The notes under the pieces: generated by a model | Databases searched by the model: none | What the model was told of the DNA's origin: nothing | The model's input: only the letters and a program-made list of their open reading frames with translations | In this document: piece after piece, positions 1 to 64,000 of the stretch | Layout of the letters: each line of letters begins with the position of its first letter | How positions within the stretch are numbered: position 1 is the stretch's first letter | Assembly: GCF_035084215.1 (NCBI RefSeq) | Contig: NC_090363.1 | Coordinates: forward strand, 2,418,001-2,482,000 | Direction of reading: 5' to 3' | DNA: 64,000 nt | Source: Heptranchias perlo | Taxonomy: Eukaryota | Program-made: the position numbers and the translations under genes

Positions 1-27
1 TCAGAGTTTCCTTCACGTCCCACGTGT

Positions 28-422
28 GGCAGGTGTCAGCCGTGGCTCAGTGGGAGCACTTTCGCATCAGAGTCAGAAGATTATGAGGTTCAAGTCCCAC
101 TTGAGCGCATAATCTAGGCTGACTCTCCCAGTACAGTACTATGGGAGTGCTGCACTGGCGGAGGTACTGAATTTCGGATGAGACGTCTGCCCTCTCAGGT
201 GGACGTAAAAGATCGCAAGGCACTATTTCGAGGAAGAGCGTTCTCCCAGCGCCTTTGCCGAGATTGATCGCTCAAAACGGATTTCTGTTGGTGGGACCTT
301 GCTTTGCGCATATTGGCTGCTCGTTCCCTAAATTATAACAGTGACTACACTTCTCGGCTGTAAAGCGCGTGGGGATGTCCCCAGATCATGAATGGCGCTG
401 TATCAATGCAAGCCTTTCTTTT
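28..422 (+). mobile_element. tRNA-derived SINE with Deu domain (SacSINE1/DeuSINE-like)
   Basis: A box TGGCTCAGTGG, B box GGTTCAAGTCC, Deu-like core CTCAGGTGGACGTAAAAGATC...GCACTATTTCG, L2-like tail. Confidence 0.75.
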
Positions 423-870
423 TAGATCATTTGGACTATAGATGTCGATACCCACTTCAGTACGAGATTGACTGTCAGGAGACAATCACCGATCACGTTG
501 GGCTGGGACAAGGAACCAAAGCGAATTTTCAGTTTCCTTTCAGAGGGCAGCAGGTCTGAAGGTGCTGATGCAATTCTCAGCCGCCTTCTGTGAGCAGCTT
601 CGCTCAGTAAACAATTGTCCAGGCGGCTCTGACAGTGAGACACTGCTCTCGCCCAACCGTGTCTCGCGGTACGCCCCTTCTATACACATCTTTGGTCACT
701 TGAATTTCAAAGATTATTCCAAATCGGAATAATTATACAGCAGCGCCATTTCACTAATCTCACACACCACTTTGAAAATGTGCATCTGACGTTCGTCTAT
801 GACGTTAATTAGAACTATTCACAAAATAGATTTGCAAACTTTGGAAAAAGCGGTACAGAATTTCCTTTAC

Positions 871-986
871 CTGGGTTGATGCCGTCTATCATTTCTTTCC
901 ACGTTGTGTACTGTACAGGTCCTTTGAACATTCCCAGAGGCAGATCCCCACAGACCAATGGTAGTTCCTCAATCTCTTGAATAATC
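871..986 (-). CDS. TRIM-A exon 5 (116 nt linker)
   Basis: IIQEIEELPLVCGDLPLGMFKGPVQYTTWKEMIDGINP|GTAAAG. Confidence 0.85.
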
Positions 987-2717
987 CTTTGAGTTTGGAA
1001 TTTTCAATATTAGAATGTTTCAGCTGTTTCTAACTTATAACTTAATTAATGTTTTGTAGAGAGAATGACATACCTCCTGTCCTGAGAAACCTCCTCCTGA
1101 AACAAACAGAAATAAAGATCTGAATTCATAATGGGCCTGGCTGTGTAAAATCAGAATTCAGTGGCTACCATTTGTAGCTCGAACTAATCCTAAACCTCTC
1201 CACCTCTCTCTCTTTGTTCAAGTTACTCCTTAAAACCTACCTCTTTGACCAAGCTTTTGGTCACCTGTCCTAATATCTCCCTGTGTGGCTCAGTGTCAAA
1301 TTTAGTTTGATAATCGCTCCTGTGAAGCGCCTTGGGACGTTTTACCACGTTGGAGACTCTATATAAACACACGTGGTTGTTGTGGCTGAACTGTATTAAA
1401 TATGTTACCCAATCATCTGTCTCAATGGAAATAACAGCAAAAGTCGGACAATGAATGAATGAGTCAGTTACAAAACATCAAATGGAACATTTTCAGGAAA
1501 TCCACAGGGCGACAGTCGAATTTAGATTTTTAATTCTCTTGATGATAATTTATTCACTCTACTGACTAAATATAAGAAGGTAAATCACCGGAAATCATTT
1601 TTTTCCAACAGCACAGATATTCAGGGATTCCACTAAACTTCAGTTCCGTTTCACCTGTATCGATTATCCCAAAACCAGGAACAATTCTGGAGAAACTATC
1701 TGTATATCGAACTTCTTAATGATATTTACTAACGGAAATTAACATATTGGAAATGTTAGCGTGCACAAGGTAATTTTCAAGTATATCTAACTTTGTGATG
1801 CTTTATTTAAAAAAAGACTTACCTTCAGAAATCTGGCTGTATCTTCTTCCTCCACCTGTCCCTGTAACTCCGATATCTCCCGCTCAATACAATCTAACTC
1901 CTGTTGGACGATACTGAAGTTGGCCATCATTGGACGTAAAACCTGCTCCTCTTGTTCCCTGAGATCTCTGATTAAACGCTGCTCTTTCTCAATGAGAATC
2001 TGGTGCATTTTATCGAACTCGGATGTGATGTGGGTCTGCAGACCGCTCGACTGTTCCTACAGAATTAAATGTGAAACATAATAATGTACCGCGATAAAGA
2101 GAAACAAAACTAACCCAGATCCCAGGAGACCTTACCCTAACTTTGGAAATCTGCAGTTCCTGCTGCCATTTGGTGACCAGAGCCGAGCCCCTTCTCCGTG
2201 TCGCCGATTCTAAGCAAGATATCAGTTTAACCTAGAATTGGAACAGAAATTAACGACTTGACTATTGAAAATGAAAGTACAGAGTACGAAAAGATTGTCA
2301 TCGATTAAAGCGAGTTCCTTTTACCCTGTAGGGCTCCGCAGCCTCGTCTATCGGCATCATGCCGTGAGATTTGTGTTCCCGCGCATCTCGACAAATAAGA
2401 CAGATCAGTTTCTTGTCGGTTTCACAAAACAGCTTCAGTTCTTCCTGGTGTTTCTCGCAGTGATTCCGATTCAGCTTCAGATTTCGAGCTTTCTCGGCCA
2501 GACTCGCTAAGGCCCGATTGGCCTTGAAAGCTCTCTTCGGAAACTCCGCCCTACATTCCGGGCAGGAGTTCATCCTCACGTTCCCCCAATACCGTGTGAT
2601 ACAGGAGCGGCAGAAGTTGTGCCCGCACCCCAGTATAACCGGATCGGCGAAGAGATCAAGGCAAATGGGACAGTTCACGTCCTCGGTCCAACTCCCTGCC
2701 TGCTGCCTGGAAGCCAT
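871..2717 (-). CDS. TRIM-A: class IV TRIM E3 ligase (RING, B-box2, coiled coil), exons 1-5; PRY-SPRY exon not in window (partial gene)
   Basis: Exons 2717-2325, 2231-2136 (96 nt), 2056-1823 (234 nt), 1096-1074 (23 nt), 986-871 (116 nt). All have GT-AG boundaries and join in one open frame. C3HC4 RING ([24 protein letters not shown]...CPEC) and B-box2 ([32 protein letters not shown]). An in-frame upstream ATG at 2762 is possible. Confidence 0.9.
1074..1096 (-). CDS. TRIM-A exon 4 (23 nt)
   Basis: ttcAG|GAGGAGGTTTCTCAGGACAGGAG|GTATGT. Confidence 0.82.
1190..1385 (+). mobile_element. L2 LINE 3' fragment (TRIM-A intron 3)
   Basis: Matches the 3' ends of the L2 copies at 9490-10140 and 60490-61125. 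Confidence 0.7.
1823..2056 (-). CDS. TRIM-A exon 3 (coiled coil, 234 nt)
   Basis: EQSSGLQTHITSEFDKMHQIL...ARFLK|GTAAGT. Confidence 0.9.
2136..2231 (-). CDS. TRIM-A exon 2 (coiled coil, 96 nt)
   Basis: tAG|GTTAAACTG...GTTAGG|GTAAG; encodes VKLISCLES...QISKVR. Confidence 0.88.
2325..2717 (-). CDS. TRIM-A exon 1 (RING + B-box2)
   Basis: ATG of MASRQQ at 2717; donor AGG|GTAA at 2325/2324. Confidence 0.9.
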
Positions 2718-2730
2718 GTTTACACTCAGC

Positions 2731-2761
2731 ACTTCCTGACTCAAACCGCTTTCAGTTTCCA
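2731..2761 (-). promoter_or_regulatory. ISRE/IRF-E + AP-1 + ETS motif cluster immediately upstream of the TRIM-A ATG
   Basis: Minus strand GGAAACTGAAAGC (GAAANNGAAA), TGAGTCA and CAGGAAGT, all within 45 nt of the ATG; motif match only. Confidence 0.5.
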
Positions 2762-3009
2762 TGTTTGCGAGGCCCTTGAATCCTGGCCGTATTTCCGCTG
2801 CCTCTTTGCGCTCTGTGCCATTTATGTGCACATAATAAACCTTTCAGTATCAGTGGGAATGCTTTGACGAAAAGATATCCGCCACTTACAATACAATTTC
2901 AGATGGAAGTAGAGTTATATGATCATAGGAACAGGAGTAGGCCATTCAGCCCCCTCGTACCTGCTCCGCCATTTGATAAGATCATGGCTGATCCGTGATC
3001 TAACTCCAT

Positions 3010-6000
3010 GGGGCTCGATTTTACCGGCGGCTTTCCAGCGGGGGGGGGGGGGGCCCTAAAATCCCGATATCCAGTCACTTGACCGGATCGCGCCACGATC
3101 CCGACCACTTCCCGGTTCCCCGATGACGTGCAATTAAAGCCAGCGGGGTTCCACTTGAGAGTACTTACCTTGCTTGTTGAGGTCAGTAAATGAGCTGAAT
3201 CAGCTGTCAAAACAGCAAGTGTGGGATTTTACCTTCAACGCAGAGTGTTTCACACACTGGGGGAAACAGTCACCCTCCAACCAGGCGTGTTGCAGCCAGC
3301 AGCCTGTGGCAGCTGCCAAGGTGCACTCCACGGGGGAGAGCCCTCACCCACGCAGGAGGCCACCGTGTCACATACGGCAACCCCTGCCCCCCCACCACCC
3401 CCCGCCAAGCCAGAGGACAGACCGACGCGAAACCGCAGCCCCAGTCCGAGGAAACACCCACCTACCCTGCACAACCCCTCAGACCAACACCTGCCAGATG
3501 GGTGGTGCGTGGACACCCTCGGAGGACGAACAGCATGACCAGCCCCAGCAGCCTCACAGTCCACGCCGTCCGCCGCAGAGACGTGGAGCCCCCCAACACG
3601 GTGCTGTTGCACGCCCACCTTCACAGCAGGAGGGAGGGCAACCGCAGAGAGAGGTGCGTCGCAGAGGGCACTACCCTCGCCACAGGGTCCACAGACCGAG
3701 GCGCAGCTCCCCGGACCTCTCCGAGCAGCAGTGCATACGGAGGCGCAGATTCACTCGACTTGTAGTCGTGGAGATCTGCAGGCTCTTTCATGCCGAGCTG
3801 CTCCTGGCTGGCCCCAGCACCATCTGCTTACCTGTCACTGCCAAAGTCACCACTGCCCTCCACAACTTCTCCTCCGCATCCTTCCAGGGTGCAGCCGGGT
3901 ACACCGCCGATGTCTCTCAGTCGTCTGCGTGGAAGAGCCCTGCAAATACACCTGCACCTACTCTGCAGTAACACAATGGGTGGCATCAGTGGTGGGTCCT
4001 CATAGTGATACCCAGGAGCGAGCATTATTGGACACAACAGACAGGATTCGCGGAGACATGACAGTGGTGGTGCCAATATAATGTGTGATGTTTGTTGCTC
4101 TGAAATTCAATATAGGTAACACCCATGGCAAACCCTCGGACACCCTTGTGCATCCCCTTCATGCTCACGACACGTTTGCCTTACGCTGCCTACTGCACAT
4201 ATGTGATGCATGCCCTGTGGCTGCAGCACAGGTGGTGGCAGGTTGAGTGAGGCTGGCCGTGAGGGAGATGCACGAGAGTGTGAGTATGGGATAGAGCCAT
4301 GAGATTGTATGAGGATTGGGTTGCGTGTTAGTGGCGGGGTGAGTACTGGCGAGGTGAGTAGGTGCAGGTAAGATGAGGATGGGGTTTGAGTGGGTATGAG
4401 GGGTGATGTGACAGAGTAGTGTTGGCGGTGCCGAAGGAGATGTGGGGTGGGGGCAGTGCTGTGGCAGGCGGAGTGTAGGGGAAAGACTACGTGTTCTCAC
4501 TGTGGCTGACCTACTGAGGTCATTGCAGTGCCTCCTGCACTGTATGCAGGCGGGCGATATGTTGGTGGTGCAGGTGACCCCCTCGGCCACCTCGAGCCAG
4601 GCCTTCTTGGTGGCAGAGGCAGGCCGCTTCCTCCCGCCCGCCAGGTGGAAGATCTCTGTCCTCCCCCTCCTCCTCACCCCATCTGATGATACCTGGGGTG
4701 AGGCATCATTAAACTGGGAGCAGCCTTCCCCCTGGGCTGCTCCATGCTGTAATTTGTTCCATTGGTTGCAGCATCTGTCAGTGGAGGACTGCCCCTTTAA
4801 CTAGAGAGCCTCCAGCTGACAAAACTAGAAGGTGTAAGGCGATTAACCCAGCATCAAAGCTGTGGCAGGGGGTTGGGAACCTGAGCAGGGAGACAGAGGA
4901 AAGTGTGTCAGGAAGGGACAGAAGGTATGGAGTAAAAGGTAAAGTGTTAAAAAATGAAAAAGCAGGAACTAAGTGTCACAAAACATATTTGAAAGTTCTT
5001 TATCTGAATGCACGTAGCATTCGTAACAAAATGGACGAGTTAACGGCACAAATAACTACGTATGGGTATGATCTTGTGGCCATTACAGAAACATGGCTGC
5101 AGGGTGACAACGACTGGGAATTAAATATGCCAGGGTATTTAACAATCAGGAAGGACAGGCAGGAAGGAAGGGGAGGTGGGGTGGCTATGTTAATAAAGGA
5201 AGGAATCACTGTAATACAGAGAAAAGATATTGGGACAAAGGATCAGGATAATGAAACAGTTTGGGTAGAGATAAGGAATAATAAGGGGCAAAAAACATTA
5301 GTGGGCGTAGTATATAGGCCTCCTAATAGTTGCAACTCTGCTGGAAGAAGTATTAATCAGGAAATAGTCGGGGCATGTAATAAGGGAACAGCTATAATTA
5401 TGGGGGATTTTAACTATCATATTAACTGGACAAATCAAATTGGGCAGGGCAGCCTTGAGGAAGAGTTTATTGAGTGTATTAGGGATGGATTTCTTGAGCA
5501 GTATGTAACTGATCCTACAAGGGGGAAAGCAACCTTGGACCTGGTCCTGTGTAATGAGCCAGGATTAATTAATAATGTCCTAGTTAAGGATCCCCTTGGA
5601 ATGAGTGACCATAACATGGTTACATTCCATATCCAATTAGAGGGTGAGAAGGTTGGTTCTCAAACAAGCTTACTGAGCTTGAATAAAGGAGACTATGATG
5701 GTATGAGAGCGGAATTGATTAAAGTGGACTGGGAAAATAGTTTAAAGGGTAAGACGGTACATGAACAGTGGTGTTCATTTAAGGAGTTATTTTACAACTT
5801 TCAAAAAATATATATTCCACTGAGGAAAAAAGGGTGTAAAAGAAATGACAGCCATCCGTGGCTAAGTAAAGAAATTAAGGATCGTATCCGACTAAAAACA
5901 AGGACATATAAGGTAGCCAAACTTAGTGGGAGGATAGAAGATTGGGAAGTCTTCAAAGGACAGCAAAAAGTAACTAAAGGATTGATTAAGAAAGGGAAGA

Positions 6001-8113
6001 TAGATTATGAAAAGAAATTAGCAAAAAATATAAAAACAGATAGCAAGAGTTTCTACAGTTATATAAAAAGAAAAAGGGTGGCTAAGGCAAACGTAGGTCC
6101 CTTAGAGGATGAGACCGGGAAATTAATGGTGGGAAACATGGAGATGGCAAAAATGCTGAACAAATATTTTGTTTCAGTCTTTAGGGTAGAGGACACGAAG
6201 AATATCCCAACACTGGACAAACAGGGGGCTCTAGGGGGGGAGGAGCTAAATACGATTAAAATTACTAAGGAATTGGTACTCAGTAAATTAATGGGACTCA
6301 AGGCGGATAAATCCCCTGGACCTGATGGCTGACATCCTAGGGTCTTGAGGGAAGTGGCAGTAGGGATTGTGGATGCTTTGGTGATAATTTTCCAAAATTC
6401 TCTGGACTCGGCAAAGGTCCCGGCAGATTGGAAAACTGCTAATGTAACACCCTTATTTAAAAAGGGTAGTAGGCAGAAGGCTGGAAATTATAGACCAGTT
6501 AGCCTAACATCTGTGGTGGGTAAAATTTTGGAGTCTATTATTAAGGAGACAGTAGCGGAACATTTGGATAAACATAATTTAATAGGACAAAGTCAGCATG
6601 GCTTTACGAAGGGGAAGTCATGTCTGACAAATTTGCTTGAGTTCTTTGAGGATATAACGTACAGGGTGGATAAAGGGGAACCAGTGGACGTAGTGTATTT
6701 AGACTTCCAGAAGGCATTCGACAAGGTGCCACATAAAAGATTATTGCTCAAGATAAAGAATCACTGGATTGGGGGTAATATTCTGGCATGGGTGGAGGAT
6801 TGGTTATCTGACAGGAAGCAGAGAGTTGGGATAAATGGTACATTCTCGGACTGGCAACCAGTAGCCAGTGGTGTTCCGCAGGGGTCGGTGCTGGGTCCCC
6901 AACTCTTTACAATCTATATTAACGATTTGGAGGAGGGGACCGAGTGTAACATATCAAAGTTTGCAGATGACACAAAGATGGGAGGGAAAGTAGAGAGTGA
7001 GGAGGACATAAAAATCCTACAAGGGGATATAGACAGGCTGGGTGAGTGGGCGGAGATTTGGCAGATGCAATACAATATTGGAAAATGTGAGGTTATGCAC
7101 TTTGGCAGGAAAAATCGGAGAGCAAGTTATTATCTTAATGGCGAGAAACTGGAAAGTACTGCAGTACAAAGGGATCTGGGGGTCCGAGTGCAAGAAAATC
7201 AAAAGGTTAGTATGCAGGTGCAGCAGGTGATCAAGAAGGCCAACGGAATGTTGGCTTTTATTGCTAGGGGGATAGAATATAAAAACAGGGAGGTATTGCT
7301 GCAGTTATATAAGGTATTGGTGAGACCGCACCTGGAATACTGCATACAGTTTTGGTGTCCATACTTAAGAAAATACATACTTGCTCTCGAGGCAGTACAA
7401 AGAAGGTTCACTCGGTTAATCCCGGGGATGAGGGGGCGGACATATGAGGAGAGGTTGAGTAGATTGGGACTCTACTCATTGGAGTTCAGAAGAATGAGAG
7501 GCGATCTTATTGAAACATATAAGATTGTGAAGGGGTTTGATCGGGTGGATGCGGTAAGGATGTTCCCAAGGATGGGTGAAACTAGAACTAGGGGGCATAA
7601 TCTTAGAATAAGGGGCTGCTCTTTCAAAACTGAGATGAGGAGAAACTTCTTCACTCAGAGGGTGGTGGGTCTGTGGAATTTGCTGCCCCAGGAAGCTGTG
7701 GAAGCTACATCATTAAATAAATTTAAAACAGAAATCAACAGTTTCCTAGAAGTAAAGGGAATTAGGGGTTACGGGGAGCAGGCAGGAAATTGGACATGAA
7801 TTTAGATTTGAGATTAGGATCAGATCAGCCATGATCTTATTGAATGGCGGAGCAGGCTCGAGGGGCCGATTGGCCTACTCCTGCTCCTATTTCTTATGTT
7901 CTTATGTTCTTATGTTTAGATCGTACTGCGCATGCGCAGCCCGCCCGACGCGCAGACCAGCAGCGCGGACCCCGGAGGAGCAGGTAATTGAATCCCATTA
8001 GTGGATTGCCTGCTACGATCGCGCGGGCAACCCACTAATTTCACCGGGCGCGGAGGCCACGCACCCGAAACCCAACCCGCCGGAAACCCGCAGGCCTGCT
8101 AAAATCAGGCCCC
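3010..8113. mobile_element. Internally deleted PIF/Harbinger DNA transposon (transposase remnant +, Myb/SANT remnant -)
   Basis: TIRs GGGGCTCGATTTTA...TAAAATCAGGCCCC. HARBI-like N-terminus (RRHYPRHRVHRPRRS.PDLSEQQC...LPVTAKVTTALHNFSSASFQ) at ~3498-3971. Myb/SANT-like remnant (ATKKAWLEVAEGVT...IQCRRHCNDL) at 4745-4501. Confidence 0.82.
4821..7917 (+). mobile_element. 5'-truncated young CR1 LINE with near-intact ORF2 (APE endonuclease + RT), one in-frame TGA at 6330-6332
   Basis: YLNARS, ITETWL, MGDFN, SDH endonuclease motifs; QGSVLGP and FADD RT motifs. ORFs 4905-6332 and 6345-7799 are in the same frame. (TTCTTATG)n tail. Confidence 0.95.
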
Positions 8114-9489
8114 ATATACCTGCCTTTGGCCCATATCCCTTAATACCTTTGGTTGCCAAAAAGCTATCTATCTCAGATTTAAATTTAGCAATTGAGCTAG
8201 TATCAATTGCCGTTTGCAGAAGAGAGTTCCAAACTTCTAGCATCCTTTGTGTGTAGAAACGTTTTCTAATCTCGCTCCTGAAAGGTCTGGCTCTAATTTT
8301 TAGACTGTGCCCCCGACTCCTAAAATCCCTAACCAGCGGAAATAGTTTCTCTCTATCCACCATATCTGTTCCCCTTAATATCCTATAAACTTCGATCAGA
8401 TCACCCCTTAACCTTCGAAACTCTAGAGAATACAACCCCAATTTGTGTAATCTCTCCTCGTAACTTAACCCTTGAAGTCCGGATATCATTCTAGTAAACC
8501 TACGCTGCACTCCCTCCAAGGCCAATATGTCCTTCTGAAGGTGCGGTGCCCAGAACTGCTCACAGTAAAGATACATCGATTATCTCAGTGCAGATGCACC
8601 TCGCAGCAAGAAACACCGATTTAAAAGATGAATTCTTCCACTGGTCTTCCATAAAACTAAGCCTAGGAGGAGGCCGCTGAATTTCGCTGTGATATCAATC
8701 AGAGGCCATAAATGAATGGAACTACCACCCGCTCCTTTCTGTCCGATGGGAGATGTATTGATTGCCTAACGGTGAACTGCTACTCGCCAACTCACCCATT
8801 GCCCCTCGAAAACAAAAGATAAACCTCCATACAGTCTAACCGATGTCTTCGTCGTCTCCCTCTCGGTTTTTTAAATATTTCAAAATTAACTTTATTCATA
8901 ACATTTGTAAAAGTACATACAATGCAATTCAAGTCACGCTTCAAACAATACAATACAGGTCATACAATTTGCTACAGTACATACAGTACAATCAACGGTC
9001 CAGTACAATCAATAGTTAGGCACCATACATTTTAAATACAGTTCATGGCACCCGAGGGTGCCTCATTGCATTACAGTCATTACCGGTTACAGATACAGTA
9101 CATTGTCTCCCTCTCCCTCTCGGTCTCACTGCTCTCGGACAGAGTAGAGCCGTCTGGAACCCGCCATCGCCCATTCCGCCCAGATGTGCAGACCACCATA
9201 TCCCATTACAGTCACTGGGCCCAGTACCGTTTGGTGGAGGCCGTTCTGTAACCAGTTTAAGATTTGCTGATGACCATGAATGAAAGTGGGGCAGATTTCC
9301 AGGTACTGACAAAGAGAATGAATGGAACAACCAAGCAGCCTAAACAAAAAATAAATAGAGCCTAGAAAAGAGTTCTTCCATTATTACCGTAAATGGAGAA
9401 GAAACTGAGAAAATTGAGTTTTCTGTGCATCTTGGCTGAACGATTTCAGAGGATGGGAGATGTGATGAAATCGAAATGGTACTTTAATA

Positions 9490-10140
9490 CAACAACAACT
9501 TGCATTTATATAGCGCCTTGAACATGGTAAAAAGTCCCAAGACGCTTCACAGGAGGGTAAATCAGAAACAATTTGACACCCAGCCACGTAAGGGGATATT
9601 AGGACACCTGTTTGGTGAAAGAGGTAGGTTTTAAGGAGCATCTTAAAGGAGGTGAGAGAGGTAGAGAGGCGGAGAGGTTTAGGGAGGGAATTCCAGAGCT
9701 TAGGGCCCCGGCAGCTGAAGGCACGGCCGCCAATGGTGGAGCGATTAAAATCGGAGATGCGCAAGAGGCCAGAATTGGAGGGGCGTGGAGATCTCGGAGG
9801 GTTGTAGGGCTGGAGGAGGTTACAGAGATAGGGAGGGATTTGAAAACCAGGATGAACATTATAAAATCGCACCGGGAGCCAATGTCGGTCAGCGAGCACA
9901 GTGGGTGATGGGAGAACGGGACTTGGTGCGAGTTAGGATACGGGGGCAGCAGAGTTTTGGATGAGCTCAAGTTTAAGGAGGGTGGAAGATGGGAGGCCGG
10001 CCAGGAGAGCATTGGAATAGTGGAGTCAGAGGGTAACAAAGACACGGATGAGGGTTTCAGCAGCAGATGGGCTGAGGCAGAGGCGGAGACGGGCTTATTA
10101 CGGAGCTGAAAGTAGTCGGTCTTCAGGAGACCTTTACAGT
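9490..10140 (-). mobile_element. L2 LINE 3' fragment
   Basis: Frameshifted RT C-terminus (HWLPV, GGRAFS..GPKLWNSLP, FKMLLKTYLF) and (TTG)n tail. Confidence 0.8.
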
Positions 10141-11264
10141 ATACGGCCTGGAATGAAATGATGGACAGCAGCAGCCCAGTTAAGGAATTCGCGACCGGAA
10201 TTTCCTCGGAGCTATCCCACTCTTTCGTCGTAATTTCGCGGGAAGTGCGGCGGAACTCTGGGCGCATAAACTGGGGTTTCAGCTGCACTTCTGGTGAAAG
10301 TCACCGCGGCAGAGCGGAAGTGACTCCAAATAAATGCCCGCCTTTACGTTGCTCTTTTTAACCGGCGGCACATGATTCTTTTTACTGACGCCCCAAGTTT
10401 AGTATGAAATTCCTCTCTCTGCAGAAGAGTTTCGATAAATGTCCCTCTATTTTATTGTCTTGATGAAAGGAGTTGGCGGCCTTGCGGGGGGCCAGCAGGC
10501 AGTGGGGGAGGGCGAGGGTTGAGGTTGGGAGTTCGAGTCATTGGAGAGGCCACTCCTGCCGGGCTCTCATCGGTAACAGCCGGGCCCGGGATCGTCACAC
10601 ACTTTAATGCGAGGCGGACCTGGCATCTTCCAGCCTCTCATCCGCCACGTTCCAAAGTTAATGGCTCAAGGCTGATCCTTTAACTGCTCCCCGATGGAAA
10701 ACATGTTCATATATGTCTCGCCCCGATTTTCTTCTGTCTGCGGAAGATTTTATTCACCATTTTCTTCCAGTCTCCGAAAAGCTACCAAGACCCTAATTTG
10801 AAATTTCGCTTGAAATGCAAATTTCACGTCGGTTGCACCGCGTACTGATCTCACGCTGTGTGCTGACCCTTACATAATATCGCCGACCCTGCCTCACTCT
10901 TCATCGGGGGGTCAAGTCATACACATGCCCCGATCTAAAATGCCTTTAGACGTTTCATTGTTTCTTATGAAAAAGGAAACATCAAGTATGCTTTAAAAGG
11001 AATTGACTTAATTCAATTTTGCTTTTGATCTGTTGTTCCCCATTTTTCAAATTTGAGGGTGTTCTGTACTGAACAAAAGCGTGGCATTCCGGTGTTAATC
11101 GAACAGAAACGATTCCTAACAACAGGGCCTAAGATGTAGCGTTAAATAAATAAACAGACAGACAAATGATTGATAGACAGATGATAGATCGATTACATTA
11201 ATAAACTAAATCATGTTTTTTCTGTAACTTACATATATGCAAGAGAACATGTTTTCCATTAGGG

Positions 11265-12425
11265 TGCAGTTCAAGGCATTTGATAAAGTCCCACATAATA
11301 GAGTTGTTAGCAAAATTAAAGCCTATGGGATTAAAGGGACAGTGGCAGTGTGGATACAACATTGGCTAAGGGACAGAAAGCAGAGAGTAGTGGTGAACGG
11401 TTGTTTTTTAGACTGGAGGGAAGTACACAGTGGTGTTCCCCAGGGGTCTGTATTAGGACCACTGCTCTTTTTGATATATTTAATGGCCTGGACTTGGGTA
11501 TACAGGGTATAATTTCAAAGTTTGCAGATGACACGAAACTCAGAAATTTAGTTAACAATGAGGAGGATAGTAACAGACTTCAGGAGGACAGAGACAGACT
11601 GATGAATGGGCAGACACATGGCAGATGGAATTTAACGCAGAGAAGTGCGAAGTGATACATTTTGGTGGAAAATGAGGAGAGGCAATATAAACTAAATGGT
11701 ACAATTTTAAAGAGGGTGCAGGGACAGAGAGACCTGGGGATGTGTGTACACAAATCTTTGAAGATGGCAGAACAAGTCAATAAGGCTGTTAAAAAAGCGT
11801 ATGCGATCCTGGGCTTTATTAATAGAGGCATGGAGTACAAAAGCAAGGAAGTTATGCTAAACCTTTATAAATCACTGGTTAGGCCCCAGCTGGAGTATTG
11901 TGTCCAATTCTGGGCACCACACTTTAGGAAGGATGTCAAGGCCTTAGAGCGAGTGCAGAGGAGATTTACTAGAATGGTACCAGGGATGAGGGTCTTCAGT
12001 TATGTGGAGAGACTGGAGAAGCTGGGATTGTTCTCCTTAGAGCAGAGAAGGTTAAGGGGGGATTTGATCGAGGTGTTCAAAATCATGAAGGGTTTTGATA
12101 GAGTAAATAAGGAGAAACTGTTTCCAGTGGCAGAAGGGTCGGTAACCAAAGGACACAGATTTAAGGTAATTGGCAAAAGAGCCAGAGGGGAGATGAGGAA
12201 AGAGCGAGTTGTGATGATCTGGAATGCGCTGCCCGAAAGGGCGGTGGAAGCAGATTCAATAATAACTTTCAAAAGAATTGGATAAATACTTGAAGGGAAA
12301 AGATCACAGGGTTATGGGGAAAGAGCAGGGGAGTGGGACTAATTGGACAGCTCTTTCAAAGAGCCAGCACAAGCACGATGGGCCGAATGGCCTCCTCCCG
12401 TGCTGTACCTTCTATGATACTATGA
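11265..12425 (+). mobile_element. CR1 LINE 3' fragment
   Basis: [33 protein letters not shown], frameshifted; TTCTATGA tail. Confidence 0.9.
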
Positions 12426-12437
12426 ACTTTCCTCCAG

Positions 12438-13124
12438 TAGCAGCCTCTCTGACTCTGAACGCAGACATGGCGCATCGTGAGCTGCTCTTGGCGGAGGTCC
12501 TGACCCGCGTGAGGCGTGCGGACACGTTGCAGAAGCTTCCGGGCAACCAGGAGAGCTTTCATTAATGTGTCAATACCTTGGGATCTTTAGGAATCACAAC
12601 AGGGAAGCATTGCTGGGAGGTGGAGCGAGGCTTGAGTGGGACGCGAAGTGTGGCCGGGAAAAGAGAACACGAATCTGACTCAATTCTGGACTGACAACCG
12701 GAAGTGAATATCTCTCTGGTCCCTTGTCTTCTACCCGACAAAACTAAACCTCCGGCTTGCCCCTGGACTATGAGGGCGAACAGGTGTCATTTTACAATGC
12801 GGATAACGGGTGATTTTAACCCCCAAGAAGAGGTGGGTTGGGGGCGGGTGGGAGTTGAAAAGAGTTGTTTTTTGGGTCGCGCCCGCAACCCGGCTTTATT
12901 TCTGGATTCAACCTGGGCGCGTAAAATTCCAGACTTCCCACTGGGAACGCAAAGTCCCCCCAAAAAAACAACTGTTTTCAACTCCCACCCGCCCCCGACC
13001 CACCCTTTCTTGGGGGTCAAAATCACCCCCAACATGTCCCATCTCCACTCTCTCACTGCGAAACCCTTTCTTCAGTCCCGGCGTGAGAGGTGGCGAAAGA
13101 AACCCAGAGCCGCTGACAAGCTAA
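12438..13124 (+). pseudogene. Orphan PRY-SPRY (TRIM exon 6) pseudo-exon
   Basis: ccAG|..AASLTLNADMAHRELLLAEVLTRV...PGNQESFH*; remnants of GKHCWEVE, LDYEGEQVSFYNADN, MSHLH and PFFSPG...NPEPLT. Carries a stop, deletions, frameshifts and a MITE insertion. Confidence 0.85.
12808..13030. mobile_element. MITE (PIF/Harbinger-type) inserted in the PRY-SPRY pseudo-exon
   Basis: Long TIRs GGGTGATTTTAACCCCCAAGAA...TTCTTGGGGGTCAAAATCACCC. 3-bp TSD AAC; removing the element restores ...GAT AAC ATG TCC CAT. Confidence 0.85.
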
Positions 13125-14399
13125 CGGTTTGAAGGCCATTTACCGTAAAGTGCCCGCTTGAATCCGTTCAGCTTCCCCTTGCTCCCTTATTTCCGCGTGT
13201 TACAATCCCAATAACAAAACAGTACCGAGGGAGCACAGTCCAGCGGCAGCCGCCAATGGTCTTACTGTCCTGAAATTCAATTAACAAAATATGTCACAAA
13301 ACAATCTCAATTGTAGGTCCGGGAGTTTATTTTTGACATTCAGACAATAATAAACTGGTTCATTTAGATGTTCGCCTTTATTTTTGTATCTTTTAGCTCC
13401 TCCGGTATCCGGACATTGTCTTACTGATATCTCTAGGGGGCAGGGTTTCAGCACTGAAAATCAAATTATTGTAATAGTTTAACCATTTACACGGCAGAGA
13501 GTAACTACCCCCACCGTAACAATCTCCCCCTTCCCGCGGGGTGATTGGCAGCACCATCACTTGTCCGCAGGCGCTTCTGTTAAACCTCCAAGCTTCCCTC
13601 ATGGGATTGGTGCTTTCTTTGCGGTCGCGTTATTCCCAGGCTGTAAATTTACTGCCCGCGATGTTTTCTAAAGCGTCGCTGTCAAAACTAAATCACCGGG
13701 TGTCATTTTGATCGGTTACGCGGTAAATTACACAAGTGTTGGAGAGGGCAGGTTGACCTGACTGCCAGGCCACCGCGGACATTCTCTGCCGCCGATTGTG
13801 GGATGGGAACCTTTCTAGTCATTAGCGGGTGACTGTCCGCAGGAGTCTCCCCCCCCTCCCCCCCACTGCGTGTCCGCCGTAACTTCGGCGGATGAGGCAG
13901 CAGAAACTCAGGGGGAAATTGTAAATGACGTTTGACAGATTTCCGCGCTCTTCCGGCGAAGTTACGGCGGACAAGCGGAAGCCCCCCCCCCCCCACCCAG
14001 AAACCCACGACTATTTCTGGCCAAATGGCAAACCTGTTCCATGAAAATGCTCCCAAATGGGACAGCTGGGATAAAGCTTAACGCAACATTCCAAGTTGTT
14101 GCGATTGAAATGGCCGTTTCAAATGAAAGCAGATGGGCAGCTACAGCATAGCTGCGCCCACACCAGGAATATCCTCGGGGTGGGGGAGGTCTCTCGATCA
14201 ACCGTCGTAACTTCGGCGGAGACTCCTGGTAGACCAGGTAAACATGGGTTCTGACGATCTGTCTGCGAGGGAAAGAACCCCCTGAGGAAATTCGCAACGG
14301 GGAGTTTAGCAGATTGGGGGGTCCATATGCATCAGTCCCAATGCCTCCTCCATTCCAACTGAACTAAAGTCAGATTATAACTTCATCCTTTCATTTAGA

Positions 14400-14875
14400 T
14401 TTTTAAAAAATCATTCTTGCGGATTTGGGCCTCGCTGGCGAGGCCAGCATTTATTGGCAATCCCTAGTTGCCCTTTGAGGAGGTGGTGGTGAGCCGCCTT
14501 CTTGAACCGCTGCAGTCCGGTGTGATGAAAGTAACCCTACAATGCTGTTAGGTAGGGAGTTCCAGGATTTTGACCCAGCTGCAAGGAAGGAACTGCGATA
14601 TATTTCCAATTCCGAATGGTGTGTGTGACTCGGAGGGGGACTTGGGGGCGATGGTGTTCCCGTGCACCTGCTGCCCTTGTCCTTCTAGGCGCTGGAAGCC
14701 GTGCGTTTGGGAGGTGCTGTCGAAGAAGGGTTGGCGAGTTGCGGCGGTGCATCCTGTAGATAGTGCACACTGCAGCCACGGTGCGCCGGTGGTGGAGAGA
14801 GTGGATGAGGTGCCAATCAAACCAGCTGCTTTGTCCTGGATGGTGTCGAACTCCTTGCATGTTGTTGCAGCTGCC
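14400..14875 (-). mobile_element. Zenon-like (CR1-group) LINE 3' fragment
   Basis: Same family as 43062-44825 (HSLHHRRTVAAVCTIYRMH). Confidence 0.75.
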
Positions 14876-17319
14876 CCTTCATTCCATTGTGATGGTTACT
14901 TGATCATTTTTTCCCATGTGTACCGGGTAAACGCTCTATCCTATTGGAGACACGTTTGCCCTCTGACTTATGTTGCGGGGAGTGACCTGAGCCAGGAAAC
15001 AGTAGGGATGCTGCAATTAACCTCAAAGACCCTGAGCGAGGAAGTGATTAAATCAGCCCAAGTTTGGCGCTCCTGACTTCTGTCCGATGACATGTGCTGG
15101 AAATTGTACACGTGGAAGTCGGTTGAGGACAAGTTGGGGCTCGGCCCGGATGACCGCGTCCCGTTAACCCGTTGAATGACTCGTATGACTCGCATGTGAT
15201 GTGCGTTCACTTGGCCGAGGTACCCGAACACAGCGGGCCTGCTAAACCAGACCCCGGCACAAATCAGCTTTTTCAAGAGGGGTTGAACATTGCGGGGGAA
15301 TAGGGATTTGATTCTTGAGGTTTTGATGCAAGTCAAACTTTCCGGCAGCTTTTAGTATAGCCTCTTCATTAAAGAAAAAGCACCAAAAGTTGACAGCAAA
15401 ATAGGATGTCACCAACAATTGTGGTTAGGTTTTTCGTCTTTGTTGACTGGACGTTAAACATCTCCTGGGCAGAATGGAGAATGTAGCGAGCAAGATTGCA
15501 TGCCAGTAACGGAAGCCACCTGAATTTACCTTAATACAATAAACATCAGGCATGCTCTGAAAGGGCAGTGCCAACGTCCCCGCTAGAGTTTCCATTCTGT
15601 GCTCTGCCCAGTTGGTATAAATGAAAATTTACCCCCCGTGTTTTCATACAATGTCGTGATGATAGAAGAACCGCCACTTCTATTCATGATTTGACTGAAT
15701 AGAAATGACTGGAACTCTCTGGTGACACCCAACTGTTCAGCAGTAACCTCCACTCAATGAAGGTTTGCAGAATATAAACTCCAGTGACAACCCACACCAG
15801 CCAAGTGCACAGTTCCTTAAAAGGTTTGAGCTCTTTAGAAAGTGCGCGTGAGAGGGTTCCTAAAGATTCTTTTCGAAATGGGAATCTGTTTTCTGTTGAA
15901 GGGAACTTCTCGGACTGCTCGGATTGGTCACTGGAGAAGATATTCCGTTTTCACCTCCCCACTGTGTTACTCCCTCCTCTCCCAAAAGCGCCGACTCGTC
16001 TCACGAGGCGGTTCCACAGAAGAGTGTGGCCCTGGCCCCCTGAGCCAAGTAACTGCTCTTCGTGTCTGAGACTGGGAGTCGAGTCTGGGCAACCTGTTGG
16101 ATGGTGGTGTGCGCGTGTGCGGGAAGGGGGCAGGAATCGCGGGCCCAGATCGATCCTGTCCTCACCTGGAGACAATGAATCGACGCGGGAAACCCTTCCA
16201 CCTCCAGGACCTCTGGGGGGTAACTTGTAGTCCCAACTGTTGCCTCACTTGAGATCAACTAACCGAGCACTGAGCATGCCTAGAAACTAGGGCCTTTCTG
16301 CTCAATATGGCCAGTTTCGCATTGACCAACCTAGCCACTAGGGAGCCCTGATTCTGTGTTGTTTGAAAAGTCATAGGCAGAGCTCGCTACAGACATGTAT
16401 GGTAACAGAGATTGACTCATCGATCCAGTTAGCTTGGCCAGAGTGTTCGGCGTTGAGATAAAGTAACAGAATGTTACCACCAGCCGCATTTTTCAAATTC
16501 CAATTGTGTGCCGGAATAGTTACTTAGAAATCACAAGGACAGTCAAGGTGAATGAAAACTTCCAGTTGACCTCCGCAGATTAGAAACCATGTTTCAATAG
16601 AGTTGAAAAAACACGCAGTCAGCAAATGGAAAACACTGCCGGAGGACTGTGATTCAGAATTCAATTCGAATTGTTCAGAACAAGTTCGATAACCTCCCCG
16701 GTATTCACAGAGAGTTCCACAGATTTCCTGTAACGTAACTTCAATGCAATGTTTCAAAATTCCTTTCTTAAAATCGAGTGACCTTCAAAGTAGTCAATTC
16801 CCCGAAACATGAACTTGATATAAGCTCATCTAAATCGTGTTGAAACGAATTGCGAGCAAACTCCGCCAACGCGCCAAATAAAAAGGGGAAAAGCAAAGTG
16901 CGAACGCTGGAAATTTTAAGTGAAATCAGAAACACCGGAAATACACAGGTGTGTCAGCACTTGCGCGCAAAAAAGACAGGTTAATTGTTGAAGTGTCGAA
17001 CTTTCCAGTGTCACCGGACCTACGGAACCTACCAATCAATAACATAAGTGGAAATGTAGCAGCACCGGTAGAAAGTTGGTTGAGGGGTACAAAATAAAGC
17101 GCCAGTCCCACTGGGTTATGCTGTATTGTAGGAGGGTCACTGCTGAGTCCACTTTTGCTCTCGGTGTGTATAGGTGATTTGGACATGGACGCAATAGAAC
17201 CACAGACGTTAACAGCATAGAAGTGGGCCATTCGTGTCATGGTTTCTGTGCCAGCTCCTTTCTAGAACAATCGAAACCTAATCCCATTGCCTACTTTTCC
17301 CCCCAATTAACTGACCACA

Positions 17320-18100
17320 CAGGGTAACACAGGCAGAAGGGTGGGGTAGCCAGAGGAGTGGCAGGTTTAATTTAATGGGGAGACGTGTGATGTGATGAAT
17401 TTTGGGAAGGGAATACGAGGAGTGGGAGGCGTGCAGTCAATGGGAAGATTGAGAAAAGTGTGTACAAACAAAAGAGACCTGGAGATTTAAGTACATAATT
17501 CATCGAGAGTGTGAAATCAGACAGATAAAAACCATTTAAAAAAAGGCCAATAGCATTTTAGGTTTTATAAATGGGGTTGTATAATACGAGAAGAAAGAAG
17601 ACCCATGAGGGATCTGTACAAGGCAACACAGCTAGAGCACTGTGTACATTGTAGGAAGGACATGAAAGCCATGGAGAGCGTACAGCGTAGATTCACCAGG
17701 TTAGCAAACTAGTTATGAGGAGGGAGTTGAGCTGCAGGGATTATTTCCACTGAAGCTGGGGAGATTTAATAGAATTGTTTTCTAAATGAAGGGTTTTTTT
17801 TTATTGTGAACAGAGAAAAACCATTTCCTCTGGTTGGGGATTCCGTGACTTGGTTGGTCAATTTAAAATCCTCAAGGACGTAAACAGAAATGTCTTTACT
17901 CAGAGAGTTGTTGAACTATGGAAAACCTTTGCTAGGATGGGTGGTCGTGGCAGAGACCATTGCATCTTGAAGGGAAAACTGGATAAATGTTTGAGGCACA
18001 GGGCTATTGGGAGAGGGCAGTGGGATTAGCTCTGAACTGCTCCAGCAAAGAGCCGACTCAGACATGATCAGTATAATGGCCTCACTCTGTGCCGTTCTAA
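17320..18100 (+). mobile_element. Old, degraded CR1 3' fragment
   Basis: Decayed similarity to the CR1 RT C-terminus and 3' UTR seen elsewhere in the window. Confidence 0.55.
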
Positions 18101-18169
18101 ACGAGGGTTCAAGCTACTGATGCTTTTTTTTCCTTAGAGTAACAAATTTAAACTTAATTTCAACAGATA

Positions 18170-18595
18170 AAGAAGCTGGGATTGTTTCCCTTAGAGCAGA
18201 GAAGGTTAAGGGGAGATTTAATAGAGGTGTTCAAAATTATGAAGGGTTTTGATAGAGTAAATAAGGAGAAACTGTTTCCAGTGGCAGGAGGGTCGGTAAC
18301 CAGAGGACACAGATTTAAGGTAATTGGCAAAAGAACCAGAGGGGAGATGAGAATGTTTTACGCAGCGAGTTGTTCTGATCTGGATTCACTGCCTGAAAGG
18401 GCGGTGGAAGCAGATTCAATAATAACTTTCAAAAGGGAATTGGATAAATACTTGAAGGGAAAAGTTTGCAGGACTCTGGGGAAAGAGCAAGGCGGAGTGG
18501 GACTAATTGGATAGCTCTTTCAAAGAGCCGGCACAGGCAGGATGGGCCGAATGGCCTCATTCTGTTGTGTAAAATTCTATGGTTCTATATGATAT
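18170..18595 (+). mobile_element. CR1 3' fragment
   Basis: [19 protein letters not shown]...; same subfamily as 11265-12425 and 57030-57950. Confidence 0.85.
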
Positions 18596-19335
18596 AAGGA
18601 CTTACTGTGACTTTTCCCGCTGTTTGAGCGTTTAACGTTTTGATGAATACACTCAGGCCGGGGATGGGGGGGGGGGGGGGGGTGAGGGGGGATGGGGAGG
18701 GGGAAGTGGGGGGCTCCTGATCTTCCACCGAATTTAAACCCAGCGCATACTGGATATCTTAGGCTCTGAAATTCCGCGGGGCTACTTTCGCTCTCTTGCG
18801 GCAACTTCAGCGGTAGATCTGCGGAGCCCCCAGAGAAACGACGTGAGCGGCCTTTTTGCACCGCCCCGAGCAGCAGCGGATGTCTGGCGGTAGCGCCGCG
18901 GAATCAGAGCCGTGATTTTACGCCAATTTACCATATCCCCCCCCCCCCCCCCGACACACACACACACACTTCAGTGAACGGAAAATCGCAGGCTGGCCAG
19001 CAACAAGAACACAAAAGGGAACTGCATTGAACTCAATCGGCCACATCGCTCCGCCCCGGGGATACTGGTATTGGAGAGAGGACCTTCCGTTCCATATATG
19101 GACAGAACGCAAGTCGCTGGTTGCTTGAAGAATATAACAAGTGTTTTATTCCACCCACGCGCCAGGGAAAATCGCGCGATAAGGTGCAATTCTTGCCCTG
19201 ACAATCACACTGAAAGCCACAAGCCTTCGGCGCTCCACCAACAGTTATTACTTCTGATACCGCCACGGGGAACTGCGGAAGCAGAGCGACGCTGGTAGTC
19301 GATGCAGCTTGAAGCAGCAATCGCCGATGCCGATG

Positions 19336-19755
19336 ATGGCTTCGGGACATTCCACCCTGAGTGTGGAAGATGAACTAAACTGCCCCCTTTGCTTCCAGCT
19401 CTTCGCCGATCCGGTTATACTGGACTGCGGCCACGATTTCTGCCGGGAGTGCATCACCCAGTACTGGGAAAAGGAGAATAACGCGCTTTGTCCGGAATGC
19501 GGCCAGGTCTTTGGGGACAGAAGCCTGAAATCCAACCGGGCGTTGGGAAAGCTGGTTAAAAAGAGCAGAAATCTCACTCTGAACCTCAAAGTGAGGGGCA
19601 ACAAACCTTACTGCATCGAACACGAGGAAGAACTGAAGCTGTTTTGTGAAACGGACAAGAAACTGATCTGTGTGATGTGTCTGGACAGGAGAGACGGACG
19701 GAGCCATAAAGCCCATAATTTCATGCTGATTAACGAAGCTGTCGAGATCTACAAG
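19336..19755 (+). CDS. TRIM-B exon 1 (RING + B-box2)
   Basis: [19 protein letters not shown]...EAVEIYK|GTAAGA. Confidence 0.92.
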
Positions 19756-22700
19756 GTAAGAGGGCGACCGAGGCTTCACGGTGCGCTTGCTTTTAATTTG
19801 CGTCATTGAAACATAATCCCCGCTATGAATTTCGATTTTAATTTCAGGAAAAAATGAAGCTGAGCCTACATTCTCTGAAGCAGAAGAAATCCTATTACCA
19901 AGAGTTTGAACTCAAACAACAGGAAAAAATCACAGAAATCAAGGTAATTTCTCACTTGTCGAACCGTTTGACTCCGGTTGGTTTTTTGGTCCGTTCCTGT
20001 CAACTGGGTTAAATTGAGCACTTTTTCTTTTGTAGGATCAATCGAACAAACTGCAGGGCCACATCACAGTCGAATTTTCTAAAATGCGCGGCGTTCTGGA
20101 CGAAAAACAGCAGATTTTATTCACGGACCTTACGGCGCAAGAAAGTGATGTTTTGAGCAGGATGGAGATGAATCTTCGAAAAATTCAAGACAATTTAAAT
20201 CGCACTCAGCAAATGTTATCAAACGTGCAGAGACGATTAGACCATCACGACGTGTACACCTTGTTGAAGGTGAGCGGATTGTTTGGCAGGTTTCCTGGAC
20301 AATCATTAACAATCCAAAGGCTGCCAATGCGCACAGCGGACCCGCTAATTCCGCGGGGCTCCTTCCCATCTCCCGCCATGACTCCGGGAGACCGGGTCAA
20401 CCTCGGCGGAATTCCCAGGCCGTTTCTTTTTGTAAACGCGATCACATTCGTTCGTTAAAAAATAAACAGAAACGCAAATGCAAAGCCACATCCTCACTCA
20501 GCGTGTGAAGAGGGAATCAGGTTAATTTTTGTTTTTTGTTATTTTCATGGGGTTTGTGGACGGGACCTGACCCTCAGTACTGATTAACCCGCCCTCCCTT
20601 TTCAGGTATTGATAACTCAGTTGTGCATTTCCAACTATTTTGTTTTCCGATTTCCAGTATTGGGAGTTTTCTTTGAAAAAAAAGAGAAACTGCTTATATT
20701 AGAAATCATAATTAAAAATGTTGCGGGTGAAATTGGACACGGACGGGGACACTCAACAAGCGATTCGCATTGAGGGACTGTTATACCGATACCAAGAAAC
20801 ACAGAAAGTTAGCATGCAGGTACAGCAAGTAATTAGGAAGGCAAATGGTATGTTGGCCTTTATTGGAAGGGGGTTGGAGTACAAGAATAAGGAGGTCTTG
20901 CTACAATCGTACAGGGCTTTGGTGAGACCCCACCTGGAGTATTGTGTACAGTTTTGGTCTCCTTACCTAAGGAAGGATATACTTGCCTTAGAAGCGGTGC
21001 AACTAAAGTTCAGATTGCTTCCTGGGATGAAAGGGTTGTCCTATGAGGAGTGGTTGAGTAGAATGGGCCTGTACTTTCTAGAGTTTAGAAGAATGAGAGA
21101 TGATCTCATTAAAACATTTAAGATTCTGAGGGGGCTTGACAGGGTAGATGCTAAGAGGCTGTTTCCCCCGACTGGAGAGTCTAGAACTAGGGGGCATAGT
21201 CTCAGGCTTTTTAAAAAATATTCATTCATGAGATGTGGGCATCGCTGGCGAGGCTGGCATTTATTGCCCATCCCTCATTGCCCTTGAGAAGGTGGTGGTG
21301 AGCCGCCTTCTTGAACCGCTGCAGTCTGTGTGGTGAAGGTTCTCCCACAGTGCAGTTAGGAAGGGAGTTCCAGGATTTTGACCCAGCGACGATGAAGGAA
21401 CGGTGATATATTTCCAAGTCGGGGTGGTGTGTGACTTGGAGGGGAACGTGCAGGTGGTGTTGCTCCCATGAGCCTGCTGCTCTTGTCCTTCTAGGTGGTA
21501 GAGATCAGTATAAGGGGTCGGACTGAGATGAGGAGAAATTTCTTCACTCAGAGGGCTGTGAATCTTTGGAATTCTCTACCCCAGAGGGCTGTGGATGCTC
21601 AGACATTGAATATATTCAAGACTGAGATCGATAGTATTTTGGACATTAACGGAATCAAGGGATATGGGGATCGGGCAGGTTGAAGATCAGCCATGATCTG
21701 ATTGAATGGTGGAGCAGGCTCGAGGGGCCGAATGGCCTACTCCTGCTCCTATTTCTTATGTTCTGATATGACGCGCTCAACATCCAGTTCTATTGAATAT
21801 TGGACGTGTCGTATAATGGTCAGTAACCGTGATTCCGCTTGTTGTGTCCCCGCCCACTTCTAATTTCACCCCCCCCGCCCCCCGTTGAACGTACACAACA
21901 GGTTAATCAAGAATCTGAAACAGAGCTACAAGTTGGTCGGTTCTACCCAAGTGTCTACAGTGGAAAAACACACCTGTCTTTTCCACTTACAGATGCTGAC
22001 GTCTCTGTTGCAAAATTGCGAGAATTGCTTGCGTCCATTCCTTTTTAGTTCGGTTGCTTTATTCGTTATTGTGCTTGTGGCAAGTCTAACCTCATTACAC
22101 CGTCTGCGGGAGATCTGAATGCCTAGACACTGTTACAAATCACGTGGGAATATGCTGGCGTTTAGCTTTTAAATGTGTAGGTTGGGCAAATAATTATTGT
22201 TCCCCTTTAATGTAGCATAGCATCAAGTTAGTTACATTTTTGTGTGCTTTTGATTGAGTGTGCAAGGTCAAGTGAGTGTGAGAATGATTGCCACTCTTTT
22301 TGAGTGGGACTGAATTTACATCATTGTAACAAATAAGTCTTTACATACAGATCTTTCGAAGTGGCTGGGCTCTTCCAATGGCGTTGGGGAGTATTTGCTA
22401 TTTTTCTATTGACTCCTGTGCTCTATTGTGCTGTACGGTTGTGTGTTCTTCAGTCTGGTGTAACTTTACCTTCTTCTGTGAGCTCATGATGCCTTTTTTT
22501 TGTTCTTTAGGACGCTCCGCTTGACGACAAGAGGTATGACACGTTCTTCACAGAAACTCTGCATAATCATAAAGTAACAAATTGAAGTCCTTGTTTTCAT
22601 CTTATAATTGTTAATTGTTTCGTATTTGCATCATTAGTGAAGATGATTATCAACCTACGATAGCTGAAGGCAATCTGCCGATCGGAATATTCCAAGGACC

Positions 22701-25700
22701 TATCCAGTACAAAGTTTGGAAGCAAGTAATAGACGTTATAAATCCCGGTAAGGAATTCTTTTTACACCCATAAAATCCTCAGTAAGTATGACTATCAGCG
22801 CAAGAAGAGATACTAAACTTTCAACACGGATCGTGCCCTGAAATTCCGCAGGGCTACCACCAGCCTCCCGCCCTAACTTCTGTGGGAAATTAGTGGAACC
22901 CTCAGAGAAACGGTGCAACTGTAATTTTGGCTGTGTCTCTTGGATTTTGCCAGTCTAACGCTGAACCTACGGTGGGAGACACGTGGTAGCCCCGTGGAAG
23001 TTCAGGACCAGAATGCCCACATTTTTATTTTTAATTGGCTCACGTCAAAATGAAGGGTCAGGACCAATAGTGCAGGGCGTCGCTAAGATTGAAAAGAGAA
23101 AGAGAGATGAGGATGTTATGGCTAGATGGCCATCAACCGAGCGTTTTTAAAGCCCTCACTGTGGAGGGAAAGGGAGATGAGTACAAGATACAGGATCAGA
23201 GAATTTCTCCACAAATTTGGCATGACTGGGTTGCAGCTTTAAAGCAAATTCCTTTGATACACTTTGCCATAAATGGAATAACTACAATGTCTTGTAGAAA
23301 TTGCTTCTTAAAAAGAACAATATTCTTGCCCTTAAAGCCCAAAGCAAATTCCGTAGTTCTGCGGAAACTTTTCTTTTTAACGAGGCAGTGAAGACAAGAA
23401 TGAAAATTGTTTTGTGGACAATTGCTTAACTCAGCGGTGTCTTTTAAAATTCGAACTCTTCTGTAATTGACAGCGTGAACTTAGCACAAACCATACAACG
23501 CATTACAAAATAGGTTAATTACAATAAATTGTCCTTTAAAATCACTTAGAGGAAAGCCTCCTGCTAACAATATCATAGTGGGGAGACTTCCCAATGTGTG
23601 TTATTTTTAACACATTATTGTATACTGACAGAACAGGTACCGTTACGATGACCTGTAATTATTTCTGTAGCAAGGGTAAGTGTAAATGAAGCCAGTTCAA
23701 TCGGCTCATCTGTGAGAATAAATGTATCTTCTTCCTAGATTGGGCAAACAAGCAACTTTTTGATTGATCTCTACCGCTCTCCTATTCTTTTCAAACTTGA
23801 CAAAGTTCTGAGCCCCTGAGCTTGACCCTTGACCCGGATTCACCGTACAAAAATAAAGTGTAGGATAACTTTTTTTAGGTTTGACAATTGTAAACAATTT
23901 TACAACACCAAGTTATAGTCCAACAAATTTATTTTAAATTCCACAAGCTTTCGGAGGCTCCTCAGTTGGTGTGAAATAGTTAATGCACTGATAGTCACTG
24001 TCATTACGCCAGGCCACCTTCATGAAGATCGGATAATAACAATGCCAGTGCTTGCTTGGTGAAAGTTCCAATTTCAGCCCTGTGCACCGGGAATTTCCCG
24101 CGAGGGTTCCTCCAAACTGTCGCGGTAACTTCGACCAAATATCTGTGGGAACTCCGGAGAAATGGCTGATGTGATTTCTCAGGCAGGCGCACCGATCGTC
24201 CACTGAGGTTCCCGTTCAAACTTGTGACGGGGCCTCAATTTTAACTACCCCTCCCCTGCCTGGTGGAAACCAGGCGTGTGGGGGCGGTTAAACGGACTGG
24301 GGGTGGGGGGGCTTTCCCACCCACCCCTTTCGACTCAGATCTGACCGCAAGGACACCTGCCCCAAGCCGGCGGGATCCTCTTCAACTATGCAGATCAGGT
24401 CCTAATTTCGATCTCAGGCCAGATCTGCGATTTTAACCAGAGGCTTGAGCGAGGCAGCAGAAAGCCTGCCGGGATCCAAGTCGAGGGCCAGCAGAGGCAC
24501 AGCAAGGTAAGCTTTTATTAATTTTATTGTGTTTCTTTGTAGCCCAGAAGGAGCAAGACTGCTCCTCCGGACCCCGCAAGGAACCTCGGGCCACCCCCTT
24601 GTCACGGGCTTCCCCCCACCCCCCTCCCCTCCCTCGATGGAGATTCCCTCCCCAAGACTCACCTGACTGCCAGGGGACCATATCCTCAGCGGCGGCCTCC
24701 TGCCACCCGAATTCCCGCTCCCGCCCGCAGCCCATGCATTGATTCCCGCCCGGCTCAGACAGGAATCAGTGTCTGAATATGGAAACGAGGCACAGGCCCT
24801 AAAACCTCATTGGGTCCCCCTGATCCCGCCCGAGTTAAAGTTTTTTGCGTGGTGAGCTGCTTGAAGCTATTTGTTCTGCCGTATTATCATTGCATCATAG
24901 TACGTTACGGCACAGAAGGAGGCCATTCAGCCCATCATGCCCGTGCCAGCTTTTTGAAAGAGTTTTCCAATTAGTCCCACTCCCTCTGCTCTTTCCCCTG
25001 TAATTTTTTTTCACTTCAAGTATTTATCCAATTCCCTTTTGAAAATTATTGCGAAAGTTATTCCCAATATTGAATTGATCATTGGGGGAAAAATAGTTAA
25101 AAAAAGACAACACTGAGCATCAATTTCTTTGTCCTAATTTGAAATTGTGGCCTTGACATTCCAAAGGGGTTGTCCACGTTCCAATGTTAGCTTTGACGGA
25201 AGACCCCCAGGGAATGGAAAAAACACTTTATAAAAAGGCCTTTAGCCTGTCTTCCACCGGTGTTCTGAGAGATCCGGGTCATTGTATGTTTCTATTTTAT
25301 TGGCAGACGCAAAGAACGAACGGTGAGAGCAAATCCATGAAATTACTTATTACCAGCAGGGTTAAGCAGTAATATTTATTCTGCCACTCTTTCACTCCCT
25401 CGGGGTCGTTTTAACTTTGGGTGGCGGTGTTAAACGGGCGATATCGAATCAAACGGCCGTTACGCCCCCAACTAATGGAAGGGAAAATCGGGCGTGGGGT
25501 AAAATGAGCGGGTAATCCGATATCTCATGTTTTAGACAATCGCCCGGATTTAAAATCACTGCCGTGTGGGACAGATCCTTCTGGGACATTTCTTCAAGTC
25601 TCAAGCATTTAAAAAGAAAGTCTGACCTCAGGCTCCTGCTACTTGTCACAGCTCGGTAATTAATCGCAATTCGAGGGTAGATTCTAGGATGAGCGCAGGA

Positions 25701-28700
25701 CTCATAGAATCATAGAAGTTACAACATGGAAGCAGGCCCTTCGGCCCAACATGTCCATGCCGCCCAGTTTGCCTGCCTGTTTTCACTCATTTTAATTCCC
25801 TGACCAAACAATTTGCTTTCAATCTGCTTCTGTGCCCGTTTCTCATCTCAATCATCACCGCAGAGGAGATGAAACCAATTCATCTGATCACTCACCACGC
25901 ACTGAATAAATGCTCACCTTGCGTCGCCTACCTAACGCCAGGATTTCCTCACATTTCGGGGTGATTTTAAGTTAACTTGCCAGGCGGAAAACCCACAGGA
26001 TCGGGTGGAACACCGGTTTTACACCCCGCCCAATATTGCTGTCCATGGAGTGTAAAACGGGCTGGGTGTAAAACCGCCGTTGCACCCGATGGTCAGTTTT
26101 CCGACGGGCGAGTTACGTTAAAATTGCCCTCACGTGTACCTGTACCGCTGGTTTCCCTTCATCCCAATGTTTTTTTTATTTCCCTCAGGCCCTGTGTTTG
26201 AACTTTTCTTTACCAACTCAGCGGCTGTTGTTACTATCACTTTGTCTTTTTTTCCATTTATCTTACGCCAATGGAAGATAATTTCGTGCGGGACGTATAA
26301 CGAACGGCCCCGTGCAATATAGCTCGTTCTCGCATTACCGGTCAAGGCGGATTCCGTCTAGGCGAGAGCCGGAAGGGAACCAATCGGAGTTGCCGCTCCT
26401 GCTCACTACCCATTGCATGTCGGTGGACCGTGTTGGGTTTGGTTGTTTGGTTCCAAACGGTTGAAAAGCTCGTTGTTAGTCACGCATGAAAAGTGATCTC
26501 TTCTGTGAGGCAGCGGGTGTTATCAGCCATTCCGTGGCTTCAGCAAAGAAAACTGGTGAAAATGGCAAACATCGATTGGAAACTATCCTAAGCAGAAAAA
26601 AATGGTACCAACATGTATTTAAAAAGTTGTGAGTCTTTGATATCTGAAATACGGAAAATTCTGCAACTGCAGGGCGGTATATGAAAAGAGAAATTATAGG
26701 TTAGCGTTTTGGATACAGACTCTTTTCCATAACTGGAATGTGGGAGATAAGCCTTTCATAGGACTGAACAAAATGCACGTTGGAGGGGACAATAGGTAAA
26801 AGTCAACAGCCTGCTTTGCCAATTGCTGTCACAAAGAGTCAGTTAAATGGGTGGCGTAACTGTTATCAGGTTATTGGGGACCTAAATTGGTCTTTGCCCG
26901 TAGCAGAAAATGGACGATATCGAATCGAGCGCCCAGTTTACTTTTCCATTGAATTTCAGTCACTGTCGGCCATTTTTGCGCCAAGGCCCACGGCCAGTTT
27001 CACCCCCTGGCGTCTGAATCAGACAGCAAGGGGCACTGGAAAGGTGAACAGGGATTGAAAACAGCTCCCAAAATAGAAGATAATGAAATGTGCGTGGGAT
27101 AAACACGCAGGAAAATTGGAGAGACAGGTAAGGTCCGAATTTGCTAGGATACATTTCGAATCGGTGAACTGAGCAGTGCCCAGGAATCCTATTCATGGAG
27201 TTTGTATTGAGCAGGGGTGACACCATGTTGAAGGAAAAGTCAGAATGGGTTTCACGGGAGGGTCAACATGGCGCCTGTCGTCATCAGTGGTAATTTTCAG
27301 TTTGAGCACTGGCGTAAAACTGGCAGTTTCCGATACGCCCGTTATTCACCCTACCTGATATTCCTGTCCATTGAGATAGATTTTTTTAATCTGCCACTGG
27401 GTCGTAAATCTGATGTTACCAATCCGCCGCCTGTTATTGAAACTGTCTGATTTTCATTTCATTTGAAATCAATGGAAAGGCAAATCCAACGGTTTCTATA
27501 AGGGGCCAGTGATCTGCAACACCAGTTTTACAACCACGCAGGAAATTTTCAATCTACCCCATTGACTTTAATTGAAAGGAAAAAGCTTGGCTGTATAATG
27601 GATGCTCGATCCACCATCCACCGCTGGCCCAAAGTGGAATTACTCCAACAAATCTCCATTTCTTGCCCACATTCTGGAGGAAGTCGCACCACGTCCAATA
27701 AATTAGACTGGACGGAGAGAAGGCAAATTGCTGTTGGCCACTTCAGGATGGTGCGGGAGAGCTGATTGGGCAGGGGCTACTTCTGCTTCCAGTTCCAATA
27801 AAACTGCCAGAACTGATCAGAGGAAAAGGCTGTTATGGAATAGTGAAGGAGGCCATAGGGAGTAAAATTCAACTTCAGAGAGGGCACAAAATGGGCGATA
27901 GCAGTTCGACTCCCTGCCCAAAGTCAATGGGACAGGGCGTATAACGGGCGGCCGAACCGCTCCCGCCTATTTTGCCCCCTCACCGAAGTTGCGTTTCACC
28001 CTCCAGTGGTCGATCACAGAGAGGGAAGGCGGTGGAAGAGGTGCTTGATAGGGGCATTGTTCATCTTTCTCCAATTTTCCGAGAAGCCTGTTCACAGGCT
28101 ATTAAACCCGGAAATCCCCTTTACCGTGGTAACTAGTGATTCGTGACGTTTACCTGTTGTTCTCCCCTCCTTAGTTAAATTTGATCAGTCTTAGAGGGTT
28201 TCACTTATCTTCAAGCTTCCCGTCTCTAACCAAAACTTTAACCTATCTTTTTTCTTTTCAGACGCCGAAGGACCCGATGGGCTGAATTCTCCTCCCGGTG
28301 GCAGGTTAGCGGCTGGGTGGTACTAGCACCCGGCCACGTAACTCCACCGCTAACCTGCTGAACTTTGATCCCGAGGCCCCCCCCCATTAACCAACAGCAT
28401 GGTTAGCAGTGGTAATTTCCATCCTCGCTGAGCTACTGCTGCAGAGGCGGAGGGAAATTGATTGTTGTTGCAGCTTTTAACAGGCTGGCAGCTAGTTGAC
28501 TGGGCAGATCACTCCCTGGCCTACAGGAAGTGCAACTGCAAGTATTTATGGAGGGGACGGTAGCTTTGGGGTGGGGGAGAGTGTCTGCCTGATTCTCGAA
28601 AACATCTATTCGAGCGTTGCCGCATGGGACCTGGAGCAGGCAGTCTTATAAGAGGATGGTTCCGGCTGCGCGGAGGGCAGTTGCAGAAACATTAATGCAA

Positions 28701-31700
28701 GTAATTTTAACCACACCTTCCCTGAGATGATGGGATCGACCGCCGGTTTCACACCCCGCGCATTTTTATGCTCCGTTGACTTCAATGGAGAGCAAACTCT
28801 GGCGGGGTGTAAAACTGGCATTCGAGCCGGTCCCGTCAGTTTTTCACCAGAAAGGTCAGGTTAAACTTACCCCTTCTTCACTGCAACCGCGATCACCCCA
28901 AGAAGTGCCACAGAGTGCAGGAAGAGGTTTAACGGCCTCAATAGGCCTGTGTTGCCAATCCCTGACAGAGGCTTCCCTCAACTGCCTTCTTCTGCTACTC
29001 TGTCCTAACCTGGATGTCAGAACAACTGACTTATGCAAAGGGAAATCTCTGTAGATACTCAAGCACCATCTGAACTGATACAGCCTTGCCCCAAGGGTTA
29101 CTAATAGTCACCGTGTGACTTAAAGGGACAATGGGCATGCATCTTTCATCATCACGCGATCCATGCACTCACATGGAAGAAACCAAGTCCCAATGCTTCT
29201 CACGTTCGTTCATCATTGTTTTCTCTCCCCACAAAGGAAACGGTGGCGCACAGCCACCAACAGAGAAATACAACCGGGGAGAAGCATCAGTGCTGAAAAC
29301 CATGAGTGCACATGAACAGGGAGTTCTGCAAATGATAGGCAGACAGACAGGAGAGGCTGTGGGAGATTGTGAGATTGGAGGCGATGTGGCAGCAGAAGGT
29401 TGGTAAAGGCAAGGCAAGGCTCATCAAGAGTAGTGTCAGCCTCCTAAGTTTTCTCAAAGTTTTGGAGTGTCTAACACTCAACTGTTATTTCTTCAAGATG
29501 AAATGCTATTGTGTACACATCTAAACAAGCTCTTCTGTGTTTCACATCACAGGGGGTGCCTTGGAAGGAGAGGCCAGCCATTTGAATGACCACCCAGGCA
29601 GTGCCAGAGCCACAGCTGCTATTACTTCCAGATCTAGAATTCCTGCCACTCCATCACCAACTTCACTAAGGCATCTTACCCGTGCAAGCACCAGCACAGG
29701 GACCCCATTTGGGAGGGAGTAGTTAGTGAGTCAAAAGGCCTTTCATCAGTGAAACACTGAACGTCGATGAGAATGTGAACCTTGAAGTGGAAGAGAGGGA
29801 GATAGCCTTTCCTCCACAGAGGGCAAAGGAAATATAGACCCAGATGGCAAGAGTCGAGTCTTGGAGAGAGCTATGATTCTATGAGGAGTTGAGCAGTGGA
29901 GACAGTTTCCAGGCATGTGGTTGAGATGATGGACAAGTGGGAGGAGTCCCCCACATACATTGCAGAACGATTTTCACGACATGCAGAGTACCCTGTGGCA
30001 AGTGACAGCCCAGGAGATTTCTGTCGCAACAAGGTGTCTAAATGAGATAGTAAGGAGATGTATGGCATCCGGAACGGCAGCTACCCCTGCTTCACTAGAT
30101 GCCTTGGGGGTCAGCCTGAACATCACGCTTGCACAAAGCTTCTGAGTCCTCGATAGGACTATTCAGCCTGAGATGACACCGACCAGTAGCCTGTGCCCTG
30201 CACCAGTGGGTTATAGGGAGTGGTCACAGACATCGCTGTTTCTCCAAAGAGCGACAATTAACCTTCTCCCTTAAGGTTCCCTCTAATGCCTGCACCGATA
30301 GGCGTCTCAGACGCGGGTTCAGCACCCGTGGTACTGCCGGAGAAAGGCCTGCTGGCGGCTGGTTCCTCTGAGGCAGGTCCTTCGCTGGGACAAGAGTCAC
30401 CCAATCTTTTAAGGTTCGGAGGAAACCATCCTAACTCCCCACTGCTTAATCTCACCTCACTCAGGGAGTACCTCATAAAAGTCGTAGACTAGGGTCTAGA
30501 GCAGGTAACTGAACCGGCACAAGGCGTGAACCCAGAGTTCAGAAATATTTGTAGGTGGGGTGATTTTACACCTTTAGGTGAATGTTACTTTTCAAAGTAG
30601 ACATGTCTCGATCACATGGAGTTCTCAGCGCTTTTCCGTATGAGCTTGTAAGTTTTAGTCATTGTATAATGGCAGGAGACTAAAATATTGTCTTATGAAG
30701 GGGAAAGACAGAAATCGTTGACAGTGAGGGTTTTTTTAGTGGGTTTGGAGGGAGAACAGGAAGGTGTGAAGTGACATTAGTTAGTGTGTCAACTTTTATT
30801 TATTGTAAACCCTGGGCTCGAAGCCCAGATCTTTCTCCGGGTGCTGACGATTCTGTTTCACGTCTTTCCCCTTCCTGTATAGCCTTTTCATGTTGCGGAA
30901 ATGGATGTCCTCCCTTCCTCCCATCACCATCACCCCCTCATCTTCCCGAAGCAGCAAGCCTACCTTCATTGTGATGTTATGTAGTATCCATCAATCTACA
31001 ATGATTCTGGAGACCTCCTCTGGACTGTCTCAGGGCTTTACCGGGAGCCTCAAAGGATACTTCAGAATTCATATAGCCCCTGTCAACTAAAACGATAGGT
31101 AGGCAAAGTGCAAATAACGCTCCGGTGTAGCAACCAAATTGCCTCTTCAATTCGGTATCCACCTATAGAGTGACGGTAATCATTTGACTCGGGCTTGAAG
31201 AAAAAGTTGAGGAAACTGGAGGGCAGAGGTTAGCGATTCATACTTGACTGCGGGACGGCATGGCATTGCGTGTTAAAGAGTTACCTGATTTCTGCGGGAT
31301 TATTCTAGGTGGGGGGTTTATACTGGATTAGTTTAAGCGGTAGCAACTACCGCTCCATTGTACTGACTGATTAGCCCCAAAACGGCCTGAAACGGGCGGT
31401 AACTGGAAGGAAAATTCAGCCCACCGTCTAATCGCGGCATTTCTGCTTTGATTTCAAAGGATTGTGTTGCGCCCACCCTAAGCTGCAGCAGGTGACCAGA
31501 AAGCGGTTCCAACTTCTTTCTGTTTGGGGAGCCGGGTGGAAAATCCCTTCTCGCGATTCCTGGGCAGTAACTCAAAACTTCGGCGGGTGCAGAAAACTGC
31601 CGGGATCGGATCGGCCGCCTGTTACTCCTCCCGTTCGACTTTCCTTTCCATCCGCAGTCAATGGAATGGCGCAGCCGATCGGAAACTGGCAGTTAACCGC

Positions 31701-34700
31701 CCCCTCGCCGATACTGAAAGTGACCCCCCCCCCCCCGATCTCTCAGTCCTTTTGTTAGTTATCTGTACCTGCAATTGGGAAATCGGTTCCAATTTTAACC
31801 TGTTGGAGGGTTCCGAGACTAAATATGTTTTCCTGTGTGATGTTATCGCCCCAGGCTGGATACCCGAATCTACGCCGCTGGCTCATTTTGGGAGGGTGGT
31901 AGGGGCGCTGCCATTAGCTTTGATCTACCCATCACTAGCCTTTCCTGCAGTCGCTTGCTATCCAGTGATCCCCGCTGGAAGGGGAGTTTATGTGAGGAGG
32001 GGGGTGTTGCCACCGTGACCGATAGCCCGTCAGCACTTGTTTTATGGGCTCGTAGATGAGGAAAAGCAACTTAGACGGAGCACCAAGTAGCCGAGGGACT
32101 GCCCCTCAACACGACTAACTTCTTCCGAAGGCAGAGACAAGAACGGTGTAAAAATATCTTTCCACATCTCTCACACTTGACGTCCAGTCGCCTGATGACT
32201 GTCATCCTGCGTTCCTCTGTCAACCTACCGATATCAGTATTTGTAATAGTGCTAGAAACCAATGGTATCATCCTTAAAGTATCTGTCAGTGCTCTATACA
32301 GTAAGATTGATCGTCCTTCTGTAGAATATTGTGAGCTGTGCGTTTATTTATCTGCCTTAAGTAATAAACGGACAGCCCAAGGCTCCGGGTACAATGGGAT
32401 CTTTCCACTAGAGTGAAGCACCAGTGCAAATGTCGCAGTGTGGGAGTCATTTTCCAACTCGTGCATCCGCTGGGAAGCCTTGCGCACATAGGAAAGTCCG
32501 CTAAGATTGTAACTCATCTGCAGCGCCTTAATTTCCGATGTGCATTCCTTTATCCCCATAACTCGTCAGTCGGGTCCACCATCCAATGGCCCCAGGGCAA
32601 TAAAGTGAGAGATGTCACGGTATTAGCAGGCAGTCTAACCCCGTTCACATATAATGCAAGCCCGCTAACGGACCGCGTTTCAAATGTGCCCGGGCTATCC
32701 TGGGAATTTTATAACCTTTAGAATAAAACTTTAGGAGAGAGCGAGCGCTCCTGACCACGCCATAAAAATAGGAACATAGGAACAGGAGTAGGCCATTCAG
32801 CCCCTCGTGCCTGCTCCGCCATTTGATAAGATCATGGCTGATCTGTGATCTAACTCCATATACCTGCCTTTGGCCCATATCCCTTAATACCTTTGGTTGC
32901 CAAAAAGCTATCTATCTCAGATTTAAATTTAGCAATTGAGCTTGTATCAATTGCCGTTTGCGGAAGAGAGTTCCAAACTTCTACCACCCTTTGTGTGTAG
33001 AAATGTTTTCTAATCTCGCTCCTGAAAGGTCTGGCTCTAATTTTTAGACTGTGCCCCCTACTCCTAGAATCCCCAAACAGCGGAAATAGTTTCTCTCTAT
33101 CCACCCTATCCGTTCCCCTTAATATCTTATAAACTTCGATCAGATCACCCCTTAACCTTCGAAACTCTAGAGAATACAACCCCAATTTGTGTAATCTCTC
33201 CTCGTAACTTAACCCTTGAAGTCCGGGTATCATTCTAGTAAACCTACGCTGCACTCCCTCCAAGGCCAATATGTCCTTCCGAAGGTGCGGTGCCCAGAAC
33301 TACTCACAGTACTCCAGGTGCGGTCTAACCAGGGTTTTGTATAGCTGCAGCATAACTTCTGCCCCCTTGTACTCCAGTCCTCTAGATATAAAGGCCAGCA
33401 TTCCATTAGCCTTATTGATTATTTTCTGCACCTGTTCATGGCACTTCAATGATCTATGTACCTGAACCCCTAAGTCCCTTTGGACATCCGCTGTTTTTAA
33501 CTTTTTACCATTTAGAAAGTACCCTGTTCTATCCTTTTTTGATCCAAAGTGGATGACCTCGCATTTGTCTACATTGAATGGCAGATAGTGAGTTCCGAGC
33601 ATGCGCCAGGTAGTGAATTCCGAGCATGCGTTCAAAACCTCGCAGCTCCTTTTGGGAAGCGCACTTGACGGTGTAACTCTGATCCACCGGTTTCCATCGC
33701 ACTCTACAGACACCTGTGCACTCGCTTACCTCAGTTCCGATTTGTGACCAAGGTTGGTTGCGTTTTAAGCACTTTTATTAAAATGAAACGTGAATTATAC
33801 TTTGCAACAAAATGATGATTTTTATGTTCTTGCTCCGTTATTCTATAGATTATAAATATGCAGGCTGCACCGAACCAGCCAGTAAACCTGCTTCCCGAAC
33901 TGAAGCGAGCGAGGAGATGCCCAGGAAACGTTCCTTTAAATATAGCACCGAAGAAAATAAAAGAAAATGTAATCAATTATATATCGACCTAATATAATGT
34001 AATGGAATAGATAGCAAGGATCTGTAGCTTTTCGAACTTATCTTGGAGGTTTTTCACTCCAATACCTCGGAGTTCTAGAGCGCCGAGAGCCGCCATCAAA
34101 TTATAAAGTTAATTCGCCACTTGCAACAAAAACAACTGTGCTTAGATTAATCAAAGTGCAGTCATTGGAAGGAGCCCTTTCTGATTTTGCTTTTGTTTCA
34201 TTCCTTTTTTGTCAGTTCCAGCCTATCTGACTCTGAATCCTAACACGGCGCATCCCCGACTCCTCCTTTCCGAGGACCTGACCGTGGTGACTTACGGAGA
34301 CGTGAAGCAAGACGTCGCGGACAAACCGGAGAGGTTTGATACTTGCGTCTGTGTCCTGGGCGCCGAGGCGTTCACATCTGGGAAGCACTACTGGGAGGTG
34401 CAGGTGGGGAACAAGACTGAGTGGGATGTGGGCGTGGTGAAAGAGTCCATCAGCAGGAAAGGACACACTACAGCAACACCGGAATCCGGATACTGGATTG
34501 TGTGGCTGAGAAACGGAAACGAATACAAGGCGACAACCGTGCCCCGTACCCGCCTGAACGTAATTGTGAAACCCAAAGCCATCGGGGTGTACCTGGACTA
34601 TGAGGGCGGACAGGTGTCGTTTTACAATGTGGACAACATGTCCCACCTCTACACCTTCATTGACACTTTCACCGAGAGACTCTTTCCTTACTTCAGTCCT

Positions 34701-34769
34701 GGTATCAATGACGACGGAGAAAACGCGGAACCACTCAAAGTCCTCCCAGTCAGATGTCACGAAGAATAA
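19336..34769 (+). CDS. TRIM-B: complete class IV TRIM (RING-B-box2-CC-PRY/SPRY), 478 aa, 6 exons
   Basis: Exons 19336-19755, 19848-19943, 20036-20269, 22511-22533, 22638-22747, 34216-34769. GT-AG introns and an open frame throughout. Alternative in-frame ATGs at 19327 and 19333. Confidence 0.9.
19848..19943 (+). CDS. TRIM-B exon 2 (96 nt)
   Basis: ttcAG|GAAAAAATG...ATCAAG|GTAATT; [14 protein letters not shown]... Confidence 0.9.
20036..20269 (+). CDS. TRIM-B exon 3 (234 nt)
   Basis: [26 protein letters not shown]...YTLLK|GTGAGC. Confidence 0.9.
20790..21765 (+). mobile_element. CR1 3' fragment in TRIM-B intron 3, interrupted by an antisense Zenon-like LINE tail (~21210-21503)
   Basis: RT C-terminus [18 protein letters not shown] is broken at TRGHSLR and resumes at [11 protein letters not shown]. 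Confidence 0.8.
22511..22533 (+). CDS. TRIM-B exon 4 (23 nt)
   Basis: tttAG|GACGCTCCGCTTGACGACAAGAG|GTATGA. Confidence 0.85.
22638..22747 (+). CDS. TRIM-B exon 5 (110 nt)
   Basis: [36 protein letters not shown]|GTAAGG; acceptor inferred at ttAG 22636-22637. Confidence 0.8.
25957..26130. mobile_element. Hairpin MITE (representative of many in the window)
   Basis: GGGGTGATTTTAAGTTAAC...GTTACGTTAAAATTGCCC; related to the MITE at ~28700-28873. Confidence 0.65.
28279..31422. mobile_element. Decayed PIF/Harbinger transposon in TRIM-B intron 5
   Basis: TIRs GGGCTGAATTCTCCT...AGGAAAATTCAGCCC. Plus-strand Myb/SANT remnant ([17 protein letters not shown], ~28890-28945) interrupted by a MITE (~28700-28873). 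Minus-strand transposase C-terminal remnant ([19 protein letters not shown], ~30965-31030). Confidence 0.65.
32770..33580 (-). mobile_element. CR1 3' fragment
   Basis: [12 protein letters not shown]...RPHLEY...[16 protein letters not shown]; near-identical to the split copy at 2923-8570. Confidence 0.9.
34216..34769 (+). CDS. TRIM-B exon 6 (PRY-SPRY/B30.2)
   Basis: [21 protein letters not shown]...ERFD...GKHYWEVQV...[16 protein letters not shown]...LFPYFSP; stop TAA 34767-34769. Confidence 0.93.
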
Positions 34770-36764
34770 ATCCCTCCGAGATTTGTCTTTCTTAGGGCCC
34801 CGCTTCGGATCATCTTCGCTACTTTATATATATATATATTTTTTGCCTATGTTCAATTGCAAATCGGTTTCAAACCGGTGCCTAACTGCAGCACAGCTAC
34901 TGAGTTCGGCAGTTTCCAGTTGTTACCAAGCTCCTTACTCTTAACCCACTGATTGAAAGTTTGTTTGTATCCGCTGTTTCTTATTTATGGACAACAGGGT
35001 AGGTGAGGCCGCGGCGGTCTTGGAATACCTGCAGGGAAATGCAGTCCGGAGTGATTCTGAGGCCGCGCCTCCATTCCCTGCGGTTGAACTATTATTCAAA
35101 CTTTGACGATTTTCTGGATGTACGGCCCATAAGAAAGTTTGGAACGAAAAAAGCTCATTTGACTCACCAAATTAACTCATCTCTTAGTCCATGCGCGATT
35201 ACCTCAATCATGGAGTTCCCAAATCCCAAAGGGCGGATTTTTCCCACACCGGCCGCGCATCAAACGCAGCAGATAGATTACAGGAATTTCACTGGTACCT
35301 TGCGTGTCAATTTCCGCCATTAATGTCATTGGACAGAAAATCGGGGGTCGTGTCTCAATTTTCTGCTAAATTTCCCGCTGCTTGCGAGGCCCCGCCGGTA
35401 ACACCCCTGGTGTCATAATATTCCACTGTATGGGTGCAGATTTTTCTGATACTGCGTCTGGTGTCGTTGGATCGTTCGGGCACGATCATCATTACAGGAA
35501 AAGCGGACGGGAAGGCGTGCCTGCCGATAATGATCAGTGAGATTATCTAAACGAACAGACCGAAAACCGAACGGGTTCCGTGCGCCGGATTTTCCCCGTG
35601 TTCGCTCTGCCCAATCGGCGCAAGACCGGGGAAAGTTGTCCTGGTATCTCTCTATTCTCTCTAAGCAGGCAAATTTCCATGAGATTACCTGGCACAAGCG
35701 GCCATTCGTTATCGGCGTAAGGCAGGCTATTGTAAATGGTAAGCACTGCAGCCAATTCCAATCCTCTCCTCACGCATGTCCTTTCCAGCAGGAGGCACTG
35801 GCCGGGAATCAGGAGTCTGAACTCGGGCCCATACTTTCTTATTCCAAATTCAGGCGATTTGCAGATGAACTTCTGGGTACGGACCGAATAGAGTTATTGC
35901 TGGCCTGGGTAGTTTAGTAACACACCATTTGGTGTCTATAACCACCGAGCCATTGGGAAAAGTCGCTAAAAATTCCTTCGGAGACAAGTTTCTATCAGTA
36001 ATGTAAACTGTTTTTTTGGAATATCTTTGAGTCTTCACATCCTGTAGCCAGCATGATCCAGTCGTTGGCTTGTGGTACAATGAAAGGGTTACGAATTGCG
36101 CCTTTAGTCTTTTTAACTGATGTATGCATTTTCTTTGTGACTGAATTATGTACAATTTATGAAATTTGTGACAGAAAAATATAAAATAAAAAGACCACGA
36201 ATAAAATATAATCGAGTTTCATTTTCACTGATTATAAATTATATTGCACAAGTTGTTAGGGGGTTAAATTGACCTTTGGCGGCAGCGCAAAACGGGCGAC
36301 AGGAAGGAAGGCGAGATTAGAAATTCGTATTGGCTAGTGGCGCAAAACGGGCGTTATCACTTCAGCCGCCCATTGAACTCAATGGAACTGAATATCGTTG
36401 GGACGTTGAGCTGACCGAAGCCGCCTGCCCGTTTATATCCCGCGGGGTGTAAAACGGGCTATCGCCTGTCTTGACCTATTGCTGTAGATCACTAACGTTT
36501 AACGTTTACCCTCTAAGGTTTAACAGGGAGTTACTGATATTACAGATAAGGGGAGGCGAGGTTTCTCTGCTCTGTATGTGTTGGCAATATCGCGCGGTTA
36601 AAAGGAGGGAAACGATTACAAATTCGTTGGAAGAGAAAGAAAAATAAACAATTGAATTCACATAACCCTCCATCACAACTCTCCAAAACTTATCTAAGAC
36701 TGCAGGATTTTTTTTAAAAAGGGAATTGATAATTGTTATGGGGGTAAATATAACAACCGTTTTC

Positions 36765-37020
36765 CCAACAGCAATTCCCACATCCAGTAATGGGATGAAC
36801 GATGAGTTAATCTGCCTGGGTCTTGGTTGAAAGAGAAAATGTTGACCAGGAAACCGGAAGAATCCCTTGCTCCGTATGACGTAATGCAATTGCATCTTAA
36901 ATATCCACCGGAACCAGCAGAGCAGGTAAATGGAGTTTAATCAAATGGAACTCACCTCCCAACCAGCAGCACCCCCTTCGGCATTGCACAGGGGGTTAGT
37001 CTGAATCTTATGAAGTCCGT
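36765..37020 (-). mobile_element. Degraded Deu-SINE; its head continues after the minisatellite (~40755-40790)
   Basis: Collinear with the antisense SINE at 47870-48295. Confidence 0.55.
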
Positions 37021-37195
37021 GGTGTAGATTTCAATTTTCCGCCAGGTGTAAAACTGGCGTTGCGGGTTTGCCGCCCATTATAGATATTGCCGGGTTGTTA
37101 TTTTCAATTAATTTTAATGGGAATGAAAACTGGACAATTTCCATCACCGGAGACTGATCGTCAACGCCAGTTTATGCGCGCCGTCAAGTTGAAAA

Positions 37196-40100
37196 CCTTA
37201 GAGTGAGGCAAGGACCCTCAGAGTGAGGCAAGGGCCCTCAGAGTGAGGCAAGGGCCCTTAGAGTGAGGCAAGGGCCCTCAGAGTGAGGCAAGGACCCTTA
37301 GAGTGAGGCAAGGGCCCTCAGAGTGAGGCAAGGACCCTTAGAGTGAGGCAAGGACCCTTAGAGTGAGGCAAGGACCCTCAGAGTGAGGCAAGGACCCTTA
37401 GAGTGAGGCAAGGACCCTTAGAGTGAGGCAAGGGCCCTCAGAGTGAGGCAAGGGCCCTTAGAGTGAGGCAAGGACCCTTAGAGTGAGGCAAGGGCCCTTA
37501 GAGTGAGGCAAGGACCCTTAGAGTGAGGCAAGGGCCCTTAGAGTGAGGCAAGGACCCTTAGAGTGAGGCAAGGACCCTTAGAGTGAGGCAAGGACCCTTA
37601 GAGTGAGGCAAGGACCCTGAGAGTGAGGCAAGGACCCTTAGAGTGAGGCAAGGGCCCTTAGAGTGAGGCAAGGACCCTTAGAGTGAGGCAAGGGCCCTTA
37701 GAGTGAGGCAAGGACCCTTAGAGTGAGGCAAGGACCCTGAGAGTGAGGCAAGGACCCTTAGAGTGAGGCAAGGACCCTTAGAGTGAGGCAAGGAACCTTA
37801 CAGTGAGGCAAGGGCCCTTAGAGTGAGGCAAGGACCCTTAGAGTGAGGCAAGGGCCCTTAGAGTGAGGCAAGGGCCCTGAGAGTGAGGCAATGACCCTTA
37901 GAGTGAGGCAAGGACCCTTAGAGTGAGGCAAGGACCCTTAGAGTGAGGCAAGGGCCCTTAGAGTGAGGCAAGGTCCCTTAGAGTGAGGCAAGGGCCCTTA
38001 GAGTGAGGCAAGGTCCCTTAGAGTGAGGCAAGGGCCCTGAGAGTGAGGCAAGGACCCTTAGAGTGAGGCAAGGACCCTTAGAGTGAGGCAAGGACCCTTA
38101 GAGTGAGGCAAGGGCCCTTAGAGAGAGGCAAGGTCCCTTAGAGTGAGGCAAGGACCCTTAGAGTGAGGCAAGGACCCTCAGAGTGAGGCAAGGGCCCTTA
38201 GAGTGAGGCAAGGGCCCTCAGAGTGAGGCAAGGGCCCTTAGAGTGAGGCAAGGTCCCTTAGAGTGAGGCAAGGACCCTTAGAGTGAGGCAAGGACCCTCA
38301 GAGTGAGGCAAGGGCCCTTAGAGTGAGGCAAGGACCCTTAGAGTGAGGCAAGGACCCTTAGAGTGAGGCAAGGACCCTTAGAGTGAGGCAAGGACCCTGA
38401 GAGTGAGGCAAGGGCCCTTAGAGTGAGGCAAGGACCCTTAGAGTGAGGCAAGGACCCTTAGAGTGAGGCAAGGACCCTTAGAGTGAGGCAAGGACCCTTA
38501 GAGTGAGGCAAGGACCCTTAGAGTGAGGCAAGGACCCTGAGAGTGAGGCAAGGACCCTTAGAGTGAGGCAAGGACCCTTAGAGTGAGGCAAGGGCCCTTA
38601 GAGTGAGGCAAGGGCCCTGAGAGTGAGGCAAGGACCCTTAGAGTGAGGCAAGGGCCCTGAGAGTGAGGCAAGGGCCCTGACAGTGAGGCAAGGACCCTTA
38701 GAGTGAGGCAAGGACCCTTAGAGTGAGGCAAGGACCCTTAGAGTGAGGCAAGGGCCCTTAGAGTGAGGCAAGGTCCCTTAGAGTGAGGCAAGGGCCCTTA
38801 GAGTGAGGCAAAGTCCCTTAGAGTGAGGCAAGGGCCCTGAGAGTGAGGCAAGGACCCTTAGAGTGAGGCAAGGACCCTTAGAGTGAGGCAAGGACCCTTA
38901 GAGTGAGGCAAGGGCCCTTAGAGTGAGGCAAGGACCCTTAGAGTGAGGCAAGGACCCTCAGAGTGAGGCAAGGGCCCTTAGAGTGAGGCAAGGGCCCTTA
39001 GAGTGAGGCAAGGGCCCTTAGAGTGAGGCAAGGTCCCTTAGAGTGAGGCAAGGACCCTTAGAGTGAGGCAAGGACCCTCAGAGTGAGGCAAGGGCCCTTA
39101 GAGTGAGGCAAGGGCCCTTAGAGTGAGGCAAGGGCCCTTAGAGTGAGGCAAGGACCCTCAGAGTGAGGCAAGAACACTTAGAGTGAGGCAAGGACACTTA
39201 GAGTGAGGCAAGGGCCCTTAGAGTGAGGCAAGGGCCCTTAGAGGGAGGCAAGGGCCCTTAGAGGGAGGCAAGGGCCCTTAGAGTGAGGCAAGGGCCCTTA
39301 GAGTGAGCAAGGGCTCTTAGAGTGAGGCAAGAACCATTAGAGTGAGGCAAGGTCCCTTAGAGTGAGGAAATGACCCTTAGAGTGAGGCAGGGGCCCTTAG
39401 AGTGAGGCAAGGGCTCTTAGAGTGAGGCAAGAACCATTAGAGTGAGGCAAGGTCCCTTAGAGTGAGGAAAGGACCCTTAGAGTGAGGCTAGGGCCCTTAG
39501 AGTGAGGCAAAGGCCCTTAGAGTGAGGAAAGGACCCTTAGAGTGAGGCTAGGGCCCTTAGAGTGAGGCTAGGGCCCTTAGAGTGAGGCAAGGACCCTTAG
39601 AGTGAGGCAAGGGCCCTTAGAGTGAGGCAAGGACCCTTAGAGTGAGGCAAGGGCCCTTAGAGTGAGGCAAGGACCCTTAGAGTGAGGCAAGGTCCCTTAG
39701 AGTGAGGCAAGGGCCCTTAGAGTGAGGCAAGGACCCTTAGAGTGAGGCAAGGGCCCTTAGAGTGAGGCAAGGGCCCTTAGAGTGAGGCAAGGGCCCTTAG
39801 AGTGAGGCAAGGGCCCTGAGAGTGAGGCAAGGTCCCTTAGAGTGAGGCAAGGGCCCTTAGAGTGAGGCAAGGTCCCTTAGAGTGAGGCAAGGGCCCTTAG
39901 AGTGAGGCAAAGGCCCTTAGAGTGAGGCAAAGGCCCTTAGAGTGAGGCAAGGGCCCTTAGAGTGAGGCAGGAGCCCTTAGAGTGAGGCAAGGGCCCTTAG
40001 AGTGAGGAAATGACCCTTAGAGTGAGGCAAGGGCCCTTAGAGTGAGGCAAGGACCCTTAGAGTGAGGCAAGGTCCCTTCGAGTGAGGCAAGGGCCCTTAG

Positions 40101-40760
40101 AATGAGGCAAGGGCCCTTAGAGTGAGGCAAGGGCCCTTAGAATGAGGCAAGGGCCCTTAGAGTGAGGCAAGGACCCTTCGAGTGAGGCAAGGGCCCTTAG
40201 AGTGAGGCAAGGGCCCTTAGAGTGAGGCAAGGGCCCTTAGAGTGAGGCAAGGGCCCTTAGAGTGAGGCAAGGGCCCTTAGAGTGAGGCAAGGACCCTTAG
40301 AGTGAGGCAAGGGCCCTTAGAGTGAGGCAAGGACCCTTAGAGTGAGGCAAGGGCCCTTAGAGTGAGGCAAGGACCCTTAGAGTGAGGCAAGGGCCCTTAG
40401 AGTGAGGCAAGGGCCCTTAGAGTGAGGCAAGGACCCTTAGAGTGAGGCAAGGGCTCTTAGAGTGAGGCAAGGACCCTTAGAGTGAGGCAAGGGCCCTTAC
40501 AGTGAGGCAAGGGCCCTTAGAGTGAGGCAAGGGCCCTTAGAGTGAGGCAAGGGCCCTTAGAGTGAGGCAAGGGCCCTTAGAGTGAGGCAAGGACCCTTAG
40601 AGTGAGGCAAGGGCCCTTAGAGTGAGGCAAGGGCCCTTAGAGTGAGGCAAGGGCCCTTAGAGTGAGGAAAGGGCCGTTAGAGTGAGGCAAGGGCCCTTCG
40701 AGTGAGGCAAGGACCCTTAGAGTGAGGAAAGGACCCTTAGAGTGAGGCATGGGCCCTTTG
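37196..40760. repeat. 20-bp minisatellite, ~178 units, consensus GAGTGAGGCAAGG(A/G/T)CCCT(T/C/G)A
   Basis: Directly visible head-to-tail array with no spacers; a single 1-nt deletion near 39307. Confidence 0.98.
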
Positions 40761-41784
40761 AGTCAGAGACAGGAATGTTGGCAGTGATGGAGGAGAATCT
40801 TCTCCTTATCTTGTAAACTGGGTTTTCGTTGATCTTCCGCTGAAATTACTGTGACAAATCAGGAAAACCCGGTGGATATTCCTGGCGATAGTAACCATGT
40901 TAAATCGTCCCTAAACTCATTGGGGTGTTTTTCAAATTGCCGTTCGGGCGTAAAATTGGCATTGCGTGTCCGCCCTCTCCCTTTCTATATAAACCACCCA
41001 ATTTAATTTTACTTGAATCCAATAGAAATGATATTCGGGCAGTTTCTATAATGGGCGGCCGATCGGAAACGCCCGTTTTACGCCCGGGCGCAAGTTGAGA
41101 ATGTGCACAATGACCCCTGTTTTATGTTTATTTGGGTAAATCCACGGTTTAGTAAAATGGTAGATCTGTGAGTATCAAGGTTCGTGCTCCTCCATTCCAG
41201 GAAACATTATATGGTCCATTTCTCTCCTTGTTGGGGGATATCATCCCTTTCAGATAGTTGCTTCACCTGTTTGGTTTTGATATTAAAGGTATGGGCCTTG
41301 AAACTATCCGAAGTGCATCCGCCCAATTTTCCTTCCACTGATTTCAATGGAAGTGGAAACAGGGTGGTTTGTAAAGCGGGCAGACAATCCGCAATGCCAG
41401 TTTCATGCCTAGGCGGCAAGCGGAAAATCGACACCCTTGTTTCCTGTTGACATGTGCTTGTATTAACATGTGATTCTGTGTCCGCAGTTATTGTTGTTAG
41501 CTGCCATGTCTCCGTTTCCATTTCGAAATCGTTTCGTTAACAGTCACAATGTGATTGCAGACTCTGGCCAGTAGGTCGCTATCTGGGGCGAGTTTGAAGT
41601 CTCGTTACCATTTTGTATGTAAATAAAACTTCTATTCATAAATTGACCAGTGCAATGCCAGAGGCAATTTACTGGTTCCAGATATGAAGATAATGCTGAA
41701 CCTGCTAGAAATCTCCAATAAAGAAGGTAATGGAAATATACTGAACCTTAACTTCTACCCGTTCTTCTTCCTCTTACATCGAGT

Positions 41785-42060
41785 TCCATCGAGTCTACAG
41801 CACAGAAACAGGCCATTCGGCCCAACTGGTCCATGCTGGTGTTTATGCTCCACATGAGCCTCCTCCCTCCCTACTTCATCTCACCCTATCAGCATATCCT
41901 TCTATTCCTTTCTCCCTCATGTGTTTATCCAGCTTCCCCTTAAATGTATTTCCGCAATTCGCCTCAACTACTCCTTGTGGTAGCGAGTTCCACATTCTCA
42001 CCACTCTCTGGGTAAAGAAGTTTCTCCTGAATTCCCTATTGGATTTATTAGTGACTATTT
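41785..42060 (-). mobile_element. CR1 3' tail fragment
   Basis: Antisense GGGCCGAATGGCCTGTTTCTGTGCTG tail and FFTQRVVRMWNSLP codons. Confidence 0.7.
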
Positions 42061-43061
42061 CTGAATGTTGACCTGTATTTTTCTTCTACAGAGTTTTTTT
42101 TATTAGACCCAGGAAGGAGTCAGTCGTAACCTATATTCTGAGATATGTAGTGCACAGATGACTTGCAGAGCGTGAGAGTGATGCATTCTGGAACGTTTGT
42201 CCACTTTGTCCTGAAATAGAGTGACAGTAGTGCACACTGGGAGCAGTAAGGGGCAAAATTGGTCTTGTGCGGTTGCCCAAATCGGGCGATGGCGAATCGG
42301 TAGCTCAGTTGATGCCCCGCTGAACTTTCTTTTGTTTTACTCTCCATCCTTTGCTTTCTGTTACCGCCCAAGTCCAATTTCGCCCCAATATCTGACACGG
42401 TGTTCCTTATAGGAAAAACCACGAGCTCAAGCCCGAAACATTCATCTTTATTTTCTATTCATAGGAATTAGCTGAGCGGCTGTCTCATCCCTGCATTGTC
42501 TGCTTGGGTTGCACGGGAAGTGAAAGGCCCCCCAACAGGAAACGTCGTTAAAGACATTTCAAAGGCACAAAAGATAACTGTGCTAGTAAGTTTAATCATT
42601 TTCTTGTGAATTTTGTAATTCTGTTTGCTATTTTAGGCCAGAAGCGTTATTTTCTGTATTAAGAACAAGAGTGAGTGAGAAAACAAGCGAGCTGGTTAAA
42701 CCATTTTCACTGCTTCACAGGCTCACTTTCTTTCATTTTTATTTGTAAGTGTTTGTTGACTGTTAAAAGTTCATTCTTGGTCAATATTCCTGTTTATTAC
42801 TTTTTGATTGTTACATTTTTTTTAACTGTTCACTCGTGATATTGTAACATTTTTGAAAATTATATTTGAGTCAATCAGATCCAAATGTAACAGACGGATG
42901 TTCAGGACGGATCCTTTGCTGGAGGTTTGATGGGTATGCTCTGCACGCAGTGGTTTTAGATATTATTACGGGGAGAAACCCCACTTCTGTGCTCCCGCTA
43001 CATGTTGGGAGTGCATATCGTAAAAGTGCGCAAACCAAGCCTAAGATATTCCTCCCATTAA

Positions 43062-44825
43062 AGTTTTTTTTATTCGTTCATGGGATGTGGGCTTCGCTGG
43101 CGAGGCCGGCATTTATTGCCCATCCCTAATTGCCCTTGAGAAGGTGGTGGTGAGCCGTCTTCTTGAACCGCTGCAGTCCGTGTGGTGAAGGTTCTCCCAC
43201 AGTGCTGTTAGGAAGGGAGTTCCAGGATTTTGACCCAGCGACGATGAAGGAACGGCGATATATTTCCAAGTCGGGATGGTGTGTGACTTGGAGGGGAACG
43301 TGCAGGTGGTGCTGTTCCCATGTGCCTGCTGCCCTTGTCCTAGGTCGTAGAGTTCGCTGGTTTGGGAGGTGCTGTCGAAGAAGCCTTGGCGAGTTGCTGC
43401 AGTACATCCTGTGGACGGTACACACTGCAGCCACAGTGCACCAGTGGTGAAGGGAGTGAATGTTTAGGGTGGTGGATGGGGTGCCAGTCAAGAGGGCTGC
43501 TTTGTCCTGGATGGTGTCGAGCTTCGTGAGTGTTGTTGGAGCTGCACTAATCCAGGCAAGTGGAGAGTATTCCATCAGACTCCTGACTTGTGCCTTGTAG
43601 ATGGTGGAAAGGCTTTGGGGAGTCAGGAGGTGAGTCACTCGCCGCAGAATACCCAGCCTCTGACCTGCTCTTGTAGCCACAGGATCTATATGGCTGGTCC
43701 AGGTAAGTTTCTGGTCAATGGTGACCCCCAGGATGTTGATGGTGGGGGATTCGGCGATGGTAATGCCATTGAATGTCAAGGGGAGGTGGTTAGACTCTCT
43801 CTTGTTGGAGATGGACATTGCCTGGCACTTGTTTGGCGCAAATGTTACTTCCACTTATCAGCCCAAGCCTGGATATTGTCCAGGTCTTGCTGCATGCGGG
43901 CACGGACTGCTTCATTATCTGAGGGGTTGCGAATGGAACTGAACACTGTGCAATCATCAGTGAACATCCCCATTTCTGACCTTATGATGGAGGGAAGGTC
44001 ATTGATGAAGCAGCTGAAGATGGTTGGGCCTAGGACACTGCCCTGAGGAACTCCTGCAGCAATGTCCTGGGGCTGAGATGATTGGCCTCCAACAACGACT
44101 ACCATCTTCTTTTGTGCTAGGTATGACTCCAGCCACTGGAGAGTTTTCCCCGATTCCCATTCACTTCAATTTTACTAGGGCTCCTTGGTGCCACACTTGG
44201 TCAAATGCTGCCTTGATGTCAAGGGCAGTCACTCTCACCTCACCTCTGGAATTCAGCACTTTTGTCCATGTTTGGACCAAGGCTGTAATGAGGTCTGGAG
44301 CCGAGTGGTCCTGGCGGAACCCAAACTGAGCATCGGTGAGCAGGTTATTGGTGAGTAAGTGTCACTTGATAGCACTGTCGACGACACCTTCCATCACTTT
44401 GCTGATGATTGAGAGTAGACTGATGGGGCGGTAATTGGCTGGATTGGATTTGTCCTGCTTTTTGTGGACAGGGCATATCTGGGCAATTTTCCAAATTGTC
44501 GGGTAGATGCCAGTCTTGTAGCTGTACTGGAATAGTTTGGCTAGAGGCGCAGCTAATTCTGGAGCACAAGTCTTCAGCACTACAGCCGGGATGTTGTCGG
44601 GACCCATAGCCTTTGCTGTATCCAGTGCACTCAGCCATTTCTTGATATCACGTGAAGTGAACCGAATTGGCTGAAGACTGGCTTCTGTGATGGTGGGGAT
44701 ATCGGGAGGAGGCCGAAATGGATCATCCACTCGGCACTTCTGGCTGAAGATGGTTGCAAACGCTTCAGCCTTGTCTTTTGCACTCACGTGCTGGACTCTG
44801 CCATCATTGAGGATGGGGATGTTTA
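43062..44825 (-). mobile_element. Zenon-like (CR1-group) LINE, RT fragment
   Basis: NYRPISLLSIISKVMEG, GVPQGSVLGP, FTDD, IYKAQVRSLMEY, frameshifted; A-rich 3' end. Confidence 0.85.
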
Positions 44826-46104
44826 CTATTTAAATGGAGATATGGAATTAATCGCCCATTTTATTCCACCTCTGGATTTCCTATCCATCGAAGTCAATGG
44901 AAGGGAAATCGGTCAGGGCGTTTAATGGGTGGTCAGTTCGATATCGTTCATTTTACACCATCGTCCTAGGTTAAAATTGCCCCCAACATGTTGAGTATTC
45001 CACCCCAACACTCACTAACTCTGGAGATTTCATCCAGACTGTCCATTTCTAATGATTTGAACACGTGGATGATAATTTTAAAATCAAGGCTTTGGGGACC
45101 TGGAGCCAATGTGGGTCAGCGAGCACAGGGCCGATGAGTGAATGGGACTTGGTGTGTGCTCGGATAGGGGCAGCAGAGTTTTGGATGAGCTCAAGTTTAT
45201 GGAGGTGAAAGTGGGATCTTCCGTGGATTTTCACACAGATAAAGCTGCTATTCCAGATACTTAATTATAAAAAATGGCGGATGATTTCAACACTGTGGGG
45301 TAGAAATTCATCAGGCGGAAGCACAAAATGGATAGTATCGAATCAGCTATTCGTCATCTGCGCAGCTGAATTAGTGGAGCCTATAACACGTGGCCCTTGC
45401 AGTAATGACCGCTTTGCATTATAGCCTAAGACAAATTTCTGCCCCTGTTTTATTGATGTTTTCCTTTTGTTGTTGTGGCACAGTCTGCAGAAACATCACC
45501 ACCTTCTCAAGGGGCAATTAGTGATGGGCAATGAATACCGGCCTTGCCAGTGACGCCCACATCCCATGAACGAATAAAAAAAACATTACACTCGAGTTTG
45601 CAAAGACGCATCAGATTCTCAACATGATCAACATTCAACCAGAAAAAAAAGGACAAGAAGAAATTTTAGAACGAGTGGAGAACAGGTTTATTTCAGTATT
45701 CCTGAAGACACTTGTCAACTATTATTAACATATGGCGATCTAACTCTGCGGAGATTCAAATGACCACGTGAGGTGTAGGAAGAGATAACAGATATCGTAA
45801 ACCAAGGTGTCTAAACCTTGAGCCACATGCAGTTCCTTAGCCCTTACAATCCGGACCATAAAGCAGAGGCACCTCAAATCTATTTTTTCTTGTATTTCTT
45901 ATTTGGTGACTTGTCCGATCTGAGTGATTGGGTCCTGCAGGTTTGCAAAGGGGCTGTGTGTAGCGTGGTGCCTCATTGAGCGAGAAAACCAAACCAGAAT
46001 ACCAAGATCTGGTAGTGACAGCAACTTGAGATGGAGACATGGATTTAAATCGCTCCCTGGGCACCCTGGTACCCAACACTGCCTCCCAACAACGACGACA
46101 GCAA

Positions 46105-46415
46105 AAGTTTGCATTTATATAGCGTCTTTAACATAATAAAATGTCCCAAGGTGCTTCACAGGAATGATTACCAGACAAAATTTGAAACGGAACCACATAA
46201 AGAGATATTAGGACAGGTAATCAAATGCTTGCTCAGAGAGGCAGCTTTTAATGAGCATCTTAAAGGAGGAGAGAGAGGCGGAGAGGTTTAGGGAGGGAAT
46301 TCCAGAACTTGGGGCCCAGGCAGCTGAATGCACGGCCGCCAGTGGGGCGATGGAAATCGGAGATGCGCAAGAGGATAGAATTGGAGGAGAGCAGAGATCT
46401 CGGAGGGCTGTAGGC
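46105..46415 (-). mobile_element. L2 3' fragment (another piece at ~45050-45210)
   Basis: GGRAFSCLGPKFWNSLPKPLRL. Confidence 0.75.
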
Positions 46416-47869
46416 CAACGTTTGGATGTCCCTGCCATAAATCATACAAACATCTTTGCTAAATTGTGAGGTGAGAACAGTTACTAATGGATTTAAATAC
46501 AATGAGGGAGAAGTGGAACAAGAAATGTCCAAACGTTACAAGATGTGCTGCACAAATTGAAGGTCACGGGATGCTCTTGCAGATTAAAGGAGCTTGTGCT
46601 CCGAATCAAACGGATGGGTTATTTTGTAGTTGTTGCCTCTTAATCAGAATAATGTTCTGGACCTCAAGGTTGAATGATAATGTTACAGCTCAGTGGGACC
46701 TTTTGTTTCAAGCGTTTAGCAACAAAGTTATAGAGTCAATGTGAGGATGGTAAATGTGCAAACCAACTGAAGGACAAAATGTTCTTTCAAACTTTATATG
46801 CTGAGAAATGTCTTTTAAAAAAAAATCCATTGTTCCGTGAGAGGAATGAGATGTAGTTGAACTTTAATGTAATAGCTGGGCAAGTAGACGTGAGACAATT
46901 TCAGTCAGTTCATCTATGAGCATCATTTATGGATTGAGCAATATGAAAACTATTTAATATGAGCACAGGGATATGTCACAGGACATTTCAACGATACGGT
47001 CAATGCCCTGAGACATACCTCTGTGCTTATATCGTTGTTCCAGGCAGACTTGAGCAGTTCAGATATAACACAAAGGGTCTGTTCTGGCCATTTTCACGTT
47101 CAATCTTCTTGTTTCTTCAGTAACCCGACCTACACGAGCACTCCACGATTACAGACACATATCATGTGTTTCTCTATCATCACTTTCCTTTACGCATTTA
47201 CGATTGTGTTACAATGTGTTGTGGTAATGTTTGTGCTGTTATGAGTTTTCCCCGGTTTACGTCAATAATTTAGATTGAATTTCTGAAAACCTTAAAATTA
47301 AAACGAATGGACAAAATCGCACATCTCCTGTTGATCATTCCAGTTGCTCTTTTTAAAGCCGTCTGACATATAAACACAATGCCATATGAAACTATACTAA
47401 AAGGTGTAATTTTCAAAGAGGGTTAACTAAGGAGGCAGGGAGTGTGGCCCTGGAGAATCATCTTGTGTCGACTAACATCATTAAATCGCATAAAATGCCG
47501 CACTCTGAGGTTTCTGATATTAGAACTGTTTTAAACCGACTTTCCTTAAAGATGGAAGAAAACATAATGCAGGGAGAACAAAAAAAAACTCCGCCCTTAT
47601 GTTACAGCAGCAGAAATTGGTGCCTGTGATGGGCAACTTTCTGCAAAAAGTTAACATCGGGTCTGATCAATGGTTTGAACGAAACGGTTCAGCCCAAAGC
47701 TGCATCAGCTGCAGTGCTTCAGACAGTTCCTCCATTCAATAGCTCAGGCCCAGTGAAGTCAGCAAGAGCTCTTGGCAGGGGTGCAGGCATTTCATCGAGA
47801 GCTTTATCCCACTACTTGCACCTACACATGCTCTTACATTGTGTGCTACATTGGCGTGTAGCAAAATGA

Positions 47870-48295
47870 AAGGAAAAGTCTTGCATTTATATAGCGCCTG
47901 TCACAACCTCAGCATGTCCCAAAGCGCTTTACAGCCAACGAATTACTGTTGAAAAGTAGTCATTGATTTAATGTAGAAAAGGCCAATCCAATTAGATTCA
48001 TAGCTAGATAATCAGTTTTAGATGTTGGTTGAGGGATAAATATTCGCCAGAGCACCGGGGAGAATTCCCCTGCTCTTCTTCGAATCGTGGCCATGGGATC
48101 TTTTACATCCACCTGAGAGGGCAGACGGGGCCTCAGTTTAACGTCTCATCCAAAAAAAAAAGCAGCTCCGACAATGCAGCACTCCCTCAGTATTACACTT
48201 GGGGTCTCGGGCTAGACTATGTGATCACGTCTCTGGAGTGGGGCTTGAATATATGATCTAACTCAGAGGCGACAGTGCTACCACTGAGCCAACGT
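47870..48295 (-). mobile_element. tRNA-derived Deu-SINE
   Basis: Reverse complement of the SINE at 28-422 (TGGCTCAGTGGTAGCAC head; GGTGGATGTAAAAGATCCCATGG core). Confidence 0.75.
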
Positions 48296-48910
48296 TAACA
48301 TTAAATGATGCCTACATTCTTGGGAAACTGTCCATACCCAAGATGTCTTTCAGCCTGGATATCTGTTGCTGCAACTAGTCCCAAATTAGACATAATAAAA
48401 TGAGTGATTTAACAGATATTTAATATTATGGTGCATCAATGCAGCAAGGAACAATTCACTCATGTCAAATCCCTTGCGGCAGCTTGAAAGGTGTCTGACG
48501 TATAGAAATTCAGGCTGTAGTTATTTTAAGGGCTACAGGTGGAGCTCTGTCAATGGTTCATTGCCTGTCCAGCTCTCACTGAATACTGCGAGCAGTACAT
48601 GCAGGACTTTAGAAACAGGTATATGCCCATATGAAGGAAAATGGGTGTTTTATTTCACGGACTGTCCTGATTGCTGTCTGCACGCCCATTCACACCAGTG
48701 TTTTCTGCCCCCGTGCTGTAAATATTAATAAGCATTCGAAACTCTCCTCATATCACAATATATATCAGTGGAGAAAGATGCTGTTGTTAACAGTAATGCA
48801 GGAAATACGTCTCAATTATCCTCAGCATTCCTCAGATGCCAACCCATCCACATAGGGAGCTAACATTTGTCTTCGGTGAGAGCACAAAACGGACTATAAC
48901 AAATCGACAA

Positions 48911-50006
48911 TAAAAAACAGAAAATGCTGGAAATACTCAGCAAGTCAGGCAGCATCTGTGGAGAGAGAAACAGAGTTAACGTTTCAGGTCGATGATCCTT
49001 TGTTAGAACTGGAAGAAGTTAAAGAGTTAACTATTTTTTACCAAGTACAGAGTCAGGGAAAGGTGGAGAGGGAGGGGAGGAAAGAACAAAAGGGAGGGTC
49101 TGTGATAGGGTGGAGGGCAGGAGCGATTAAATGATAGAAGGGAAGATGGTGCAAGGCAAGGAGGGACAAATAAAGAGACAAAAGATGGGTCTAGAGGAGC
49201 TGTAAATGGCAATCTTCCAGATGAACAGAGATTTACTTGGACTTCTTTCAATTTACTAACTGTGTTCGCCGCTCACAATGCAGTCTCCTCTACACTGGGG
49301 AGACCAAACGCAGATTGGGTGATCGATTTGCTGAACACCTCCGCTCTGTCCACAAGTGTGACCCTGACCTGCCGGTCACTTGCCATTTTAATTCCCCGTC
49401 CCATTCCCACTCTGTCCTCTCTGACCTCGGCCTCTTACACTGTTCTAATGAAGCTCAATGTAAGCTCGAGGAACAGCACCTCATCTTTCATTTAGACACT
49501 TTCCAACCTTCCGGACTCAACACTGATTTCAATAACTTCAGATCAGAACCACTGCTCCCATTTTTTCGGTCAGCAGGTGCTGGGAATGGTTCTGTTGTTA
49601 CCATTTACAGCTCCTCCTGATCAATTACAGCTCCTCCTGATCAATTACAGCTCCTCCTGATCAATTACAGCTCCTCCTGATCAATCTTTTGTCTCTTTAC
49701 TTGTCCCATTCCCACCCTCCTTGCCTTGCACCATCATCCCTTCTATCATTTAATCACTCCTGCTCTCCTCCCTATCACAGACCCTCCCTTTTGTTCTTTC
49801 CTCCCCTCCCTCTCCCCTTACCTGACTCTGCACTTGCTTAAAAACTTAAATCTTTAATTTCTACCAGTTCCGACAAAAGGCCCTTGACCTGAATCGTTAA
49901 CTCTGTTTCTTCCTCCGCAGACGCTGCCTGACTTGCTGAGTATTTCCAGCATTTTCTGTTTTTATTTCATATTTCCAGCATCCGCAGTAATTTGCTTTTG
50001 ATTTAG
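48911..50006 (+). mobile_element. Truncated Penelope-like element: GIY-YIG remnant with inverted terminal repeat and 11-bp TSD
   Basis: LYTGETKRRLGDRFAEHLRSV...HFNS...EEQHLIFHLDTFQPSGLN. 48911-49212 is the reverse complement of ~49600-49965. CAAATCGACAA flanks both ends (48900-48910 and 50007-50017). Confidence 0.85.
49605..49685. repeat. 20-bp tandem repeat x4 (TTACAGCTCCTCCTGATCAA)
   Basis: Directly visible. Confidence 0.9.
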
Positions 50007-53000
50007 CAAATCGACAACCCGGATTGACTTAAATTGGAAAGAAAATCAGGTGGGTGTAAAATGGAGTGCCGATTTGCTACCGCCCGTTTTGCGCCAATGA
50101 CCAGGACGAATTACACCCTCAGTGATTGCGTCTGAGCGCTGATCAGGATATCAGAGGGCCAAGAGCGATGTGCAATGTACAGCCCACTAATCAACTGATC
50201 AGGAGTCCAGGGAACACGGAGTATTGTGGGTGTATTGATTGGGAAATTGGGAGAAACTCGGGCGGTGGTGCAAAACGGGCGGAATGGCATCAGCCGCCTG
50301 TTATACGCCCGGCCCGATAGGCTATTCCCTTCCGTCGACTTGAATGAAACTCAATATTGGACGAGCCGTACAACAGGCGGCCCGAGCAACACCGCCCGGT
50401 TTGCACCGCTGCCCAAGACACATTTCTATAACCCGATTGGCGGCCAGTGACAGAAACCGCCCCGAGTAAATGGAAATAAAATATAGACGGTTTTGATAAT
50501 GCGCGGTGTGTCCGCAATACCAGTTACAAGGCCCACCCTTTCATTGCTGGACTGAAGTTCAGCCCAGATTCTGAAGCAAAGTCTTACCCACCACAGGCGA
50601 GAGGGTCACCAATCGGAGAAAGCTGACAATTAAATGGAGGGGACCCCCACCTGGTCCGCGGTAGATTTTTTCTGCGTTAATGCTGTTTTTTTTCGGGATT
50701 TCTGTGGCTTTGCGCAGAAGAAAATCTGGTCCGGGCCTTGGACGCGTATTTTCCCTCTTGATTCAATTTGCTGGCACACTTTCAAACGGCACACTAAGTA
50801 TATAGTGTCCTTATACTATTTGCATGTTTCCTGGAGAAATGCTCTCAGTTTCTCCAGGAGGTCACCAGCCTAACCAAACCGATGGAGGCCGCTCCCAAAA
50901 TCTGCACCTTGGTTTTTCTTCGGATTTGGTGTGGGCCGGGGAGGAACAGTCACACCCTGTTCTCACACCTCTCCCCATCCGCATTCTCCCTCAACGCCCG
51001 CCGGTTCAGTACAGAAACTGATCACGCACCAAACCCCCTGATATCACGTCCATTTTGGGCCCATTTCAATATCTCTCCCCATTATCACCTTTGGGAGAAT
51101 ATCGTTCCGGCTGCAATAAGTAATGCTTTTGAAGATAATTTTAAAAATATCATTGCACATAGCAACCCAATCAATTGTGTAAAATAAGTGAGGCACGTGC
51201 CCAGCAATGAATGAAATGTAAATTGTTTTTAGCCAAGAAATATAATTTACCTCTCGCGGCTGATCTGTGTTTTACCAGAGCTACACAGCGGTGTGTCGGC
51301 TCTCTGACAGAACGAATCATTGAGGCCCATTCCCTTTTCGCCTACATCTATACTTCAAACTTATTCTTTGCCAAATACTTATCGCTTTCCTTCAAAAAAA
51401 ATAATTCTGGATTCTGCCCCCACTCTTATTTTTTGGCAGGCCAGCCCCTGTCCTAAGGACCCTTGTGTAAACAAATCCCCGAACCTCTCGTTCTTTTGGT
51501 GGGGATCCTAAATTTAAATCTTCCAGTTACCGACTGATAGGCCAATAGCTTTTCCCGATTACTTTATCAAAAGTTCTCATCATTTTCAATTATCTCAGTT
51601 GGATCTCCCTTGAAGCAAAAATCAAAACATATCTAAGAGCAAATAATTGCAGACATATTCATAAATTACATTGAATATTGTTATATCATGATATTTTTTT
51701 ATTGTTCTCATACAATCAAAAGCAGCTGAACGTACCATGAAACTACATTATAAATTGTTCTGTTATTTCAAGAATTCAGATAGCATCAAATAAGTACTGC
51801 TAACTTTAGACCTCTCTGTGGTAGTGACAATGAGAATGTAAGGACTAGCTCGCTGTGACAGCGTGGGGTTTCTGAATTTTTGATATTGAGCGTATCTGCA
51901 TTCTCTACAAAACGAATCCCCTTTGAGATCACAAGAAATGTGCTGTACGCGTGGCAATCCGTCTGGTGTCCACGTGAACTTCCGTGGCAAAAGATTTTCT
52001 CTGGTCATTTTTATTTCCCTAGCAAACTGATAACGCGCTCCCTTAAAAAGCTTGAATAGAAGTCAAGGGAAAGATTGCGGTATTTTCACGATGTGGCTGA
52101 CGCATATTGATCAAAGGAAGTCTGCCCCTGCCCATTACAAAGAACACAATGACTTCAAGAGAGAGTAAAATCGGACGGGGTGTAAAACCGATCCCGCCAG
52201 TTTCACAATGGGCAGGTTAGGTTAAAATTCCCCCCTCCCCTCCATTATATCGTTTTGTGCATCACGGAAATAATGCGCTAACCGGGCGGGGGCTAAGAAT
52301 CATTCTGCTCCCGCGAGTGGTGTTATCGTAAATTCCTTCATTCAGATTTTAGACACAAATTTCGGCAGCGCCTTTTCCCCAGCTCCCCGCGGCATGATTT
52401 GAGGGCCGTGTTCTTTTAGAAAGAACATATTTAGCATTTCGCTGGAAACGTGGAGCAAAGGAATCTTTCCCAATGTGTTTATGATGCTTCTAAACATAGT
52501 TACCAAGAGAAATTCAGAAAACTTTATTCTTATAACAAACCAGAACGAAAACTTGCAAAATATCTTCGAGGGGTTGACAATGGGGTTGTGGGCCTGAAAT
52601 CGCGGCCCTGGGCGCCAACACGCCAGAATTTCACGAGTTGGTCTGAAATTTCCGTCTCTGCTATTTTAGCGGAAGCATTAACCCGTTTGTTTTAAACAGT
52701 TTAGCACCAATGCTAAAATAGCGGAAAGGAGAACGTGAAGGGTTGCCATAGCGCTAATATCTCGTAATGTCCTTCCAAGGGCCATATTTTACTGTCAGCA
52801 AATTCCCGCAATAGGTGACAGAGGAAATTAAAGATCCATTAAAACAAAGTCTGGAAGGCAAACATGTGGCTTTCTATAGCAGGGACAAGAGACGTATAAA
52901 ATTGGGGTCCGAGGCATCCGGGTGCAGTGCATCCGCAGAACGTTTGGATCCAACCACTGGCCAGGTGTTCAGGGGGCCAGGAGCCGGCTGCAAATGATAC

Positions 53001-53750
53001 AGCTGTTCAGGAGCCCGGGAACAGTGGGTGTCTACAGGAGGTGTCCTCTTGGGTTGTAGAATCTGGAGGAAGTCACTGGAGGTAACGGGCAGAGTTGGGA
53101 GAGTGTAAAGGTCGCGGGGCAGATAACAGAAACACGGGGACAGAGAAATACCAGGGAGAAAGGAAAAGCGTAAAACAGCACTCAGAGAAATCAAGAGAGA
53201 CGGTGATATAGACACAGCAAATGAGTCTTCTATTGACCTCATGGAAATCATACTACGGACCGGTGACCCATCGGCCCAGTAAATGCGGTAAGTATGTGAA
53301 TATAATTGGAACTCTTTTGCCACGTGTGTTATCCTGAGGTTCGGTACAAAACAAAAGTGAAAGAAATAAATAGAAGTGGGAAAATGCACCGAACGGATTG
53401 CACCATTTTAAATGCAAATTGGTGAATTTCCCAGCACATGTCCCTGCCTGGACAGGCCAGAAAAACAGTCCACTCCTTCAATGCTTAAAAATCACAGTCA
53501 AGGGTGGAGGACAGAGAACACCGGGCCAGGAGCTCCGGAACAGCTTGGAGTAACCCTGGGCGGATACATTAGATTAGGGGATCAGAATCAAGGAGTCGGG
53601 CGCGATTGGAATATGATCCCGGAGATCTGTGAGCTCAGCGCATTAGTTCCATACCGATTAGAAATGGATTTACAATTGGGATTATACAGAAACACCTGGG
53701 AGTAAAAGGGGGGTCTACAATGCGGCCTTAAGAAGTAAAAATAATGACTG

Positions 53751-54295
53751 TTAAAGGTTTTTGACTTGGAGGATTATCAGAGGTTCTGCGTTTTTCCTGT
53801 CTTCGTTAGAACCAGGACTGAAGTAAGGGTAGACTTTGCCAGCGAAAGAGTCAGTGAAAGTAAAGAGAGTGGTCATGTTGCCCGCATTGTAGAAGGACAC
53901 CTGTCCGCCTTCATAGTCCAGGTAAACTCCGATCTTCCTGGCCTTCAAATTGTTGGTAACGCGGGTGGGAGTGGCTGTGGACGCCCAGTACTCATTCCCG
54001 TTTTTCAGCCCCAATACCCAGTATCCTGCTTCCGTCGCCGAATTTGAGGCCCGTTTTCGCACGGAATCTTTGGCCACACCCAGATCCCACGCCGTCTTGT
54101 TTCCCACGTTCACCTCCCAGTAGTGTCTCCCTGATGTGAACCCCACCGATCCCAGGACACTAAGATCGCGATCGGACCCATCCGCGGTATCCGAGAGCTG
54201 CCGCTGTTTGTCTCCGAGTCTCACGGTGGTCCGGTCCTCGGACAGGACGAGCTGGGGATGCGCTGTGCTCGGGTCCAGAGTCAGAGAGGCTGGAG
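53751..54295 (-). CDS. TRIM-C exon 6 (PRY-SPRY/B30.2)
   Basis: APASLTLDPSTAHPQLVLSEDRTTVRLG...GRHYWEVNV...[16 protein letters not shown]...VYPYFSP; stop TAA. Confidence 0.93.
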
Positions 54296-57200
54296 CTGAG
54301 AGAAAGTTAAAGAAAATAGTTAATCAACGATTGAGATGAGAACAGCATTATTTCGTGAAACAGGACATGTGCCGTACTTGCTCATCGTATAATTTGAGGT
54401 TGGGTTTTTGGGGAATAAAATGCCAAATATAAGACCCCACAAACCTGCCTGATGCACAAAAAGAAATCGGATGTGCTGTTATGTGAGTTATTCATTCCTT
54501 TAAGGTAAGAATTTTGAATTAATTGGGCTATAAATTAGCGTGAAGCAGGCGATAGCGAATCGTCCGCCCATGTTGCACTCCACCCGAGTTTCTGTTCAAT
54601 TGATGGCCATGGCCTGTTTTGCGTCACCGCCCCAGACCAATTATACTCCAAATAGAGCATTTCTGGGCTGAAATTTATCGTGAGATGTATCGGTGCAATG
54701 GGCGATAGTAAAACTGCATTCAAATCAGTGTAAAATCAGCCGCTGGTTCTCAGTCGCCCTTTTGACGCTTTCTCCAAAGACTGATTTCACCTCCTTCAAG
54801 CCCCCCGGGGGCCACCCCAAAACCGGCCCGCCGCCAACGAATTAATTTGGAAGTGCAGTCACTTTTTTTTAATAGGCAATAGATCAACGCAATACATAGG
54901 GGAAGGTTCCTCAACTAATGAGCGAATGACCAGATAATGGGGGTGACATTCGCCTTGGGCCGGGATGCAAAACGAGCGGTATTACATCTTCCGCCAGTTA
55001 TAGGCCCCGTCCGATTATGGGACGACTCCTACAATGGGTGGCAGATGCGAAATCGCCCGTTTTGTGTCTCTGCCCCAGTGAAATGTCACCTTCAATCTGT
55101 TTTGGTGGGTGTTGGTTGAGGGAAGGTGGCTGAACTTGTGGGGGGGGGGGTAGATTTTAACTCCAAGCATGGAACGGGCGGGCAATGGGTGGAGCGCTCG
55201 CCCGTTTCTGCTGACGGGAGGCTAGAAGCCATTTCGAGGGCTGGAATCATGACCATGGCACCAGCGCGCTGCACACATCGAACGAGTGTTAGCGTGTAGC
55301 TCGCTACCCCCGGGCCAATGCAATAACTGGAAGTCCGAAAGCTGAGTTGGCTGGCAGGCAGGAAGTTGGTATGACGGGGTACGAGAGAGAGAGTTCAGGG
55401 TGGCAGTGGCCCCTCCATTCTTGTGGAACCCGAACAAGAATTCCTGCTCTTCCTGGTCCCACAAGAATAATTCTAGGGCCTTTTCTACTGCACCATACTT
55501 GTATGACTGGACAGAACATGTTTCGCACAACTGCCCCTCGAAATTGCATCGAATTTCTCTGTAGTTCAATTAACCCTGATTTGCAGGTGGTAATGTGGTC
55601 CCGATCTGATCCAGGCCAATGCCTGGTCCCCCAGCGGGAGGGCCCAGGAAATATGGCACTGGGAAGGATCCCAACAGGAATGGGGAGTGGATTGCAGCAC
55701 TGCTTTTCAGGGGCGTTATCACCTCATTCCCGTCGGGCGGCCTGGTTAAAATAGGACATTTGGGATCTTTCATGCTCAAGGTCTCAGCTGAAGAAACGGT
55801 GCCCTCTGCCAATTCGGTAGATGCTCAGTGCTGAACTGGGAAAGCCTTGAACGCACAGGGAGTGAAATTCAGCATTGGTGAAGCCCCCAAACCAGTTGGC
55901 TGCTCCTTTCACACGTCGGCTGATTTTCCTCCCCACAGACTTTGGGCGGGGTATATGACGGGCGGCTGATCCGCCGCCGCTTGTTTTTGCACCCCAGACC
56001 TGCGGGGAATTCCACTCCCATAAACCCCTGACACAAAGTTCACAGTTGAGCCGAGTAAACACTTTAAATAACCTAACCCACGTGGTCTGATTCTCTGATC
56101 ACCAACTTATAGGTCTCCAAACCGTCTCACATTGTACAGGTGGTAGCCTCCTGTTTTACACGTGCCATTTAATTTTCTGAAAGACTGAATAGGCTGAGGG
56201 TTATTATAATACAGGCCTTTTAAATGATGAAGGGGTTTGATAGGGTAGATGTAGAGAAGACATTTGCACTTATGGGGTACCCCAAAACTAGGGGCAATAA
56301 ATAAGTCAATAGAAGGGAAAATCAGACGTTATAGGATATCGCCCATTTTACACTGTTACTTACAATTAAAATTACCCGGTAGATTCTCAAAAATAAGTTG
56401 TCGAGTGACGATTGCATTTTGTCTTTCTGTAACAGCTAATGTAACCGGTTTCCTTTCATATTGTCTGTCCCCGAGGTCTCTGTCCCCGGGGTCTTTGTCT
56501 TCTGTGTCTCTGTCCCCAGGGTTAATGTCTCTGTCCCCAGGGTCAGGGTCTTCTGTCCTCAGTGTCTTTGGCCCCAGGGTTAATGTCTTTGTCCCCAGGG
56601 TCTCTATCCCCAGGATCCGGGTCTCTGTCCCCAAGGTCTCTGTCCCCAGGGTCAGGGAATCAAGGGATATGGGGATCGGGCGGGAAAGTGGAGTTGAGGT
56701 CGAAGATCAGCCATGATCTGATTGAATGGTGGAGCAGGCTCGAGGGGCCGAATGGCCTACCCTGCTCCTATTTCTTATGTTCTTAAGCATTAGAAAAATA
56801 TAAGTTATGACCACCATCCAGAAAACAAAAGATTTTGTTGGATTGTGGAATTGGCTGTTTGTGTTTTTATCTGGATTATTCTTCTAATAGAATAGATTGC
56901 GGTAAAATTGGTCTTTGAAAGTAGCGCAAAATGGGCGATAGCAAATCGGCAGCTTGTTTTAGACCCCAGCAGATTTTCCTTTCCATTGATGAAGACCAAT
57001 TCCACCCCAAACATTTATATCAAAGTACGCAGACGATACGAAACTCGGAAATGTAGTAAGCAGTGAGGAGGATAGTAACAGACTTCAGGAGGACATGGAC
57101 AGACTGGTGAAATGGGCCGACACATGGCAGATGAAATTTAACACAGAGAAGTGTGAAGTGATACATTTTGGTAGGAAGAATGAGGAGAGGCAATATAAAC

Positions 57201-60200
57201 TAAATGGTACAATTTTAAAGGGAGTGCAGGAACAGAGAGACCTGGGGATGTATGTACACAAATCTTTGAAGGTGGCAGGATATGTTGAGAATGCTGTTTA
57301 AGAAAAGTACGAGATCCTGGGCTTTATTAATAGAGGCATAGAGTACAAAAGCAAGGAAGTTATGCTAAACCTTTATAAAACACTGGTTTGGCCCCAGCTG
57401 GAGTATTGTCCAATTCTGGGCACCGCACTTTAGGAAGGATGTCAAGGCCTTAGAGAGGGTGCAGAGGAGATTTACTAGAATGGTATCAGGGATGAGGGAC
57501 TTCAGTTATGTGGATAGACTGGAGAAGCTGGGATTGTTCTCCTTAGAACAGAGAATGTTAAGAGGAGATTTAATAGAGGTGTTCAAAATCATGAACGATT
57601 TTGATAGAGTAAATAAGGAGAAACTGTTTCCAGTGGCAGAAGGGTCGGTAACCAGAGGACACAGATTTGAGGTAATTGGCAAAAGAACCAGAGGGGAGAT
57701 GAGGGGAATATTGTTTATGCAGTGAGTTGTTATGATCTGGAATGCGCTGCCTGAAAGGGCGGTGGAAGCAGATTCAATAATAACTTTCAAAAGGGAATTG
57801 GATAAATACTTGAAGGGGAAAATTTGCAGGACTATGGGGAAAGGGCAGGGGAATCGGATTAATTGGATAGCTCTTTCAAAGAGCCGGCATAGGCACGACG
57901 GGCCGAATGGCCTCCTTCTGTGCTGTAAGATTCCTTGATTCTATGGTGTTACCGTTTTAATGAGATTGTAGCAGTGATATTAATTCCACATCAGCCAGCT
58001 AGCTATGTCCTAATTTGTAGAAATTCGTGCAACTTATATTTTATTATAGGTCCCTTTGTCTTTCTTGTCTCCTACAATCTATGGGCTATTATAATTCAAG
58101 CTTGGCCACTACATCTCGATTTAACTCCTCTTGTGTCATATGCTTTTCTACTTACCGAGAGTCCTTGCACGATGGTCCTTTACTTGCCTGTATTAAATTA
58201 AAAATACAGGTTTGAAAATGTCATGTTTAGCCTCTATTGTCTCGTGTGCTTGAACGTATTGTGTCTCACTGTGGATTTTATGGGTAAAAAAGATACCATC
58301 TTACCGGGGTTGATAACGTCCATTATATCTCGCCACACTCTATATTGGATAGGTCCCTTGAATGACCCCAGAGGGAGCTTGCCTTCTGCTACTGTCGTCT
58401 GATAATTGCTGTCACTAATAATGTAAATTAGGAACATTAGAAACTGAAAATTGGCACTAAAATATGGAGTTGCGTTAATTTATGGACAGATTCAATTGAG
58501 ATCGATTCATACCTCTTTCCCTTATCTGGATCCTCCTGAAAGTGAACAAAACAGAGATTGGAGCTCACAGTAACCACATGGAGGAGTGGCAGCAGGCGGC
58601 AGGGGATGTAACCGTGCGACACAATGGAGCAAGGGACCCGGTAGAAAATGTCGAAAACTCACCTTCCTCGTTTGAGAAACGCCCAGAAAGATAGAAAGGC
58701 ACGTATGAAAAAAAATCACCGTTTTGTACAAGGATTCGACTAGGGGCAGAAATAATGGCCAGGAGTCGCTGCTTGGTGGCCAATGCTTAACAGGCCGGTA
58801 TGGCATTCCTATCTGCTAATTCAATCGAGGCATTAACTTGTGTAAAATAACACCTGCACTAAAGTAGCAGAGATAAATGATGCATCGATGGATTAACCGT
58901 TCATCACTGATATGAGCAACAGTAATTTCAAGGTTAGGGACATCATTATTATCTGACCCGCACACCATACATCCCATTCATATAGACACGTAAATGTGAC
59001 TCGTCTATTTCCCCATCAGTTAATGAGGAACAATATTTTATGATAAACAGGAACAATTAAAGCATAATCACCAGGACAACCATTTGAAGCGGCGGGAGTT
59101 ACAGGGTTATGGGATGGGGACGGGGCAGTGGAGTCCACGTTCTATTGGTCTAGCAAAGAACCAGCACAGACCCGATTGGCTGACGACCTCTTCCTTTTGT
59201 AGCAAACCCTCTGTGGTTCGATAACCCCAACTGAGCCGCGCATCTGGAATTTTAGGGCCGCGCATCTGGAATTTTAGGGCCGCGCATCTGGAATTTAAGC
59301 GAGGGTTCTTCTGATCTATTACCTTAATTTTCGCCGGAGGATCGGCGGAAAACCGGGCGAAATAGGTGACGGGCCATTTATCCCGTTTTTCGGGGTTTCA
59401 GCCGTAGTAACCCGACAAAAATGGGAAATCCCTGCGGAAATTTTACCCAAGAGTGGTTTCCCACCTCCGCCCGGACCACCGTCCCAAATTCCTCACTCCA
59501 CAGAGAGAGAAACGGACACCCAGCCGTTGCGGAACGTCAGGAAAGGGAGGCGGGGTAGGTGGGTGAGGATTGCGGTTGATGGGACTGCAGTTTTGGACGA
59601 GTCTCATCTTACGGTAGGCGGAGGGCAGGAGGCGGACAGGGAGACCCCTTGACAAAATCGAGACTGGAGGTGACAGAGGTCTAGGTAAGGGTTTCGGCCT
59701 GATGGAAGTGAAGTTGGGGGCCGAGCCCAGCGAAACTGAGGGTGGAAATAAGGGGGTAGAGTTCCCGTGAGGGTTCTCCCGACCTCCCGCTGAAACTTTG
59801 GTGGAAACCACAGAGAAACGGCGCAAAGGGCTAAATTCCACCGAAGTTACGGCGGATGACCCCCAGTGAGAACCCCAGCGCAAATTCTGCCCCCAGCTAT
59901 CGTGGGTTTGAGTAGATTGCTGGGGTTATAGGTCAGCCCCCCACCCCCCCCCCCCCCCCCGGTTTGACCGTGAGCAGCAAGCAGAGCATCCGTTGGGGAT
60001 TCCGTCAGGGGACCGCGAGTATGAAACTTGGAGGTAGCAACAGATGGAAAGGCCTTAGAGAGAAAAAGGAAGATCAGAGATGGTTTGGGGCAGTTAGAGA
60101 GGGCGGGCAGGTTCAGGGCGGGCTGCGGGTGAGCAAAGGGAGCGATTAACAGCAAGACTGGTGACCTCTTAACCTGCTTTTGGTAAGTGCTGATTTAGAG

Positions 60201-62157
60201 AGAGATGTTGGCCAGGACATCGGCAAAGCTCGCAGCTCTTTATCGAATATTTCGACCAGATCATTTCCCATGCACCTGAACCGGGATAAGAGGCAGAAGG
60301 AGCCTCGGTCCAATGTCTCATCCGAATATACCCTGCTCTCTTTCACACTCTGACTAAGCTGTTACATATTTTCACATGCTGTGCTTTCAATGAACCAGAG
60401 AAACCGCATAAAACGCATTAACAAAATAAAAAGGATTGGAAATATTTCACTTTGCTTCCTGACAAAGCCTCCCAAACTTCCCTCAAATCAGCTCTGTTAT
60501 ATCGCCCGTCTCTACCCCTGCCTCAGCTCCCCTGCTGCTCAGCCCGTCATTCGTGCCTGTGTCTCCTCTAGATTTGACTGATCCTGGCCGGCCTCCCATC
60601 TTCCACCTTCCATAAACTCGCGTTCATCCACAACCCTGCTGCCCCGTATCCTAACTCGCACCAAGTCCCGTTCACCCATCACCCCCTGTGCTCGGTGACC
60701 AACATTGGCTCCCAGTCCGGCGGCCCCTCCATTTTAAAATTATCATCTTTGTTTTCAAATCCTTCCATGGCTTCACCCCCTCCCTATCTCTGTGACCTCC
60801 TCCAGCCCTACAACCCTCCGAGATCTCTGCGCTCCTCCAATTCTTGACTCTTGCGCATCCCCGATTTTAATCGCTCCACCATTGGCGGCCGTGCCTTCAG
60901 CTGCCTGGGCCCTAAGCTCTGGAATTCCCTCCCTAAACCTCTCCGCCTCTCTCTCTCCTCCTTTAAGACTCTCCTTAAAACCTACCTCTTTGACCGAGCA
61001 CCTGTCCTAATATCTCCTTATGTGGCTCAGTGTGAAATTTTGTTTGATAATCGCTGCTGTGAAGCGCCTTGGGGACGTTTTACTCCATCAAAGGCGCTAT
61101 ATAAATGCAGGTTGTTGTTGTTGTTATAATGTTCCTGTTGACAATTTCATGATCTGTAATTTTACTGAACTCACCAAAACAGCCACCTTACCTTCAGCAA
61201 GATGAAGGCATCCTGCTGGGTTAGCTGCAGCTGTACGCTCGACAACTTCTCCTCCGTCTCGTTTAAATTATCTTGAATCTCCCGAAGGTTTATCTCCATC
61301 TTCTTTAAAATATCCTCTTCTTGGTCACCGAGCTCCTTCGCTAAAGACCGCTCTTTTTCGTCCAGAACGCTGCGCAGTTTGGAAAATTCGGACGTGATAT
61401 GTTTTTGCAAACTGTTGGACTGTTCCTGGGAAGGGAAAATAAATTGGTGCTGTGTAATATTGAACTCGAGAAGTTAACAGAATAACAGCGGGTCCGAGCA
61501 GCCCCGCAGGGTGAGAATTTTACCTGGATTTCTGAGATGTTTTGCTGTTGCTTTAACAGAACGTTTTGAACAGACGTTTTCTTCTGATTCAGAGCCTGTA
61601 GGTTCACCCTCATTTTCTCCTGCAATTAAAATCGAAACTCAGAGTAGAGAAGGGTTCGCTAAACAGTCGCGACTGAAAACCAAAAACGACCATTGAAAAC
61701 CCCCCCTCTTATCCTGTCGCCCTCTTACCTTGTAGATCTCGACAGCTTCGTTAATCAGCATGAAGTTGTGGGTTTTATGGCTCCGTCCGTCTCTCCTGTC
61801 CAGACACATCACACAGATCAGTTTCTTGTCCGTTTCACAAAACAGCTTCAGTTCTTCCTGATGCTCGTCGCAAAACGGGTTGAAAACTTTGCTGGAATCC
61901 ACCGTGTTCTTCATGTTTAAGTTTCGGATTTTGTTAGACAGAACTCCCAAAGCTCGATTGGCCTTCAGGTTTTTGTCTCGGAATACCTCCCCGCACTCTG
62001 GGCAGAAAGCTTTTTTCTCTTTTTCCCAGCACTGCAGGATACACTGACGGCAGACATCATGGCCACAATCTAACATAACCGGATCGATAAAGATATCGAG
62101 ACAAATGGGGCAATTCAGTTCATCTCCCAAACTTAGGCTGGAGGACCCGGAAGCCAT
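53751..62157 (-). CDS. TRIM-C: complete class IV TRIM (RING-B-box2-CC-PRY/SPRY), 478 aa, 6 exons
   Basis: Exons 62157-61729, 61619-61524, 61425-61192, 58535-58513, 58414-58305, 54295-53751. GT-AG introns and an open frame throughout. Confidence 0.9.
56461..56655. repeat. Degenerate tandem repeat (TCTCTGTCCCCAGGG) fused to a CR1 tail (~56655-56785)
   Basis: About nine TGTCCCC(A/G)GG-like units. Confidence 0.7.
57030..57950 (+). mobile_element. CR1 3' fragment (TRIM-C intron 5)
   Basis: [23 protein letters not shown], with stops and frameshifts. Confidence 0.9.
58305..58414 (-). CDS. TRIM-C exon 5 (110 nt)
   Basis: DSNYQTTVAEGKLPLGSFKGPIQYRVWRDIMDVINP|GTAAGA. Confidence 0.8.
58513..58535 (-). 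CDS. TRIM-C exon 4 (23 nt)
   Basis: ttcAG|GAGGATCCAGATAAGGGAAAGAG|GTATGA. Confidence 0.85.
59234..59298. repeat. 22-bp tandem repeat x3 (GCCGCGCATCTGGAATTTTAGG)
   Basis: Directly visible. Confidence 0.85.
60490..61125 (+). mobile_element. L2 3' fragment (TRIM-C intron 3)
   Basis: IGGRAFSCLGPKLWNSLPKPLRLSLSSFKTLLKTYLF; (TTG)n tail. Confidence 0.8.
61192..61425 (-). CDS. TRIM-C exon 3 (234 nt)
   Basis: EQSNSLQKHITSEFSKLRSVLDEKE...FILLK|GTAAGG. Confidence 0.9.
61524..61619 (-). CDS. TRIM-C exon 2 (96 nt)
   Basis: EKMRVNLQALNQKK...ISEIQ|GTAAAA. Confidence 0.9.
61729..62157 (-). CDS. TRIM-C exon 1 (RING + B-box2)
   Basis: MASGSSSLSLGDELNCPIC...EAVEIYK|GTAAGA. Confidence 0.92.
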
Positions 62158-62933
62158 GATCGGCTGCAGCGTTTCCTGCCTCAAAACTGGTTTCACTCTC
62201 AGTGTTGCTGTGTGATTGCGCTCTCGGCGGTGGTATCTGAGGGAATAACGGCGGTGTGCAGGGACCTTGTAGCTTTCGGCGAGATTTAGCAGGGAAAGTT
62301 GTACCGTATCGCGGGATTTCTCGAGTGCGTGGGTGAAGGGAGACAATTCTTGCTCTTTAAGCGACTAATGTCCCTTCCATTTATGGGCTATCGTATGTCA
62401 GGGGAGGAGCACTCCGCCGCCGCTATTGATGCTGGCGTTCAGAAGGTGCTGGGTTTAAAACACAGTTAGATCATTGCAGAGTCCCGCATCACTTATTGTA
62501 TCTTCATCAAACTAGTAATGAATTATTAAACTGTCTAAACCAGTGAGACTGTGAGCCCCTATTAACGAATCTATGAAATGAGATTGGAATCAGGCACGTT
62601 CATTTTATATTATATATTATATATTAAAGCTGCTTTGGAGTCCTTAGTTCAAAAACCTCGGTGGATCTTGAGGGATCAAAACCCCGAGAAGTTAAACTTT
62701 ATTTCCAGTGTTTTCCTTTTCCAGATGTTGGTGTAATTTCAGCATTTTGTGCGTTTATTTTAGATTTTCGCGTGTTTCCTGCTTTCATTCTGCGCATCCG
62801 GGATCGCCAAGTTAACTTTGAAATTATTCACCAGGGCTCATTATTTCGGGGGAATCAACTTGTCTGAAGGGTATTCATTTTATACACATATACAATGAAT
62901 AACAGTCTAAGTATTTTATTCCCCTGAAATGTT

Positions 62934-62965
<32 letters not shown>

Positions 62966-64000
62966 ATGTAACATTTTTCAAAAAATTAAATCAATGTCTA
63001 ACTACGGCATGTTGATGACTGTGGAGGTGAATACTCTTCCCTCGAAATTGTATGGGAATTCTCCCGCAAAAACGGGATCAAATTTGCGGTCGCCAAAAGG
63101 AGTTTGACATTTGTTTTAGTATCCTAGCAGTTGATCAATTACCATCCCCTTGGACTTTAGAATATGCGCTCGGTGGTCAGGATACCTGACTTGCTGTGTA
63201 CCCCGAGCTCTCTGATTAAGCCAACTGGGTGAATCGTGAGAATCCCGCTCCCGAGTTCACTGTATGTGGACTCCCGTGAACACATCTCTTGCAATGAGAG
63301 TGAAACGGGTTAACTCACCCCAATTTCTGCTCCCCCCCCCCCTTCCCATAGCTCGGTTGGTGTGCAATTAACCATGGTCCATGTGAATTCCTGGACTGGT
63401 TTCCATCGCCTGAGTGGGGTCGGAGAGGAATTTTCCAGAGTATTTTTTCCCTTATAAGCCCTGGGTCTTGTCTCTGGGTTTTTTTTTGCGGAGAGGGGGG
63501 TAGCCTTTAGTCACCATGGTCAGGCCATCATTGCGTGGGGCATTGGGTGGACCGGCTGGTATTTTCCTGCAGGTCAATTTTGTACGTTGGTAAACCATAC
63601 AAACTGATAGCGCTAGAAATTCGTCTTGGCCAGTAGCGCAAAACGGGCGAAATAGCATCAGCCGCCTTTTATACGCTCCACCCGATATTGGATTCCATTG
63701 ACTTCGTATAACGGGCGGCCGCTGCGATAACGCCCGTTTTGAGTCACTAGATTGGACGAATTTCTACCCATGAAGGATAGGATTTAGCCCTGTTTCGTTA
63801 GCTGACAGCGGAAACAACAGTTAAACAGTGGGCCAGCATTTTTTGCTTTCCAGTTTTCTCGTTACAGTGATGGGTGGAAAATCGGAGGCTGGCGAGCGCG
63901 GAAGTGGCGAACTCTGCCCATGGTCTCGGAGCCCCTGGGTTAAGCCAGCCATCCAAGGCCGTAGGCTGTAAGGGCCAGGATATTCTAATTGCCGTTTTAA

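Follow-up and report, generated by a model that had tools for sequence, protein, structure and literature searches.

Mosaic concerted evolution has been described for several old gene pairs, including BMP8A/B, DDX19A/B and TUBG1/2, and the authors of that work speculate that binding regions stay matched (PMC2720389). Within TRIM clusters, conversion is known from the harbiTRIMs of squamates (bioRxiv 10.1101/2025.06.23.661133), from young primate TRIMs (PMC3228819) and from rodent Trim5 (PMC6677749), and the hetero-assembly of TRIM proteins has been described as relatively unexplored (PMC7179944). Here we describe two TRIM genes of the shark Heptranchias perlo, B and C, which share a short tract of nearly identical DNA over the B-box; our literature search, with most subscription journals outside it, found no study of this pair or of B-box conversion in sharks.

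Genes B and C and the tract they share

The window, a 64,000-nt stretch of contig NC_090363.1 (positions 2,418,001 to 2,482,000), contains gene B (+, 19336-34769) and gene C (-, 62157-53751), which are convergent and inverted and have six exons apiece with AG/GT ends, encoding 478 aa each. In gene B, exon 1 (19336..19755) encodes the RING, the linker and B-box2, exons 2 (19848..19943, 96 nt) and 3 (20036..20269, 234 nt) the coiled coil, and exon 6 (34216..34769) the PRY/SPRY, with two small exons between them (exon 4, 22511..22533, 23 nt; exon 5, 22638..22747, 110 nt). Gene C is built alike on the reverse strand, with RING, linker and B-box2 in exon 1 (61729..62157), followed by exons 2 (61524..61619), 3 (61192..61425), 4 (58513..58535) and 5 (58305..58414) and the PRY/SPRY in exon 6 (53751..54295). 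The spliced model of B is contained exactly in NCBI protein P0008 and that of C equals NCBI protein P0048, both labelled 'zinc-binding protein A33-like' from Heptranchias perlo. Exon 1 of both genes matches the RING families PF15227/PF00097 above the cut-off and the B-box family PF00643 (E 4e-9 and 6e-10 in the two genes), the latter segment also matching the solved B-box2 structures of TRIM41, XNF7, TRIM5 and TRIM39; PF13765 (PRY) and PF00622 (SPRY) are found in both genes and the reading frames are intact. The coiled coil is assigned by position and exon sizes, exon 3 of B being without a Pfam match. Judged by their sequences, B and C are intact TRIMs with RING, B-box2, coiled coil and PRY/SPRY, predicted ubiquitin ligases of class IV.

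Several other elements surround the pair. A further TRIM of an expanded group, gene A (872-2717, -), has a linker six residues shorter and 3' exons that run beyond the window start, and a broken PRY/SPRY remnant with a stop and a frame change lies upstream of gene B (12416-12807, +). A satellite at 37196-40763, in which a 20-nt unit is repeated in 178 copies with 93% matches, separates the 3' end of B from that of C, and LINE reverse-transcriptase/endonuclease frames, assigned by eye from their translations, are present at 4713-7799 (nearly complete), 11335-12285 and 43126-44829. Beyond the window, paralog E (L035; G000:C42:2484410-2484838, +) stands head to head with C, 4.2 kb beyond its start, and may share a promoter region with it; E has the same three-residue B-box insert and corresponds to NCBI protein P0087 (306 aa), in which PRY/SPRY is not among the listed domains. 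Linkage of the TRIM cluster to the MHC found no support, none of 42 MHC class I matches falling on contig C42.

Self-comparison of the window and pairwise alignment place the tract at 19625-19768 (+) in gene B and at 61716-61859 (-) in gene C, 42 kb apart, where B and the reverse complement of C are identical at 141 of 144 bases (98%); a preliminary description, made by eye, had put it at about 140 nt with about three differences. In B it takes in the last 131 nt of exon 1 and the first 13 nt of intron 1 (residues 98-140), and in C residues 101-143 and 13 nt of intron 1. The encoded segment of gene B comprises most of B-box2, without its two leading zinc ligands (C93 and H96), and continues into the first turns of the coiled coil. 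Mismatches are confined to 19711, 19716 and 19719, that is to a 9-nt island (19711..19719, +) flanked by exact runs of 86 and 49 nt; they amount to Ala126 in B versus Thr in C and two silent sites, and such clustering of three sites into 9 of 144 nt has a chance P of 0.008. In the 40-nt windows flanking the tract, 17-34 of 40 bases are identical, and coding DNA beyond it is about 70% identical (RING 0.73, linker 0.60, coiled coil 0.69, exons 4-5 0.68, PRY/SPRY 0.70), so the strong divergence of the adjacent regions noted at the outset is borne out. B and C share no further tract: elsewhere in their coding DNA the longest exact matches are 17 and 18 nt. The DNA upstream of the two genes (19100-19335 in B, 62158-62400 in C) still aligns at about 60-72% over some 230 nt, indicating that the promoter or 5' UTR belonged to the old duplication.

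The match includes synonymous sites and all 13 of the intron bases, as had been claimed. Between B and C, dS is 0.079 in the tract and 0.906 outside it, and codons for the same amino acid are identical in 38 of 40 cases inside the tract versus 143 of 236 outside (Fisher P 4e-6). The best 40-codon window was matched in 6 of 20,000 permutations, and in amino-acid-matched draws, for which 24 of 40 identical codons are expected, the value of 38 was attained in none of 200,000. Third-position GC over the 43 codons is not clearly raised (B 0.60 in the tract vs 0.53-0.68; C 0.65 vs 0.57-0.64). The cluster paralogs are not equally identical here: a genome search with the tract gave 33 matches, and besides B and C the other 31 reach at most 83%. 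Among the 465 pairs formed by 31 exon-1 copies, 71 have a RING identity of 0.62-0.78; their mean tract identity is 0.78, with B/C at 0.977 and the next-best pair at 0.85.

One part of the tract is less specific to the pair. Its 5' 48 nt are 83-98% identical to 29 other exon-1 copies as well, which leaves the 3' 81 coding nt and the intron to carry the signal specific to B and C; those 81 nt alone have 22 of 24 same-residue codons identical (P 0.002). The piece in question (19627-19674), purine-rich and located in the B-box exon, is similarly conserved among the 29 other TRIM exon-1 copies (G000:C42), in which RING DNA is about 60% identical. The 5' 48 nt of B and C are closer than expected to 26 distant paralogs of the expanded group (median P 0.005); those of E and L003 show no such closeness to the group. 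This likeness could reflect family-wide exchange or a DNA-level signal, and something else may be preserving part of the tract.

Age of the pair and its orthologs in sharks and rays

The ortholog set comprises at least 17 B and at least 16 C proteins among the matches listed, with both genes represented in 14 species; duplicates and isoforms (P0033, P0035, P0036, P0047, P0049, P0123, P0124, P0133 and P0136) were left out of the counts, as was P0057, which is neither B nor C. A tree of 29 proteins, built on 401 columns that exclude the tract, separates B from C in two clades, each containing sharks and rays, with bootstrap 100 and with an elephant-shark protein outside both. As read from this tree, the B/C duplication is older than the shark-ray split, which took place roughly 270-300 million years ago. 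Consecutive record numbers in at least seven species suggest that the two genes are adjacent there too.

In 14 of 14 species the tract proteins of B and C are identical at 40-43 of 42-43 residues (93-100%), whereas the RING agrees at 38-45 of 65 and the SPRY at 88-98 of about 175 (12 species with both SPRY domains). None of the 87 sites diagnostic for B or C falls within the tract, the nearest being residue 97, the codon where the DNA tract begins, and none of the 31 cases of a residue shared privately within one species falls in the tract, so the proteins offer no sign of repeated conversion. Counted by eye, the segment changed 7 times over 2.08 tree-length units in B and C (without Narcine), versus 7 times over 0.44 in the neighbouring family D. 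The shared 43-residue segment is ancestral and likely held by selection, and recent copying did not make it. Since the segment was already near-identical in B and C across sharks and rays, copying of the DNA would have altered little or nothing in the protein, and the proposal that conversion homogenised the B-box protein finds no support.

Changes in the segment were tallied by eye, since identical rows made a fixed-topology tree of the tract residues unusable. Narcine C (P0056) carries eight changes in the otherwise invariant segment and Narcine B is absent among the matches listed; loss of its partner could have released the constraint. Pristiophorus has the other gene's residue at 92 (in C) and 97 (in B), beside the tract, and these swaps were set aside as a weak sign of exchange, there being 58 of the kind over 87 sites, 8 of them in Pristiophorus.

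Ortholog DNA was available as contigs of three relatives (runs X6, X11 and X12) carrying orthologs of B, C and E; the X6 B contig differs from H. perlo B at 124 positions over 981 nt. Across 100 bases, the last 87 of coding sequence and the first 13 of the intron, 3 differences separate H. perlo B from H. perlo C, whereas its B orthologs differ from it at 9 positions in X6, 9 in X11 and 10 in X12; these small numbers were tallied by hand from totals, listed rows and loose ends. The paralogs, although the older pair, are thus closer than the B orthologs are, which points to an exchange after the lineages of the three relatives had split off. Position 19707 has T in H. perlo B and C, and C in the relatives' B contigs and in paralog E. 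The first 13 bases of intron 1 show no differences between the paralogs and 2-4 between orthologs; the intron-1 starts of B and E are also alike, which lends the 13-nt B/C match less weight. Recent ectopic conversion across 42 kb, as first suggested, therefore stands as conversion between inverted paralogs, and 'recent' holds in a relative sense, after the split from the three relatives and with three differences present. On a linear scale a dS of 0.079 is under one tenth of the age of the pair, from which we infer that the last exchange fell within some tens of millions of years.

Two of the relatives suggest that homogenisation also happened independently there. X11 (96% read) and X12 (read whole) each have a contig for exon 2 of C and a single tract contig of the B/C type; that of X12 (171 nt) includes 27 nt of its own species' intron and lies at 1.58x single-copy depth, and the X11 tract has a depth ratio of 1.45, compared with 1.38 expected for a merged tract. 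In X6 (about 55% read) the B contig is continuous through the tract, which would be unexpected if C shared 31-mers with it. Among the matches listed for X6, X11 and X12, no C-ortholog tract on a contig of its own was found, nor any contig joining the tract to the C intron; in run X7 the C exon-2 contig was not seen, which has no bearing either way. Repeated conversion in several lineages is likely. Within the tract, H. perlo B and E share the two silent T of the island in an identical 12-nt word (19714-19725); at both sites the base is C in gene C of H. perlo as well as in the B and E contigs of the relatives, and the shared T may be parallel change or micro-conversion with E. The island, which includes the one residue variable in several lineages (B has Ala126, C has Thr or Ser), resembles a divergence peak.

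Explanations for the shared tract

We consider it likely that, once this lineage had arisen, interlocus gene conversion transferred the tract from one of the two genes to the other, onto a segment that purifying selection likely already kept fixed. Such selection would hold the protein of B-box2 and the start of the coiled coil fixed in both genes, its conservation being observed and its cause proposed, and the constrained segment would be the sole stretch alike enough to pair and to serve as a repair template. Following the general model (PMC3924837), one inverted copy would template repair of the other. Copying inside the segment would be nearly silent and could drift to fixation; copying into the RING linker or the coiled coil would overwrite gene-specific residues and would probably be removed, or else be stopped by mismatches. 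Given the opposite orientation of the copies, crossing over within the tract would invert 42 kb and exchange the RING exons and promoters of B and C.

Selection might instead have favoured the conversion itself, with B and C joining one higher-order assembly through an identical B-box while their different SPRY domains read different ligands. In alignment to the solved TRIM5 B-box, all 10 TRIM5alpha B-box interface positions (as listed in PMC4936894) lie inside the tract, which starts at the residue aligned with Glu102; 3 of the 10 interface residues are kept (Glu102, Leu106 and Leu132) and 7 differ, Trp117, Glu120 and Arg121 being replaced by Val113, Leu116 and Asp117 in both genes. The slow change of the segment in B and C relative to family D fits such a role, as does the precedent of TRIM34, whose restriction requires TRIM5alpha (PMC7179944), and the same idea has been put forward for other gene pairs (PMC2720389). 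Zero change on the two stems has P 0.02 with the fast Narcine sequence but 0.13 without it (changes counted by eye), so that separate selection on B and on C can account for the identity. Co-assembly does not need near-identity of the whole protein, given that TRIM5alpha interacts with TRIM34 when the two are 56% identical overall (PMC7179944), and variants specific to one gene persist in the tract throughout entire clades: galeomorph C has Ser, B of both Scyliorhinus has Arg and B of three hemiscylliids has Thr. A complex prediction with two B-box segments and zinc, run without alignments and with controls not folded, gave a score of 0.02 (mark 0.34) and speaks neither for nor against association. 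On balance we regard selected homogenisation as unlikely. Equally doubtful is the fuller picture of an ancient paired TRIM sensor in sharks and rays, which would combine an invariant B-box surface of a non-TRIM5 type, mixed assembly and two SPRY specificities and would have been kept matched by conversion since before the two groups split.

It is improbable that no conversion took place and that the DNA itself is constrained in both genes, as by a splice enhancer, an RNA structure or a regulatory element at the end of exon 1. The location of the tract at the exon end and the purine-rich 5' 48 nt, conserved as they are across distant paralogs, would suit such an element. Against it, the B orthologs differ from H. 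perlo B at 5-8 positions in the last 87-92 nt, with about 18 silent sites, which shows that silent sites are free to change; the state shared by B and C at 19707 is absent in the relatives and in paralog E; and the 13 intron bases vary between orthologs and not between the paralogs.

Sequencing reads support two real copies. In run X3 (DNA) a 139-nt contig of depth 79.4 carries the tract by itself, lying between unique contigs at depths 46.9 and 43.1, and a 648-nt contig at depth 45.1 exits the tract end toward a second, different intron; the tract ratio of 1.76 (about 1.8x) compares with 1.64 expected if the island is merged (range 1.64-2), and the unique flanks give no sign of a chimera, a concern raised beforehand. 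Run X5, RNA by guess, contains a 3,080-nt contig that agrees with C at the three distinguishing sites and, at depth 2.1, a single junction of B exons 2 and 3. Each of the 33 ortholog proteins belongs to one gene on both sides of the tract, RING and coiled coil alike, and none is a RING-swapped chimera. An assembly artefact, with one tract pasted into the other gene or the flanks mis-phased, is therefore very improbable, even though X3 may be the assembled sample and hence no independent animal and the upstream join of gene C is absent among the X3 matches listed, given this depth pattern and the exit toward a different intron, the three sites that distinguish the copies, the 33 concordant proteins and the presence of the segment in both genes of 14 of 14 species.

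On the best reading of the tract, then, conversion was almost silent, probably recurrent, and superimposed on strong purifying selection.

Comparison with known systems

The tract is a case of mosaic concerted evolution of the TLR1/TLR6 kind, a process that is itself already known, and it offers a clean and very short instance of conversion between old paralogs. It also carries a caution: near-identical DNA over a domain does not prove that conversion built the shared protein, which here selection probably held first. As a natural TRIM pair whose B-boxes are identical and whose SPRY domains have diverged, and which all 14 shark and ray species retain, B and C would allow hetero-assembly to be tested directly by B-box swaps.

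As in BMP8A/B, DDX19A/B and TUBG1/2, part of an old pair is homogenised and the rest has diverged, BMP8A/B being likewise inverted (PMC2720389). The tracts of those pairs cover at least two exons and an intron and match no domain, whereas the 144-nt shark tract fits one zinc-binding domain, and the shark pair, unlike those, predates the shark-ray split. Immune paralogs with converted and unconverted regions are also found in TLR1/TLR6 and in avian TLR1A/B and TLR2A/B, where identical codons make up 96-99% inside and 56-66% outside the tracts (PMC3125219), compared with 95% and 61% in the shark TRIMs. The TLR tracts differ in their length of 0.6-1.2 kb and in within-species grouping documented in 16 species (PMC3125219), the full DNA of B and C coming from one species.

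Among TRIMs, the squamate, primate and rodent examples concern young, expanding copies that mainly exchange PRY/SPRY, and the primate study places one breakpoint between RING and B-box2 (PMC3228819); B and C are ancient, stably one-to-one, and alike in the B-box segment only. Their domain order is that of TRIM5alpha and TRIM34, and the tract covers the positions of B-box self-association (PMC4936894, PMC7179944). Unlike TRIM5alpha, the shark proteins are without the tryptophan core and the Glu/Arg ring and have a three-residue insert in the B-box.
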